Origin: Verrucomicrobiia bacterium
GTDB taxonomy: Bacteria; Verrucomicrobiota; Verrucomicrobiia; Limisphaerales; Palsa-1400
Length of the DNA: 64,000 nt
Direction of reading: 5' to 3'
NCBI GenBank assembly: GCA_036501625.1
Contig: DASXZY010000009.1
Span: 28,117-92,116, forward strand
Part shown: in pieces, positions 1 through 64,000 of the stretch
Numbering within the stretch: the stretch's first letter is position 1
How the letters are laid out: each line of letters opens with the position of its first letter
Translations under genes and position numbers: made by a program
Notes under the pieces: generated by a model
The model's database searches: none
Seen by the model: the letters and a program-made list of their open reading frames with translations, nothing else
What the model was told of the DNA's origin: nothing

Positions 1-8989: not shown

Positions 8990-11900
8990 TCAAGGCGTTT
9001 CCAGCAGGCGATAAAACCGGGCGGGGCTATGTTGCGTGTTCGTATCCGACAGGACGAAGGGCGACGAAGCGGGCGTGTTGGTGACGATCGAAGTCCACTG
9101 CGCCAAATTGGCGCTGACTTGGAGCACGTAATTGGAGCCAGCCGGGCCGGCGAATGTCATTTGGAAGGCGCCATTGCTGAACACCCCCGGAGTCAGGAAA
9201 AAGACGCCGGGCAGGATCGTGTAACTCTGCGTTCCCACGACGCTGTTGATGTAGCCGGGCGCGAAGGCGTTGGCGCTGACAGTCGCGCTGTTGGTCACCA
9301 GGAACGGGCCAGTGTAGAGCGCGGAACTGGGCGTCGGCAGGGAGCCATCCAGCGTGTAGTAGAGGGTGGCGTTGGTGGCGGGCGGTGTGATGGTGACGCT
9401 GACAAAGCCTTGATAGATGCCCCCAGCGGGCGAGACCGCCGGCGGCGGAAGGGCGGGCGGGCCGCCGAGGCTGTTGATCCATTGGGCCATCAACTGCACG
9501 GCGTTGGTGTCAATCAAATTGCGAGCCAGGGGCGGCATTTGGATGTTCGGGCTGACGATGTTCATCCGGTCGTAGAGGCTTGAGCGCCAGACATCGCCGG
9601 GCGTCACAATATCCACATTGTCGTAACCCAAATTGCCTTTGACCGCCGGGACGCCAATGATGTTCTGGCTGGCCAGCGGCGTGTCGTAACGGGCGTCGAA
9701 GGTCGGGCCGGTTCCGCCGGGTTGATGGCACTGCGCGCAATTGGCATCCAGATAGGAACGCGCGCGCTGAACCAAACTTGCGGAGGCATTGGTCACCGCG
9801 GAAAGCTGCTCAAAGCCAGCCAATTGAGATTCGTCGAAAGCCGGATAGAACAGCCCCGCGCGGTTCATGGCGCGCAACTCATTGTCGGTTACGCCGTTGG
9901 AATAAACCTGGGTGTTGTTCAACTGCCGCGTATTGAGGCCCAGCACATAATTGGCCGCCGGCGTATGGCATTGCAAACAATCGCTGGGGCTGGGGTAATA
10001 CCATGCCTGCGTAATGACGCCGCCGGGAGTTTGCACGGGGATCGCCTCGGTCAGGTTGCTGGAAAGCAGATCAGCGTCGCTGTTGTCCGCCCGCCATTTG
10101 TAGGTGACGCCATAGACCGCGCCATTGGTGTCGCGCACCAACAGGCGGGTTTCCAGTCGATGGAGAGAGGCCGGATCGCTTTGGTTGGTGAGCAATTCAA
10201 AAGTTTTGACAAAAATCGTCCCGGCCGGGAACGACCACGTGCCGGTGGGGGAGAACGCGATTTGCCCGGCCGGCGAATAGGGCGCGCCGGTATTGGGGAT
10301 GGACATGTAACGCACCTTCTGCGCGCCATCGGACCAGAGAGGCGTGTTGGGAACGTAAGGAATCAGCGTCGCGGCCGGGGCCATGGCGGGTGTGCTGGCA
10401 AAGACGCCTGTCCCCGACAATAAAAGAGGCAGCGGCCCGGTGAAAACCGGCGGCATGTTGTAAAAGGCCGGGGCCGGCGGATAATTCGTCAGCCCGTAAG
10501 CCGCTCCGCTGCCGGCATTGATCGTGATATTGACAGGCGCGGAGGTGGCGGACAGGCCCGTGGTATCCGAGGCGACCGCTGTCAAGACGTATTGGCCGGC
10601 TGCCAGGCCCGTTGTTGTCAAGACGTAGGGCAGATTGGTGATGGCGCCCACCGGGCTGCCGTTGATGTAAAAAGCCACCTGAGCGACGGCGTTGGACTGC
10701 GCCGCGGCCGTTGCAGCGAGCGTCATGGTGGCGTCGGCGGCCAAGGATGTGTTGGTGGGCGAGGTTATCACCACGACGGGCGGCGGATTGGAGACGGGAT
10801 AAAGCTGGGCTTGCGGCACGATGGCGAACGGTGTGGAAGGGCTGCTCCAGGACAACTGCGCGACGGCGTCGCCATTGGTGTGATAATAGTAATCCATCTG
10901 GATGTTGTAAATCTGTTGCGCGAGCATCGGGATGCTGGCGCTGGCCAGAGTGGGCGACTGGTTGCTCCAGCTATTGATGAGAAGCTGGCCGTTAATCCAC
11001 AGGCGGGCGCCGGTGTCGCTGAGCGTGGAGAAGGTGTAGGTTTCGTTATATTGCGGCTGCACGCATCCGGTCCATCTGACGCTGAAATTGCTCGAACCGA
11101 TGCTCGGATCCGGCGACGTGCCGGTCCAGTTGAAGTTGATGTCCGCATCGATCCGCGCGAGCGTGGCTGGCGGAACGAACGTGCCGATTTGATTGGAGAA
11201 ATACGAGCCAGCCAGTCCGAGTCCGCCGCCAGAGGCCGCGCTGTTGATGAAACCGGCGCTGGTCACGGCGCTGACGGAGCCGCCCAGACTGGCAATCACC
11301 TGCACGGTGGCAGCATTGGTCAGCGTAAACGGACTGGCGTACCGCGCGGAAAACACCGTCGGCGTTGTGCCGTCGGTTGTGTAGTAAAAGGCCGTGCCCG
11401 CGTCGGCGTCCGAAAAACTAACCGTCACTTGATTGGTGAAAATCCCGCCATTCGGGTTAATGGAAGGCGGGGGCAGGAATGCTCCCAAACCGTAAACCGT
11501 CAGTGTATATTGCCCGGCGACGTAGACCTTGCCGTTGACAATCGTTGGCGCGATAAACTTCACGGCGCCGCCGGCGGAATCCCGCACCGGGATTTGATCG
11601 CTGGAGTAGATTTTCTGCGTCAAATTGGCCGCTTTGTAGGCGCGCAAAACGCCGGAGGAAGCGGGCGTTTCGCCTCCGGCGTTGTAAATCGCCCAGGCGA
11701 TGGCATTGCTGGTTCCGTTGGCGGAAATGCAGACGGTCGCGCCGCCCTTGTTGTCATACCCATCGGGCGTTTCCACGGGTGCCGTGTTAAACAGCGCGTT
11801 GGTGATCGAATAGGCGGCCAGCCTGGAATTGTAGTCAATAATATACAGCCTGTTATTGTAAAAGGCGGGCGTGATGTCACGGTCTCCGCTGGGGCCTCCA

Positions 11901-14900
11901 TCGAATTGTTGCACGATTAGGTCCGTTCCGGGATTAAACCGCCCCATGTTATCCCGGTCCACTAGATAGATGGGCGAAGTCTTGCCGCCGCCGACGACCA
12001 GATGCCGATGCGCGGCGCTGCCGGCTGAATCGGGCAGCACAATGGGCGCGCTGGAGCCGAGGTCCTGGTCCGAGCCGCTCAAATTCACAGCATTGGAAGG
12101 CGTGAAGAAATCCGCCGCCGCGAGGCCGTTGGAGGTGGAGAATTTCAGCAAAGTCATGGCATAATTATTGGACGGAGTCAGATTGGCAATGCTATCGAAC
12201 GAGCCATTTCCGGTTTGCAGGTAGAAATTTCCTTGCGCGTCCACGGAAGGGCCGCCGCCGCCGTCCCAGAATCCGCCCTCGAAGCCATTGGGAGTGGGGT
12301 TATAGACGGAGGGGATGTTTGTGAAGTTGGTGGCGTTGTAGGCAAAAAGCCATCCGTGATACGGCTGGTTGTCTCCGTGCGAGGCGAAGGAGAGATAGAC
12401 CGTGCCGTTAAGGAGCGTCAATGCTGGGCGGCTGTGGAGTTTCAGCGGATTCCATAGCACATGGCTCGGATTCTGGCCGTCGTTGTCGCCATCGCCCGAC
12501 CCAGGATAATTGGTGCATTGAATGACGACGGGGCTGTGGAAATTGGTCCGTTCCAGGCCAGTCGTGATGTCCAGCGCGTGGAGGCGATGCACGTAAACGG
12601 CGGCGGAATTGCTCACCTCCGCCGTCTTGACCTCCACATAAAGCGTCCCGCTGGAAGCGTCAATGACCGGCGTGGCCGTGATGCCGATCGTTGGAGTGAT
12701 GTCCTGGCTTCCGGTAACGGAACTAGACACCGTCGTCACTCCCGCCGCCGGATTCAGGAAACTCGTTTGCCAGAGCGGGTTGGCGTTTGGCCCTTCGTTG
12801 CTGTCCGCGTCAAACGCATAGACGCTGTCGTTTTCCGTGGCCACAAAAACGACGTTATGCAGGCCCTTGCCGGGGACGATGACATTGGTCATGACCAGCG
12901 GCTGCGCGTAAACGAAACCATCGACGTTGTAAGTGAAGAGCGCGCCGAAAGTATTCGTATTGACGTTGGCGAGAGTCAGTTGTGTCTCGTTGGTGTTGGC
13001 GCCGTCGCGGGCGTTGTCGTTGTGATAGGTCAGCATCGGAACGCCGGTGGAAGGAGGATTGGCCGCCAGCGTCGTGAACGAGAACGACGGCGCGGACCAG
13101 GTTGCGCCCTGGCTGTTGCTGGCTTGGGCGGTGAAATGATAAGCCGTGCTGGGAGTTAGATTGGGGACGGTGACAGCCGCGTAACCGCCTTCCAGTCCCA
13201 GATTGATGCTTGAAGCCCAATTGGCGGCATTGGTCCCGCCATCGGACGGGCCGTAAAAGATCGTTACGACGGGAGTCAGTCCGCCGGTGCTGAGAACCTG
13301 CGCCGCCAGAGTCGCGCTGGTGCCGGCGATATTGGCAGCGGGCAGGTTGGTAACGCGGGCGGTCGTTACGCTCGGAGTGGTGAAAATTTGCGGTGGCCTG
13401 GCCCAGGAAAAGCCGGCGATGTTATCGGCCTGGACGCTGGCGTAGTAGGTCACGCCGGGGGAGAGATTGCTCACGATCTGGCTGAAGGCGCTGCTTTCGT
13501 AGCCGAGCGAGACGCTGTTGGACCAGGCTGCCGAGTTTGTGCCGCCATCGGCCGGCCCGTAGAAAATGCGAGCAGTCGGCACGTAGCCGCCAGTCGATTG
13601 CACGCCACCGCCGAGAATGGCGGAAGTCGCTTGGATTTGCGACGGCTGGGAGTTAGTCACCACGGCCAGCGAAAAGGAATTGGTGCCGCTGACGAGGCCG
13701 CTGACCGCGTAAATAGCCGTCGCGCCGGCGCCAGGAGCTTCGGCAAAGTCCAGGCTGACGAGCGTTTTGCTGGACGCGCCGATGGCCCCCAGATCGATGG
13801 TGGTTTGGTAAAAGCGCGGGTCGGTCGGGCCGCCCTGTGCCCCGCCGCCGCCAATGTCGATGCGATCCACGCCTTGCAAGGCGAAGCCGGGATTGAAAAA
13901 CCAGTCCGCCGCGTCGTAGTTCGTTGTAAATGTGCTGCCGTCCGCAAAGCGCAGCGTGACCGTTCCCACGCTCGTCGGGGAGGCGCTGGCCGAGTTGGCC
14001 AAAATGGCGATGCTCGAATACTCGGCCGGGCCAAGCAAGGTTAGCGCGCCCTCATTGATGCCGGTCTCGCCGCTCATGACCAGGGCGTTGTTGCCGGTGT
14101 AGGGCTGAAACTGGAATTGCGTCAAATCGATGACACTGTTGAAAATGCCCGAAGCCGGCAGTCCGTAGGTTGTCCCCGGCAATCCTTGCTGGTAGAAGCA
14201 GGTGCCTTCGCCAGGATTAAATTCCGAAGCAGCGCTGGAATAAGGCGGGCCGACTGCGTTGCTCTCGATGACAATGTCCCGATTGTATCCTGTCAACGCG
14301 ATGGGCGAGTTGGGCGCGATGACGATGATGCTGGCCGTGCTGCTGGCGGACCCGTTGGCGTTCGCGGCGGTGACTTGAACGCTGGTCAAACTCGTCGAGG
14401 CCGATGGGACGGTATAGTTGAAATTGGTGGCGCCCGCCACGAGCACGCCGTTGGTATGCCACGAGTAGGAAATCGTGCCGGGGCCGTCGAACAAGCCCGT
14501 AAATGTGGGGGAGGAATCGACCAGAACGGTGATGTCGTTGAGCGGACGCGTCAGCACTGGGGCGGTGTGTGGCGTATAAACGAGGAAGTCATCGAAGGCG
14601 CTGATGCCGGCATCGTTGTAGGCCCGCACGCCCGGCCAGACGGCTGTGTTGCTGGCGATGTTCAGCGCGAAATGATCGGAAACGGTCGAGAACGTAATAA
14701 GGTTGGCGCCTGGCTCAAGGCCGTTGGTTCCGTAATCAAAGAGCGCGCAACTGGCTTCGAGAAAGCCCGTGGCGCCGGTCGAATTGGTCATGTGAACCAC
14801 AAATTTGTACCAGTGGCCGGCTGTTACCGTCACGCCGCCAAAGCTTGGGCTGCTCACGGTGACATTGTTGGTTCGGTACTGCTCGAAGATGGCCCACGAC

Positions 14901-15343
14901 GCAGGGCCGGCAGGGACGAAACGATAGGTTTCAAAGGACGCGCCGGGGTTGGAGTTGAAGCCATTGGTGGTGGAATTGAGAACGCCCACCTGGACTTTGT
15001 CCCCGCTGTTCAGGCCGTCCGCGTAAACGAGCATGGAGACAGAAACCGAGGCGCCGTTGGTTGCCAAATTCCAACTGCCGCTCTTGTAAATCGCCGTGGT
15101 GTCGTTGTTTTGGTAAACCGCCACGCCCCCGCCGCCCCCAACGCCGTCCGTGGTATTCTCTTCAAAGGAATAATTGCCGCCGTTGGCTCCATTGCCGTTG
15201 TCATTCCAGGGACTGAAATTGTTGGTGTATTGGCCGATGGTGTCAAAATTCAGAAACGCGGTCTGGGCCTTTGCCACTCCCGCGGCTAAAGTGAGCGCCA
15301 GAAGAAATGCGCGGCCCGACAAGGGAAAAGTCAGCTTAGGCAT
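8990..15343 (-). CDS. Giant secreted multidomain protein (2117 aa from MPKLTF; 2155 aa in the track). It has beta-propeller-like regions, a PA14-like domain, chitobiase/hexosaminidase C-terminal-like modules, two CxxCH heme-binding motifs and the shared C-terminal module.
   Basis: Signal peptide MPKLTFPLSGRAFLLALTLAAGVAKAQT at 15343. PA14-like segment (GLAGSYFSN...FSVRWTGCVQPQYNETYTFSTLSDTGARLWINGQLLINSW). Two FYYTTDGTTPT / LYYTLDGSLPTPSS modules. CLQCH and CAQCH at roughly 9725-9975. C-terminus is ...SNYVLQVSANLAQWTSIVTN...ARFYRLLETP. Confidence 0.85.
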   Translation of the reverse strand: MPKLTFPLSGRAFLLALTLAAGVAKAQTAFLNFDTIGQYTNNFSPWNDNGNGANGGNYSFEENTTDGVGGGGGVAVYQNNDTTAIYKSGSWNLATNGASVSVSMLVYADGLNSGDKVQVGVLNSTTNGFNSNPGASFETYRFVPAGPASWAIFEQYRTNNVTVSSPSFGGVTVTAGHWYKFVVHMTNSTGATGFLEASCALFDYGTNGLEPGANLITFSTVSDHFALNIASNTAVWPGVRAYNDAGISAFDDFLVYTPHTAPVLTRPLNDITVLVDSSPTFTGLFDGPGTISYSWHTNGVLVAGATNFNYTVPSASTSLTSVQVTAANANGSASSTASIIVIAPNSPIALTGYNRDIVIESNAVGPPYSSAASEFNPGEGTCFYQQGLPGTTYGLPASGIFNSVIDLTQFQFQPYTGNNALVMSGETGINEGALTLLGPAEYSSIAILANSASASPTSVGTVTLRFADGSTFTTNYDAADWFFNPGFALQGVDRIDIGGGGAQGGPTDPRFYQTTIDLGAIGASSKTLVSLDFAEAPGAGATAIYAVSGLVSGTNSFSLAVVTNSQPSQIQATSAILGGGVQSTGGYVPTARIFYGPADGGTNSAAWSNSVSLGYESSAFSQIVSNLSPGVTYYASVQADNIAGFSWARPPQIFTTPSVTTARVTNLPAANIAGTSATLAAQVLSTGGLTPVVTIFYGPSDGGTNAANWASSINLGLEGGYAAVTVPNLTPSTAYHFTAQASNSQGATWSAPSFSFTTLAANPPSTGVPMLTYHNDNARDGANTNETQLTLANVNTNTFGALFTYNVDGFVYAQPLVMTNVIVPGKGLHNVVFVATENDSVYAFDADSNEGPNANPLWQTSFLNPAAGVTTVSSSVTGSQDITPTIGITATPVIDASSGTLYVEVKTAEVSNSAAVYVHRLHALDITTGLERTNFHSPVVIQCTNYPGSGDGDNDGQNPSHVLWNPLKLHSRPALTLLNGTVYLSFASHGDNQPYHGWLFAYNATNFTNIPSVYNPTPNGFEGGFWDGGGGPSVDAQGNFYLQTGNGSFDSIANLTPSNNYAMTLLKFSTSNGLAAADFFTPSNAVNLSGSDQDLGSSAPIVLPDSAGSAAHRHLVVGGGKTSPIYLVDRDNMGRFNPGTDLIVQQFDGGPSGDRDITPAFYNNRLYIIDYNSRLAAYSITNALFNTAPVETPDGYDNKGGATVCISANGTSNAIAWAIYNAGGETPASSGVLRAYKAANLTQKIYSSDQIPVRDSAGGAVKFIAPTIVNGKVYVAGQYTLTVYGLGAFLPPPSINPNGGIFTNQVTVSFSDADAGTAFYYTTDGTTPTVFSARYASPFTLTNAATVQVIASLGGSVSAVTSAGFINSAASGGGLGLAGSYFSNQIGTFVPPATLARIDADINFNWTGTSPDPSIGSSNFSVRWTGCVQPQYNETYTFSTLSDTGARLWINGQLLINSWSNQSPTLASASIPMLAQQIYNIQMDYYYHTNGDAVAQLSWSSPSTPFAIVPQAQLYPVSNPPPVVVITSPTNTSLAADATMTLAATAAAQSNAVAQVAFYINGSPVGAITNLPYVLTTTGLAAGQYVLTAVASDTTGLSATSAPVNITINAGSGAAYGLTNYPPAPAFYNMPPVFTGPLPLLLSGTGVFASTPAMAPAATLIPYVPNTPLWSDGAQKVRYMSIPNTGAPYSPAGQIAFSPTGTWSFPAGTIFVKTFELLTNQSDPASLHRLETRLLVRDTNGAVYGVTYKWRADNSDADLLSSNLTEAIPVQTPGGVITQAWYYPSPSDCLQCHTPAANYVLGLNTRQLNNTQVYSNGVTDNELRAMNRAGLFYPAFDESQLAGFEQLSAVTNASASLVQRARSYLDANCAQCHQPGGTGPTFDARYDTPLASQNIIGVPAVKGNLGYDNVDIVTPGDVWRSSLYDRMNIVSPNIQMPPLARNLIDTNAVQLMAQWINSLGGPPALPPPAVSPAGGIYQGFVSVTITPPATNATLYYTLDGSLPTPSSALYTGPFLVTNSATVSANAFAPGYINSVVGTQSYTILPGVFFLTPGVFSNGAFQMTFAGPAGSNYVLQVSANLAQWTSIVTNTPASSPFVLSDTNTQHSPARFYRLLETP

Positions 15344-15495
15344 AGAATCCTTGGAACATGCACTTTCGAGTATGCCACTTTCAGGGCAAACCGCAAGTGA
15401 TTCAGATGGTTTGCGGATTTGGCCCGGATTGGCTGATGACAGGAGGCCACACTCCAATCAATGCGGGTCCGCCAATGCCCGCATCCCCGTCGGGA

Positions 15496-15800
15496 CTAAA
15501 AAGGGCCGAGGGAGATCGGGCCGGTCTCTTTATCGGACGCGCTCCAATACCCGTAACCGGCGCCACTCACAATCAGGCCCTTAAAAGTGGAAGGCTTGCC
15601 ATTGTCGGGATTGGCGAAAGTGCCGGACAACGCCCCGGTTAAGGGCAAAAGGTTGATGCTGAGTTTATCCACTTTGTTTGGGTTAGTGAAGGTGAGTTTG
15701 CCGGGATTGAACGCAACTGGAATGTCCACTTCCTTCGGCAGATTCACATTGGTGCAACCGGGATCAATCTCAAAAATCGGCGTGGTGGCGGCGAGGCTAT
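15496..15800 (-). pseudogene. Fragment paralogous to the C-terminal ~100 aa of the adjacent 783-aa secreted protein
   Basis: ...PIFEIDPGCTNVNLPKEVDIPVAFNPGKLTFTNPNKVDKLSINLLPLTGALSGTFANPDNGKPSTFKGLIVSGAGYGYW... versus 15845-gene ...PIVQFAPGNTAPDVAEMNVPVLFNTKNSTFSIPNNVNKLSVNLNPATGAFSGAVYG...QGLIVNGTGYGYW. The only in-frame start is a GTG and there is no N-terminal body. Confidence 0.4.
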
Positions 15801-15844
15801 CTTAGAATTTCAGGACAGGGCCGGGCACTCAAATAGGTTCCTGA

Positions 15845-18196
15845 TTATGGGCCTGCAGGAGCCGCGATAATCATTGATACGATGGCGCCGTAGGCGTCAG
15901 TCCAATACCCATAGCCAGTCCCGTTCACGATCAATCCCTGGTAGGTGTCAAACTTTTGGAAGAGCAATCCATAGACGGCGCCGGAGAATGCTCCAGTCGC
16001 GGGGTTCAGGTTAACGCTCAATTTATTCACGTTATTTGGAATACTGAACGTGGAGTTTTTCGTATTGAAGAGGACTGGAACGTTCATTTCCGCCACGTCA
16101 GGGGCAGTATTACCGGGAGCGAACTGAACAATCGGCGCAGTGGTGGTGAGAATGTTGGCGCCCGGCTTGGGGGCCAGGTAAAGACCGCCTGACAAGGCTG
16201 GCAGCGCGGCGAATCCATAATAATAGTTGTCGGGAGAACCCGGAACCTCCACCCAATAGGCGGCCGTTGTGTTCATGGCCCCAGAGCCATTTGTGGCAAA
16301 CCGCAGCCAGCCAAGGATGACGCCGCCGCCGCCGACAAGAGAGGCGTAAAAGGGGCAGGCGCCATCCCGGGCCAGGGCACTGCCAACTGTGATCTCCGGC
16401 AGCGAACCTTCAGCTAGCCTGAGCGACATCGTGACGGAACCGCTCTTGCTGACGGTGGCAGTTCCGAAACTGTAGCCACCGGGGCCATTATTTGGATCGG
16501 CGGACGGCGGGGCGATAACAAAATTGTAATGTCCCGGCAGGATGTTGGTGTTGTAATGGGTAGCTTCTCCCTGGATTTCGGCCGTGCCGATAAAGTTAGT
16601 CCCAAAGGCGTCGCTAAAAGAAGTCACAACGCCACTTAACAAGCCGGCCTCGGCATCCGTGGCAATTCGCAGCGTCAGTTGAAGGCAAGTCTGCCCGGAT
16701 AGCTTCATCAACGGCAACTCCGCCTCCGCATACGAACCGTCCGCGGACTCCGATAGCTGCCCCGAGAATGGATAGGCAAAAGCGAAGCGGCTGGCATTGT
16801 AGAGCCGCCCGGAAAAGGCCCCGGTCTTGGTGACTGAGAGCATTAGATAGCCGTCATCGAAGACTTGCGTGTTGTTGGTGGTATCAAAGTAGAGGCCGGT
16901 GTAGGCGCCGGCCAGGCTGGCATTAGCGAAAGGGTTAGGGACGAAAACCGCGGTCAAAGCGGGCGGCGCGCTGTTCGTCAGCGTTACATTTTCATCAAGA
17001 AAGTCAAATCTGGCGCTGGATGAAAGCACATGACCGGAGCCATCGGTCCATCCGGAAAATATCCAATCGTTGCCAGCGGGCGCGGCTGAAACGGGGTAGC
17101 CACGGCCCACACGCAGGATCTGGCCGTTCCTGATGCCCGTGATTTTCCCCGCGTTGGGCGGAGACACCGAGACCGCGGCAATGTTGGTTTCCACCCAATA
17201 ATAGGTGCGAGAAACCGCAGTCCGGGCGCCATCCCCATTTTGGGCAATGACGGTAACTATATTCGTGCCAGGATGTCCTGTGGCGCTCATGTCCACATCC
17301 GCCGTCCATGCCAGCGAAGCGGCCGGCAATAAAGAGTCCTGGTCGATCGAAATAAGATTATTAGTGTCGCCATTTACGAAGCACTCGACATTTGTGATAA
17401 AACTGCTGTCGCTGGCGGTTCCCTCCAGGGCGATGATGGGATTGGTGTCATAAGCCATGAAGCCGGATGCCGGAGAAGCGATGCTTAGCTTTGGGGGAGT
17501 GAAGTCAGCCGTGCCAGTAATGCAGCCGGCTTCCAGCGGAGTGGACCCGCCGCCTGGTATGTTGTCTTCGGTCTCCTTGTTATAGCCCTTTACGGACACG
17601 TACGTGTTATCATAAGTAAAGACACCGCCGCCGTTTAATGAATTATCCAGCGTCAGGCTGACTTCGTAAAAGCCAGTAATAGCGAAATTTGTTGGCTTCC
17701 CGGTTGAATAACTCTCGAACAGCCCGGATTCACCCAGACAATCGCCCCACACGTTGGCGGTTACTGAAATCGTGTCATTCGTCCAAACGACCTTCACAGT
17801 TCCGTAGTCTTCGAATTGGCCGGATACCGGGTCCTCAATGCCGCTAAGGAAACTATATATGGCAAAATTCTGGCCCGGCGTATAATCCGCGCGGCCCAGA
17901 ATTTCCTGGTCGATGACGCCGCTCATCTGCCCGGCAGGTCCGATGTTGAAACTCACGGCGGTATAATAGCCGAGCTGGCTCAGATCGAACCCGTTGACGG
18001 GGACGGTCATAGTGGCGCTGAATGAACCGGCCGTTTCGATGCCATAGCTTCCATACAGCCAATTATAAGTTCCCAACATTTGCCAGCTATCGCTGAAACT
18101 CAACCGGGGCGCCGCCCCAGCGCCGAAGGCCAGCGTGAAGCAAAGAGCTATTGAGGCGGCGATTTTCGCAATAGGCACAGCCGCAGAGTCTTTCAC
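15845..18196 (-). CDS. Secreted protein of unknown function (783 aa)
   Basis: Signal peptide MKDSAAVPIAKIAASIALCFTLAFGAGAAP. Long ORF with a Gly/Ser/Thr/Asn-rich beta-like composition and a strong coding signal. No recognisable catalytic motif. Confidence 0.7.
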   Translation of the reverse strand: MKDSAAVPIAKIAASIALCFTLAFGAGAAPRLSFSDSWQMLGTYNWLYGSYGIETAGSFSATMTVPVNGFDLSQLGYYTAVSFNIGPAGQMSGVIDQEILGRADYTPGQNFAIYSFLSGIEDPVSGQFEDYGTVKVVWTNDTISVTANVWGDCLGESGLFESYSTGKPTNFAITGFYEVSLTLDNSLNGGGVFTYDNTYVSVKGYNKETEDNIPGGGSTPLEAGCITGTADFTPPKLSIASPASGFMAYDTNPIIALEGTASDSSFITNVECFVNGDTNNLISIDQDSLLPAASLAWTADVDMSATGHPGTNIVTVIAQNGDGARTAVSRTYYWVETNIAAVSVSPPNAGKITGIRNGQILRVGRGYPVSAAPAGNDWIFSGWTDGSGHVLSSSARFDFLDENVTLTNSAPPALTAVFVPNPFANASLAGAYTGLYFDTTNNTQVFDDGYLMLSVTKTGAFSGRLYNASRFAFAYPFSGQLSESADGSYAEAELPLMKLSGQTCLQLTLRIATDAEAGLLSGVVTSFSDAFGTNFIGTAEIQGEATHYNTNILPGHYNFVIAPPSADPNNGPGGYSFGTATVSKSGSVTMSLRLAEGSLPEITVGSALARDGACPFYASLVGGGGVILGWLRFATNGSGAMNTTAAYWVEVPGSPDNYYYGFAALPALSGGLYLAPKPGANILTTTAPIVQFAPGNTAPDVAEMNVPVLFNTKNSTFSIPNNVNKLSVNLNPATGAFSGAVYGLLFQKFDTYQGLIVNGTGYGYWTDAYGAIVSMIIAAPAGP

Positions 18197-18478
18197 ATTC
18201 GCTCCGGCCTGTCAACCGGGCCACTGAGTTTTTGCCAGGCCTCTTTTTCAAACTGTCACGATACCAATTGGAATCACGGCCCGGAAAAGTCGGAAATCTC
18301 GGCGCCTTCGCCTCTCTGCGCGTCCAACTCTTCGCTGAGTTCCATTTTAGGCAGCGTTTTCACGCAGTGATTTCAAGGCGCCCCTCTTTTTCGATTTTTT
18401 CATGTTGGGGCGATTTTTTCACTGCAATTTCCGCGGAGCGGCTTATATTGTTTCCACGCCCAAACCTGAATTAATATT

Positions 18479-20059
18479 ATGAAGACAAAGACGCGCCGCC
18501 AGGCATCTCCGCAAAAAGCAAAACTTTCACGCTCCCGCCTCGGCAATGGGGCTTCCATCGCCCCGCCCGTGCCAGGCGTCTCGCCCAAGGCCGCGGCGTG
18601 GCTTGCGAAAGCCAAACACAATCTCATCGCGGGCAAGTGGGTTCCAGCCGCGTCCGGCAAATTATTCGATGTTTTCAATCCTGCCGATGGCTCCGTCATC
18701 GCGCGCGTCCCGGATAGCGACCGCGAGGACATCAACCGCGCCGTCGCGTCCGCCCGGCGAGCGTTCAATGCCCAGGCCTGGCGGCACATGACTCCCAGCG
18801 ATCGCGGCAAAGTGATCTGGCGCATCGGCGATGCGATACTTGAGCACGCCGATGAACTTGCGGAATTGGAGTCCATCGATAACGGCAAGCCGCGAGCCGT
18901 CGCGCGCGGGGCCGATGTCCCACTGGCCGCCGATCTTTTCCATTACATGGCCGGATGGGCAACCAAGATCGAAGGCCAGACCATTCCGATCAGCGTGCCC
19001 TACGCACCTGGCGCTCGCTTCCACGCTTTTACGCTACGCGAGCCGGTTGGCGTCGTGGGCCAGATCATTCCGTGGAATTTTCCGCTGCTGATGGCCGCCT
19101 GGAAATTCGGCCCTGCTCTCGCCACGGGCAATTGCGTCGTGCTCAAACCCGCCGAGCAAACGCCGCTCTCCGCCTTGCGCCTGGGCGAATTGCTCCTTGA
19201 GGCCGGCTTGCCCGAAGGCGTCGTCAACATCGTGACCGGTTTCGGTGAAACCGCCGGGGCCGCCCTAGCCGCGCATGATGATGTTGACAAGATCGCCTTC
19301 ACCGGCTCGACCGAAGTGGGCCGGATTATCGTGCGCGCCGCCGCTGGAAACTTGAAAAAAGTGAGCCTCGAACTCGGTGGCAAGTCTCCCAATATTATCT
19401 TCCGCGACACCGCCGATCTCGGCGCCGCCATCAACGGCGCGGCCAGCGCCATTTTCTTCAATCACGGCCAATGCTGTTGCGCCGGTTCGCGCCTCATGGT
19501 CGAGGAAGCTGTCTTCGATTCCGTCGTCTCCGGCGTGGCTGAGCAGGCGAAAAAAATCAAAATTGGCCCCGGCCTCGACGCCGACACTCAAATGGGCCCG
19601 CTCGTTTCCGAGGAGCAATTGAAACGCGTGACCGGTTACATGAACCAGGGCAAACAGGAAGGCGCCTGCTACGTGACCGGCGGCTCCCGCAAAGGCAGCC
19701 GCGGCTATTTTGTCGAGCCAACCGTCGTCAAGGACGTCAAGCCGAACATGAGCATCGTGCGCGAGGAAATCTTTGGCCCAGTCGTGGTGGCGGAATCGTT
19801 TTCCAGCGTGGACGAACTCGTCGCGCGCGCCAATCAAACCCAATACGGATTGGCGGCCGGCGTGTGGACGCGCGATCTTTCCAAAGCGCACCGGGTCGCC
19901 GCCGAGTTAAGGGCGGGCACCGTTTGGGTCAACTGCTACAATATATTTGACGCAGCCCTGCCCTTCGGCGGATACAAACAATCCGGCTGGGGCCGCGAAA
20001 TGGGCCGCGAAGTCCTGAACCTCTACACGCAGACGAAAGCCGTCGTAGCAGGGCTTTAG
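18479..20059 (+). CDS. NAD(P)+-dependent aldehyde dehydrogenase
   Basis: FTGSTEVGRII, ELGGKSP, catalytic Cys in FNHGQCCCAGSR, and PFGGYKQSGWGRE are ALDH family hallmarks. Confidence 0.9.
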   Translation: MKTKTRRQASPQKAKLSRSRLGNGASIAPPVPGVSPKAAAWLAKAKHNLIAGKWVPAASGKLFDVFNPADGSVIARVPDSDREDINRAVASARRAFNAQAWRHMTPSDRGKVIWRIGDAILEHADELAELESIDNGKPRAVARGADVPLAADLFHYMAGWATKIEGQTIPISVPYAPGARFHAFTLREPVGVVGQIIPWNFPLLMAAWKFGPALATGNCVVLKPAEQTPLSALRLGELLLEAGLPEGVVNIVTGFGETAGAALAAHDDVDKIAFTGSTEVGRIIVRAAAGNLKKVSLELGGKSPNIIFRDTADLGAAINGAASAIFFNHGQCCCAGSRLMVEEAVFDSVVSGVAEQAKKIKIGPGLDADTQMGPLVSEEQLKRVTGYMNQGKQEGACYVTGGSRKGSRGYFVEPTVVKDVKPNMSIVREEIFGPVVVAESFSSVDELVARANQTQYGLAAGVWTRDLSKAHRVAAELRAGTVWVNCYNIFDAALPFGGYKQSGWGREMGREVLNLYTQTKAVVAGL

Positions 20060-20071
20060 CCGCAAGAGGGA

Positions 20072-20998
20072 TCAACCCCAAACTTCCGCCTGGCGCAATT
20101 GTTTTAGCAGGAGCTGTTCCAGCGGCGTTTCAGAGCTGACGCTAAAGAAAGTCATGCCGCGCCCCGAACAAAATTCGCGCAGGCGCTGGCAAAAGTTTTG
20201 CACCGTTTGCTGGTAGGCCTTAAGCCGGTATTTGCCGAACGTCACCTCCTGCATCGCTCCCGTCTCGGAATCCACCAGGCGCAAATCGCCGTAGGCGCCC
20301 GGATTCAATTCCTCTGGCGACAGGATTTGCACCGCGTTCACCTGGAATCCCCGCCCGATCAGCGCGTTCAGCCCCGCTTCATATCCGGCCGAATCTAGAA
20401 AATCGCTCAACACCACCGCCACGCCCGTTTGCCGCGAGGCCAGCGCGCCGCGCCGCAATCCCTCGTTCAAATCCGCCGCGCCGCGCGCTGTGATTTGTGA
20501 AAGATTCTGGAAATATTGCAGCGAAGATTTCCGCCCTCGAACCGCCCGCAATCCGCCCCGCGCCGCCAATTCCGCGCTCAACGCGGCGGCGTCCATGCCG
20601 GGCGCGGCGGGCGCGGCGTCCGGGAAAATATGCACCGTCACGCGGTCGAATCCGCACAACGCTACGTAGCCAACCGCCGCCGCGACCTGGCGGGCGAAAT
20701 CGAACTTCGGCGGCGCGCCGAAATTCATGGACTCACTGGCGTCAAGAAAAATGCGGACGGGCAGTTCGCGTTCCTCCTCGTAAAGTTTGAGAAAAAGTTT
20801 GTCCAGCCGCCCGTAGAGGTTCCAATCGAGGTGTCGAAAATCGTCGCCCGCCACGTAACTGCGAAAATCGGCAAACTCCACTGATTGCCCGCGGGCCTTG
20901 CTGCGGCGTTCGCCCTTGGCGGAACTCTTGGAGCGCCGCGCGGCCAGCAATTGAAACTGCTCCAGCCGCCGCAAAAGTTCAGGAGTCAGCAGCGCCAT
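20072..20998 (-). CDS. DUF58 domain protein (MoxR-associated, vWA-like)
   Basis: GQSVEFADFRSYVAGDDFRHLDWNLYGRLDKLFLKLYEEE is the DUF58 signature. It lies immediately downstream of a MoxR ATPase. Confidence 0.8.
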   Translation of the reverse strand: MALLTPELLRRLEQFQLLAARRSKSSAKGERRSKARGQSVEFADFRSYVAGDDFRHLDWNLYGRLDKLFLKLYEEERELPVRIFLDASESMNFGAPPKFDFARQVAAAVGYVALCGFDRVTVHIFPDAAPAAPGMDAAALSAELAARGGLRAVRGRKSSLQYFQNLSQITARGAADLNEGLRRGALASRQTGVAVVLSDFLDSAGYEAGLNALIGRGFQVNAVQILSPEELNPGAYGDLRLVDSETGAMQEVTFGKYRLKAYQQTVQNFCQRLREFCSGRGMTFFSVSSETPLEQLLLKQLRQAEVWG

Positions 20999-21006
20999 GG
21001 CCGGCC

Positions 21007-22008
21007 CTATGCTGCGACCGCCGCGGCGTCCCTCGGCACGTCCTTCAATATCTGCGTGATGATGTGGTCAGTCGTGATGCCCTCCGCCTCGGCCTCGAAA
21101 TTCAAAATCAGCCGGTGCCGCAGCGCCGCCGCTGCCACCGCGTGAATATCCTCGAAGCTGACATTGAATCGCCCAAGCGTGAGCGCGCGCACCTTGGCCG
21201 CCAGCAATAGCGTTTGCCCCCCGCGCGGGCTGCTCCCAAATCGCAAATACTGGTTGGCAATCGGCGCGGCCGTTTCCGTCTTCGGATGCGTCCCCAGCAC
21301 CAGCCGCACGGCGTAATCCTTCACGTGCGACGCCACCGGGACCTGGCGCACCAGCTTTTGCAATTCCACGATTTGCTCCTTGGCCACCACGCGGTTGATC
21401 TCCACTTTCGCGCCCTCGGTCGTGCGGGTCAGCACTTCCGTCAATTCCTCCCCGGTCGGGTAGCCCACGATCAATTTGAAAAAGAACCGATCCAATTGCG
21501 CTTCGGGCAGCGGATACGTCCCTTCCTGGTCAATGGGGTTTTGCGTGGCCAGCACGAAAAACGGCTCGGCCAGCTTGCGGATCTCCCCGCCGGCCGTGAC
21601 GCTTTTTTCCTGCATCGCTTCCAGCATGGCCGATTGCGTTTTGGGGGTCGCGCGGTTAATTTCATCGGCCAGCACGAGATGGGCGAAAATCGGGCCGCGC
21701 TGAAATTGGAACTCGCGCCGCCCCCCTGGCGTTTCCATGACGATGTTGGTGCCGAGAATATCGGCCGGCATGAGGTCCGGGGTGAATTGGATGCGGTTGA
21801 AGCTCATGTCGAGCACCTCGCTCAAGGTGCGGACGAGGAGGGTTTTGCCCAGGCCCGGCACGCCTTCCAGCAGCACGTGCCCGCCGCCAAAAATGGCGAT
21901 CAGCGTGCCATCGACGATTTCCTGATGGCCGACGATCACTTTGCCAATTTCCGCGCGAAGCGACAAATAAGCCGCGCGAAAGGATTCGATTTGCTCTTCG
22001 GTGCTCAT
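21007..22008 (-). CDS. MoxR-like AAA+ ATPase
   Basis: HVLLEGVPGLGKTLLVRTLSEVLDMSFNRIQFTPDLMPADILGT...HLVLADEINRATPKTQSAMLEAMQE is the MoxR family pattern. Confidence 0.9.
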   Translation of the reverse strand: MSTEEQIESFRAAYLSLRAEIGKVIVGHQEIVDGTLIAIFGGGHVLLEGVPGLGKTLLVRTLSEVLDMSFNRIQFTPDLMPADILGTNIVMETPGGRREFQFQRGPIFAHLVLADEINRATPKTQSAMLEAMQEKSVTAGGEIRKLAEPFFVLATQNPIDQEGTYPLPEAQLDRFFFKLIVGYPTGEELTEVLTRTTEGAKVEINRVVAKEQIVELQKLVRQVPVASHVKDYAVRLVLGTHPKTETAAPIANQYLRFGSSPRGGQTLLLAAKVRALTLGRFNVSFEDIHAVAAAALRHRLILNFEAEAEGITTDHIITQILKDVPRDAAAVAA

Positions 22009-22464
22009 GTTTTAAATCCTTGCTGTTTGCTTGAAACCATAGCTACACGCTCCCCCGCGAAAAGCAATCTGTTTTTGCCCGGCAGAGATTTCCGCGGCCA
22101 GCCCGGGCTGAACCGCAGCCTTGTCCCGCCAGCACAATGCAATTCGGTTATGCGGGAGAGGCGAGCGCCGCGAGCGCCCTGTTATTGGCGAGGTTGAGGC
22201 CGTCACACTCTAAAATGCAAAAGGCGTTCATCCACTCCAAATTGCGTAGCGGCATGTTCTCCTCGTAATTCTCAAGCTTTTCGTGTTAAACCGCATAAGA
22301 AAAGCGCCACATCCCCAAGACGGGCTTCAGTTCAGGAAGGTGCAAAGACACGCCGCCAATTTGCTTGGGCGTCAATTACCGCCGCAAATTCAAGCAACTT
22401 CTCTTTCGCAGATTGAACTGGCAGATCAAGCGCGGCGTTTTGGTCCGCCCGCCGAGGCGGGCCC

Positions 22465-22839
22465 TCAATCCCCCAGCAGCCCCGCAAACGCTCTCCGGTA
22501 CGCCCACAACAAAAACAGCGCAATAAGCGCGATCACAATCGCCATTGGCAGGGACGTGTGATCGAGGAATATCGAGTAAAATAAAATATTCACGATCACC
22601 GGCCCCAAAAGCGTCAAGCCCAGCGGCACTTTTTTGCCGATGAGCAGGAGCGCGCCGCCGGCCACCTCAAAACATTTGACGGCGTAGATGTAGCCGCTGC
22701 CGAAAAGCGCGGCCATGAATTCGCCCGCGTGGCCCTTGGGCGGCGGCGGGGTTGGCATCAAGTGCAGAAGCGTAACCAGCCCGAACACAAAAAATACCAG
22801 CCCCAGCAAAACGCGGGCAATGATGGTTGCAATTTTCAT
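22465..22839 (-). CDS. DoxX family membrane protein
   Basis: 124 aa with four predicted TM helices. The RVLLGLVFFVFG / AGGALLLIGKKVPLGLTLLGP pattern is typical of DoxX. Confidence 0.65.
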   Translation of the reverse strand: MKIATIIARVLLGLVFFVFGLVTLLHLMPTPPPPKGHAGEFMAALFGSGYIYAVKCFEVAGGALLLIGKKVPLGLTLLGPVIVNILFYSIFLDHTSLPMAIVIALIALFLLWAYRRAFAGLLGD

Positions 22840-22855
22840 CGTGGCCTTTCTATTT

Positions 22856-23551
22856 TCAGTTTAGGTCAAATATAAGCACTTGCGAAGGCTTCGACGCGCT
22901 CAATTCCAACGCGCCTTCCTCGCTGATGGCCGCGGCGGCGCCCCCCGCCAGCTTCTTGCCGTTCAGCGTGAGTTCGCCTTCGGCAACATGCACCCACGCA
23001 TGGCGCCCGCGCGCGAGCGGAAGCGCGGCGCGGTCTCCGCTCTTGAATTTGGCCAGCCAAAGATCGGCGTCCTGATGGATGGCAATCGAGCCGTCGCGGC
23101 CCGTCTTGCTCGCGACCAGGCGCGGCACACCCGCGGGCGCGTCCGTCATCGATTTCTCCGCGTAGCGCGGCGTGACGCCCATGGCATCCGGCTGAATCCA
23201 GATTTGCAGCAAATGCACCGCCTCATCTTTGGACGGATTGAACTCGCTGTGGCGCACGCCCGATCCGGCCGCCATGTATTGCACCTCGCCGGGGCGGATG
23301 ACTCGCCCGTTGCCCATCGAATCCTTATGTTCCAGGGCGCCGCTCAGGACATAAGTGATGATTTCCATATCGCGATGCGGATGCGTGCCGAAGCCCATGC
23401 CGGGCATGACAAGGTCATCGTTAATCACGCGCAGGCTGCGAAAGCCCATCCATTCCGGGTCGTAATAATCCGCGAAACTGAACGTGTGCCAGGAATCCAG
23501 CCACCCGTGTTCGGCGTGGCCCCTTTCGTTTGCTTTTCTAATTTTCATCAT
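22856..23551 (-). CDS. Pirin family protein
   Basis: HGWLDSWHTFSFADYYDPEWMGFRSLRVINDDLVMPGMGFGTHPHRDMEIITYVLSGALEH is the pirin N-terminal cupin with metal-binding His. Confidence 0.85.
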   Translation of the reverse strand: MMKIRKANERGHAEHGWLDSWHTFSFADYYDPEWMGFRSLRVINDDLVMPGMGFGTHPHRDMEIITYVLSGALEHKDSMGNGRVIRPGEVQYMAAGSGVRHSEFNPSKDEAVHLLQIWIQPDAMGVTPRYAEKSMTDAPAGVPRLVASKTGRDGSIAIHQDADLWLAKFKSGDRAALPLARGRHAWVHVAEGELTLNGKKLAGGAAAAISEEGALELSASKPSQVLIFDLN

Positions 23552-23657
23552 GGCTCAAACATTGCACAACACCGGCCGGCCTGTGAAAGACCAAGTTTCT
23601 TGACTGAGTATAACTTAGAGTTCTGCTTGGCAAGAGGCATCCCGCGCGCAAGATCAC

Positions 23658-24107
23658 TCAGCGGCAGACATTTGGAAGCTCGTTGAAGGTGAGCCAAAAG
23701 CCTTTAATGAGCTTGGCGAGGTCAACGCGGCTTTCAGTTCCTTGCGGCTTCACGACGAAGGCGTTGACGCCAAGCCGGTAGGTGTTTTCGACGTCCTCCG
23801 GGTTGGCGGAAGAGGAGAGCATAATGGTCGGGAGACAGGACAAATTCTCCTGTTTCTTGAGCCATTGCAGAACTTCAATGCCGGTCTTGCGCGGCATTTT
23901 GACGTCGAGAACCAGCAAAGTGGGAAAGGGAAATTTGTCACGGTCCGCGAATTCTCCGGCGCCCGAAAGATAATCAATGGCCTGCTGGCCGTCGTTGACG
24001 ACTTGAAGGCGATTATCGACCCGCGCCGATTCGAACGCATGTTTAAAAAGAAAGACATCGTTCGGATCATCTTCCGCAAGCAGAACAGTTTGCGCGTTTA
24101 TGTTCAT
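23658..24107 (-). CDS. Response regulator, receiver domain only (CheY-like)
   Basis: MNINAQTVLLAEDDPNDVFLF...TLLVLDVKMPRKTGIEVLQWLKK...AFVVKP. The track ORF runs 34 aa further upstream, but the start is placed at MNINAQ, 4 bp after the kinase stop. Confidence 0.8.
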   Translation of the reverse strand: MNINAQTVLLAEDDPNDVFLFKHAFESARVDNRLQVVNDGQQAIDYLSGAGEFADRDKFPFPTLLVLDVKMPRKTGIEVLQWLKKQENLSCLPTIMLSSSANPEDVENTYRLGVNAFVVKPQGTESRVDLAKLIKGFWLTFNELPNVCR

Positions 24108-24111
24108 GTCT

Positions 24112-24825
24112 TTATGGGCGCCGCAGTTGCAACCAGAAACAGCTTCCCTGGCCAAGCTCGGATTGAACCCCGGTTTGACCATGCATTCTCTCAACAGCTT
24201 TGCGGACAATGGCCAGGCCTATGCCGGTTCCAGGATACGAGGTGCTATGCACCCTTTGAAACATGTGGAACAAGCGGTCCTGCTCTTTTTTGTTGATGCC
24301 AATCCCATTGTCCTTAAAGCAAAGACGGACACCGGCCTCGTTTTGTTCAGCATAAACGCTCACCTCCGCCACAGCGCCTGCCGGAACGAACTTGACAGCA
24401 TTTTCCAGCAGGTTGGCGATGCACTGCGTCAGGGAAGGCGGATTCGCGCTGACATGCGGCAACGGGCGCTGAATTTTGATGACAGCTTTGGGCGGTTGCA
24501 ATTCAAGCCGCTCGCCAATAATCGTGTCTATGAGATGCTCGACGTCCACAGCTTCAAGCCGGATGGGCGAGCGCGAGATGCGGGTGAACTCGAGCAAGTC
24601 AAGCACCAGCCTGTCCAGGCGGCGGGACGACTCGATGGTTCGCCTAAGAAGTTCCACGTCTTCGGGGGCAAGTTTGTCTCTCCCGTGTTCTAGCACGATT
24701 TCGTTAAAGCTTTGGATCGTCCGCAGAGGCGCCCGCATGTCGTGAGTCAAGCTGTAGGAAAAAGCTTCCAATTCGGCCACGGCCTTCTGCAATTCGTGCG
24801 TCCTTTCCGCCACCTTTTCTTCCAA
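24112..24825 (-). CDS. Histidine kinase core (HisKA + HATPase_c). This is the C-terminal half of a PAS sensor kinase interrupted by a frameshift.
   Basis: H-box FSYSLTHDMRAPLRTI, N box NLLENAVKF, G boxes KDNGIGI and GTGIGLAIV. The in-frame upstream sequence reads ...HIGASKIARDITERNRNEHAL, which continues the PAS ORF. Confidence 0.8.
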   Translation of the reverse strand: MEEKVAERTHELQKAVAELEAFSYSLTHDMRAPLRTIQSFNEIVLEHGRDKLAPEDVELLRRTIESSRRLDRLVLDLLEFTRISRSPIRLEAVDVEHLIDTIIGERLELQPPKAVIKIQRPLPHVSANPPSLTQCIANLLENAVKFVPAGAVAEVSVYAEQNEAGVRLCFKDNGIGINKKEQDRLFHMFQRVHSTSYPGTGIGLAIVRKAVERMHGQTGVQSELGQGSCFWLQLRRP

Positions 24826-24920
24826 AGCCTGCGCGTGGGTCGCAAGCCTTTGGTTGGCCTCTGCCAGGGCATGCTCGTTCCGGTTGCGCTCAGTAATGTC
24901 GCGGGCGATCTTGGACGCTC

Positions 24921-26012
24921 CTATATGTGCCCTTCCTTATCCTTGATGGGAGAAATGCTGAGCGAAACAGGAATGTTCCTGCCGTCTTTGGCCATTCGAA
25001 TGGTTTCAAAATGCCGTATTCGTTCGCCTTTGCGGAGCCGCGCGAGAATTTCGTCCTCCTGAGGCTGCAATTCTTGCGGGATTATTTTCTTAATGGATTG
25101 ACCCACCATCTCATCCTGAGTGTAGCCGAAAATTTGTTGCGCCCCTTCATTCCAACTCGTGACTATGCCTTCAAGATTCTTGCCCACGATGGCGTCATCT
25201 GAGTTTTGGATGATGGCGGCCAGGCGCAACGCAACCAATTCCGCCGCCCGCCGGTGGCCAACGTCGCGAAATACCAGCACGACGCCCTTCAATTCTGTCC
25301 CGCCTGCCCGGATTGGCGAACCGCTGTCTTCAATCGGGCGTTCCTGCCCGTCTTTGGAAATTAAGAGGGTGTGGTTTGCGAGCGCCACCACCTTCCTTTC
25401 CGTCAGCGCCTTGGTCACTGGGTTTTCGCATTTCTTCCTCGTGAATTCATTGATGATGTTAAACGCCTTGTCCAGCGGGGCGCCGAGAGCCTCCCGCGCT
25501 TCCCATCCGGTCAAACTCTCAGCGGCAGAATTCATAAATGTGATCCTGCCCAAATTGTCGGTCGCGATCACGGCATCGCCGATGCTTCCCAAAGTGATGC
25601 GAAACCGCTCCTCGCTTTGGGCTACGCTTTCGTGCGCCCGCACTTCACCCGTAATGTCCCGGGCGATTTGCGAGGCTCCGACGACTTTGCCTTCGGAAGT
25701 GATGATTGGAGAAACCGTGAGAGAGATGTTCAAGTGGGCGCCGTTCTTGGCCTTGCGGATTGTCTCGTAATGACGGATTCGCTCTCCCCTTCTTATTCGC
25801 TGCAAGATAAAAGCCTCTTCATCCTGGTTTCCATCAGGAATAAGCATGGTTGCTGGCTGCCCTACCGCTTCCTGGACTGTGTAGCCGAAAATTCCCTGAG
25901 CTGCGGCGTTCCAACTGCAAATTGTGCCATCAAGATTCTTGGTCATGATCGCATCATCGGAAGATTCTACGATCGCTCCCAGCAACTCTTTGGCGTTCTC
26001 TAGCGGATTCAT
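24921..26012 (-). CDS. Triple PAS-domain sensor region, the N-terminal half of the frameshifted sensor kinase
   Basis: Three PAS-like repeats (...ESSDDAIMTKNLDGTICSWNAAAQGIFGY..., ...GSIGDAVIATDNLGRITFMNSAAESLTGW..., ...QNSDDAIVGKNLEGIVTSWNEGAQQIFGY...). It ends ...ISPIKDKEGHI* at 24921, one frame off from the kinase core. Confidence 0.8.
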   Translation of the reverse strand: MNPLENAKELLGAIVESSDDAIMTKNLDGTICSWNAAAQGIFGYTVQEAVGQPATMLIPDGNQDEEAFILQRIRRGERIRHYETIRKAKNGAHLNISLTVSPIITSEGKVVGASQIARDITGEVRAHESVAQSEERFRITLGSIGDAVIATDNLGRITFMNSAAESLTGWEAREALGAPLDKAFNIINEFTRKKCENPVTKALTERKVVALANHTLLISKDGQERPIEDSGSPIRAGGTELKGVVLVFRDVGHRRAAELVALRLAAIIQNSDDAIVGKNLEGIVTSWNEGAQQIFGYTQDEMVGQSIKKIIPQELQPQEDEILARLRKGERIRHFETIRMAKDGRNIPVSLSISPIKDKEGHI

Positions 26013-26408
26013 GGGCTTGCCCTTAACCCTAACTGTACTGGTTGATCTGCATTCTTCAAGCAGAACCTTCTTCTTGCGTGCGCCGCAGTCAAAACTGTGG
26101 CGTTCCCAACCACAACAACTTTAGCATTCTCCTTTGGGCGGGAATTCAACATCCGTGGCTTTCAGCGCCATGTTTTCCCAGGCCACCGGTGTGCTGGACG
26201 CAGCCGGCACAATGTCCATGCTGGGTTTCAGGTTGGCTGGCTTGGCCGCATTGCGGCGTCGGCTTGGCAAAAGCCCGGCCGGCAAGGCGAGAATCGCAAA
26301 TCTTCATAACCCGCCAAGAACTGTCCGGCCAGTTTTTCTTTTGAAAATGCGTCCCTTGACATTCTTCCCATGTTCGACCACAGTTGGGCTGTTAATTTTG
26401 TAATCGTT

Positions 26409-26504
26409 ATGAAAAAAGTTAAAGCTCGCAAGCAGTGGAAGAAACCGCAAGTCAAAGCCGTCCAACTTTGTTGTGAGTGTACGGCTTACGTCGGCGCGGA
26501 ATAA
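26409..26504 (+). CDS. pqqA: Coenzyme PQQ precursor peptide PqqA (31 aa), not in the ORF track
   Basis: Hand translation gives MKKVKARKQWKKPQVKAVQLCCECTAYVGAE*. The spacing WKKP-x9-E-x-T-x-Y matches the PqqA consensus (e.g. WKKPAFIDLRLGLEVTLY) with conserved Glu and Tyr. It sits immediately upstream of pqqB. Confidence 0.7.
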   Translation: MKKVKARKQWKKPQVKAVQLCCECTAYVGAE

Positions 26505-26512
26505 TTCGCTCT

Positions 26513-27427
26513 TTGTTCCAAGGCCTGGAGGCCGCTATTCGTGTTCTGCTGTTAGGGGTTGCTGCGGGCGGAGGCCTGCCGCAGTGGAACTGCGCCTGCG
26601 CCAATTGCCAGCAGGCGAGGCGCGGTGTCATCCGGCCCCAAACCCAGTCTTCCGTCGCCATTGGCGATGAGCGCGGCCATTGGTTCCTAGTCAATGCTTC
26701 GCCAGATTTGTCTGCCCAGATATTAGCCCATCCTGACTTGGGGCCGCAGCCCGGCTCCTCGCGCAATTCTCCCATCGCGGGTGTTTTCCTGAGCAGTGCC
26801 GACGTGGATCACGTCACGGGTTTGCTTTCTTTGCGGGAGGGAAACGCGCTCCGCATTTATGCCACTCCCGCCATTCAGCAGGCGGCTTCCATTCTAGTTG
26901 ACCCTGTCTTGCAGTCTTTTTGCGGCGTGGCTTGGGGCTTGCCTCGCCAGGGCGAGGGGTTGCAAGGGCCTGATGGCGGTGAAACTTCCCTGAAGGCTCG
27001 CGTCATCCTGCTTCCTGGACATGCTCCCCGTTACGCCCCCAATGACTCCAAAGGCGATTATACAGCGGCCTGGCAATTCCTGGACGAACGCACCGGCGGA
27101 CGGCTGCTGGTAGCGCCTGGGGTGTCGGAGTTGACCGGCCCGTTGGAGGATGCGGCCAAGGAATCCGATGCCGTACTCCTGGACGGCACATTTTGGCGCC
27201 AGGACGAGTTGAGCGACATCCGGCCCGGCGCTCCCAAAGCCTGGGAAATGGGCCACAAGCCGATCAAAGATGGCACGCTGCCTTTTCTCGCTTCTCTTCC
27301 CGGCCGCCGAATTTATATCCATATCAACAACACAAATCCCATCTTCGATCCCGCCTCGCCCGAACGCGCCGCGGTCGAAGCGGCTGGCGTCGCCGTTGGC
27401 CATGATGGGATGACCTTCGATCTATGA
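26513..27427 (+). CDS. pqqB: Coenzyme PQQ synthesis protein B (metallo-beta-lactamase fold)
   Basis: LLLGVAAGGGLPQWNCACANCQQAR...QSSVAIGD...WFLVNASPDLSAQI is the PqqB N-terminal signature. The track ORF starts at GTG 26477 and overlaps pqqA, so the likely start is TTG 26513 (MFQGLEAAIRVLLLG). Confidence 0.85.
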   Translation: MFQGLEAAIRVLLLGVAAGGGLPQWNCACANCQQARRGVIRPQTQSSVAIGDERGHWFLVNASPDLSAQILAHPDLGPQPGSSRNSPIAGVFLSSADVDHVTGLLSLREGNALRIYATPAIQQAASILVDPVLQSFCGVAWGLPRQGEGLQGPDGGETSLKARVILLPGHAPRYAPNDSKGDYTAAWQFLDERTGGRLLVAPGVSELTGPLEDAAKESDAVLLDGTFWRQDELSDIRPGAPKAWEMGHKPIKDGTLPFLASLPGRRIYIHINNTNPIFDPASPERAAVEAAGVAVGHDGMTFDL

Positions 27428-28119
27428 CAAAGCCTCCGTGGAGCCGGCCAGTATTCATAGTGCGCCTGCGCAAAATCGGCGGCGCGTCGTATCACAACAA
27501 GCACCCGTTCCATGTTCAGATGAACGCCGGGAAGCTGGACCGCGCGGCCATTCAAACGTGGGTGGCGAATCGGTTTTATTACCAATCCAACATTCCCATC
27601 AAGGACGCCGCCATTCTTTCCAATTGCCCGTCGCGCGATGTGCGCCGCCTCTGGCTCCATCGCATCACGGATCACGACGGCACGCAAGGAGACGAGGGAG
27701 GCATTGAGGCTTGGTTGCGCCTGGGCGCGGCTTGCGGCCTGCGCCGCAACGATTTGCTGGCGCAAAAACATGTCGTGCCGGGCGTGCGCTTTGCCGTCGA
27801 TGCCTACGTCAATTTCACCCGCCGCGAACCGTGGCCGGTCGCCGTGGCTTCTTCGCTGACGGAATTGTTCGCGCCGGATTTGATGGCCAAGCGGCTGGAA
27901 GCCTTCCGGCGTTATTATCGCTGGGTGCAGCCTGAAGGGCTGGATTACTTCAGCCGCCGCTTGACCCAGGCCCCGCGCGATTCCAACGAAGGCCTGGAAC
28001 TAACTTTGCGATATTGCGCCACGCGCGACATGCAGGAAGCCGCCGTTCGCGCGCTCCAATTCAAATGCGATCTGCTCTGGGCCATGCTCGACGCGATCCA
28101 ATCCCAAAGCCTCCGATGA
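27424..28119 (+). CDS. pqqC: Pyrroloquinoline-quinone synthase PqqC
   Basis: HPFHVQMNAGKLDRAAIQTWVANRFYYQSNIPIKDAAILSNCPSRDVRRLW...LELTLRYCATRDMQEAAVRALQFKCDLLWAMLDAI. ATGA overlap with pqqB. Confidence 0.9.
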   Translation: MTKPPWSRPVFIVRLRKIGGASYHNKHPFHVQMNAGKLDRAAIQTWVANRFYYQSNIPIKDAAILSNCPSRDVRRLWLHRITDHDGTQGDEGGIEAWLRLGAACGLRRNDLLAQKHVVPGVRFAVDAYVNFTRREPWPVAVASSLTELFAPDLMAKRLEAFRRYYRWVQPEGLDYFSRRLTQAPRDSNEGLELTLRYCATRDMQEAAVRALQFKCDLLWAMLDAIQSQSLR

Positions 28120-28394
28120 ACGCCCCCTCCGCCGAGAGCCGCGCCACGCTGGCGCGCGGAGTCCGATTGCGGAATGACCCGCTCACGGGCGAGCCGCTGC
28201 TGCTGTATCCCGAAGGCATCCTTCCTCTTGACGAATCGGCTCGCGACATTTTGATCCGCTGCGACGGCAAGCTGACGCTGGCGGAAATCGCCCGCGCGCT
28301 GAGCGAAGAATACGAAGCGGAGCCGGACGATTTGCTGCCGGACATCACCGAGTGCCTGGTTCAATTGCGCGAGGAGATGCTGGTTACATGGTAA
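28116..28394 (+). CDS. pqqD: PQQ synthesis protein PqqD
   Basis: MNAPSAESRATLARGVRLRNDPLTGEPLLLYPEGILPLDESARDILIRCDGKLTLAEIARALSEEY... ATGA overlap with the pqqC stop. The track ORF start at 28014 lies inside pqqC. Confidence 0.85.
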   Translation: MNAPSAESRATLARGVRLRNDPLTGEPLLLYPEGILPLDESARDILIRCDGKLTLAEIARALSEEYEAEPDDLLPDITECLVQLREEMLVTW

Positions 28395-28395
28395 T

Positions 28396-29487
28396 ATGAA
28401 TTACCGGCCCCACATGCTGCTGGCGGAATTGACGTATCGATGCCCGTTGCATTGCCCGTATTGCAGCAACCCGGCCCGTTATCCAGGTGGCGAAGAGTTG
28501 TCCACGGCGGAATGGCAGCGCGTCTTCCGCGAGGCAGCCGAACTGGGCGTCCTGCACGCGGGCCTCTCCGGCGGCGAGCCGTTGCAACGCCCCGATTTGC
28601 CCGAGTTGATCGCCGCCGCGAGCGAAGCCGGGTTGTACACCAATCTCATCACCAGCGCGGCCGGCCTGAACGAATCGCGCCTCGCCCGCCTCAAAGACGC
28701 GGGGCTGGACAGCATCCAAATCAGCTTTCAATCCAGCCAGGCCGCGGCCGCCAACCGCATCGCCGGCGCCGCCATGCACGATGTCAAATATAACGCAGCC
28801 CGCCTGGCGCGCGCGGCCGGTTTTCCGCTGACGGTCAACGTCGTGCTGCACCGGGACAACATCGGCAGCCTGGAAGAGATCATCGCCTTGGCGGAAGAAT
28901 TGGAAGCCGAGCGGCTCGAACTGGCGAATGTCCAATATTACGGATGGGCTTTCCGAAATCGCGCCGCGCTTTTGCCGACCCGCGAACAAATCGCCGCCGC
29001 CGCCGCCATCACAGCCCGCGAAAGAAAGCGCCTGCTGGGCCGGATGCGCATCCTCTTCGTCACGCCTGATTACTACAGCGACCGCCCCAAGCCCTGCATG
29101 GACGGCTGGGGAACAAAATACTTGACTATCAATCCGGCGGGCCAGGCGCTGCCATGCCCGACCGCCGGGGAGATCAAGGAACTTCGGTTTGACAGTGTGC
29201 GCGACCACGCGCTCGGCTGGATTTGGCGCGAGTCGGCCGCCTTCAACCATTTCCGCGGGACGGATTGGATGCCGCTGCCCTGCCGGGAATGCGAATTTCG
29301 GGAGGTGGATTTCGGCGGCTGCCGCTGCCAGGCCGCCTTGCTGGCTGGCGACGCCGGGCGGACCGATCCCGCCTGTTCGCTCTCGCCATATCGTGAGCGT
29401 TTGACAGAATTCGTCGAGTCCGCCCAAACAGCCGAGGCCCCCGCGTTCGAGTACCGCCGCAACCCCGAGCCGTCAAACACAAGGTAG
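28396..29487 (+). CDS. pqqE: PQQ biosynthesis radical SAM protein PqqE
   Basis: MNYRPHMLLAELTYRCPLHCPYCSNP (CxxxCxxC radical SAM cluster) and a SPASM-like C-terminal Cys cluster. Confidence 0.9.
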   Translation: MNYRPHMLLAELTYRCPLHCPYCSNPARYPGGEELSTAEWQRVFREAAELGVLHAGLSGGEPLQRPDLPELIAAASEAGLYTNLITSAAGLNESRLARLKDAGLDSIQISFQSSQAAAANRIAGAAMHDVKYNAARLARAAGFPLTVNVVLHRDNIGSLEEIIALAEELEAERLELANVQYYGWAFRNRAALLPTREQIAAAAAITARERKRLLGRMRILFVTPDYYSDRPKPCMDGWGTKYLTINPAGQALPCPTAGEIKELRFDSVRDHALGWIWRESAAFNHFRGTDWMPLPCRECEFREVDFGGCRCQAALLAGDAGRTDPACSLSPYRERLTEFVESAQTAEAPAFEYRRNPEPSNTR

Positions 29488-29640
29488 GGCGAGGCCAGCG
29501 GAGCCATTTTGCGAAGGGGGCCCCGGCTCCGCTGGAGCGTCGCCCTGCCTGGCTCCCGCCGCTCCCAAAACCGGCTGATTTGCGCTCGAAAAAGGCCTTG
29601 CTACGCGGATGGCCGCCCGCTATCTTACGCCAGCGATCAT

Positions 29641-29715
29641 GCGCGGTTAGCTCAGTGGTAGAGCATCACCTTGACACGGTGGGGGTCACAGGTTCAATCC
29701 CTGTATCGCGCACCA
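29641..29715 (+). tRNA. tRNA-Val (anticodon GAC)
   Basis: GCGCGGTtaGCTCagtggtaGAGCaTCACCttGACacGGTGGgggtcACAGGttcaatcCCTGTATCGCGCacca. The 7-bp acceptor stem (one GU), D, anticodon and T arms all fold. Anticodon loop is TTGACAC. The 3' CCA is encoded. Confidence 0.85.
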
Positions 29716-29781
29716 TCGGCCAGAGGAGGAAAGTTTTGACAAGGCGGAATCCGCCCGTTACAGTAAGGAGAAGCTTTAATT

Positions 29782-30549
29782 ATGAAACAAATGCCCGTGC
29801 CACGCAACGTCCGCAAGGCCTTCACGCTGATCGAAATGCTCGTGGTCATCTCCATCATCGCCATTCTCGCCGCCCTGCTTTTGCCGGCCTTGGGCCGCGG
29901 CAAAGTCCAGGCGCAGCGCAAGGTCTGCCAGACTGAGGCCGTCGGTTTGGTGGGCGCCATTGAGCAATATTACGCCACCTACAGCCGGTTGCCGGCTTCC
30001 ACCAATGCGGTGGCCGCGGCGGCGGCATCGCCGGGGTATCCGGGCGGAGATTTTTATTATGGCACAACCGCGGCCGGCACCAGTGGAGCCTCGATTATCC
30101 CCGCAGGCATGGGCGCGATTGGCACCCCAAATTGGACGATTCCAAGCCTGTATCAAAACAACAATTCCGAAGTGATCGCGATTCTGCGCGACGACAATTT
30201 TTACCCCGAGATTGGCACCAATGGCGCCCAAACGATGGGCCATATCTATAACCCGCAGCAAACGTCCTTCTTTCAAGCCAAGTCCGGCATCACGACCAAT
30301 TCGCCTGGCATCGGCCCGGACAACGTGCTGCGCGACCCGTGGGGCATGCCCTACATCGTTTCGCTCGACCTCAGCGGCGACAACCGCGTCATGGACCCCT
30401 TCCTGAGCCAGATTTACAACAACACCTACCTCACCAACCTTTACACGCCTGGCCACGCCGTAGTCTGGTCCTTCGGTCCATCCCAAAAAATTGGCCTGAC
30501 CAAAGGCTGGGCTGACCCCTTCAACAAATACATGGTCCGCAGTTTCTAG
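29782..30549 (+). CDS. Prepilin-type N-terminal cleavage/methylation domain protein (pseudopilin-like)
   Basis: MKQMPVPRNVRKAFTLIEMLVVISIIAILAALLLPAL is a class III signal peptide with the conserved Glu+5. AAGGAG Shine-Dalgarno 12 bp upstream. A TTGACA-17-TACAGT sigma70-like promoter lies at 29736-29764. Confidence 0.8.
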   Translation: MKQMPVPRNVRKAFTLIEMLVVISIIAILAALLLPALGRGKVQAQRKVCQTEAVGLVGAIEQYYATYSRLPASTNAVAAAAASPGYPGGDFYYGTTAAGTSGASIIPAGMGAIGTPNWTIPSLYQNNNSEVIAILRDDNFYPEIGTNGAQTMGHIYNPQQTSFFQAKSGITTNSPGIGPDNVLRDPWGMPYIVSLDLSGDNRVMDPFLSQIYNNTYLTNLYTPGHAVVWSFGPSQKIGLTKGWADPFNKYMVRSF

Positions 30550-31087
30550 CCCCGGATATTTCAGTTTTTGGGCGAGGCTCCGGCCGAGGCGTTCCGGCGG
30601 CTTGGAATCAATGTTAATGCAGCCGGTCGGCAGATCAGTCGGCGACGGACCCGTCTAAGTTTTTTTGATGTGTTCTACGTCCTCCATTCGGCCATTCCTA
30701 AAAAGGCATTCAATTAAGTCAATCCAATTGCCTTCAAAATGACGCCAACGATATCCCTTATAATAAGCAATTATTGTGACAGACCGTGCGGGTCGAGGTT
30801 CCAGCCCCGGTAATTTGACAACGCGCTGTTGTGTGCCATCGTAGTGCCGTAGCCTAAGCTGGCTCGCCTTCCTGCGGGCCAGCGCGGGGGACCCAATTCC
30901 CGGATGCTTGCATTTCGGGACGGGGCGAACGGCAGAAGACTGCCGAGGTCACCTTCAGGACCCAGCCCGACAGCTAACCTCGCCGGCGTCTGGAAGGGCA
31001 ACCCTCTTGGTCCCGCGTGTGTGGGAATCTCATGGTGCCCCAATCGCAATGTCGTTGCCTCATCGCGCGGCCTAAAACCGTTGCGGG

Positions 31088-32890
31088 TTGCAACCGCATC
31101 GGAGTCGGTTTATGACGTGGAATATTATTATTCTTTTGGTCATGGCGGCGTTCCTGGCGTGCCTGCTTCTGCTCTCGCTGGGAACGGTTATAATTCGGGA
31201 ATTGCAGGTGGGCATTGTTGTCAAGCGTTTCGGCGCGCGCGGGCTGGCGCCAAGCCGGTTAATCGCGCTGGATGGCGAGGCCGGCATACAGGCGGATACG
31301 CTGGCGCCCGGATGGCATTTCGGGCTTTGGCCGTGGAAATACCGCGTTGTGAAAGCGCCCGTCACCATCGTGCCCCAGGGCGAAATTGCCCTGGTGCTCG
31401 CGGCGGACGGCACGGCCATCCCGGCCGAGCGCATCCTGGGCAAAGTCGTCGATTGCGACAACTTCCAGAGCGCGCGCAAATTCTTGTTGAACGGCGGCGA
31501 GAAAGGGCGCCAATTGGGCATCCTGACCGCCGGCACGTATCGCATCAACACGGCCCAGTTCGATGTCATCACGGGCGCGGTGGCTCTCGCTCACGGCATG
31601 GGGCGTGAAGAATTGATACTGCAACAGGTCGAGTCGGACATGGTGGGCATCGTGACGGCGATGGATGGGCGGCCCATTGAGGCGGGAGAAATCGCGGGGC
31701 CGGTCATCGCAGGCCACGAAAACTTCCAGAACGCGCAGGCGTTTTTGGATGGCGGCGGCGGGCGCGGATTGCAGGAACAAATCCTATTGTCCGGCGCCTG
31801 GAACCTCAACCCGTGGTTCGCGCGCGTCGAGCAGGTGTCGATGGTGAAAATTCCCATCGGCTGGGTCGGCGTGGTCATCTCGTTCGTCGGCATGGAACAC
31901 TTGGATGTCAGCGGCCTGGAGTTCAAGCACGGCGATCTGGTCGAAGTCGGCCACAAAGGGGTCTGGGTCACGCCGCTTTATCCCGGCAAGCATCCGATCA
32001 ATACCAGCGTCATGAAAGTCGAGCTGGTGCCGACCACCAACATCGTCCTGAACTGGGCTACGCGCACGGAAGCGCATAATTACGACGCCAAATTGTCGTC
32101 GATCACGGTGCGCTCCAAGGACGGGTTCGGCTTCAACCTGGATGTCTCGCAGATCATCCACGTGGGCGCGCTGGATGCGCCCAAGGTGATCTCGCGCGTC
32201 GGGTCGATGCAAAACTTGGTCGATCATGTGCTGCAGCCGATTGTGGGCAATTACTTCCGCAATTCGGCGCAGGGATTCACGGTGCTCGATTTCCTGAGCG
32301 CGCGCAGCCAGCGGCAAATCGAGGCCGCCTCGCACATCCGCACGGCCCTCGCGGCTTACGACGTGCAGGCCATTGACACGCTCATTGGCGACATCAATCC
32401 GCCCGCGGAATTGATGCAAACGCAGACCGACCGGAAAATCGCCGAAGAGCAGCGCAAGACGTATGAGGCGCAGGAAGCCGCGCAAATCCAGCGGCAACAA
32501 TTGGTGCGGCAGACCTCGATGGCGGACATCCAGCAGCAGATGGTCGGCGCTGAGCAGGGCGTCCACATCGCGGAGCTGAACGCCAGCGCCGGTGTCAAAC
32601 GCGCAGCGGGCGAGGCCGAATCGACCCGGCTGCGGGCCGTGGGCGATGCCGAAGCCATCCGCGCGACCGGCGAAGCCAAAGCGTCCGCTTACCGGGCTGG
32701 CGTCGATGCGGTCGGAACGCAAGGCTACACGGCCATGCAATTGATGCAAACCGTGGGCGAGCGCAGCGTGCGCATCGTGCCGGACGTGGCGGTGACCGGC
32801 GCCGGCGGAGCGAACGGCATGGTGGAAGGCCTGCTGGGCATGGTCCTGCGCCAGCAAAGCAACGGCCACCACCCCGCCAAAGAAAAGTGA
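31088..32890 (+). CDS. SPFH/band-7 domain protein, flotillin-like, with a C-terminal coiled-coil/Ala-rich tail
   Basis: N-terminal TM, then RELQVGIVVKRFG (SPFH entry motif), then a long EA/Q-rich coiled coil (AEEQRKTYEAQEAAQIQRQQLVRQ...). The true start is likely MTWNIIILL at 31112. Confidence 0.7.
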   Translation: MQPHRSRFMTWNIIILLVMAAFLACLLLLSLGTVIIRELQVGIVVKRFGARGLAPSRLIALDGEAGIQADTLAPGWHFGLWPWKYRVVKAPVTIVPQGEIALVLAADGTAIPAERILGKVVDCDNFQSARKFLLNGGEKGRQLGILTAGTYRINTAQFDVITGAVALAHGMGREELILQQVESDMVGIVTAMDGRPIEAGEIAGPVIAGHENFQNAQAFLDGGGGRGLQEQILLSGAWNLNPWFARVEQVSMVKIPIGWVGVVISFVGMEHLDVSGLEFKHGDLVEVGHKGVWVTPLYPGKHPINTSVMKVELVPTTNIVLNWATRTEAHNYDAKLSSITVRSKDGFGFNLDVSQIIHVGALDAPKVISRVGSMQNLVDHVLQPIVGNYFRNSAQGFTVLDFLSARSQRQIEAASHIRTALAAYDVQAIDTLIGDINPPAELMQTQTDRKIAEEQRKTYEAQEAAQIQRQQLVRQTSMADIQQQMVGAEQGVHIAELNASAGVKRAAGEAESTRLRAVGDAEAIRATGEAKASAYRAGVDAVGTQGYTAMQLMQTVGERSVRIVPDVAVTGAGGANGMVEGLLGMVLRQQSNGHHPAKEK

Positions 32891-32900
32891 CAGAGCACAA

Positions 32901-32934
32901 GGAGCGCGTTCAAGACAGGGCGCGCTCCTTTTTT
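32901..32934 (+). terminator. Rho-independent terminator after the flotillin-like gene
   Basis: GGAGCGCG-ttcaagacaggg-CGCGCTCC followed by TTTTTT. Confidence 0.6.
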
Positions 32935-33166
32935 GCGCAACGCGAAAAAGAAAAAGAGGCCGTCCTTTGGCGTGTTATGCCATTTCCATTTTGTAATCGC
33001 ACTATTGCAGCGGGTGCATCGGCGACTTAATCAAAGACCGGATTGACAACAGTCTCTTTGAGAAGATGGAATTGCTGGAAGAGGCGATCGGAGCGGAACC
33101 GCGGCCCCCAAGGGAAACGCAGAGCGAGCGCGCACCCTGGTTTCACACCCAGGACGGATGGCGCGC

Positions 33167-36100
33167 TTATGGGCGGGGGGGCAGGAGGACTGTGACGCGG
33201 CCGGTGTATTTGGCCAATAAGGGGCGGGCGTGTTTGTTTTTGTCGTCGGTGATGTCGGTGGTGGCGGGCTGGTCGGAGGTTTCGGCTTTTTGCGAGTTGG
33301 CCTCGGAGGCGGCGGCTGTTTGAGTGCCGGCCGCGGCGGTGGCGGATGAGGCCAGCGCGGATTGGGCGCCGCCGCCGGCCACGTTTTGGGAGAGGGCCAC
33401 GCCTGAAAAAGTGCCGCCCCCCACACTGATGCCGCCGCTGGCGATGACGGTGCCGGTGATGCCGCCCACCGCGCCGACTGAGGCAATTCCGCCGGCGACG
33501 TCGGTGACGTTGAGGGTGTTGCCGAAGATGGTTGAGTTGCCGGCTGAAATAAACAGGCCGTTGATCTTTCCCGTGGCCTTGGCGACCGTGTTGATCGCGA
33601 TGACACCGGAGTTTCCCGCGTCGATGTCGCCCTGGGCGATCACCTCGCCGTTGGGGCCGTAGGTGCCGGCGAGCAGCGTCACGGTTGGTTTGAGAGATGT
33701 GTTTCCGTTTTCAGGCTGCTGCGTGATGCCGCCGCTTCCCGTCACGATATTCCCGTTTGGAGTTTCCACCGTGATGTTGCCGACAAGCAAATTCTTGGGG
33801 GAACCCGGCAGCGTCGTGGCGATGATTCCGCTGCCTTCCATGGGTTGCTGAGGCTCCAAGACCGCGCCCGTCTTGGGATCGACAAGCACTTCATTGACCA
33901 GAACTTCAACGAGGCTTCCGGTTCCGGCGTTGACATTGCCGTTGAGGGATTCGATGAAAACGTCTCCGCCGTCATAGGTGGCGATGCGCGAACCGGAGAC
34001 ATTGATGTTCCCCCCGGCAATCACGCTGATGTCGCTATCGCCCGAAGTCCAAATTCCGTGAGGAACAAGCGGTGACTGGACGGGGAGATCGGCAAAGCCG
34101 GCGTTGACGGAGCCGCCGACGTTGATGCTAATCGCGCCGCCGTACCAGGAGCTGATCTGCGACGCGAACAAATCCAGGTCGCCCGTGAGTTTGATGTTGA
34201 TGGCCGCGCCCGTCGTGGCGAGCTTGGCCAGCGCGTTGTTAATCGCGGGGCCGACGGTGCTGATGCCCTGGGCCGCAACACCCAAGTCCATCGACTGCGC
34301 CGTAAAATCGAGGGAGCCGGGGCCGCCGAGGACGATGCCTTGCGGGGCGTTGGCAAGATTGATGGAATTTTGGCTGGCAGAATAAAGCGCCTGGATGGAG
34401 GAAGCCAGAGCCGGTGTGTTCGCGAAGATGACGGGTGTGGTGACGTAGTTGCCGCTTGTGTCAAGAATAGGCTTGCCGTCTGACGTGTAGGTTTTCTCGT
34501 AAAGTGTTCCCAAGAGCAGAGCTTCTGTGGCCGTGCTCATGATTCCGTCGTAACCGAGTTGCGAAGCGCCCGGCAGATAGAACAGGCTCAAGCTCGAAAA
34601 AAGCTGCCCGGCATTGGCCGAGCTTGGCCCGGAGCCTTGCGCGACCGCGTTCTGGAGCAGTTGCAGATAATTCAATTGCGCGCCCGGAAAAAGCGCGGGC
34701 GGCAAAGTCAGAGGCGTGTCCAGGGTGGCGAAGGCGTAGGTATTCTGGTCCGTAATGTCCCCGGCCACATGAAAGTAAGTCACATCGCCGCTGTGGAGGT
34801 TTTGGCCGGTGAAGCTGACGTTTTGCATGTTGCCGCCAACGGTGACCTCGGTTTCCTTTGGCATGATGAGCGTCACGTCATCGAGGTTGCCAGCGATGTT
34901 GAAGACGACGGGCTGATTATTATTGATTTGCATGGGCATGGCCGCGTGGTCAGTCGCAAAATCCGTGGAGCCTTGAATCCAGCGGGTCGCGCCGCTGTCG
35001 GACATGGCGAGCGTAAAACCGTTGCCCTCAAAACTGCCCGGCGGCGGCGTTCCCGGCGCGTTGGCGGGCGTGCCGGCTGGGACGGTCGTATTGACAGTCA
35101 ATTCGCCATTCGGCGAGGGGAACAGCGTGAGGTTGTTGCCAAGGGAAATGCCGCCCGCGCCCGCGTCGATAGTCAGCGACGGCGGGTAAATGATCGGGAC
35201 GAGCGCCGAGCTGTCGCGCGGCAAGTCGATGCCGAGCAGGTTGACGGCATTGCCGGCGTTGAGCGTAACGGAAGCGAAGGGATCGTAGTTGAACACATTG
35301 TTCTGATTCGCGTCCGCGCCAATGCCGGTGGCGTTGAGCGTGCCGTTGGGATTGCGCACTTCCTGAAGATTGATGCTGCCGTTCGGGGCGTTGACGACCC
35401 AACTGCCCGCGGCCAGGCTCAGGGCCAGCAGATCGCTGATGCTGGCGGTTGAGCCGGCGTTGCCGTTGAGGGCTGTGATCGTGCTCGGCACATCCACGCC
35501 GTTGACCGTGCTGTTGGCCGCGACGTAATGGCCAAAGACGCTGCCGCCAGCCGTGATCGTGACCACGCCCGGCTCAGGCCCGAAGGCGCCGGAGCCAGCG
35601 TCGGTGGGGCCGGTGCTGGCGCCCGTTGGCAAAAAGCTGGTGATATTTCCGCCCGCCGTGATCGTGACGTTGCCGCCCGCCGCCGTGCTGATGCCGCCCA
35701 GCAAGGAGGAGACCCCGCCCAGCAGAAACGTGTAGCCATTCTGATTCTGGCCGCAATTGACATTGCCAGCGAGCGCGTTGACATCGACGCTGCCGCCGTT
35801 GAAGGTGGCGATGGAGCCGCCCGCCACCGTAACATTGTTGCCGGCGCTGACGTTGATATCGCCATTTTGCGTTTGAAGCGTGCCGCTGCCGGAAAGCGTG
35901 ACGGAGCCGGCGCCTTTGGCATTGACGCCGACGGTCGAGCCGAAGGTCGCGCCCGCCACCAGATTGAGCTCCCAATCCTGACCCGCGAGAACGCCGCCGC
36001 TCATGCTGATGTTTCCTCCGGCTTCCATGGTCAGCGAGGTGGGCGCGGAGCTGTCGGCCAGATTCCATGGGGAAAAGCCGCCGAGGGTGATATTGCCGGT

Positions 36101-37651
36101 CGCGGCCTGCATCAGAATGGGGCCGCCGCCGGTGGATGTGATGCTGCCCGTGCCCATCGTAATGCCGTTGCCGGCGATCAGGCTGATGGAACCATTGGCG
36201 GATTGCACACCGGCTGTGCCGGACATGGTGATTGAGCCTGTGCCGGGCGTGACGCCGGTGGAGGAATTAAAATTCGCGCCCGCGATCAAATCGACGTTCC
36301 AGTTTTGCCCCACAATCAATTTGTCGCCGCTGTTGAAGATGATATTGTTTCCCGCCTGCAATGTCAGCGTCGTGGAAGAGGGGCTGTCAGGCACGATCCA
36401 GGTCGAGGCCAGGGTGATGTTTCCCGAGGCCTGCAATAGAATCTGGGAGAATGAGCCGAAGGAATTGGGATTCAGCGTCAAACTGGAGGGCGGATCGCCT
36501 TCATTGATCGTGCCGGAAGTGGCGCTGGAGCCGGAACCGCTGAGCGTAATATTGACAGGGTCGATCGTCAGTTTGCCGCCGGTCCAGCCATCGTTGGCGT
36601 GGCCGTTGATTTGAGATTCAATGGCGCCGATCTTCTGAGCCGATATTTCAACCTGCCCGCCATTGCCGCCTTGCGCGCCGCCGGCAACGTCGATGACGGA
36701 CGCGGCCGTGTCGTTGAACGTGTTGCCGGATTTAATGGTGACCTGTCCGCCGGCGCTGGCGCCTTGGGTGTCTCCTGTCGCTGAAATAGTCGAGCCGGCG
36801 CCAAGGGTCACGTTGTCGCTCGCCACAATTTCAATGACGCCGTTTTGCTCCTGGACGGAATTGGCTTGAATCAGTCCGCCTTGATTTACGACCCGGGCGT
36901 TGAGTGCGATGGTGCCGGCGTCGGCGACCAATTTGCCGGAATTATCGACGGAGCCTTGCGGGAGCGTCACCTGCGCGCTGAAGCCGCGGCCGTCGGCGCG
37001 GGTGGACACCAGGACATCTTCCCCCGCGTAGAGGCCGATGTTCCCTTGCGGGGCGGCGATGCTGCCGTGGTTTTCGATGTCGTGACTGATGAGAAAAACC
37101 GAGCCGGCCGGCCCGGCGTTGATCTCGCCATAATTGATGATGCTGGCCGTCGGGGGCGGCGCGGTGAAATCCCAGGCGCCTCCGCCGAAAACATCCAGCG
37201 GGACGTTTGGCGTCGTGGTCATGATAAGCCCATGCGCATCAATGACCGCGTTGCCGCCGACGTAAAAGCCGGATTGATTTTGGAGAATCACGTAACCGTT
37301 GGCGTCGAGATGTCCGAGAATCTGCGTGGGATTGGGATCGGTAATATGGTTCCACACGACCGAACTGGAGGAAGGCTCGATAAAGACGGTGGTTTCGTTT
37401 GCTCCGATGTTGAAGCTGGACCAATTGATGACGGTGTTGCCGCCGGTCTGAATCGTTAATTTCGGGCCTTGGCTGGAAATGGTCGCGGAACCTTGGGTGA
37501 TGACTGGATTGGAGGGATTTGCGGCAGCAGCCGCGGCCGCGAGCGCCGTTGCATACGCCAGTTTGCGCATCGTCATCCCGCAAAATACGCCCATCCGCCG
37601 CGAGCCGGGAAGGCCCGCCATGTTAATTCCAGGTGACGAATGTCCAGTCAT
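33167..37651 (-). CDS. Two-partner-secretion exoprotein TpsA (filamentous haemagglutinin family), 1494 aa in the track
   Basis: N-terminal TPS domain (NPSNPVITQGSATISSQGPKLTIQTGGNTVINWSSFNIGANETTVFIEPSSSSVVWNHITDPNPTQILGHLDANGYVILQNQSGFYVGGNAVIDAHGLIMTT), then ~1200 aa of Gly/Ala/Thr/Asn-rich beta-helical repeats. The true start is probably MRKLAYATALAAAAAA at 37570. Confidence 0.85.
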   Translation of the reverse strand: MTGHSSPGINMAGLPGSRRMGVFCGMTMRKLAYATALAAAAAAANPSNPVITQGSATISSQGPKLTIQTGGNTVINWSSFNIGANETTVFIEPSSSSVVWNHITDPNPTQILGHLDANGYVILQNQSGFYVGGNAVIDAHGLIMTTTPNVPLDVFGGGAWDFTAPPPTASIINYGEINAGPAGSVFLISHDIENHGSIAAPQGNIGLYAGEDVLVSTRADGRGFSAQVTLPQGSVDNSGKLVADAGTIALNARVVNQGGLIQANSVQEQNGVIEIVASDNVTLGAGSTISATGDTQGASAGGQVTIKSGNTFNDTAASVIDVAGGAQGGNGGQVEISAQKIGAIESQINGHANDGWTGGKLTIDPVNITLSGSGSSATSGTINEGDPPSSLTLNPNSFGSFSQILLQASGNITLASTWIVPDSPSSTTLTLQAGNNIIFNSGDKLIVGQNWNVDLIAGANFNSSTGVTPGTGSITMSGTAGVQSANGSISLIAGNGITMGTGSITSTGGGPILMQAATGNITLGGFSPWNLADSSAPTSLTMEAGGNISMSGGVLAGQDWELNLVAGATFGSTVGVNAKGAGSVTLSGSGTLQTQNGDINVSAGNNVTVAGGSIATFNGGSVDVNALAGNVNCGQNQNGYTFLLGGVSSLLGGISTAAGGNVTITAGGNITSFLPTGASTGPTDAGSGAFGPEPGVVTITAGGSVFGHYVAANSTVNGVDVPSTITALNGNAGSTASISDLLALSLAAGSWVVNAPNGSINLQEVRNPNGTLNATGIGADANQNNVFNYDPFASVTLNAGNAVNLLGIDLPRDSSALVPIIYPPSLTIDAGAGGISLGNNLTLFPSPNGELTVNTTVPAGTPANAPGTPPPGSFEGNGFTLAMSDSGATRWIQGSTDFATDHAAMPMQINNNQPVVFNIAGNLDDVTLIMPKETEVTVGGNMQNVSFTGQNLHSGDVTYFHVAGDITDQNTYAFATLDTPLTLPPALFPGAQLNYLQLLQNAVAQGSGPSSANAGQLFSSLSLFYLPGASQLGYDGIMSTATEALLLGTLYEKTYTSDGKPILDTSGNYVTTPVIFANTPALASSIQALYSASQNSINLANAPQGIVLGGPGSLDFTAQSMDLGVAAQGISTVGPAINNALAKLATTGAAINIKLTGDLDLFASQISSWYGGAISINVGGSVNAGFADLPVQSPLVPHGIWTSGDSDISVIAGGNINVSGSRIATYDGGDVFIESLNGNVNAGTGSLVEVLVNEVLVDPKTGAVLEPQQPMEGSGIIATTLPGSPKNLLVGNITVETPNGNIVTGSGGITQQPENGNTSLKPTVTLLAGTYGPNGEVIAQGDIDAGNSGVIAINTVAKATGKINGLFISAGNSTIFGNTLNVTDVAGGIASVGAVGGITGTVIASGGISVGGGTFSGVALSQNVAGGGAQSALASSATAAAGTQTAAASEANSQKAETSDQPATTDITDDKNKHARPLLAKYTGRVTVLLPPRP

Positions 37652-37658
37652 GGGAAAT

Positions 37659-39563
37659 TTAGAACTGCGCGCTCAACGCAAACGCGATGCGCACGTGATA
37701 GGCTTCCGAAGAAGGAGTGCTCAACAGCGGCCAGGCGAAGGAGAGCATTCCGTTGAAATGCGAACCCAGCGAGATCGCGCCGGCAAAGCCTGTTCCCCAC
37801 AGCGGAGTGACAGCCGGAAAACCTTGCGGGTCCAACAAATACGTCTCGGCGTAGTCCATGAAAAACGATGCCCGAACCGTCAGAGGCTCGTGCGTCCCGC
37901 GGGTAGCGTAGCCGATTCGGTAGGGCGGCAATTTCAATTCCGAGGTCACGCGCCAGCCTTCATCGCCGAACACTTCGCCTTCGCGATATCCGCGAACGCC
38001 GGCGATGCCGCCCGCGCCAAATTCCTCGTTGCTGATGAGCGGTTCGCTGGACCATTGGCCGTCCGCGCGCAAGGCCAGTTTCCAATTGCGGGGAAGCGTT
38101 TCCTCGCGGCTCACGTTGCCGGACAGGATATGCCAATACCCGGTCGCGTGGGTTGAAACGGCCAGCTCGTCCAGATTGGAGCGCGAGCCGGAATGCCAGA
38201 CGTTGGGACTGTAACCGAGGCCAAATCCCGTTGTGCCGTAGTGATCATTGCGAGTGGCATCCCAGCGCACATTGATCGGCAGATAAAGCAGCGATAAGCG
38301 CGTGGCTGGTTCGGGCGAAGTGAAAACATTGTTTAACAGGAAGGGCTGGCCGTTGAGGTTCGTCTCATATTCCAGAAAATGGAACACGTTGGTTTCGAAA
38401 AACACCGTTTTAAAATCCTTAAGGTCCATGCCGGCGCGGAAGCGGCTGCTAAAGCCCCAGAATTCCGGCAAGGGCTTGGTCACGCGCCAGCCCAAGTCGT
38501 AGTTTTCAGTCAAATCCTGGGTGACGTCCTGGCGGAAGGCGCTGTTGCCCGCGCCGCCATTGGTCCCAAGGGGAATGTTTTGGGCGGCTCCATCCTGCAC
38601 GCCGGTATCGATGGTCGAGCCGCTGGCGTAGATGTTCAATTCCGGGGCACCCGTGCCGGGCGGCAGCACAAACTTGCGCGTGGCCTCGTTGTAGCCAAAT
38701 TTGTCAGCCACGCGGGCTGCTTCATCGGCGAACGAATCGGGGCTGCCCAGCGGCAATCGGTAGAAAATGCTGTAGTTGGCCACCTGCGGCTGGTCGTAGA
38801 AGTTCCATTTTCCACCCTGTTTGGAATCTTCCTCGGAAAAGGTGTACTGGATTCCAAAGGAATGATCCAATTGCCAGAGATTGTTATAGACGGCTGAGGA
38901 AGCCAAGCGCATATCCGGCGTGCCGGGAGTGCTTTGGTTGTTGGCTTCAATCTTGGCGTGCAACGGCTGGCGGTCCTTCACTTGCAGCACCAGGGAAGTT
39001 GTGTCGGGCGTCGGGCCGGGATGGATTTCGGGATAAATCTGGCGGTCCTGATTGGCGTTGGCCAAATCCAATTGCGGCTGCAGCAGCTTGCTGTTCATGT
39101 GGATATTGGGCTTCAAGCCGGGCAGCGCGCGCATGACGTTGTTGGAGCTGTAGAAGCGGTTGCCCTTGACGATGATCTCCGCCAGCCGCCCTTCAAACAC
39201 TTGAATCTTGAAAACGGCATTGGTCAGCCGTTGCTGCGGAATGGTCACGCTGATGGTGTCGAAACCTCGGTCGTGATATTCCATCTGCAACTCCTTGACG
39301 GCTTTGGCCACGTCCACGAAGGTCACATCGCCGGTATGTTTGGCCAGGATGCCATGCAACACCTTTTCCGGAAGAAGTGTGTTGCCGGCGACGTCGTAGC
39401 GGTCGATCCGAAAATGGAGTGTCTGCGCGGGCGGGGCGGCGTTGGTTGAGGCCTGGTTGGTTTCGGCGGCCCGGCATGTCAAACAAAGGCCCGCCAAAAC
39501 GGCGGCGAGCGCGCACCGGAAAAAAAAGGCGCGATGGTTTGGCAGGGGGTTTGGGGCGGCCAT
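37659..39563 (-). CDS. TpsB outer-membrane transporter (ShlB/FhaC/HecB family)
   Basis: Signal peptide, then a POTRA region (LHFRIDRYDVAGNTLLPEKVLHGILAKHTGDVTFVDVAKAVKELQMEYHDRGFDTISVTIPQQRLTNAVFKIQVFEGRL), then a long beta-barrel region. It lies directly upstream of tpsA with an 8-bp gap. Confidence 0.85.
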   Translation of the reverse strand: MAAPNPLPNHRAFFFRCALAAVLAGLCLTCRAAETNQASTNAAPPAQTLHFRIDRYDVAGNTLLPEKVLHGILAKHTGDVTFVDVAKAVKELQMEYHDRGFDTISVTIPQQRLTNAVFKIQVFEGRLAEIIVKGNRFYSSNNVMRALPGLKPNIHMNSKLLQPQLDLANANQDRQIYPEIHPGPTPDTTSLVLQVKDRQPLHAKIEANNQSTPGTPDMRLASSAVYNNLWQLDHSFGIQYTFSEEDSKQGGKWNFYDQPQVANYSIFYRLPLGSPDSFADEAARVADKFGYNEATRKFVLPPGTGAPELNIYASGSTIDTGVQDGAAQNIPLGTNGGAGNSAFRQDVTQDLTENYDLGWRVTKPLPEFWGFSSRFRAGMDLKDFKTVFFETNVFHFLEYETNLNGQPFLLNNVFTSPEPATRLSLLYLPINVRWDATRNDHYGTTGFGLGYSPNVWHSGSRSNLDELAVSTHATGYWHILSGNVSREETLPRNWKLALRADGQWSSEPLISNEEFGAGGIAGVRGYREGEVFGDEGWRVTSELKLPPYRIGYATRGTHEPLTVRASFFMDYAETYLLDPQGFPAVTPLWGTGFAGAISLGSHFNGMLSFAWPLLSTPSSEAYHVRIAFALSAQF

Positions 39564-40475
39564 TTAGAGGTTTATCCGCGCGGCCGGGCGGGCGGAGTAT
39601 TGCTGGCGCCGCCACCGTCCCGGGCTGACGCCAAAACGCCTCTTGAATAATTCGCTGAACACGCTGCTGGACTGATACCCGCTCTCGAGAGCGACCTCGA
39701 CAACTTTGGCGCCGGAACCGGCCAGCAACTCACAGGCGCGATTCAGGCGCAGTTCAATCTGCTTCTCCCGGAACGAAGCTCCCAGTTCCTTTCGGAACAG
39801 GCGATGCACGTGCCTCGTGCTGCACGACATCATGGGCGCGAGGTCCGAAACCGACAATTGCACGAATTCAGAAGCCGCCATTTGGTTCATGATTTTTCGG
39901 AAGCGATCCCGCCCATCCATCCACGTTTTGGGGGTGGACGAATCGCGGCCGGGTTCCCATTCAAATAAATCCATGAACAATTGCACCAAGCGAAGGCGCA
40001 TCGAAGAATCGCTCGCGCTGAAGCAGGGCCGAAGCGCCAACATGGGACCGCCGGGAGGCAGCACGCGCACGGCCTGGGCCTTGTGCCCGGCGGCTTGTTT
40101 GAGAAAATGTTGTTCTCCCAAGCTTAACAGCCCGGAGAGTTTTCCAGTTTCCACGCAAAAATAGGTGATGGCCACCTCGCTCAACTGGCTGGCGCGGACA
40201 GCTCCGCGGGCTTCGGCGGAAAGAACCAGAGTCGAGCCGGCGGGGACTTCGCGCGCGTCGTTCTGCTCCTGCCAATAACTGATTCCGCTTCCAATGTGTG
40301 CCAGACACCAGCCTCGGAAACGAGGCTTCCATTCCGCGCCTTTGGGCAGGCGGATTTCCCGGATGGCCAAATGCGGCTCAAATTGCGGCAGCGTTCTCAT
40401 GCGCGGCGAGTGTTCCAGAGGATTGTGGCGATTTGATTGCGCGAATGTTAAGTTTATGAGACGAACTATTCCCAA
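39564..40475 (-). CDS. AraC family transcriptional regulator
   Basis: C-terminal double HTH: ...LSVSDLAPMMSCSTRHVHRLFRKELGASF...NRACELLAGSGAKVVEVALESGYQSSSVFSELFKRRFGVSPGRWRR. Its stop abuts the tpsB start. Confidence 0.85.
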   Translation of the reverse strand: MGIVRLINLTFAQSNRHNPLEHSPRMRTLPQFEPHLAIREIRLPKGAEWKPRFRGWCLAHIGSGISYWQEQNDAREVPAGSTLVLSAEARGAVRASQLSEVAITYFCVETGKLSGLLSLGEQHFLKQAAGHKAQAVRVLPPGGPMLALRPCFSASDSSMRLRLVQLFMDLFEWEPGRDSSTPKTWMDGRDRFRKIMNQMAASEFVQLSVSDLAPMMSCSTRHVHRLFRKELGASFREKQIELRLNRACELLAGSGAKVVEVALESGYQSSSVFSELFKRRFGVSPGRWRRQQYSARPAARINL

Positions 40476-40491
40476 CGCGCAACGGCCCTTT

Positions 40492-40905
40492 TTAAGGCGC
40501 CTGGGTGGCCAAACCGATCTTGGTGATTTCCAATTGCTGGAGCGCGTCCAGCACTTTGATCATGCTTTGGTAAGCGACGTTGTCCGCGCCTTTTACGACG
40601 ATTTTGGGGTCGGGGTCGGTTGCCTTGATGGCGCGCAATTTGTCCATGAGTTGCGCGTCGGGCACGACGTCGCCATTGAGAGTCACGCGGCCTTTTTCAT
40701 CCACTTCGATGCGATTAACCTTCGGTTTGGGAGCATTGGGATTGGGCGGCGGCGGCCTGCCCGAAGGAAGGGCCATTTCGAGGCTGTTCACCATTTGCGG
40801 CGTCGTAATGATGAAAATGACCAGCAGAACGAAGACCAGATCCAGCAACGGAGTGATGTTCAATTCGTTGAGCGTGCTGTGGCCGCGCCGGGATGTTTTT
40901 CTCAT
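40492..40905 (-). CDS. exbD: Biopolymer transport protein ExbD/TolR (copy 2)
   Basis: LNELNITPLLDLVFVLLVIFIITTPQM is the ExbD N-terminal TM signature. Confidence 0.85.
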   Translation of the reverse strand: MRKTSRRGHSTLNELNITPLLDLVFVLLVIFIITTPQMVNSLEMALPSGRPPPPNPNAPKPKVNRIEVDEKGRVTLNGDVVPDAQLMDKLRAIKATDPDPKIVVKGADNVAYQSMIKVLDALQQLEITKIGLATQAP

Positions 40906-40908
40906 GGC

Positions 40909-41595
40909 TTACGGGGCAATGGCCTGGGTTTCGACGACATCGAATCGCACCACGACACGCGGCGGGAAATGGGCCGGCGGCGGGCGGTCCATCGTTTTGG
41001 CATCAGCGAGCGAGCGCCGCACGGAATCGTCCCAACGCTGGCTGCCGGAGCTTTTCTTCCAAACCGGATCGCTGATCCGCCCGGCCGAGTCAACTGCAAC
41101 TTCCACTTCCGCCACAAAGGCATGATCGTCCATGTCCTCGGGGCGGTCCCAACGGGAGCGCAACGAGTACTCGATCAAGCCCTTGTAGATTTGAGACGGG
41201 TCGGAAGAAGTTTCCACAGCCTTGCCGCCCTCGAAAACAAAGGATGGCACATCGACAGAAGGGGGGGCGATGACCGGCGGCGCGGCGAGGGTGGGCGCGG
41301 CCGGCGGCGGGGCTTGCACGACGGTTTTCGGTTCCTCGACCTTGGGGGCTTCGACAACTTTAGGAGGTTCGATTTTGGGCGGTTCTTCCTTGGGTTTTTC
41401 CGGTTCCTTCGGTTTTTCGGGCGGCTTCTCCTTGACCATCTCAACCGCGATTTTTTTGATTTGCTTGCCGAGCAATCCCTGGCGCGCGGCGAAGTAGAGC
41501 AGGGCCAGCACGATGGCCCCGTGAAAGATGGCCGAATAAACCAAGTTGACCTTGGTTGAATTGCGGGCCTGTCTTTGCTGCGTTTGCGGAACCAT
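40909..41595 (-). CDS. tonB: TonB family energy transducer (Pro/Lys/Glu-rich spacer)
   Basis: N-terminal TM (LVYSAIFHGAIVLALLYFAA), then a (EKPK/PPKV)n proline-rich spacer, then a C-terminal globular region. It sits between two exbD genes. Confidence 0.7.
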   Translation of the reverse strand: MVPQTQQRQARNSTKVNLVYSAIFHGAIVLALLYFAARQGLLGKQIKKIAVEMVKEKPPEKPKEPEKPKEEPPKIEPPKVVEAPKVEEPKTVVQAPPPAAPTLAAPPVIAPPSVDVPSFVFEGGKAVETSSDPSQIYKGLIEYSLRSRWDRPEDMDDHAFVAEVEVAVDSAGRISDPVWKKSSGSQRWDDSVRRSLADAKTMDRPPPAHFPPRVVVRFDVVETQAIAP

Positions 41596-41609
41596 CGGCG
41601 CGCCTCGGC

Positions 41610-42023
41610 TTATTTTTTATCCGCCGCTTCGGTCGCCAGGTCCACCTTGGCTACGTTGGCCTGCTGGCAGGCATCCAGCACGGCGCGGATTTGGCTGTAC
41701 TTGGTCTTGCCGTCGCCGCGCACAATAACGCTCAAGTCCGGGTCGTCGATGCGCAATTCGACCAGCTTCGCCTGCAATTGGGCCGCGGTCGTGGACGCTT
41801 TGTTGATCCACACCTGGCCATCAGCCTGGACGGTGATGTAGTTGGCCTTTCGCGGCGGGTCCTTTTGATGTTTGGAAGCGGCGGGCAGATTCAGGTCCAG
41901 ATCATTGACGATGGGCGTCGTCGTAATGATAAAAATCACCAACAGCACAAACGCCAAGTCCAGCAAGGGCGTGATGTTTAACTCCGTCAGAGAATGGTGC
42001 GAGGAATGGGAGCACTTTTTCAT
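41610..42023 (-). CDS. exbD: Biopolymer transport protein ExbD/TolR (copy 1)
   Basis: LTELNITPLLDLAFVLLVIFIITTTPI. 4-bp overlap with exbB. Confidence 0.85.
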   Translation of the reverse strand: MKKCSHSSHHSLTELNITPLLDLAFVLLVIFIITTTPIVNDLDLNLPAASKHQKDPPRKANYITVQADGQVWINKASTTAAQLQAKLVELRIDDPDLSVIVRGDGKTKYSQIRAVLDACQQANVAKVDLATEAADKK

Positions 42024-42910
42024 GGCCGGCTGATTTCGACCATCGCCGGCCCGCCCCCTCTCAAGGCGGCGGTAATGCGCGACGCCAGCACCTCATTGGC
42101 TTCCCGGATTTCATCGGCCAGCGGGCGATTGTCCACGTAACGATGCTCCATTTGGTTGGCGAAGCGGCTGGCGAAACCGTCCAATTCCTGGGTAATCGCA
42201 CGAATAGTGGTGACCATGAAATTGTAGCTGAACATCGCCGGGATGGCCACGAGCAGGCCGATGACCGTGCAGATCAACGCGCCCGCCACACCGGGAGCCA
42301 TGGCTGTCAAACTGGCGGAGCCGGCGTTGGCGATGCCAGAGAAGGTCTCCATCACCCCCCAAACCGTTCCGAGCAATCCGATGAACGGGCCGCCCGCGAC
42401 GGCGGTGGAAAGCACGATCATTCCTTTTTCCAAGGCCATCGCTTCCGCCGCCGCCCGCTCTTCCATGACGACCTTTACTGCTTCAAACGAGGCTGCGCTG
42501 ACCCTGGCGCTGGCGCCGCGCACCAGAAACGCGGTATTACCGTGGCCCGTGGTGGGATCGGAAGTCATGTCCGCGCGGGCTTGCACCTGCACGGGATAAT
42601 GCTGCAAATGGTAATCCAGTTCGTCGGCGCCGCGAATGTAAAGATGGTAGGCGGGAGCGCCTTCAAAACTTCGCTTCGTCCGCTTGATCTCCAGCGGGTC
42701 GCGCGTGGCTTCGTAATCGGAGTAGAATTTCCGCCCCCATTTGCGGGCGATGGCCAATTGGCGGGCCTTGGTGATGATAATGGTCCAGCTAAAAAGCGAC
42801 AGTACCAGCAGCGCGGACATCGTGATCTTGCCTTCGGGCGTCGCTTTCTGGATCGCGAATTCCAACGCATTGGCAGCAGCCAGCATTGGGCTGATATGAA
42901 ATGACAGCAT
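42020..42910 (-). CDS. exbB: MotA/TolQ/ExbB proton-channel family protein
   Basis: Three TM segments and the conserved ...GTVWGVMETFSGIANAGSASLTAMAPGVAGALICTVIGLLVAIP core. Confidence 0.85.
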   Translation of the reverse strand: MLSFHISPMLAAANALEFAIQKATPEGKITMSALLVLSLFSWTIIITKARQLAIARKWGRKFYSDYEATRDPLEIKRTKRSFEGAPAYHLYIRGADELDYHLQHYPVQVQARADMTSDPTTGHGNTAFLVRGASARVSAASFEAVKVVMEERAAAEAMALEKGMIVLSTAVAGGPFIGLLGTVWGVMETFSGIANAGSASLTAMAPGVAGALICTVIGLLVAIPAMFSYNFMVTTIRAITQELDGFASRFANQMEHRYVDNRPLADEIREANEVLASRITAALRGGGPAMVEISRP

Positions 42911-42986
42911 CGTCCGGCGAGGTTACCACTCACTCGGTGGCAATCGTCCGTCGATATTGCAACGATTGTGTAAAATCCCGCCCGGC

Positions 42987-45900
42987 CTACGGATGGCTGA
43001 TGGCGCGATAGTAGATTTCCGGACCGGCCACTCCGGGCAAGACGGTTTGAACGTTGTTGGAAACTTGCACGAGCCGCACTGGCAGCCAATTGGTTAAGAG
43101 CAGATTGGTGCTCATTTGCAACAGGTAGTTCGAACCAGGATTGCCGTGGAAGATGAGCAGAGGCAGCGAATTGGGGCCGAGCGCGGCTTCGAGCACAGGC
43201 TGCACACCGACGACAATCGCGCGGCCAGGCTGGCTGGAAATATCGCCGACCGGGATGCCATTCAGCGTTGTCCCAATCAGGTTGGAGCCGGCCAGCGGAT
43301 AAACGCCGGACGGGCCGGGCAGCGGCGCGAAGGAGAGCGTGCCAATCGTGGCGGAAGTTTGCAGGGACTGGCCGGATTGCGCGTTGATGGTGAGGAGGAT
43401 GTTCCCCGTATTGAGCGCCTGCGCGGAACCGGAGGCGATGGCGGGATTGCCGGGAGTAAAGGTCCAGTTTGTAAAACGCCCGGACGGATTGAGCACGACC
43501 ATGTTCAGGCTGGACAGCCCGACGGTTGAGAGAAGGTTCAGCGGGACGCTGCCGGTTTGGCCGACTTGCACGACCGTCGAGCCGAGGCCGAGTTCAACGC
43601 AGTCGCTGACGGTCACCGTGAAAGTCATGGAATTGCTCAACGGCGGCGAGCTGCTGTCGGCGGCCCAAACTGTGATGCGGTTGGTCGTGCTGCCCTGCTC
43701 GCACACGGGCTGCCATTGGAAAATGCCATTGGTCGTGATGAACGCGCCCGCGGGAGCGCCCGCGCCCAGGCTGAAAGTCACGGGCGGCGTGGCCGCTTGC
43801 GCCACATTGGAAATGACCAGCGTCTGGCCGACGGCCACGAATTGATCGGTGACCGGGGTGATGGCGGGAGGCGGGAGAACGGTTGTGCCCACGACCGCAT
43901 CGGCGCCATAGGCGGTTCCGGCGCTGTTGATGGCCACGACTCGATAATGAACCGCCGAATCCGAGGACAGCCCGCCAATGGGAATTGTGACGGATTGCGT
44001 GTCGTAGAGGCTTAACGAGAGGCTGACGCTGGGGCTGGTTTGGCCGTAGTTGGTGGTGGGGCCGTATTGGAAGTAAACCTGCGTATCGCTGCCGTTGGGG
44101 TTGACCGCGGCGTTGAGCGTCGCGGTGGCCGACGTGACATTGACGGCATCCAACGTGGCGGCCGCGGGAGCCGTTATGGGCAGGCCGTAAGTGATGGTGT
44201 AGGAACCGGTGGAATTGTAGTCAAATATATGGATGAGATTGTAGTTTTGCGCCGGCAGCATGTGAACCCGTTGCGGCGTTTGCCACACGTTTGGCCCCAC
44301 CAAAAGGCTTGTTCCGTCGGATCGCTTGACGCTGGCGATCGGATAATTGCCGGCGCCGGGGTCCACGATCTCCAAATACGCCCAGCCGGATGGGACTGTT
44401 CCCTGCACGGCAGCCGTGACATTTGAAACCGTTTGCGATGGCGCGCCGATGGCGCCCGTGCCCGTGATGCCAACGGAAGTGACTGGATGAGTCGAGCCAT
44501 CGCTGGAAAATACAATGTCGGGCGGAGCATCGATTGTATTCGTGTCGTCGTTGACCAGGAAATCCGGCAGGCCATCGTCGGCCGGATAAGTCAGGCGGAC
44601 GACGTGATTCATTTCAAACGTATTGACGCCGCTTATCAATGAGGTGTTGGTGTTGCCAAGGTCGTCCGTGTGTTGGAAGGAGGCATCGAAGCCAATGAAT
44701 TGCCCCTCCAAAGTGGAGGTCATGTACCACAGGCCTTCAGCCGTTGCGTCTGGCCCGATTGCTCCCAGATCGAGAGTCAACGAAGGGGACGCGGCCTGAT
44801 TCGTTCCAGCTTGCGAACCAATAAGTTGAAACGCAATGAGCAGATCGTTCGAATTCTGAATAATCTTGGGCTGCGAGGAGGTGATGGAAAAATCATGCGC
44901 CGTGCCCTGGCCGGAATTGACAACCAGAATCCCCAGCGCGAACGGAATGGAAGGCTCGACCGGGATTGTGAAAGGGTCGTCGCTATAAACGTCGTGCTGG
45001 AGGAAGTAATCGACGGTCAGAATTGGCGTGGGCAGAACCGTGATCGGAACCGGGAAGAGCGGGACGGTGACTGGTTCGCCATTCAACGTGTAGGAGAAGG
45101 AGCCGCCGACGCTGAATTGAGCCGGAGCGGCCGGGGCGGCGTTGGTGGCCGGCACGATGATCCACGAAGCGGCGCCGGATGCGCCGTCGGCCAGCACGCC
45201 GCCGCCGCTGACGGAATTGATGCCGCTGAGAGTGGGCGGCGGAATGCCAAAGAAGCTCGTGGCGACATTATTGGAGGCGTCATACACAATCAGATTGACA
45301 GAAAGATTGTTGACCTCGCCGCCGGAATTGTTGTTGAGCTGGAGCGAGGCGCTGAAGGCGTCGCGGGCAATCACGGCGCTTTGCTGAATCTGAAGCTTGA
45401 CCTCGACGATGGCGCCTTGCGGTGTGACAAAGTTATAATTTGGAAACTGAATGGCCGGAGGAGTTGCCGGCTGCGCGATAGCCGCCACGCCCCCGGGCGA
45501 GCCTCCGCCTCCGCCTCCACCGCCTCCGCCACCGCCTCCGCCTCCGCCTCCACCGCCGCACGATGTGCAAACCGCCACCACTGGAGGAGGCGTGGGCGCA
45601 GCCCGCTCGCAACTGGCCGGGTCGGCGTCATAGACGTAAATCGGGACGACGGTGAAGTTGGTCGCGTTGATGGCCGCCACATGATAGCTGAGTTGGGCGG
45701 TGATGCTATTGGGGACTGGCGAGCTTTTGCCCATGCGGATGAAATTGACCGGAACGACAATGTTGGTCTCAGGCCCCAAATCTCCGAGATTGGTCACCAG
45801 CGGCTGAATAAACCAATCGGGATGCGGCCCGAAATAAAAGACCAGGTCCTGCGCGGAGATGAGGCCGCTGTTGGTAATGGTGAAATCAATTTGATTCGTT

Positions 45901-48900
45901 GTATTCGTCAGCGTGCAAAGGTCCACCGCGCCGGGATTGAGCGTCACCACCGGCCACGGCACCGAAGTCTCAAAAGTGGTGTCGAGCGTGAACTGGTAAT
46001 GATCGGGAATCACGGTGGGGGTGACGACCCAGGTGTAATCGACCAATTGGAGGCTGAGGAAGGCGGTCAGGTCATTGGTCTGCCCTCCGGCCACGAGCAG
46101 CGTGGCAGAGTAGGTCGCGTGTTCGGGCGCGGAGATCGAGACGGTATAATACGCGGCCGTCAGATTGGAAAACAAGGCGACGCCGGACTCGCCGGTGACG
46201 AAGTTAGTGACATTGGTTCCGCTGGCGAAATCGTTGACCATGATGGTGGCGTTGGAGACGTTCGGATTGCCCGCGCCATAGACGCTCAATTCATCCTGCA
46301 CCGTGACTTGCAACGCGCCGTGCTGGCTTGAGACGCACTCAAATGTGAACGGCACTGTGGATTGGGAATTGGAGCCGCTCAGAATCAAACTGCTGGAATA
46401 CGGCCCCAACGGCAGGGTCGCCGATGGAGTCAGCGCCAGCATGACTTGGTTGCTTTGGCCAAGGGACATCGAAGGAATCGGCTGCGGCGTGACCAAACTC
46501 AACCAGGGCGCCTGCGGAAGAATGATCGACACCGGGCCGCTCGGCAGGCCGCCGGCATTTCCAATCCAAAACGGCACCAGCGTTTGGCCGCCTTGCACCA
46601 TGTTGGCCATCAGTGTGCCGGGAGTGGAGGTCAACTGGGCCGCGAGATATGTGACTGAGGCGTTGACTGGAAGAAAATTGGCAGTCCCTTGGTCGGTGGT
46701 AATCCGAATATTGAATTGATCCTGCACGCCCTCGTTCGCGGGCGCCGTGAAAACGCATGTCAACTGCACGGAGCCGCCGCCAGGGAGAGTGCCGGGAACG
46801 CTCAGTTGCTCCTGAAGGTCGGGCGTGTTGCCGATGACCGTCGCGGTCAACCCCGTCAGCGGCACACTAGTCAGATTGGAAAGGGTGATGATGTTCGTTT
46901 GCGGGACTCCGGGAACGAGCGTGTCGTTAATGCCGTTGGGACTTAGCCCCATTCCAACAATGGTGAAACTGGCTTGGGCCGCCGGCACGGCCTGGCCTGG
47001 CAAATTCGCGGCGATTTGATAGAAGCCCGTTTCAGTCGGAAGCGGCATGAAATCGACCACGCCCGAACCCTGCGCGCCCGTGATGAGCGGCAGGCTGCGG
47101 ATGATTCCCGCGGTGGAAATCCAGGCAACAGCCGCTTGGCTGCCCAGCGGCGCCTGATTGGAGCAACTGAACGTCTGCACGGAAATCGGCACCACGCCGC
47201 CCATCGGGTAAATGGCCTCGCTCGGCTGCGCGCTGGCGCAATAGCCGAGCACCGTCAGCGCGGCGGGCGCGCTGGTGACCGAGCCAGCCAGGTTGCTCAC
47301 GATTACGCTGTAGGCGCCCTGGTTGCCGATTTGGACATTGTTGAGAGTGAGCGTGCCGCTGGTCGCTCCCGACACCGGCGAATTGCCCAACTGCCACTGA
47401 TACGTGAAGGGCGCCGTCCCATTCACACTGACAGTGAACAACGCCGTTCCGCCCGCGCCGACCGATTGCGGTTGTGGCGGAGTGGCTACCGACGGCCCAA
47501 CGATGACATTCAACGCGGCCGCGTCGCTCGTGACCGTGCCGAAGGCATTATTGACAACAAGCTGGTAGGCGCCTGAATCGGTGAACTTGGCGCCGGGAAT
47601 GGCCAGCACGTTGCTGTGCGAGCCGCTGATGCGGCCATTGTCGGCCAGCGGGGCGCCGTCAAAGAGCCATTGATACGTGAAGGGGGGCGTCCCGATGGCG
47701 ATGGCGCTCAATTGCGCGGTGGCGCCCTGCGCCAGATACATGCCTTGCGGTTGCAGGGCGATGTCCGGCGATGGCGTGGCGGCGGAATAAATTCCAGCCA
47801 TTTCGACGCGCAAACCGGTGGGGCCGCTGGCCGCGTTCGTGACAACAAAATCCAGCGTGTTGGCGCCATAAGCGAACCAGCCGGGCGCGTTAATGGAAAA
47901 AGCCTTCCAGGAAGTTGCATTGCCTCCGCTAATGCCGGTGGCTTGCCCGTTGAGATAGACCCCTTGCAATTGGCCGGCCGCGGCGAATTGGCCCGTGATG
48001 ACGGCCGTGGAGGGATCCGCGTTGCTGATGACAAAAGCCGTCTGATAATCGTAAACTCCGGGGGGACCATCGAGGTTGGTGTCGTTGGCCGGCCCGATCC
48101 ACGCTGAAGAAGCATCCGCCCCGATCCAGGAAACAGAACCGCCGCCAATCTGGATCAAGTTTGTGCCGGCCGGCACGCTGGCCAGCCGGTAATGGAAATC
48201 GCCATCGGTGAGGGCGGGCAGAAGCGCGCCGCTCGCATCCACGCCCGTATCGAAGAGCGTCGCCAGCGAAAGTTTGACAGTGACCGCGGCCACGGCGCTG
48301 GTGGCGGCTCCGTAGGCGTTGGTCAGAACCACCTTGTAACTGCCGGCATCGCTCATCGAAGCCGGGGAGATCGTCAGCAAATTGCTCTGGGAGCCGGTCA
48401 CGCCGCCGCCGTCAATCAGATTTGTTCCGTTCAAGGACCATTGATAGGAAATCGGCGCAGCCCCGATGGCACCGACAGATAATTGCAGGGCCGCCCCGGA
48501 GGAAACGGTCTGGCTCCGCGGTTGAACGGTGACGGCCGGCACGGGATAATGAAAATGAGCCAGGTAATTATGATCGCCGTTGACCACGACCTGGAAGGAG
48601 GCGTTGGTCGTCACCAGAAAACCGTCCTCGCTCCAATAATCGAACACATACGGAAGCGGAACGTTCAGTGGCGCCGCCGTGACGGTGGTCGAAGCGCCCA
48701 GCGGGAATGAGCCGCCGCCCGCAGTCATGCCCGCGCCTGCCGGGGTGACCGCTGTCGCAATCGTGTAGAGCGGGCCGGTGTAGGGCGCCAGGATAAAGTT
48801 GACGGCCTGGACGGAGTTGCTGACAGTGGCTGTTTGGTTTGTCGCCGGATTGTAGCCGCGGGCGGGCAGTCCCTGCAGGCCGACCGAATAAGCGCCGTTG

Positions 48901-51900
48901 GGAACGCCCAATGAGTAATTTCCGTTGACGTCGCTTGACGCGCTCAAAAACAAGTTGGTCTTGGCCCCGGTGGCAAAGGCGAAAACATTGATATTGGAGA
49001 CGCCGTGGCCCTGGCCATCCATGATCGAACCGTTAATTTGCGAAGTGGAGGCGGGGTTGGCAGCGGTCTGCAATATGGCTGCATTCGCGCTGTAGATAAG
49101 CTGCAAGCTTTCGTTCAGGCCGACATTGGGAAAGACTTCATTGGTAAACGTGCCGATGCGCGAACCATAGGCCAGAATTGGAAATGCGAGGCCCGAGCTT
49201 GGCAGATAGCCATTGTTAAAGGTGGCGGAGATGCCGCCGAGCAATTGGGCGCTGCCGTTCAGGTTGATGACGCCGAAATTCGCCGGGCCGCTGATGCCGC
49301 AATTAAGCGTGCCGCCAGCCAAGGTGTAGCTGTTTAAAGTAATCGTGCCAGTTTGCGCGCTGATGACGCCAAGGTTCGTTATGGCGGGACGAATCGTGCT
49401 GACCCCGGTTCCAGCCGATTTCTGGAAGATGCCTTGGTTGATGATCTGTGGCAAACCGGCGCCGCTGCCGTCGTAATAAACATCCAAGATGGCATCCTCC
49501 TGAATGTCCACCAATCCGCCTGGCAAATTGATCAGTTCCCCCGTTCCGCCGCCATAGCTGGCATATTCTATGCAGCGCCAAGTTCCGCCGATGATTCGGA
49601 TCGTCCCAGCATTATTCAAAACGCCAGACATGTCGTAAAAGCCGCTATCGCCAGCCGGCAGCGTCAGGCTTCCATTGGGGGCGATGGTTAAAGCGCTGCC
49701 GGCTCCAATGCGCCCGCCCGTCCATGTCAAAGCCGTCGCGTTCGTCCCGCTTCCGGTGAGCACGCCGCCGGACAAGACGGCGTTCGAGGAAGCCAGGGTT
49801 CCGTTCATCGCGAGCGTGCCGCCATCTATTAAGGTGGTTCCCGCGCCGGTGAACGCGCCGCCAGCCTGATAGGCGCCGGCCGAAAAAGCCACGGCGCTGC
49901 CAGCATCAGCCTGGAAAGACCCGGCACCGCTGCCGCTAGCGTTGACCGAAATCGTCCCCGTTTGCACCTCCACCGCGCCTATGTTGTAAAACGGCGGGTT
50001 GATGACAGAGTTGCCCGTGCCGCCGGATTTGCGCAGAGTGCCTTGATTGATGATCTGCGGCGAACCGGTCCCGCTGTTGTCGGTGAAAAAATCGAAGTTG
50101 CAATCCGCTTTGATGTCCACCAGCCCTCCCGGCAAATTGACTAATTCTCCTGTGCCGCCGCCGACTGGACTGTACTCAATGCATCTCCAATAGCCGCCGA
50201 CCAGGCGAATGGTTCCGGCGTTGGTCATCACACCGGAAAACCAATAATCACCCTGCACGCTGGCGCCCGCCAGGGTCAGAATGCCGGTGGCGGCCACGGT
50301 CAGAGTGCTGCCAGCCCCGATGGCCCCTCCGGTCCATGTCAGGTTGCTCTGGATGACTCCGCGTCCTGTCAACGTGCTTCCAGAAAGGATGGCATTGGAA
50401 ACGGATGAAACTCCATCCAGGATGACCGTGCCGCCGCTCATCGATGCTGAGCCCGCGCCTGTGAGCGGGCCATCAATTTCATATGTGCCGCCCGAAAAAC
50501 CCACCGTGGCGCCCGCGTTAGCCTGGAACGTTCCGGCGCCACTTCCACCGTCGGCAAACGAAATCGTCCCCGTTTGGGCGATGACCGTGCCAGTGTTATA
50601 AAACGGCGGGTTGATGACAGAATTGCCGGTGCCGCCGGATTTGTGAAAAGCGCCCTGGTTGATAATCTGCGGTGAACCGGTCCCGCTGTGGTCGTTGAAA
50701 TAATCGAAGTTGCAATCCGCCTGGATGTCCACGAGGCCTCCCGGAGCGTTGACTAATTCTCCGGTGCCGCCGCCGATGGGACTGTACTCAATGCATCTCC
50801 AATAGCCGCTGACCAACCGTATCGTTCCGGCATTGGTCATCACGCCGGAAAACCAATAATCACCCTGCGCGCTGGCGCCGGCCAGGGTCAGAATGCCGTT
50901 GCTGGCCACGGTCAAGGAGCTGCCCGCCCCAATGGCCCCGCCGGTCCACGTCAGGTTGCTCTGGATGACTCCGCTCCCCACCAGCGTGCTGCCGGAGAGG
51001 ACGGCATTGGAGATGGATGAAGTTCCATCCATGATGACTGTGCCGCCGCTCATCGATGCTGAGCCGGCGCCTGTGAGCGGGCCATCAATTTCATATGTGC
51101 CGCCCGAAAATCCCACCGTGGCGCCCGCGTCAGCCTGGAAAGCGCCCGCGCCACTGCCGCCGCCAGCGAAGGTGATCGTCCCCGTGTGGGCGAGGACCGT
51201 TTCCGCGTTATAAAACGGCGGATTGACAACAGAATTGCCTGTTCCTCCGGATTTGCGAAAAGTGCCTTGGTTGATAATCCGCGGTGAACCAGTCCCGCTG
51301 TTGTCGTTGAAAAAATCAAAGGAGCGATCCGCTTGAATATCCACCAAGCCTCCGGGCGCATTGACGAGTTCTCCTGTGCCTCCACCCTCAGCGTTGTATT
51401 CGATGCATCTCCAATTACCGCTGACCAACCGGATGGTTCCGGCGTTGGTTATAATGCCTGAGAAATCGTAATCCGAAGCGCTGCTGGGGCCGTTCAAAGT
51501 GACGACTCCGTTGCTCGCGACATTCAAAAGCGCGCCGGGCCCGATGCGTCCGCCGGTCCAATTCAATTGTCCGCTAATGGCCAGCGGGCCGCCGTTAAGG
51601 ATACCGCCGTTCCAGGCGATAATGCCGTTGGGATTGATGACGCTGGCATTGCTCACAGTCAGATTAGGGCCGTTGGCTTGCAACGTTTGTGCGCCGCTGG
51701 CCCCGCCCAGCGCCAGGCTGTGGACCACCGGGCTGATGTCCAGTCCGACAAAGTAAGTGCCGCCAGCGGCGATGACGGCGTCGTCGGAGGCGCCCGGAAC
51801 CTGGTTTGGGCTCCAGTTGGCGGGGTTGTTCCAAAAACCGCCAATGGTGTTGGTCCAGTTAATCGTCGCCGCGCCAGCGGCCATGCTGGCCAGCCACATC

Positions 51901-51947
51901 GTCAAGAGAACGCCGGCGGATCGTTTTACGCAAGGGCTCACATTCAT
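42987..51947 (-). CDS. Giant repetitive secreted/surface protein (2986 aa). It has four tandem ~204-aa repeats, Ig-like regions, a 23-residue poly-Gly linker and the shared C-terminal module.
   Basis: Signal peptide [28 protein letters not shown]. Repeats are ...[61 protein letters not shown]... x4. The linker is [26 protein letters not shown]. C-terminus is ...[21 protein letters not shown]...[11 protein letters not shown]. Confidence 0.85.
   Translation of the reverse strand: [2986 protein letters not shown]
45501..45567 (-). repeat. Hexanucleotide simple-sequence repeat (GGAGGC/GGTGGC)~11 that encodes the poly-Gly tract inside the 2986-aa gene
   Basis: Plus-strand gcctccgcctccgcctccaccgcctccgccaccgcctccgcctccgcctccaccgcc. 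Confidence 0.8.
49250..51770 (-). repeat. Four tandem ~612-bp near-identical repeats inside the 2986-aa gene
   Basis: For example gtactcaatgcatctccaatagccgcCgaccagGcgaatggttccggcgttggtcatcac... at 50166 versus ...gtactcaatgcatctccaatagccgcTgaccaaCcgtatcgttccggcattggtcatcac at 50778 (>90% identity over hundreds of bp). More diverged copies are at ~49560 and ~51380. Confidence 0.8.
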
Positions 51948-52111
51948 AGCTATGGGGTCTTGGACGAACCGGCCGGGCGCTGGAATCCCCGGATGGCCTT
52001 TCGTCCAGGCAAAAATGAGAGTTGGTTTTCATATCCGGCCATCCTGCGCAGCTTTGGCGCAAATTGACAAGCATAAAAATGAAAAATCTGTCCCGGCCCG
52101 CCTTCAACAAG

Positions 52112-52127
52112 TGGCACAAATCATGCA
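52112..52127 (+). promoter_or_regulatory. Candidate sigma54 (RpoN) -24/-12 promoter upstream of pilN
   Basis: TGGCACaaatcaTGCA matches TGGCAC-N5-TTGCA with exact GG/GC spacing. It is ~215 bp upstream of the pilN ATG on the same strand. Confidence 0.35.
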
Positions 52128-52342
52128 ACAGGTTGGGCATGAACTGGCTGTTAAGTCGGGCGGCGCACAAGCCGATATACGTGCCATGCGGCGCTTGAGT
52201 ATCGGTGAAACACGTAAAATGGGCCTGACGGACACAAGGGCATGGCCTGCGCGGAGAAATTTTCCACGGATTGGAGAAGAGGCCTCGCGCGGAAAACGGG
52301 TGAACAAGATGGGCCGGCCGACCGCAGCCAGGATTTAGATTT

Positions 52343-53020
52343 ATGGCGATACGCCTTAATTTATTGGCCGAGGCACAAGCTGCCGAGGAGATGCGGCGCA
52401 AAAACCCAGTCAAGCTGGGCATTTGGATCGGCAGTTTTTGCGTCGTGGTCGTTCTGTTGTGGATTCTCGAACTCCAGTTGGAGATCGGGGTCAGCAAGAA
52501 AACCTACAATACCATCGCGCAGTCGTGGAAAGACGACAACGCCAAGTATTCCACGGTGACCAACAATATCGCCCGCATCGCGCAAATGGAGCTGAAATCG
52601 CGGGCCTTGGACACTTTAGCCACCAATCGCTTCTATTGGGCGCCGATCCTCAACGCACTCCAGCAAACCGTGATCGACAACATCCAGATCATCCGGCTGT
52701 CCGGCGTGCAAAAATACACCAAGGAAGAGGCCAAGACGATTGGAGCCGGCCCGACCGCCAAGAGAATTCCAGGCGACGTGGTGGAAGGTGTCAGCCTGTA
52801 TATCGACGCCAAGGATTTCAATCCAAACGCCCAAAATTATGACAAGTTCAAAGAGACACTGTGCAACAATGATTTCTTCGTCAAGAACCTCGGGCGGAAA
52901 GACGGTTTTATTTTGGACGGCGTGCTGAGCACTCCCACAGTGGAGGCAGCCGACCCGAACCGCCAATTCGTCACCTTCAGACTGGCCTCGCATTGGCCGG
53001 ATAAGCGCCGCGATGATTAA
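52343..53020 (+). CDS. pilN: Type IV pilus assembly protein PilN-like
   Basis: MAIRLNLLAEAQAAEEMRRKNPVKLGIWIGSFCVVVVLLWI has the INLL motif, a basic stretch and a single TM. ~225 aa. Confidence 0.65.
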   Translation: MAIRLNLLAEAQAAEEMRRKNPVKLGIWIGSFCVVVVLLWILELQLEIGVSKKTYNTIAQSWKDDNAKYSTVTNNIARIAQMELKSRALDTLATNRFYWAPILNALQQTVIDNIQIIRLSGVQKYTKEEAKTIGAGPTAKRIPGDVVEGVSLYIDAKDFNPNAQNYDKFKETLCNNDFFVKNLGRKDGFILDGVLSTPTVEAADPNRQFVTFRLASHWPDKRRDD

Positions 53021-53597
53021 ATTATCCAAACCTCAAAAAGAACAGTTGACAGGCGTCGGCGTTGCCACGATCGCCTTGATGGGCGTGCTTTGGTATTTCG
53101 GCGTCAGGGCCAAACAGGCGGAATTGTCCAAGTCTGAGAGGAGCACCGCCCAAATGCGGGACACCCTCAAAAGGGCCGAGGGCACCATGCGCCAGGGAGA
53201 AGATATTTCGGACAAGCTCCAGGCGCAATCCCAGGCGCTTGACAAGCGCGAAGCTCTGCTGGCGCCCGACCGGGATTCTTATGCCTGGATCATCAGCACG
53301 ATTACGCCGTTCCTCCAAGCCCGCAAAGGAGTGAGCATCTACCATTATTCCCAGCCGGAAACGAGCGAACTGGGGGTGCTGCCGGATTTTCCCTACAAAT
53401 GGGCCACGTTTCACCTGGAAGGCACGGGCTACTACCATGATTTCGGAAAATTTTTCGCCGATTTGGAGAATAATTTTCCCTGTTTCCGGGTGCAGAACCT
53501 GGAAATGGGAGTTGGGGCGGGCGCCGGGGTCCAGCCGGAAAAATTAAACGTGGCTTTCGATTTAGTGGTGCCTGTCAAACCGAGCGATACAAAATGA
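53013..53597 (+). CDS. pilO: Type IV pilus assembly protein PilO-like
   Basis: Short cytoplasmic N-terminus, a TM (GVGVATIALMGVLWYFGV), a coiled coil and a C-terminal domain. It overlaps pilN by 8 bp. Call is by position and architecture. Confidence 0.55.
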   Translation: MIKLSKPQKEQLTGVGVATIALMGVLWYFGVRAKQAELSKSERSTAQMRDTLKRAEGTMRQGEDISDKLQAQSQALDKREALLAPDRDSYAWIISTITPFLQARKGVSIYHYSQPETSELGVLPDFPYKWATFHLEGTGYYHDFGKFFADLENNFPCFRVQNLEMGVGAGAGVQPEKLNVAFDLVVPVKPSDTK

Positions 53598-54100
53598 GGA
53601 CCACCTTTCCATTTTCGCAAATCCTTAAGACGGCCGGCGCGGGCGCGCTGCTGATGTGCGTCGTGTCGGCCTGCAAACCCAGCCCTCCGCCCTCTGGATT
53701 GGCCAAAGGCCCAGCGGTCAAAGCGAAGCCGGCGGCCGTGTCCACCAACCAGGCTGCCCCGCTGAATGCCTCTGCGTTCGTGGAACTTATGGCGCCCAAA
53801 GGCAGGGACCCGTTTTTTCCAAACTCCAACCGGCGCGATCCCGTCCCGGCCTCCACTGGACCGTCCGCCAAACCGGCGCCCGCAGCGGAAGTGGCGCTCA
53901 AAGGCATCGTCGGCGATGCCAGCCACCGCCTGGCTGTCATCAATAACGCCATCCTGGAACCGGGCGAGACCGGCAGCGTGCGAGTGACCGGCGGACGAAT
54001 AAAAGTCAAATGCATGGAGATTGGCTCTGATTTTGCTGTGGTGTTGGTGGAAGGCGAAATTCAGTCAAAGCGGCTGCAACTCAACAAGAAGGGGTTCTGA
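53594..54100 (+). CDS. pilP: PilP-like lipoprotein
   Basis: Lipobox LLMCVVSAC, an Ala/Pro-rich linker and a C-terminal beta domain (RLAVINNAILEPGETGSVRVTGGRIKVKCMEIGSDFAVVLVEG). ATGA overlap with pilO. Confidence 0.5.
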   Translation: MRTTFPFSQILKTAGAGALLMCVVSACKPSPPPSGLAKGPAVKAKPAAVSTNQAAPLNASAFVELMAPKGRDPFFPNSNRRDPVPASTGPSAKPAPAAEVALKGIVGDASHRLAVINNAILEPGETGSVRVTGGRIKVKCMEIGSDFAVVLVEGEIQSKRLQLNKKGF

Positions 54101-54136
54101 CGCCAGAATTTTCGTCATCCCCCACCAAAGTGGACA

Positions 54137-55921
54137 TTGCGTAATTATATGAAAATAAAAAGCATCTTCGCGGCTCTTGCCGTGCTGGCCACCTGCGTGG
54201 CCGCGCCAGCTCAGGACAACCCGGCGTCCCCGCCGGTGCCTGTGTCTCCGCCCGTGCCGGCTTCGCCACCTGTCCCCAGCAGCAACACGCCGCCGGTGGA
54301 AGTGACCGCGCCGCCGCTGCCGGAGGGCCGCAACGTTTCCTACGCGCCGCTGATCGGCCCGGACGCGGGCCCAACCAACGCACCCGCCGCCGACGAGGAA
54401 AAGACCGACGTAACCTTCGCGGATGTTTCTTTGACTGACGCCATTACTTCGCTGGCAGTGCAGGCGCAGCAAAACATTGTATTTGACCCAAGTTTGCAGA
54501 TCGCGCCCGACGGCCATCCGATCCCGCCGCCGCAAGTGACTGTCAAATGGCGCAACATCACGGCCATGCAGGCCCTGCGCGCGCTCCTCGACAACTACGG
54601 ATGGCAGCTCGTTTGGGACTCCCGCACCAAAGTCGGACGCGTCACCAAGAAAGACCCGGCGGCCAAGGACCCGTTGATTTTCACAGTGGTGCAATTGCGC
54701 TACGGCAGCCCGACCAATCTCGTCAAGGAACTGCAGGACAACCTTTCCCCCGGCAGCGCGATCATCCCGGATATGCGCACGCACCAATTGATTATTCGGA
54801 CCACGGAAAAAGAATTGCTGGGCATGGAGGCATTGATCACCAAGCTCGATACGCCGACGCGCCAGGTTCTCGTCGAAGCCAAGATCGTGCAGACCAGCAA
54901 AGACATTTCCTCGGCCAAAGGCGTGGATTGGACGGGCACGCTCCAGGCGCAGCATGTCACATTCGGCAATGGCTTGACGCAAGGCACATCGACGCTCGGG
55001 TCGGCGCCCGGAAGCAACATCCTCGGCTCGCTCACGTCTCCGGGCGGATCGGGTATTTTCGGCAGCGCCGCCAATCCTGCCAATGTCACCAGCAATGTCA
55101 GCACCTTTACGTCCTCGTTTTCCGGCAATCCGTCGCAAGGCGGCGGCCTTTCGCTCAACACCGCGCGCGGCTTCAGCCCGGCCACCGCATTCCTCAATGC
55201 GGACGGCGTCTCCGCTGTGCTGTCGTTCTTGAACACGGATAACGACACCAAGACCATCGCCTTCCCGCGCACGGTCGCCCTCGACGGCGTGCCGACGGAA
55301 CTGGCGGTCGTCCAAAACATTCCCATCTTTCAGCAAACGCAGAGCGCTCCCGCCGCGGGCGCCGCGCAAGGCCTGGCCACGATCCAGCCCACCTACAACC
55401 TTTCCGTGCAAGGCACGATTCTCAATGAAGTCGGTGTCAAACTCACAGTGACGCCGCGCATCGCCGGTCCGACGAATGTCCTGCTGGATTTGAAGCCGGA
55501 AATTTCCGAGCAAGGCGCGACGGTGACGGAGACGTTGAACGGGCAGCCCAATCAGGCGCCAAGTTTCAGCCGCAGCCGCATCACGACGCAGGCCGCGGTG
55601 CCCAGCGGTTACACATTGGTGCTGGGCGGCATGGATCAGGACGTCGTCGGCAAGACTTACACCAAAGTGCCATTCTTCGGTGACATCCCGGGCCTGGGTT
55701 ATCTATTCCGCAGCGACAGCAAGACTCACTCGGCGCAAACTATCCTGATCTTTGTCACGCCCACAATCATCGCCGACAACGATTATCAATTGGCCGATTC
55801 CCGTTTTGAAAAGCGCAAATCTCCAGGAGCCCCCGCCATGAACGAACCGGCATGGGACACTGGCGAGCCTTATGACTGGACCAAGCCCAAGAACCGGGTC
55901 AGCCCAGACTATCAGCCCTAA
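54137..55921 (+). CDS. pilQ: Type IV pilus / T2SS-type secretin (PilQ/GspD family)
   Basis: Signal peptide, Pro-rich N-terminus, N-domains, and the C-terminal secretin signature ...LVLGGMDQDVVGKTYTKVPFFGDIPGLGYLFRSDSKTHSAQTILIFVTPTII. Confidence 0.85.
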   Translation: MRNYMKIKSIFAALAVLATCVAAPAQDNPASPPVPVSPPVPASPPVPSSNTPPVEVTAPPLPEGRNVSYAPLIGPDAGPTNAPAADEEKTDVTFADVSLTDAITSLAVQAQQNIVFDPSLQIAPDGHPIPPPQVTVKWRNITAMQALRALLDNYGWQLVWDSRTKVGRVTKKDPAAKDPLIFTVVQLRYGSPTNLVKELQDNLSPGSAIIPDMRTHQLIIRTTEKELLGMEALITKLDTPTRQVLVEAKIVQTSKDISSAKGVDWTGTLQAQHVTFGNGLTQGTSTLGSAPGSNILGSLTSPGGSGIFGSAANPANVTSNVSTFTSSFSGNPSQGGGLSLNTARGFSPATAFLNADGVSAVLSFLNTDNDTKTIAFPRTVALDGVPTELAVVQNIPIFQQTQSAPAAGAAQGLATIQPTYNLSVQGTILNEVGVKLTVTPRIAGPTNVLLDLKPEISEQGATVTETLNGQPNQAPSFSRSRITTQAAVPSGYTLVLGGMDQDVVGKTYTKVPFFGDIPGLGYLFRSDSKTHSAQTILIFVTPTIIADNDYQLADSRFEKRKSPGAPAMNEPAWDTGEPYDWTKPKNRVSPDYQP

Positions 55922-55936
55922 CGATCTTCGCACTTT

Positions 55937-58900
55937 ATGACTCCTATTGACACACACGACCAGGGGAAGGACTGGCTTGAGCGCGGCCGTTCCATGCGGT
56001 GGATTTTGCTGGGCTGGCTGAGCGCCTGCCTCTGCGCCTCCGCCCAGGTGACGGTGGATACCATCGGCGGCGGAGTGCGGGTTGAATGCGGCTCGGCGGC
56101 GGGATTTTTCGGCGGGAACACTTACGAGCAGGCGCAGTTTAACGCGCCTTTCTCCTGCGCGCTGGATACCAACGGCAATCTTTGGATCGCGGACAAAAAC
56201 AACTCTGACATCGAGCAAGTCAGCGAAGCTGGCGACAAGACCGATAGCATCACGACTGAATACTATACAATCAGCGGCACGTCGCCTCACTTCGTAACAA
56301 ACTATCACGCGTTTACGAACGTCACCGCCGTGGCGGTGGACCCGGCCAATAATCTTTACGTTCTGCTGCCTTCGCCGCCCCAAGTCATCAAATACAGCCT
56401 GACCAGCGAATCTTCGACCATCAATCTCCTTTCCGCGGAGCAATTGGGCGGTGCGCCGGCCGGGGCCGTGCCATCGGCCATGGCCGTGGACGCCAGCTCG
56501 AATGTCTTTCTGGCGTTTACCAACGGTGTCATCCTGCGATTTCAAATGCTGGACATCAATCCGCCGCCCACCATTTACTCCAACAGCTACGTCAATGGAG
56601 TTTCTCCCCGCATCCATTACGTCGTGAACAGTTTCGGATGGAAGCCTTCCGGCCTGGCGTTAACGGCCAATGGGCAACTCGCCGTCAGCGACACCATGAA
56701 CAACGCGATCTGGCTGGTGGCCACCAATGATTATACTGCCAACTCCGGCCCTCATTTGTTGACTGGCGGCAACGGAGCCGGTTACAGCGATGGAAGTTCC
56801 ACGTTTGCCCAGTTTGACCAGCCTTACGGCTTGGCGGCGTCCTCCGACGGGCATCTGGTCGTGTGCGACACGATGAACAATCGCGTGCGCGTTATTGATA
56901 CTTCCTCCAATACCGAGACCATTTACGGAACGGGCAGCAACGTCTGGACGGGCACGTGCTGCAGTTGCAATCCGACCTTTTACGCCGGCTGGGTGGACGG
57001 AACGGCTGGCAGCGCCTTCAACAGCGCGTCCGGGCGCGAGCCAGTCAGCGTGGTCATTTCGCCTTCCGGTTCGCTTTTCGTGACGGAGCTGTATTACAGC
57101 CTTATTCGCGAAGTCACTGGCGCGCCTTTGCTGCCTGTCAATCTCAACGGAACTTTGGCGGTGGCCATATCGGAGGCGGCGACGGGAATCAGCACCACCA
57201 ACGGCACGCTCAACGGCAGCATTAATCCGGGGAATGAGACGACTTCCTATTTCTTTGAGTATGGCCTGACGACCAACTACGGAACCTTCACGGCGACCAA
57301 TCAACTGATCACCAACTTGACGGTCAGCCAGCAAGTCTCCGCGGTGATTAATAGTTTGACGCCCGGAACAATCTATCATTACCAACTGGTGGCTTACAAC
57401 GGGTTCGGATTCTCCTTCGGAGGCGACACCACGATCGTGACGCCTGCTGAACTGCCTGTCATCGAAACACTGCCAGCCACCAACATCACTTTCGGCAGCG
57501 CCACCCTGCAAGCGATCGTCAATCCCGAATACTCGCAGACCGCGGTCACCTTCCTGTGGGGCATCGGCACCAACTTGACAAATATCACGACGCCCATCGT
57601 CTTGGCGACCAACTTGGCCGGCAACCAGCAGGTGTCCGTCACGCTCAGCAATTTGACAGAGGGGGCCATCTACTATTTTGAAGCGGTGGCCAGCAGCAGC
57701 GGCGGCAGCGCTGCCGGAGCGACGCTTGTTTTCAGCACGGTTTCGGGCGCGGTGGTGACGTTCCCCGCGACCAACGTGACCCCCAGCAGCGCGACTCTGG
57801 AGGCGACCGTCAATCCCGGAGGTTCGCCGGCGACAGTTTATTTTCAGTGGGGCACGACGCCCAGTTTCGGCAGCCTGACCGCGCCAGTCAATGTGACGCA
57901 AAACCTGGGCAGCGTTCAGGGCGTCTCTTCAAGCTTAGGCAATTTGCAGCCGGACACGACTTACTATTTCCAGGCGGTGGCCAATAATACTGGCGGAACT
58001 ATCTACGGCAACACGTTGAGTTTTACGACACCGCCGACGCTTTCATTCTATCCCAGCAACGGCTACTTCCCGGAGTGCGTGACTATATTTGTCACCAGCA
58101 GCGTGCCGACGATCTATTTCACGACCGATGGCTCCGCGCCGACGACGAACAGCCAGGAGATTATTCTGGCCGCCATGCCCCAGCCAGGAACCTACTCCGG
58201 TTCGTTAATTTGGTGCGAGCCTCTGCTGAATTTGAGCGCGCTGCATCTGCTGGCCTCCAATGGCACTAATAGTTCAACGTTGATGCAAGGCGGATTCCCG
58301 GCGACTAATTCAATCGGGTTTCCGCAAGCGTTGTCCGGCGGCCCCGGCTCCCATCTTTATATTCCGGTGGCGGTGCAACTCCAAACCAACGTGACGCTGC
58401 AATCGCTGCAATTTCGTGTTGAAATCAATGCCAATCAAAAAGGAACGCCCCAGATTGCGCCGATTCAGTTGCAGCCGCTGACCCCCAATGATTTGGTGGC
58501 GCTGCCCGGCCCCGCTCCCGCGGACGCGCCGGTTTCGTTCCAGACTTTTCCTTACACGACCTCGAGCAACGGACAGGGACTGGTCATCACGGCCGAAGGC
58601 GGCAGTTCCGGGCTGAACATGCAAGGCTCTGGCGTGGTGGTGATGCTTCATATCCAGATGCCGGTCAGCGGCGTTTACGGACAAAGCTATTCTCTGAATG
58701 TGTTGAATCCTTCAGGCACTTCCGACGGCCAGCAAACTCCGGTTGGGCTGACTACCCTAGCCGTGCAGACTTTGACCAATCAATACACGCCCTATATGGT
58801 CGGTGATTCCTCTCCCAGCACCGGCTATAACGCCCAGCAATTTGGCGACAAGGGTGACATCAACGGCATGGGTGCCGCCGGCCTGGCCAATGCAGATGTC

Positions 58901-60076
58901 AATAATGCGATCTACGCCTCCGTCGGCATCCACGTGCCGCCGTCCGACAGCGACATTTTCAACGCCATGGATGCTTATCCTCCGGATTCGGCCGGGCACG
59001 GCGGCGACGGCGTCATCCAGTTCCTGGATTGGCAAACCATCCTCGGACGGTCTCTCGGCGTGTCAATTTATCTGGGCATGGACACCAATAACTACCTGCG
59101 TTATTGGACCAATGGCGATACCACGTCGCCATCGCACAGCCGCTACAACGAATGGATTCCGGGCGGGCCAGCCGTGCCGCTCTCCGCTGAATCCGGACTC
59201 GCTTTCCACGGCGCCTCGAAACTTGAAGTCGGCGGAACTCCGGCGGGATTGGTCTGGTTCTGCCAGGCATCCGTCGGCTCCGGCACAATTGTTGACGCGC
59301 TGCCGGGCAACACTTACTCGCTGCCGGTTTATGTGAATATTCTGCGGGGTTACAACGTGGCCGGGATGCAATTCCGCGCCACCGTGACAGGCAGCACGGG
59401 CGCGCCCGCCGTCAGTTCCATCCAATTTAATCCAACCGCCGGTGTGCCTGCCCCGATGGTTTTGCAGGGGTTGGGCGGCAATGACAAAATTCAGGCTTGG
59501 AGCTTCGGTTCGTTTGCCACGCCGCTGGCGAGCAGCAATTTGCTTGGAACCATTTCATTCCAGGTGCCGAACGGAGCGGCCCCAGGGGCCTGTTACGCCC
59601 TGCATTTTTCGGGCGTGGACGGCGCGCCGGACTTTACCGTGGACTACCAGATGGACAGCCATCCCGGCTTTGTCTGGGTCATGTCCGCCGCGCAGCAGCC
59701 GGCATCCATCACATCGGACGAATGGAAGATGGCGTTTTTCGGCAGTTTGACCAGCAGCCAGGCGGCTGACAATTCCGATGCCGACGGCGACGGAGCGCTT
59801 AACTGGCAGGAATATCTGGCCGGGACTAATCCGACCAACTCCCGATCTTATCTGCAATTCAACAGCGCCAATCTCTACAACAACGGCGTTCGCGGCATCG
59901 CCATCAACTGGCTGACCGCGCCCGGCAAGACTTACGTCCTGCAATCCAGCCCGGCTTTGATGAACCCGCAGTGGACGCCCATGAACACCAACACCGGCGA
60001 TGGCAACCAGTTCCAATGCATCGTCACCAACGTGAGCGGCACCGCCCGCTTCTACGAGATACGCCTCCAGCCATGA
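55937..60076 (+). CDS. Giant secreted NHL-repeat beta-propeller protein (1379 aa) with five Fn3-like repeats, a DxDGDG calcium-binding-like motif and the shared C-terminal module
   Basis: Signal peptide MRWILLGWLSACLCASAQ. NHL-like repeats (FNAPFSCALDTNGNLWIADKNNSDI; FDQPYGLAASSDGHLVVCDTMNNRVRVID). Five ~100-aa repeats (TNGTLNGSINPGNETTSYFFEYGLTTNYG...). C-terminus reads ...DADGDGALNWQEYLAGTNP...GKTYVLQSSPALMNPQWTP...ARFYEIRLQP. It starts 16 bp after pilQ. Confidence 0.85.
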   Translation: MTPIDTHDQGKDWLERGRSMRWILLGWLSACLCASAQVTVDTIGGGVRVECGSAAGFFGGNTYEQAQFNAPFSCALDTNGNLWIADKNNSDIEQVSEAGDKTDSITTEYYTISGTSPHFVTNYHAFTNVTAVAVDPANNLYVLLPSPPQVIKYSLTSESSTINLLSAEQLGGAPAGAVPSAMAVDASSNVFLAFTNGVILRFQMLDINPPPTIYSNSYVNGVSPRIHYVVNSFGWKPSGLALTANGQLAVSDTMNNAIWLVATNDYTANSGPHLLTGGNGAGYSDGSSTFAQFDQPYGLAASSDGHLVVCDTMNNRVRVIDTSSNTETIYGTGSNVWTGTCCSCNPTFYAGWVDGTAGSAFNSASGREPVSVVISPSGSLFVTELYYSLIREVTGAPLLPVNLNGTLAVAISEAATGISTTNGTLNGSINPGNETTSYFFEYGLTTNYGTFTATNQLITNLTVSQQVSAVINSLTPGTIYHYQLVAYNGFGFSFGGDTTIVTPAELPVIETLPATNITFGSATLQAIVNPEYSQTAVTFLWGIGTNLTNITTPIVLATNLAGNQQVSVTLSNLTEGAIYYFEAVASSSGGSAAGATLVFSTVSGAVVTFPATNVTPSSATLEATVNPGGSPATVYFQWGTTPSFGSLTAPVNVTQNLGSVQGVSSSLGNLQPDTTYYFQAVANNTGGTIYGNTLSFTTPPTLSFYPSNGYFPECVTIFVTSSVPTIYFTTDGSAPTTNSQEIILAAMPQPGTYSGSLIWCEPLLNLSALHLLASNGTNSSTLMQGGFPATNSIGFPQALSGGPGSHLYIPVAVQLQTNVTLQSLQFRVEINANQKGTPQIAPIQLQPLTPNDLVALPGPAPADAPVSFQTFPYTTSSNGQGLVITAEGGSSGLNMQGSGVVVMLHIQMPVSGVYGQSYSLNVLNPSGTSDGQQTPVGLTTLAVQTLTNQYTPYMVGDSSPSTGYNAQQFGDKGDINGMGAAGLANADVNNAIYASVGIHVPPSDSDIFNAMDAYPPDSAGHGGDGVIQFLDWQTILGRSLGVSIYLGMDTNNYLRYWTNGDTTSPSHSRYNEWIPGGPAVPLSAESGLAFHGASKLEVGGTPAGLVWFCQASVGSGTIVDALPGNTYSLPVYVNILRGYNVAGMQFRATVTGSTGAPAVSSIQFNPTAGVPAPMVLQGLGGNDKIQAWSFGSFATPLASSNLLGTISFQVPNGAAPGACYALHFSGVDGAPDFTVDYQMDSHPGFVWVMSAAQQPASITSDEWKMAFFGSLTSSQAADNSDADGDGALNWQEYLAGTNPTNSRSYLQFNSANLYNNGVRGIAINWLTAPGKTYVLQSSPALMNPQWTPMNTNTGDGNQFQCIVTNVSGTARFYEIRLQP

Positions 60077-63000
60077 GAAATACAGTTACCAGTTACAACC
60101 GGCTCGCTCTGGGAATCCTGGCCGCATTTGTGTTCGCGTGGCCGGCTCGCGGGCAATTCGTCGGCACCGCTGTCAGCGGACTCGGCGCGCCCTCAAGTGT
60201 CGCGGTCGATTCCAACAACAACCTTTACATCGCCGACACCTACAATAATCGCATTGCCGTTTATGTTCCCTCCAGCGGATCGCTGACCACCCTCGCTGGC
60301 TCGGGCGCCCAAGGCACCAACGATGACAATGGCGCCGATGCCAGCTTTGATTTGCCGTGGGGCATGGTCGCGGTGGGGAATGGCCTGATCGTTTCCGACT
60401 ACGGCAGCGGTTTGATTCGCTTCGTAAGTTTCGATGGCGACGTTACGACCATCGCGGGCCAGGCATTTTCGTTTTTGAACGCGCCATTGATTACCAATGG
60501 GCCTGCGGATTTGGCCACCTTCAGTTTCCCGGCTGGACTCGCGGTGGATAACGGGGGAAATATTTACGTGGCAGACTCGCAGAACAATGCCATCCGTGAG
60601 ATTGACACCAACGGCAACGTCTCCACCGTGCCCGTGAATAATGGATATAATTTCAACCTGCCGACGGCCGTGGCCGTGGACCAAAATGGCTATATCTGGG
60701 TGGCCGATTCCGGCAACAACCGCATTTGCCTCGTCAGCAATGGAATCGTCACGGTCAAGGCGGGAAGCGTCACTGGCGCGGCGGGAACCAACGATTCCAA
60801 CAAGCCGCTCAACGCGCTATTCCGTTCGCCTTCGGGTTTGTGCTGGCTGCCCAATGGCTCCGCCCTTTATATAAGCGACACTGGCAATGACACCATCCGC
60901 AGTTACTTTTTTACCAATGGCTCCTACCAAGTGCAAACCGTCGGCGGACTCCCCGGCCATCCGGGGTTAGTCAATGGCGCGCTTTCGACGGCGGAACTGA
61001 GCAGCCCGATTGGCGTGTGCGCCGATCCGGCGGATTTTGGCTTCTATGTGGCGGACAGCGCCAACAATGCCGTGCGCGTCCTCCAGCCGACTGCGCCCTT
61101 GCCGGCTGTGCCCGCGCCCGTGTTCGGCTATGTCACGTTCCCGGCCAGCGCGAATCCGGCCAATACATCCATCTTCGTCGCCTCCTCTTCGGCCATTTTC
61201 AACAACATCACCAATATCGCGATCGAAGCCGATCAAGGCTCGGAAACCTACATTTCGTTTGGGCCGACCGGCTCCGTCATTCCTCGCCCGGGGCCTGGCA
61301 CTGACACCCCGCCGATCTATCCCGGCGATGGCAACAACCCATCGGAGATCGCCTCCGCCATTGCGCCCGGAGCCGGCACCAATGACATCACCATTTACGC
61401 CATCAGTGTTCAGTCGGGACGGCAATCCAGCCCAATTGTCAGCGCGCGGTTCCAGTTTATCACGGCCAATCCAAGCGTCGCGGGCAACAACGCCGCCAGC
61501 CTTCTCATCAACGACCCGACGGCGGGCGCCGACATGTATTACACCATTGACGGCTCAACACCGACGAACAACGGGACCAGCCAGGGGCCGATTAGCGCCG
61601 GCACCACCTTGTCCCTGGACATCACGACCAACGTGATCTTCCAGATTCGCGCGTTCACAACCGGCCTGGCTCCCAGCCAGATCATCCACACAGCCCTTTC
61701 GTTCTCCAATGTTTTCGGGAACCAAATGACATGGGGATTCGCCAGCGGCCTTGGTTCCACGCATTACATCACCGCGCGCAACATAAGTTTCTCCGCCCCG
61801 GTGACCTTCATCCCCATTCCCGGCAGCCCGCTCATCTACACGATGCAATATGACTTGACAGTGACTAACAATGGGGCCGCCGCGCCGCCCATGTTAACCT
61901 CCAACAACTTTATCACGCACCTGCTGGATCCCGATCCGACGCCGCCGATTTTTAGACTGCTTCCTCCGGGCATTTTTGATGAGCTGGATGGCCTGACCAA
62001 TAACGGCTTCTCGAACACACAGACAGATTCGCTGGAACTGGCCTGGCTTGTCACGCCGCCCGTGACCAATTTGTACAAAAGCCCGAACCTGCTGGAGTAC
62101 TCCGGCGTGGACGAAACGCTGCTCACGCTGGAAGCCAATGGAACTCTGATGGGCGAACTGAGATTTGTTATCCCGAACAACGCCCTTCCCGGCGCTCCTT
62201 TCACGCTGCGAATCTCGCACTCATCGGCCAGCACCTATGTCGATCCCGATTGCTGCGGACAGCCGATCAATGTGCTCGTGCAGGCTCCAACCAACGGCCC
62301 TCTGACCGGCACCGTGCCCAACGCTGTCAAATTGGTGACGGTTCTGAGCAACAATTCGCCCGAGAGCGCGCACCTGGTCGGCGATGTTTTCCCTTATACC
62401 TGGTATAACATCGGGGATTTCGGCGACGGCGTGCTGCTGAACGACGACGTCATTGAAACGATGGAATTCGCCTTTGACACTTTCGGCGCGTATCCCACCA
62501 ACAACCCGTATTACAACGCGATGGATTCCGGCAACGGCACCGTCGATACATTTTACGGCGCCACCGATGCGTATATTGACGCGATCTCCAATGGCGACGG
62601 CTACATTGGTTTGGACGACGTCTATGTGACACTCCGCCGTTCCCTGGACCCCGCCCTTGTCAATTATTCCCGGTATTGGTCCGGTTCCAATTGGGTGCCC
62701 GCTGTTTACAACAGCTCCGTTCAACTGAGCGCGCATAACACCTCGCCGGCGAAGCTCGTCGCGAGCGCGCCCCGTTATGTCACCGTGGGGGCCGATCAGG
62801 TCCAAACCGGCGGCGGCCTGACGGCGCAAGTGCCCATCCGCGTGCTCGCGGCCGACGCCGTTTATCCGATTAAGGTGACGATGTTTAACGTCGAGATCGA
62901 TCCGCTGGACGGCTCGCCGCCCATCACCGCCGAAGTGACATTCAACGCCGTGTCCAATCTGGGCGCGCCTTACGCGGCGATTTCTGAAGGAATTAACTAT

Positions 63001-63582
63001 TACGGCGCTGCCTGGCTGGACTCGACCGTTGCGGGGGTGAGCGGAACCAGCGTCATCGGAACGCTCACCGTCACACTGCCTCCGAACGTCACTTCCAATT
63101 CCGCCTACCGGGTCCATTTCGACCAGTTCAGCGCGTCCCCGAACGGCCTGGCTCTTTTCAAAACGACAACGCGCGACGGATTGATTACCGTTGGCAACCG
63201 CAGCGGCTCCAGTTGGAACGACGGCATTCCTGACACTTGGCGGCTGCTCCATTTCGGCACCATTTACAATTCTCTCTCCGCGGCCAATGAAGATCCCGAT
63301 GGCGATGGCGCGTCCAACTGGCAGGAATTCATTGCCGGCACGGACCCGCTGGATGCCTCGTCCGTGTTCAAGTTCACGCCGTCCGCGGGGCCGTCCGGGC
63401 AATACTTCACATTGCAGTGGCCCTCGGTGGTCAACAAAAGCTATTCCATCCAGTATTCCACCTCGCTCGGAGGCGCCTGGAGCGCTGCCGCCAGCAACAT
63501 CTCCGGCAACGGCCAGCCATTGCAATGGACTGACACCAACGCCTCCGCCGGCGCGCGCTTCTACCGCGCCTTGGTGCAATAA
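60073..63582 (+). CDS. Giant secreted NHL-repeat protein (1169 aa from MRNTV; 1203 aa in the track) with a DPDGDG motif and the shared C-terminal module
   Basis: ATGA overlap with the upstream giant gene. Signal peptide MRNTVTSYNRLALGILAAFVFAWPARGQ. NHL repeats (PSSVAVDSNNNLYIADTYNNRIAVY; FPAGLAVDNGGNIYVADSQNNAIREID; LPTAVAVDQNGYIWVADSGNNRI). C-terminus reads ...EDPDGDGASNWQEFIAGTDP...KSYSIQYSTSLGGAWS...ARFYRALVQ. Confidence 0.85.
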   Translation: MRNTVTSYNRLALGILAAFVFAWPARGQFVGTAVSGLGAPSSVAVDSNNNLYIADTYNNRIAVYVPSSGSLTTLAGSGAQGTNDDNGADASFDLPWGMVAVGNGLIVSDYGSGLIRFVSFDGDVTTIAGQAFSFLNAPLITNGPADLATFSFPAGLAVDNGGNIYVADSQNNAIREIDTNGNVSTVPVNNGYNFNLPTAVAVDQNGYIWVADSGNNRICLVSNGIVTVKAGSVTGAAGTNDSNKPLNALFRSPSGLCWLPNGSALYISDTGNDTIRSYFFTNGSYQVQTVGGLPGHPGLVNGALSTAELSSPIGVCADPADFGFYVADSANNAVRVLQPTAPLPAVPAPVFGYVTFPASANPANTSIFVASSSAIFNNITNIAIEADQGSETYISFGPTGSVIPRPGPGTDTPPIYPGDGNNPSEIASAIAPGAGTNDITIYAISVQSGRQSSPIVSARFQFITANPSVAGNNAASLLINDPTAGADMYYTIDGSTPTNNGTSQGPISAGTTLSLDITTNVIFQIRAFTTGLAPSQIIHTALSFSNVFGNQMTWGFASGLGSTHYITARNISFSAPVTFIPIPGSPLIYTMQYDLTVTNNGAAAPPMLTSNNFITHLLDPDPTPPIFRLLPPGIFDELDGLTNNGFSNTQTDSLELAWLVTPPVTNLYKSPNLLEYSGVDETLLTLEANGTLMGELRFVIPNNALPGAPFTLRISHSSASTYVDPDCCGQPINVLVQAPTNGPLTGTVPNAVKLVTVLSNNSPESAHLVGDVFPYTWYNIGDFGDGVLLNDDVIETMEFAFDTFGAYPTNNPYYNAMDSGNGTVDTFYGATDAYIDAISNGDGYIGLDDVYVTLRRSLDPALVNYSRYWSGSNWVPAVYNSSVQLSAHNTSPAKLVASAPRYVTVGADQVQTGGGLTAQVPIRVLAADAVYPIKVTMFNVEIDPLDGSPPITAEVTFNAVSNLGAPYAAISEGINYYGAAWLDSTVAGVSGTSVIGTLTVTLPPNVTSNSAYRVHFDQFSASPNGLALFKTTTRDGLITVGNRSGSSWNDGIPDTWRLLHFGTIYNSLSAANEDPDGDGASNWQEFIAGTDPLDASSVFKFTPSAGPSGQYFTLQWPSVVNKSYSIQYSTSLGGAWSAAASNISGNGQPLQWTDTNASAGARFYRALVQ

Positions 63583-63660
63583 AAATTCCATTCCGCGCAA
63601 ATTGGCCTTGCCAGTTTGGGGCGGGTGGTTTTAGCGTGAGGCTGGTGTTCAGCCAAAACA

Positions 63661-64000
63661 ATGATTGAACTGATCCAGTTTCCGTGGAGCCCTTTCTGCC
63701 TGGTGCAGCGGCGGATTCTCGAATATTCCGGCGCCCGGTTCAAAATTACCAATATTCCCAATCAGGACCGTTCCCTCGTCTGGCGCCTGACCCGCCAGCG
63801 CTATTACGGCATCCCCATCGTCCGCGACGGCCGCACGGTCGTCTTTGAAACGGAGGAGGATTCACAGGTCATCGCCAAATATCTCGATAGCAAATTGCAG
63901 TTGGGCCTTTTCCCCAGCCAGCTCCGCGGCGTGGATCGAATCCTGTGGCGTTGCATTGAAGACCCGATCGAAGGCGCCTGTTTCCGGCTCAACGATATCT
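63661..64000 (+). CDS. Thioredoxin-fold / GST N-terminal-domain-like protein (partial, runs off the window end)
   Basis: MIELIQFPWSPFCLVQRRILEYSGARFKITNIPNQDRSLVWRLTRQRYYGIPIVRDGRTVVFETEE... has the FPxSPFC glutaredoxin/GST-N-like pattern. There is no in-window stop. Confidence 0.45.
   Translation, partial: MIELIQFPWSPFCLVQRRILEYSGARFKITNIPNQDRSLVWRLTRQRYYGIPIVRDGRTVVFETEEDSQVIAKYLDSKLQLGLFPSQLRGVDRILWRCIEDPIEGACFRLNDI

Follow-up and report, generated by a model that had tools for sequence, protein, structure and literature searches.

In a verrucomicrobial window (the whole stretch of DNA that was analysed, 64,000 nucleotides), a pilNOPQ-type gene cluster runs directly into two genes for giant NHL-repeat proteins, which raises the question of whether the secretin machine and the giants belong together and, if so, in what way. 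The region 52343-63582, taken from the list of open reading frames and from direct reading of the sequence, contains six genes, all on the + strand, with a candidate promoter site upstream:

52112-52127, + strand: sigma-54-like -24/-12 site, TGGCAC-N5-ATGCA with one mismatch, 215 nt 5' of pilN
52343-53020, + strand: pilN-like gene, 225 aa
53013-53597, + strand: pilO-like gene, 194 aa
53594-54100, + strand: pilP-like lipoprotein gene, 168 aa
54137 (TTG) or 54149 (ATG)-55921, + strand: secretin gene (pilQ), 590-594 aa
55937-60076, + strand: giant 1 (G1), 1379 aa
60073-63582, + strand: giant 2 (G2), 1169 aa

The tight same-strand spacing announced in the preliminary description was confirmed on the sequence. 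As claimed there, pilN and pilO overlap by 8 bp, and ATGA overlaps join pilO to pilP and G1 to G2, but the spacer between pilQ and G1 is 15 nt and not 16. The gap between pilP and pilQ is 36-48 nt, and public gene calls put the secretin start at ATG 54149. Neither terminator-like nor promoter-like sites exceeded shuffle expectation at the pilQ/G1 and G1/G2 junctions. Judged from this layout, the giants are predicted to be translationally coupled to the pil genes as part of one conserved operon, and pilNOPQ and the giant genes would be co-transcribed.

PilN, PilO, PilP and the secretin

The identities proposed for the first three genes were supported by profile searches, clearly for PilN and PilO and tentatively for PilP; the nearest solved relatives were Myxococcus PilN, PilO and PilP. 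The pilN-like product has a cytoplasmic N-terminal IRLNLLAE motif (residues 3-10), one TM helix and a periplasmic domain, as predicted for a bitopic protein with a conserved N-terminal PilM-binding peptide of the INLLP type; N6, L7, A9, E15, R18, R19 and P22 are invariant in this N-terminus across 33 orthologues, and the best PDB match of the 33-orthologue profile was M. xanthus PilN (3jc8, E 5e-5). The pilO-like product, a PilN paralogue encoded downstream of pilN, gave M. xanthus PilO (3jc8, E 2e-4) as the best PDB match of its profile, and its weak match to NCBIfam GspM (E 1.3e-6, under cutoff) fits the known PilO/GspM relationship. For the pilP-like product, which carries a VSAC lipobox and a C-terminal beta domain, M. 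xanthus PilP (3jc8) was on top of the PDB profile matches, but with an E-value of 0.19; its Cys and C-terminal motif are kept in orthologues, the gene order around it, with pilO on one side and the secretin gene on the other, is conserved, and the 4-nt pilO/pilP overlap is found in 39 loci. In a typical PilP, the C-terminal part is a beta-sandwich to which the N0 domain of the secretin binds.

The secretin is composed of a signal peptide, a Pro-rich linker, an N0-like domain proposed from inspection of the sequence, an N1 domain (Pfam Secretin_N, 6.8e-8) and a C-terminal secretin domain (Pfam Secretin, 3.5e-36); no AMIN-domain match was found in it. Its sequence is as near to GspD as to PilQ, the two NCBIfam models giving the same 155 bits, both under cutoff, and the PDB profile search returning GspD at 1.9e-34 and PilQ at 1.7e-28. 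The protein is 100% identical to one from a Verrucomicrobiae MAG.

The N-O-P-secretin order, the overlapping genes, the putative PilP lipoprotein and the INLL-type motif at the PilN N-terminus are those of the type IVa pilus (T4aP) pilMNOPQ clusters of Myxococcus xanthus and Pseudomonas aeruginosa, and distant relatives also have pilM upstream; the locus in the window differs from these clusters in being without pilM, in the absence of an AMIN match, in a secretin equally close to GspD and in the appended giants. A type II secretion system, which would combine GspC, GspL and GspM with GspD, pseudopilins and GspE/F, was considered and rejected, as GspC, GspL, GspE and GspF had no matches, only a sub-threshold GspM match for PilO and a GspD-level match for the secretin being found. 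In relatives, PilM and PilN are split, which points to a system of the T4aP rather than the T2SS type. One relative (L087) fuses PilM and PilN in a GspL-like manner.

Upstream region and missing pilus genes

The possible sigma54 promoter suggested upstream of pilN does exist as a site, but only as a weak candidate: such sites occur at chance level in the window (5 versus 3.1 expected), and none lies upstream of pilN in 69 relatives, whose upstream regions do not align. In 10 distant loci and in locus L088, a TGGCAC-N5-YTGCT site is found a short distance 5' of pilM.

No pilM, pilB, pilC or pilT was found in the window, nor any PilM_2/FtsA match, and the only prepilin-type gene in it lies at 29782-30549. 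Directly upstream of pilN, pilM, the gene for an actin-like cytoplasmic protein, is present in 44/48 distant relatives (Pfam PilM_2, E 1e-21 to 1e-30) and in 0/20 close ones; on this gene order, its absence appears to be a trait of the window's clade and not of the system. The lack of pilM, pilin and ATPase genes pointed out in the preliminary description stands for the operon itself, but that of pilin and ATPase genes is not distinctive, as neither a PilB/PilT-type Walker A gene nor a pilin gene was found within 10 kb of the operon in any of the 88 related loci examined. In Pseudomonas aeruginosa, too, pilABCD and pilTU are located away from pilMNOPQ. That this genome makes a working pilus is an assumption.

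Domain architecture of the giants

Both giants are predicted to be Sec-exported, and their signal peptides are conserved among orthologues. In G1 (cleavage near aa 36), the upstream ATG is supported by orthologues, which have the same long n-region ahead of a signal peptide. An NHL propeller (about aa 40-400) is followed in this protein by three Fn3-like repeats (about aa 415-700), an Ig-like CHB_HEX_C domain, a cohesin/dockerin-like module with F-hand motifs at aa 970-979 and 1022-1032, a TSP3 motif (aa 1281-1292) and a terminal Fn3-like domain ending in RFYEIRLQP (nt 59870-60073). In G2, the signal peptide precedes a PknD-type NHL propeller (about aa 30-400), an Ig-like CHB_HEX_C/Fn3_assoc region, a first cohesin-like domain (aa 575-770, nt 61795-62382), a dockerin-like helical domain with F-hands at aa 781-793 and 840-850 (nt 62413-62622), a second cohesin-like domain (about aa 902-1039), a TSP3 motif (aa 1074-1085) and a terminal Fn3-like domain (aa about 1100-1169, nt 63370-63579). 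The two proteins are homologous over aa 953-1378 of G1 and aa 767-1169 of G2.

The NHL assignment comes from Pfam (5.7e-32 for G2 and 5.6e-15 for G1, which also has Fn3-like matches), and the propellers match those derived from the PknD sensor (E 1e-37 to 5e-23), as expected of repeated NHL blades predicted to form a six-bladed propeller. Pfam Cohesin and Dockerin models had no match in the giants. AlphaFold2 modelling reached a pLDDT of 85.6, and the top 35 Foldseek matches were all cohesins (E 2.9e-8 and TM 0.73 to type I cohesins), so that a cohesin-dockerin-cohesin module is modelled in the giants at the fold level only. Pilin-like features were not found in them. G2 does not vary in length, and its conservation is even from end to end, highest in the dockerin-like and TSP3 parts, which fits a fixed machine-associated role; G1 orthologues range from 1,004 to 1,379 aa and vary in the number of Fn3 spacers.

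The shared C-terminal tag described for the giants is a real common domain, which could be aligned in G1, G2 and the giants encoded at 8990-15457(-) and 42987-51947(-), the residues Y, Q, S, L, W and Y being identical in all four, but it is a widespread repeat domain rather than a demonstrated sorting signal. About 9,800 protein clusters contain this small Fn3-like repeat domain, many of them as tandem copies. It resembles most a C. thermocellum Fn3-like module and is likewise the last domain of unrelated giants whose genes lie in other parts of the window. A domain so distributed, and borne by giants unlinked to the operon, cannot be a specific PilQ address. It shows neither the combination of motif, TM helix and basic tail of a PEP-CTERM tag nor correspondence to a T9SS CTD (TIGR04183-type models in a T9SS host). 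The C-termini of G1 and G2 matched positions 101-191 of 321 of the Amuc_1099 family model with 16-26.8 bits, against a cutoff of 50, and with no full-length match above the NCBIfam cutoff this similarity was kept as a lead and not as family membership.

Conservation of the linkage between pilQ and the giants

Relatives were compared as 69 species-level loci, 22 close and 47 distant. NHL giants were found directly 3' of the secretin gene in 49-50/69 of them (22/22 close and 27-28/47 distant), usually with gaps of < 50 nt, and between one and four giant NHL genes are appended to the pil operon. The 4-nt overlaps between G1 and G2 recur in many loci, and adjacency, order and such overlaps are kept over secretin identities from 72% to about 38%. 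When the search was started from the giants, all six distant homologues looked up (34-41% identity) adjoined the 3' end of pil(M)NOPQ. Its recurrence in about 50 other species indicates that the arrangement is more than chance. The preliminary description had staked its reading on this adjacency being kept in related genomes, and its strong conservation, seen from both the secretin side and the giant side, favours that reading. No description of pilMNOPQ with appended NHL giants was found in the searched literature.

In the remaining 19/69 relatives, pil(M)NOPQ has no giants downstream. Giant-linked and giant-less secretins interleave in a NJ tree and could not be distinguished by any segment or column of the secretin; together with the giant-less loci themselves, this argues that the secretin works without adjacent giants. 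As nothing in the secretin marks giant-linked operons, the suggestion that it might be dedicated to the giants is not indicated.

Possible role of the giants

Most likely, the giants work with the PilQ channel or leave the cell through it; their export or anchoring through the secretin is plausible. The preferred reading, that they are accessory surface proteins or cargo dependent on the PilQ machine, is given an even chance of being right. In a verrucomicrobium of the Limisphaerales/Pedosphaera type, one conserved operon would encode the T4aP-type alignment proteins PilN and PilO, the lipoprotein PilP, the short secretin PilQ and two paralogous giants. The giants would be produced in step with the secretin, enter the periplasm with a Sec signal peptide, fold there and, through or at the PilQ channel, reach the cell surface or be retained on it, the pilus machine thus having them as built-in cargo or as accessory adhesins. 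Each would expose a ligand-binding PknD-type NHL head on Ig/Fn3 spacers over a calcium-type cohesin-dockerin-cohesin-TSP3-Fn3 base, and G1 and G2 would probably associate via their cohesin/dockerin modules. The wider proposal that, in Limisphaerales-type Verrucomicrobiota, the PilQ machine is more than a pilus conduit and also exports and assembles a calcium-dependent surface complex of the cohesin-dockerin kind, built from the operon-encoded NHL giants, is speculative and rather doubtful; if true, such a secretin system would come with giant cargo of its own and might be used as well by the many PVC proteins with a terminal FYR Fn3-like domain.

A less probable explanation, though one with a real chance, is co-regulation only: as ordinary adhesins of the surface or matrix, the giants would share the pilMNOPQ transcript in order to be made at the same time as the pili, and would be exported by another route, possibly a PVC pathway for proteins with the FYR Fn3-like ending. 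The wide distribution of the terminal domain, including on the unlinked giants of the window, fits this, as does the dispensability of the giants beside the secretin in 19/69 loci, where the secretin shows no corresponding difference. Co-regulation alone, however, rarely keeps adjacency, order and 4-nt overlaps so strictly over such divergence, and the 6/6 distant giant homologues sampled are still behind a secretin gene and not scattered.

It is improbable that the giants replace PilY1 as pilus-tip or pilus-associated adhesins, with the conserved C-terminal base docked on minor pilins and the NHL propeller at the fibre tip. PilY1/PilC proteins have a C-terminal propeller and calcium sites and are encoded with minor pilins. 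The giants resemble them in outline, as large (1,100-1,400 aa), Sec-exported proteins with a propeller, calcium-binding motifs and a conserved link to pilus genes, but they have no sequence relation to them, with no PilY1/PilC family match in Pfam or NCBIfam; their propeller is of the NHL type and N-terminal, reversing the domain order, and their partner is pilMNOPQ instead of minor pilin genes, with no adjacent prepilin genes. A structural role beside the secretin, in the periplasm or the outer membrane (as a ring, plug, stabiliser or pilotin-like partner, comparable to TsaP or the SlkA/SlkB plugs), likewise has little probability: periplasmic proteins that bind secretins are known (PMC13392014), the short spacer and the overlap suggest that the giants are produced in coupling with the secretin, and G2 is evenly conserved at constant length, but the adhesin-like build (propeller head, variable G1 Fn3 spacers, cohesin/dockerin, TSP3) is unlike known secretin partners, and the secretin works without giants in giant-less relatives.

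Relation to known systems

Secretin machines co-encoded with a large Sec-dependent protein have precedents. Escherichia coli SslE/YghJ is co-transcribed with its T2SS (T2SS-beta), Klebsiella PulA is a T2SS cargo encoded alongside its machine, and Vibrio TcpF and ETEC CofJ are exported by type IVb pili. These are single proteins, unrelated in sequence, that act as enzymes or small colonisation factors, whereas the proteins described here are paralogous NHL/cohesin-dockerin giants whose secretin-dependent route and surface exposure, as well as their mutual association, we infer.

The giants share with the cellulosome a pair of cohesin-like sandwiches and one helical domain, in which the DxxDGxhxxxDD F-hand motif occurs twice; they differ in their Gram-negative host and in having no glycoside hydrolase attached, and the likeness is at the fold level. 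In Akkermansia muciniphila, the products of the pili-like cluster Amuc_1098-Amuc_1102 are all enriched in the envelope fraction (PMC5332112, PMC4960237). This cluster, too, is verrucomicrobial and includes a secretin gene, along with genes for a PilM-like protein and for small proteins of the envelope, but Amuc_1098 is a 907-aa TPR-secretin and no NHL giants are reported there.

In Omnitrophota, giant genes are preceded by gspD/E/F-type, T2SS/T4P-like loci (bioRxiv 10.1101/2023.11.21.568195). As in the window, very large adhesin-like proteins, there with units of the dockerin type, are encoded immediately 3' of a secretin locus in a PVC-related lineage. The Omnitrophota locus, however, comprises gspD/E/F, rcpC and >10 subunits, in contrast to pil(M)NOPQ alone. 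The Omnitrophota giants are larger than 30,000 aa, with TM regions and SecA-like domains, whereas those studied here are predicted soluble Sec substrates of 1.1-1.4 kaa.

Operon organization and conservation

The six same-strand ORFs of the preliminary description were confirmed at the positions that it had proposed for them:

52343-53020, + strand, N (pilN-like ORF)
53013-53597, + strand, O (pilO-like ORF)
53594-54100, + strand, P (pilP-like ORF)
start 54137 or 54149, end 55921, + strand, Q (secretin ORF)
55937-60076, + strand, G1 (giant 1 ORF, 1379 aa)
60073-63582, + strand, G2 (giant 2 ORF, 1169 aa)

As read from the sequence, N and O overlap by 8 bp, O/P and G1/G2 share ATGA overlaps, P and Q are separated by 36-48 nt, and the spacer between Q and G1 is of 15 nt instead of the 16 first given. 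The upstream ATG of G1 was considered credible because its orthologues have in common a long basic n-region, a hydrophobic core and an AxA-Q cleavage context. In a consensus scan, terminator-like and promoter-like sites were not in excess in the region, and none was detected at the Q/G1 or G1/G2 junctions. The genes found 3' of G2 were unrelated (GST-like, PhoH/PIN) and, therefore, the unit ends at 63582.

The synteny check proposed at the same time was carried out through a pattern scan with one genome per species, which yielded 80 loci, all from Verrucomicrobiota by sequence context. The six window proteins were compared by BLAST with the ORFs of these loci, and counting was limited to the 69 loci with at least 3 kb of downstream sequence. 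N-O-P-Q was followed by one to four same-strand NHL giants in 49-50 of the 69, including all those with a secretin at least 49% identical to Q (22/22) and 27-28/47 of those below this value. The gaps between Q and the giants were mostly of 0-50 nt, and 4-nt G1/G2 overlaps recurred across many loci. In a reverse test, six G2 homologues (34-41% identity) picked solely for their long contigs were all directly behind pil(M)NOPQ (6/6). The adjacency of pilQ and the giants is kept in related genomes, and the operonic coupling is both tight and conserved.

In the remaining 19 loci, the operon stopped at the secretin and unrelated genes followed. Secretins with and without linked giants interleaved in a neighbour-joining tree, and none of the segment lengths or alignment columns of the secretin separated both groups. 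The idea that the giants have a specialised secretin paralogue of their own was consequently rejected, and a secretin dedicated to them, as suggested earlier, is not indicated. From these results, the giants seem to be an ancient, facultative addition to an ordinary pilMNOPQ operon.

Identity of the pil module

Among the four small genes, Pfam matched only Q (Secretin, 3.5e-36, and Secretin_N), without any match to an AMIN domain; this protein is 100% identical to one from a Verrucomicrobiae MAG. Profiles of N, O and P, each built with around 30 orthologous sequences, were compared with the whole set of solved structures, revealing matches to Myxococcus xanthus PilN (E 5e-5) and PilO (E 2e-4), and a weak top match to PilP (E 0.19) in the case of P, all of them from a single T4aP machine model (3jc8). 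N starts with IRLNLLAE, and its most tightly clustered invariant residues fall within its cytoplasmic peptide; P carries a VSAC lipobox. When Q was typed, GspD and PilQ models tied in score and solved GspD chains scored slightly above PilQ chains, so that by such scores the secretin alone does not separate the PilQ type from the GspD type. As N and O match PilN and PilO of 3jc8, P has PilP as its weak top match and pilM is found upstream in relatives, the module was identified from sequence as a T4aP-type pil(M)NOPQ set, i.e. an alignment and secretin module.

In distant relatives (secretin around 36-47% identical), a PilM_2 gene of 350-360 aa (Pfam, E 1e-21 to 1e-30) was located 2-20 nt upstream of N in 44/48 loci. 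In the clade of the window, pilM preceded N in 0/20 loci, and other genes such as DUF6580 occupied its place. The whole close clade (loci L001-L023 and L071, with secretins at least 49% identical) lacks pilM before pilN, with the DUF6580 gene there instead in several of them. Nevertheless, the invariant N-terminal peptide of PilM-binding type is still present in close-clade PilN, pointing to a relocation of pilM rather than to its loss. In another related locus, L087, a 578-aa PilM protein (2236-3972) replaces the separate pilM and pilN genes, an apparent PilM-PilN fusion of GspL-like architecture.

The absence of pilM, pilB, pilC and pilT held for the 64-kb window, where a single prepilin-type gene was found, 22 kb from the operon. 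No PilB/PilT-type Walker A gene was present within 10 kb in any of 88 related loci (0/88). Therefore, the missing ATPase and pilin genes are not distinctive of this operon. In Pseudomonas aeruginosa, pilMNOPQ is likewise apart from pilABCD and pilTU.

The giant proteins and their shared C-terminal domain

G1 and G2 each have a Sec-type signal peptide and no prepilin motif. Both start with NHL propellers of the PknD-sensor type, followed in G1 by three Fn3-like repeats resembling those of two other giants of the window; G2 contains an Ig-like CHB_HEX_C/Fn3_assoc domain. The length of G1 orthologues ranges from around 1,000 to 1,380 aa, and that of G2 is held at around 1,160-1,250 aa across 34-70% identity, with even conservation along the protein. 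Homology between G1 and G2 covers the last ~420 residues of each.

Residues 575-1169 of G2 were modelled with AlphaFold2 from 58 sequences (pLDDT 85.6, pTM 0.73). In the model, a beta-sandwich is followed by a domain of four helices, another sandwich, a TSP3 segment, short and helical, and a small terminal sandwich. The best 35 Foldseek matches of the model in the PDB were cellulosomal cohesins (E 2.9e-8, target TM 0.73). The helical domain contains two dockerin-type F-hand motifs, GDFGDGVLLNDDV and NGDGYIGLDDV, with counterparts in G1. The Pfam Cohesin and Dockerin models did not match the giants, so the assignment stands at the fold level: G1 and G2 are Sec-dependent paralogues with a ligand-binding-type propeller on a predicted calcium-type cohesin-dockerin base. 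Both also showed weak, partial and sub-threshold matches to the NCBIfam Amuc_1099 family, which may serve only as a lead towards the Akkermansia pilus-like cluster, whose products are enriched in the envelope (PMC5332112).

The C-terminal tag described for the giants corresponds to a real shared domain, as the last ~70 residues of G1, G2 and two further giants of the window align, with invariant Y, Q, S, L, W and Y. These two giants also end in this FYR Fn3-like domain:

8990-15457, - strand, 2155-aa giant with PA14, Big_7 and CHB_HEX_C
42987-51947, - strand, 2986-aa giant with Ig I-set and CarboxypepD_reg, divergently adjoining pilN

An HMM built from giant-type tags alone missed the other giants of the window, and a profile of the four tags was needed. 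This profile matched 9,801 cluster representatives (E <= 1e-3) among 1.84 billion proteins, often with 2-34 copies per protein and with the last copy usually at the very C-terminus; in the examples, the tandem units are of ~75 aa, each with a KFYRA.PY end. Thousands of uncharacterised proteins, P0241 and P0259 among them, contain such arrays, with up to 34 matched stretches in one protein. The domain is covered by no Pfam or NCBIfam model, contains no TM helix and has no T9SS-type match; a T9SS-like or PEP-CTERM-like tag was rejected. The domain is a widespread building block, and its reading as an address label was not supported.

Putative role of the giants

The arrangement bears on two questions: the passage of giant surface proteins through the outer membrane of PVC bacteria, and the working of verrucomicrobial pilus-like clusters, including the medically studied one of Akkermansia. 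Tied to pil(M)NOPQ by gene order and translational coupling in about fifty species, the two giants are concrete candidate cargo or accessory proteins of a type IV pilus secretin, and the modelled fold also offers a candidate cohesin-dockerin assembly in a Gram-negative envelope. The giants would be produced together with the secretin, would rely on its machine for reaching, or being held at, the cell surface, and would associate there through cohesin-dockerin contacts, a proposal to which we give an even chance. Analogous cases are SslE/YghJ, which is co-transcribed with the T2SS-beta of E. coli, and the proteins TcpF and CofJ, for which type IVb pili serve as exporters. A published analogue of the gene arrangement is found in the neighbouring phylum Omnitrophota, where giant genes are preceded by a gspD/E/F-type locus (bioRxiv 10.1101/2023.11.21.568195).

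The linkage could also reflect co-regulation only, with the giants exported by another route, a reading favoured by how common the terminal domain is and by the existence of giant-less operons; we regard this as possible but rather unlikely, and even a merely regulatory link would define a conserved pili-plus-adhesin regulon. That the giants act on the secretin from the periplasm, as a ring or plug in the manner of TsaP or SlkA/SlkB (PMC13392014), seems improbable, as their adhesin-like build speaks against it. A role as PilY1-like tip adhesins is just as doubtful, since neither Pfam nor NCBIfam revealed homology to PilY1, the domains are in the reverse order and the genes are linked to a different partner. 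In the literature searched, no account was found of verrucomicrobial pilMNOPQ operons extended by NHL or cohesin-dockerin giants. The components are of known kinds, and the conserved combination is new; it would offer a way into the export of giant proteins and into the pilus-like clusters of the PVC superphylum.

Regulation

The possible sigma-54 promoter noted upstream of the operon (52112-52127, one mismatch) was not supported, as such sites appear in the window at chance level (5 versus 3.1 expected), no comparable site was found in the 450 nt that precede N in any of 69 loci, and the sequences upstream of N in the nearest relatives cannot be aligned. In 10 distant loci and L088, pilM was preceded at ~30-80 nt by the sequence TGGCAC-N5-YTGCT, and in L083 (14064-15146, -) and L087 (13623-15074, -) the giants are directly followed by a sigma-54-dependent response regulator gene of opposite orientation. 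Because of these pilM sites in 11 distant loci and of both activator genes, the site at 52112-52127 was kept as a weak candidate; sigma-54 control of the operon family is plausible in some lineages and unsupported for the operon of the window. A riboswitch or leader RNA upstream of the operon was also dropped, as Rfam detected no element there.

Other features of the window

The GC-skew profile of the window gave no clean origin signal. Additional features were:

3295-4662, + strand, dnaA, with three DnaA Pfam domains (N-terminal, ATPase and C-terminal)
6742-8301, + strand, 519-aa eCIS_core-domain protein near dnaA
29641-29712, tRNA
30841-31003, + strand, c-di-AMP riboswitch (Rfam RF00379, 59 bits, E 3.7e-11) just 5' of the SPFH/Band 7 gene
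31088-32890, SPFH/Band 7 protein gene (600 aa)
33167-39563, - strand, two-partner secretion pair
33167-37651, - strand, TPS-domain exoprotein of the pair (1494 aa)
37659-39563, - strand, ShlB/FhaC-type transporter of the pair, with a POTRA domain
39564-40475, AraC-type regulator adjoining the pair

A run of metallo-beta-lactamase-fold, PqqC/TENA-family and radical SAM/SPASM genes (26477-29487, +) looks like a candidate pqqB-pqqC-(pqqD)-pqqE cluster for PQQ biosynthesis.
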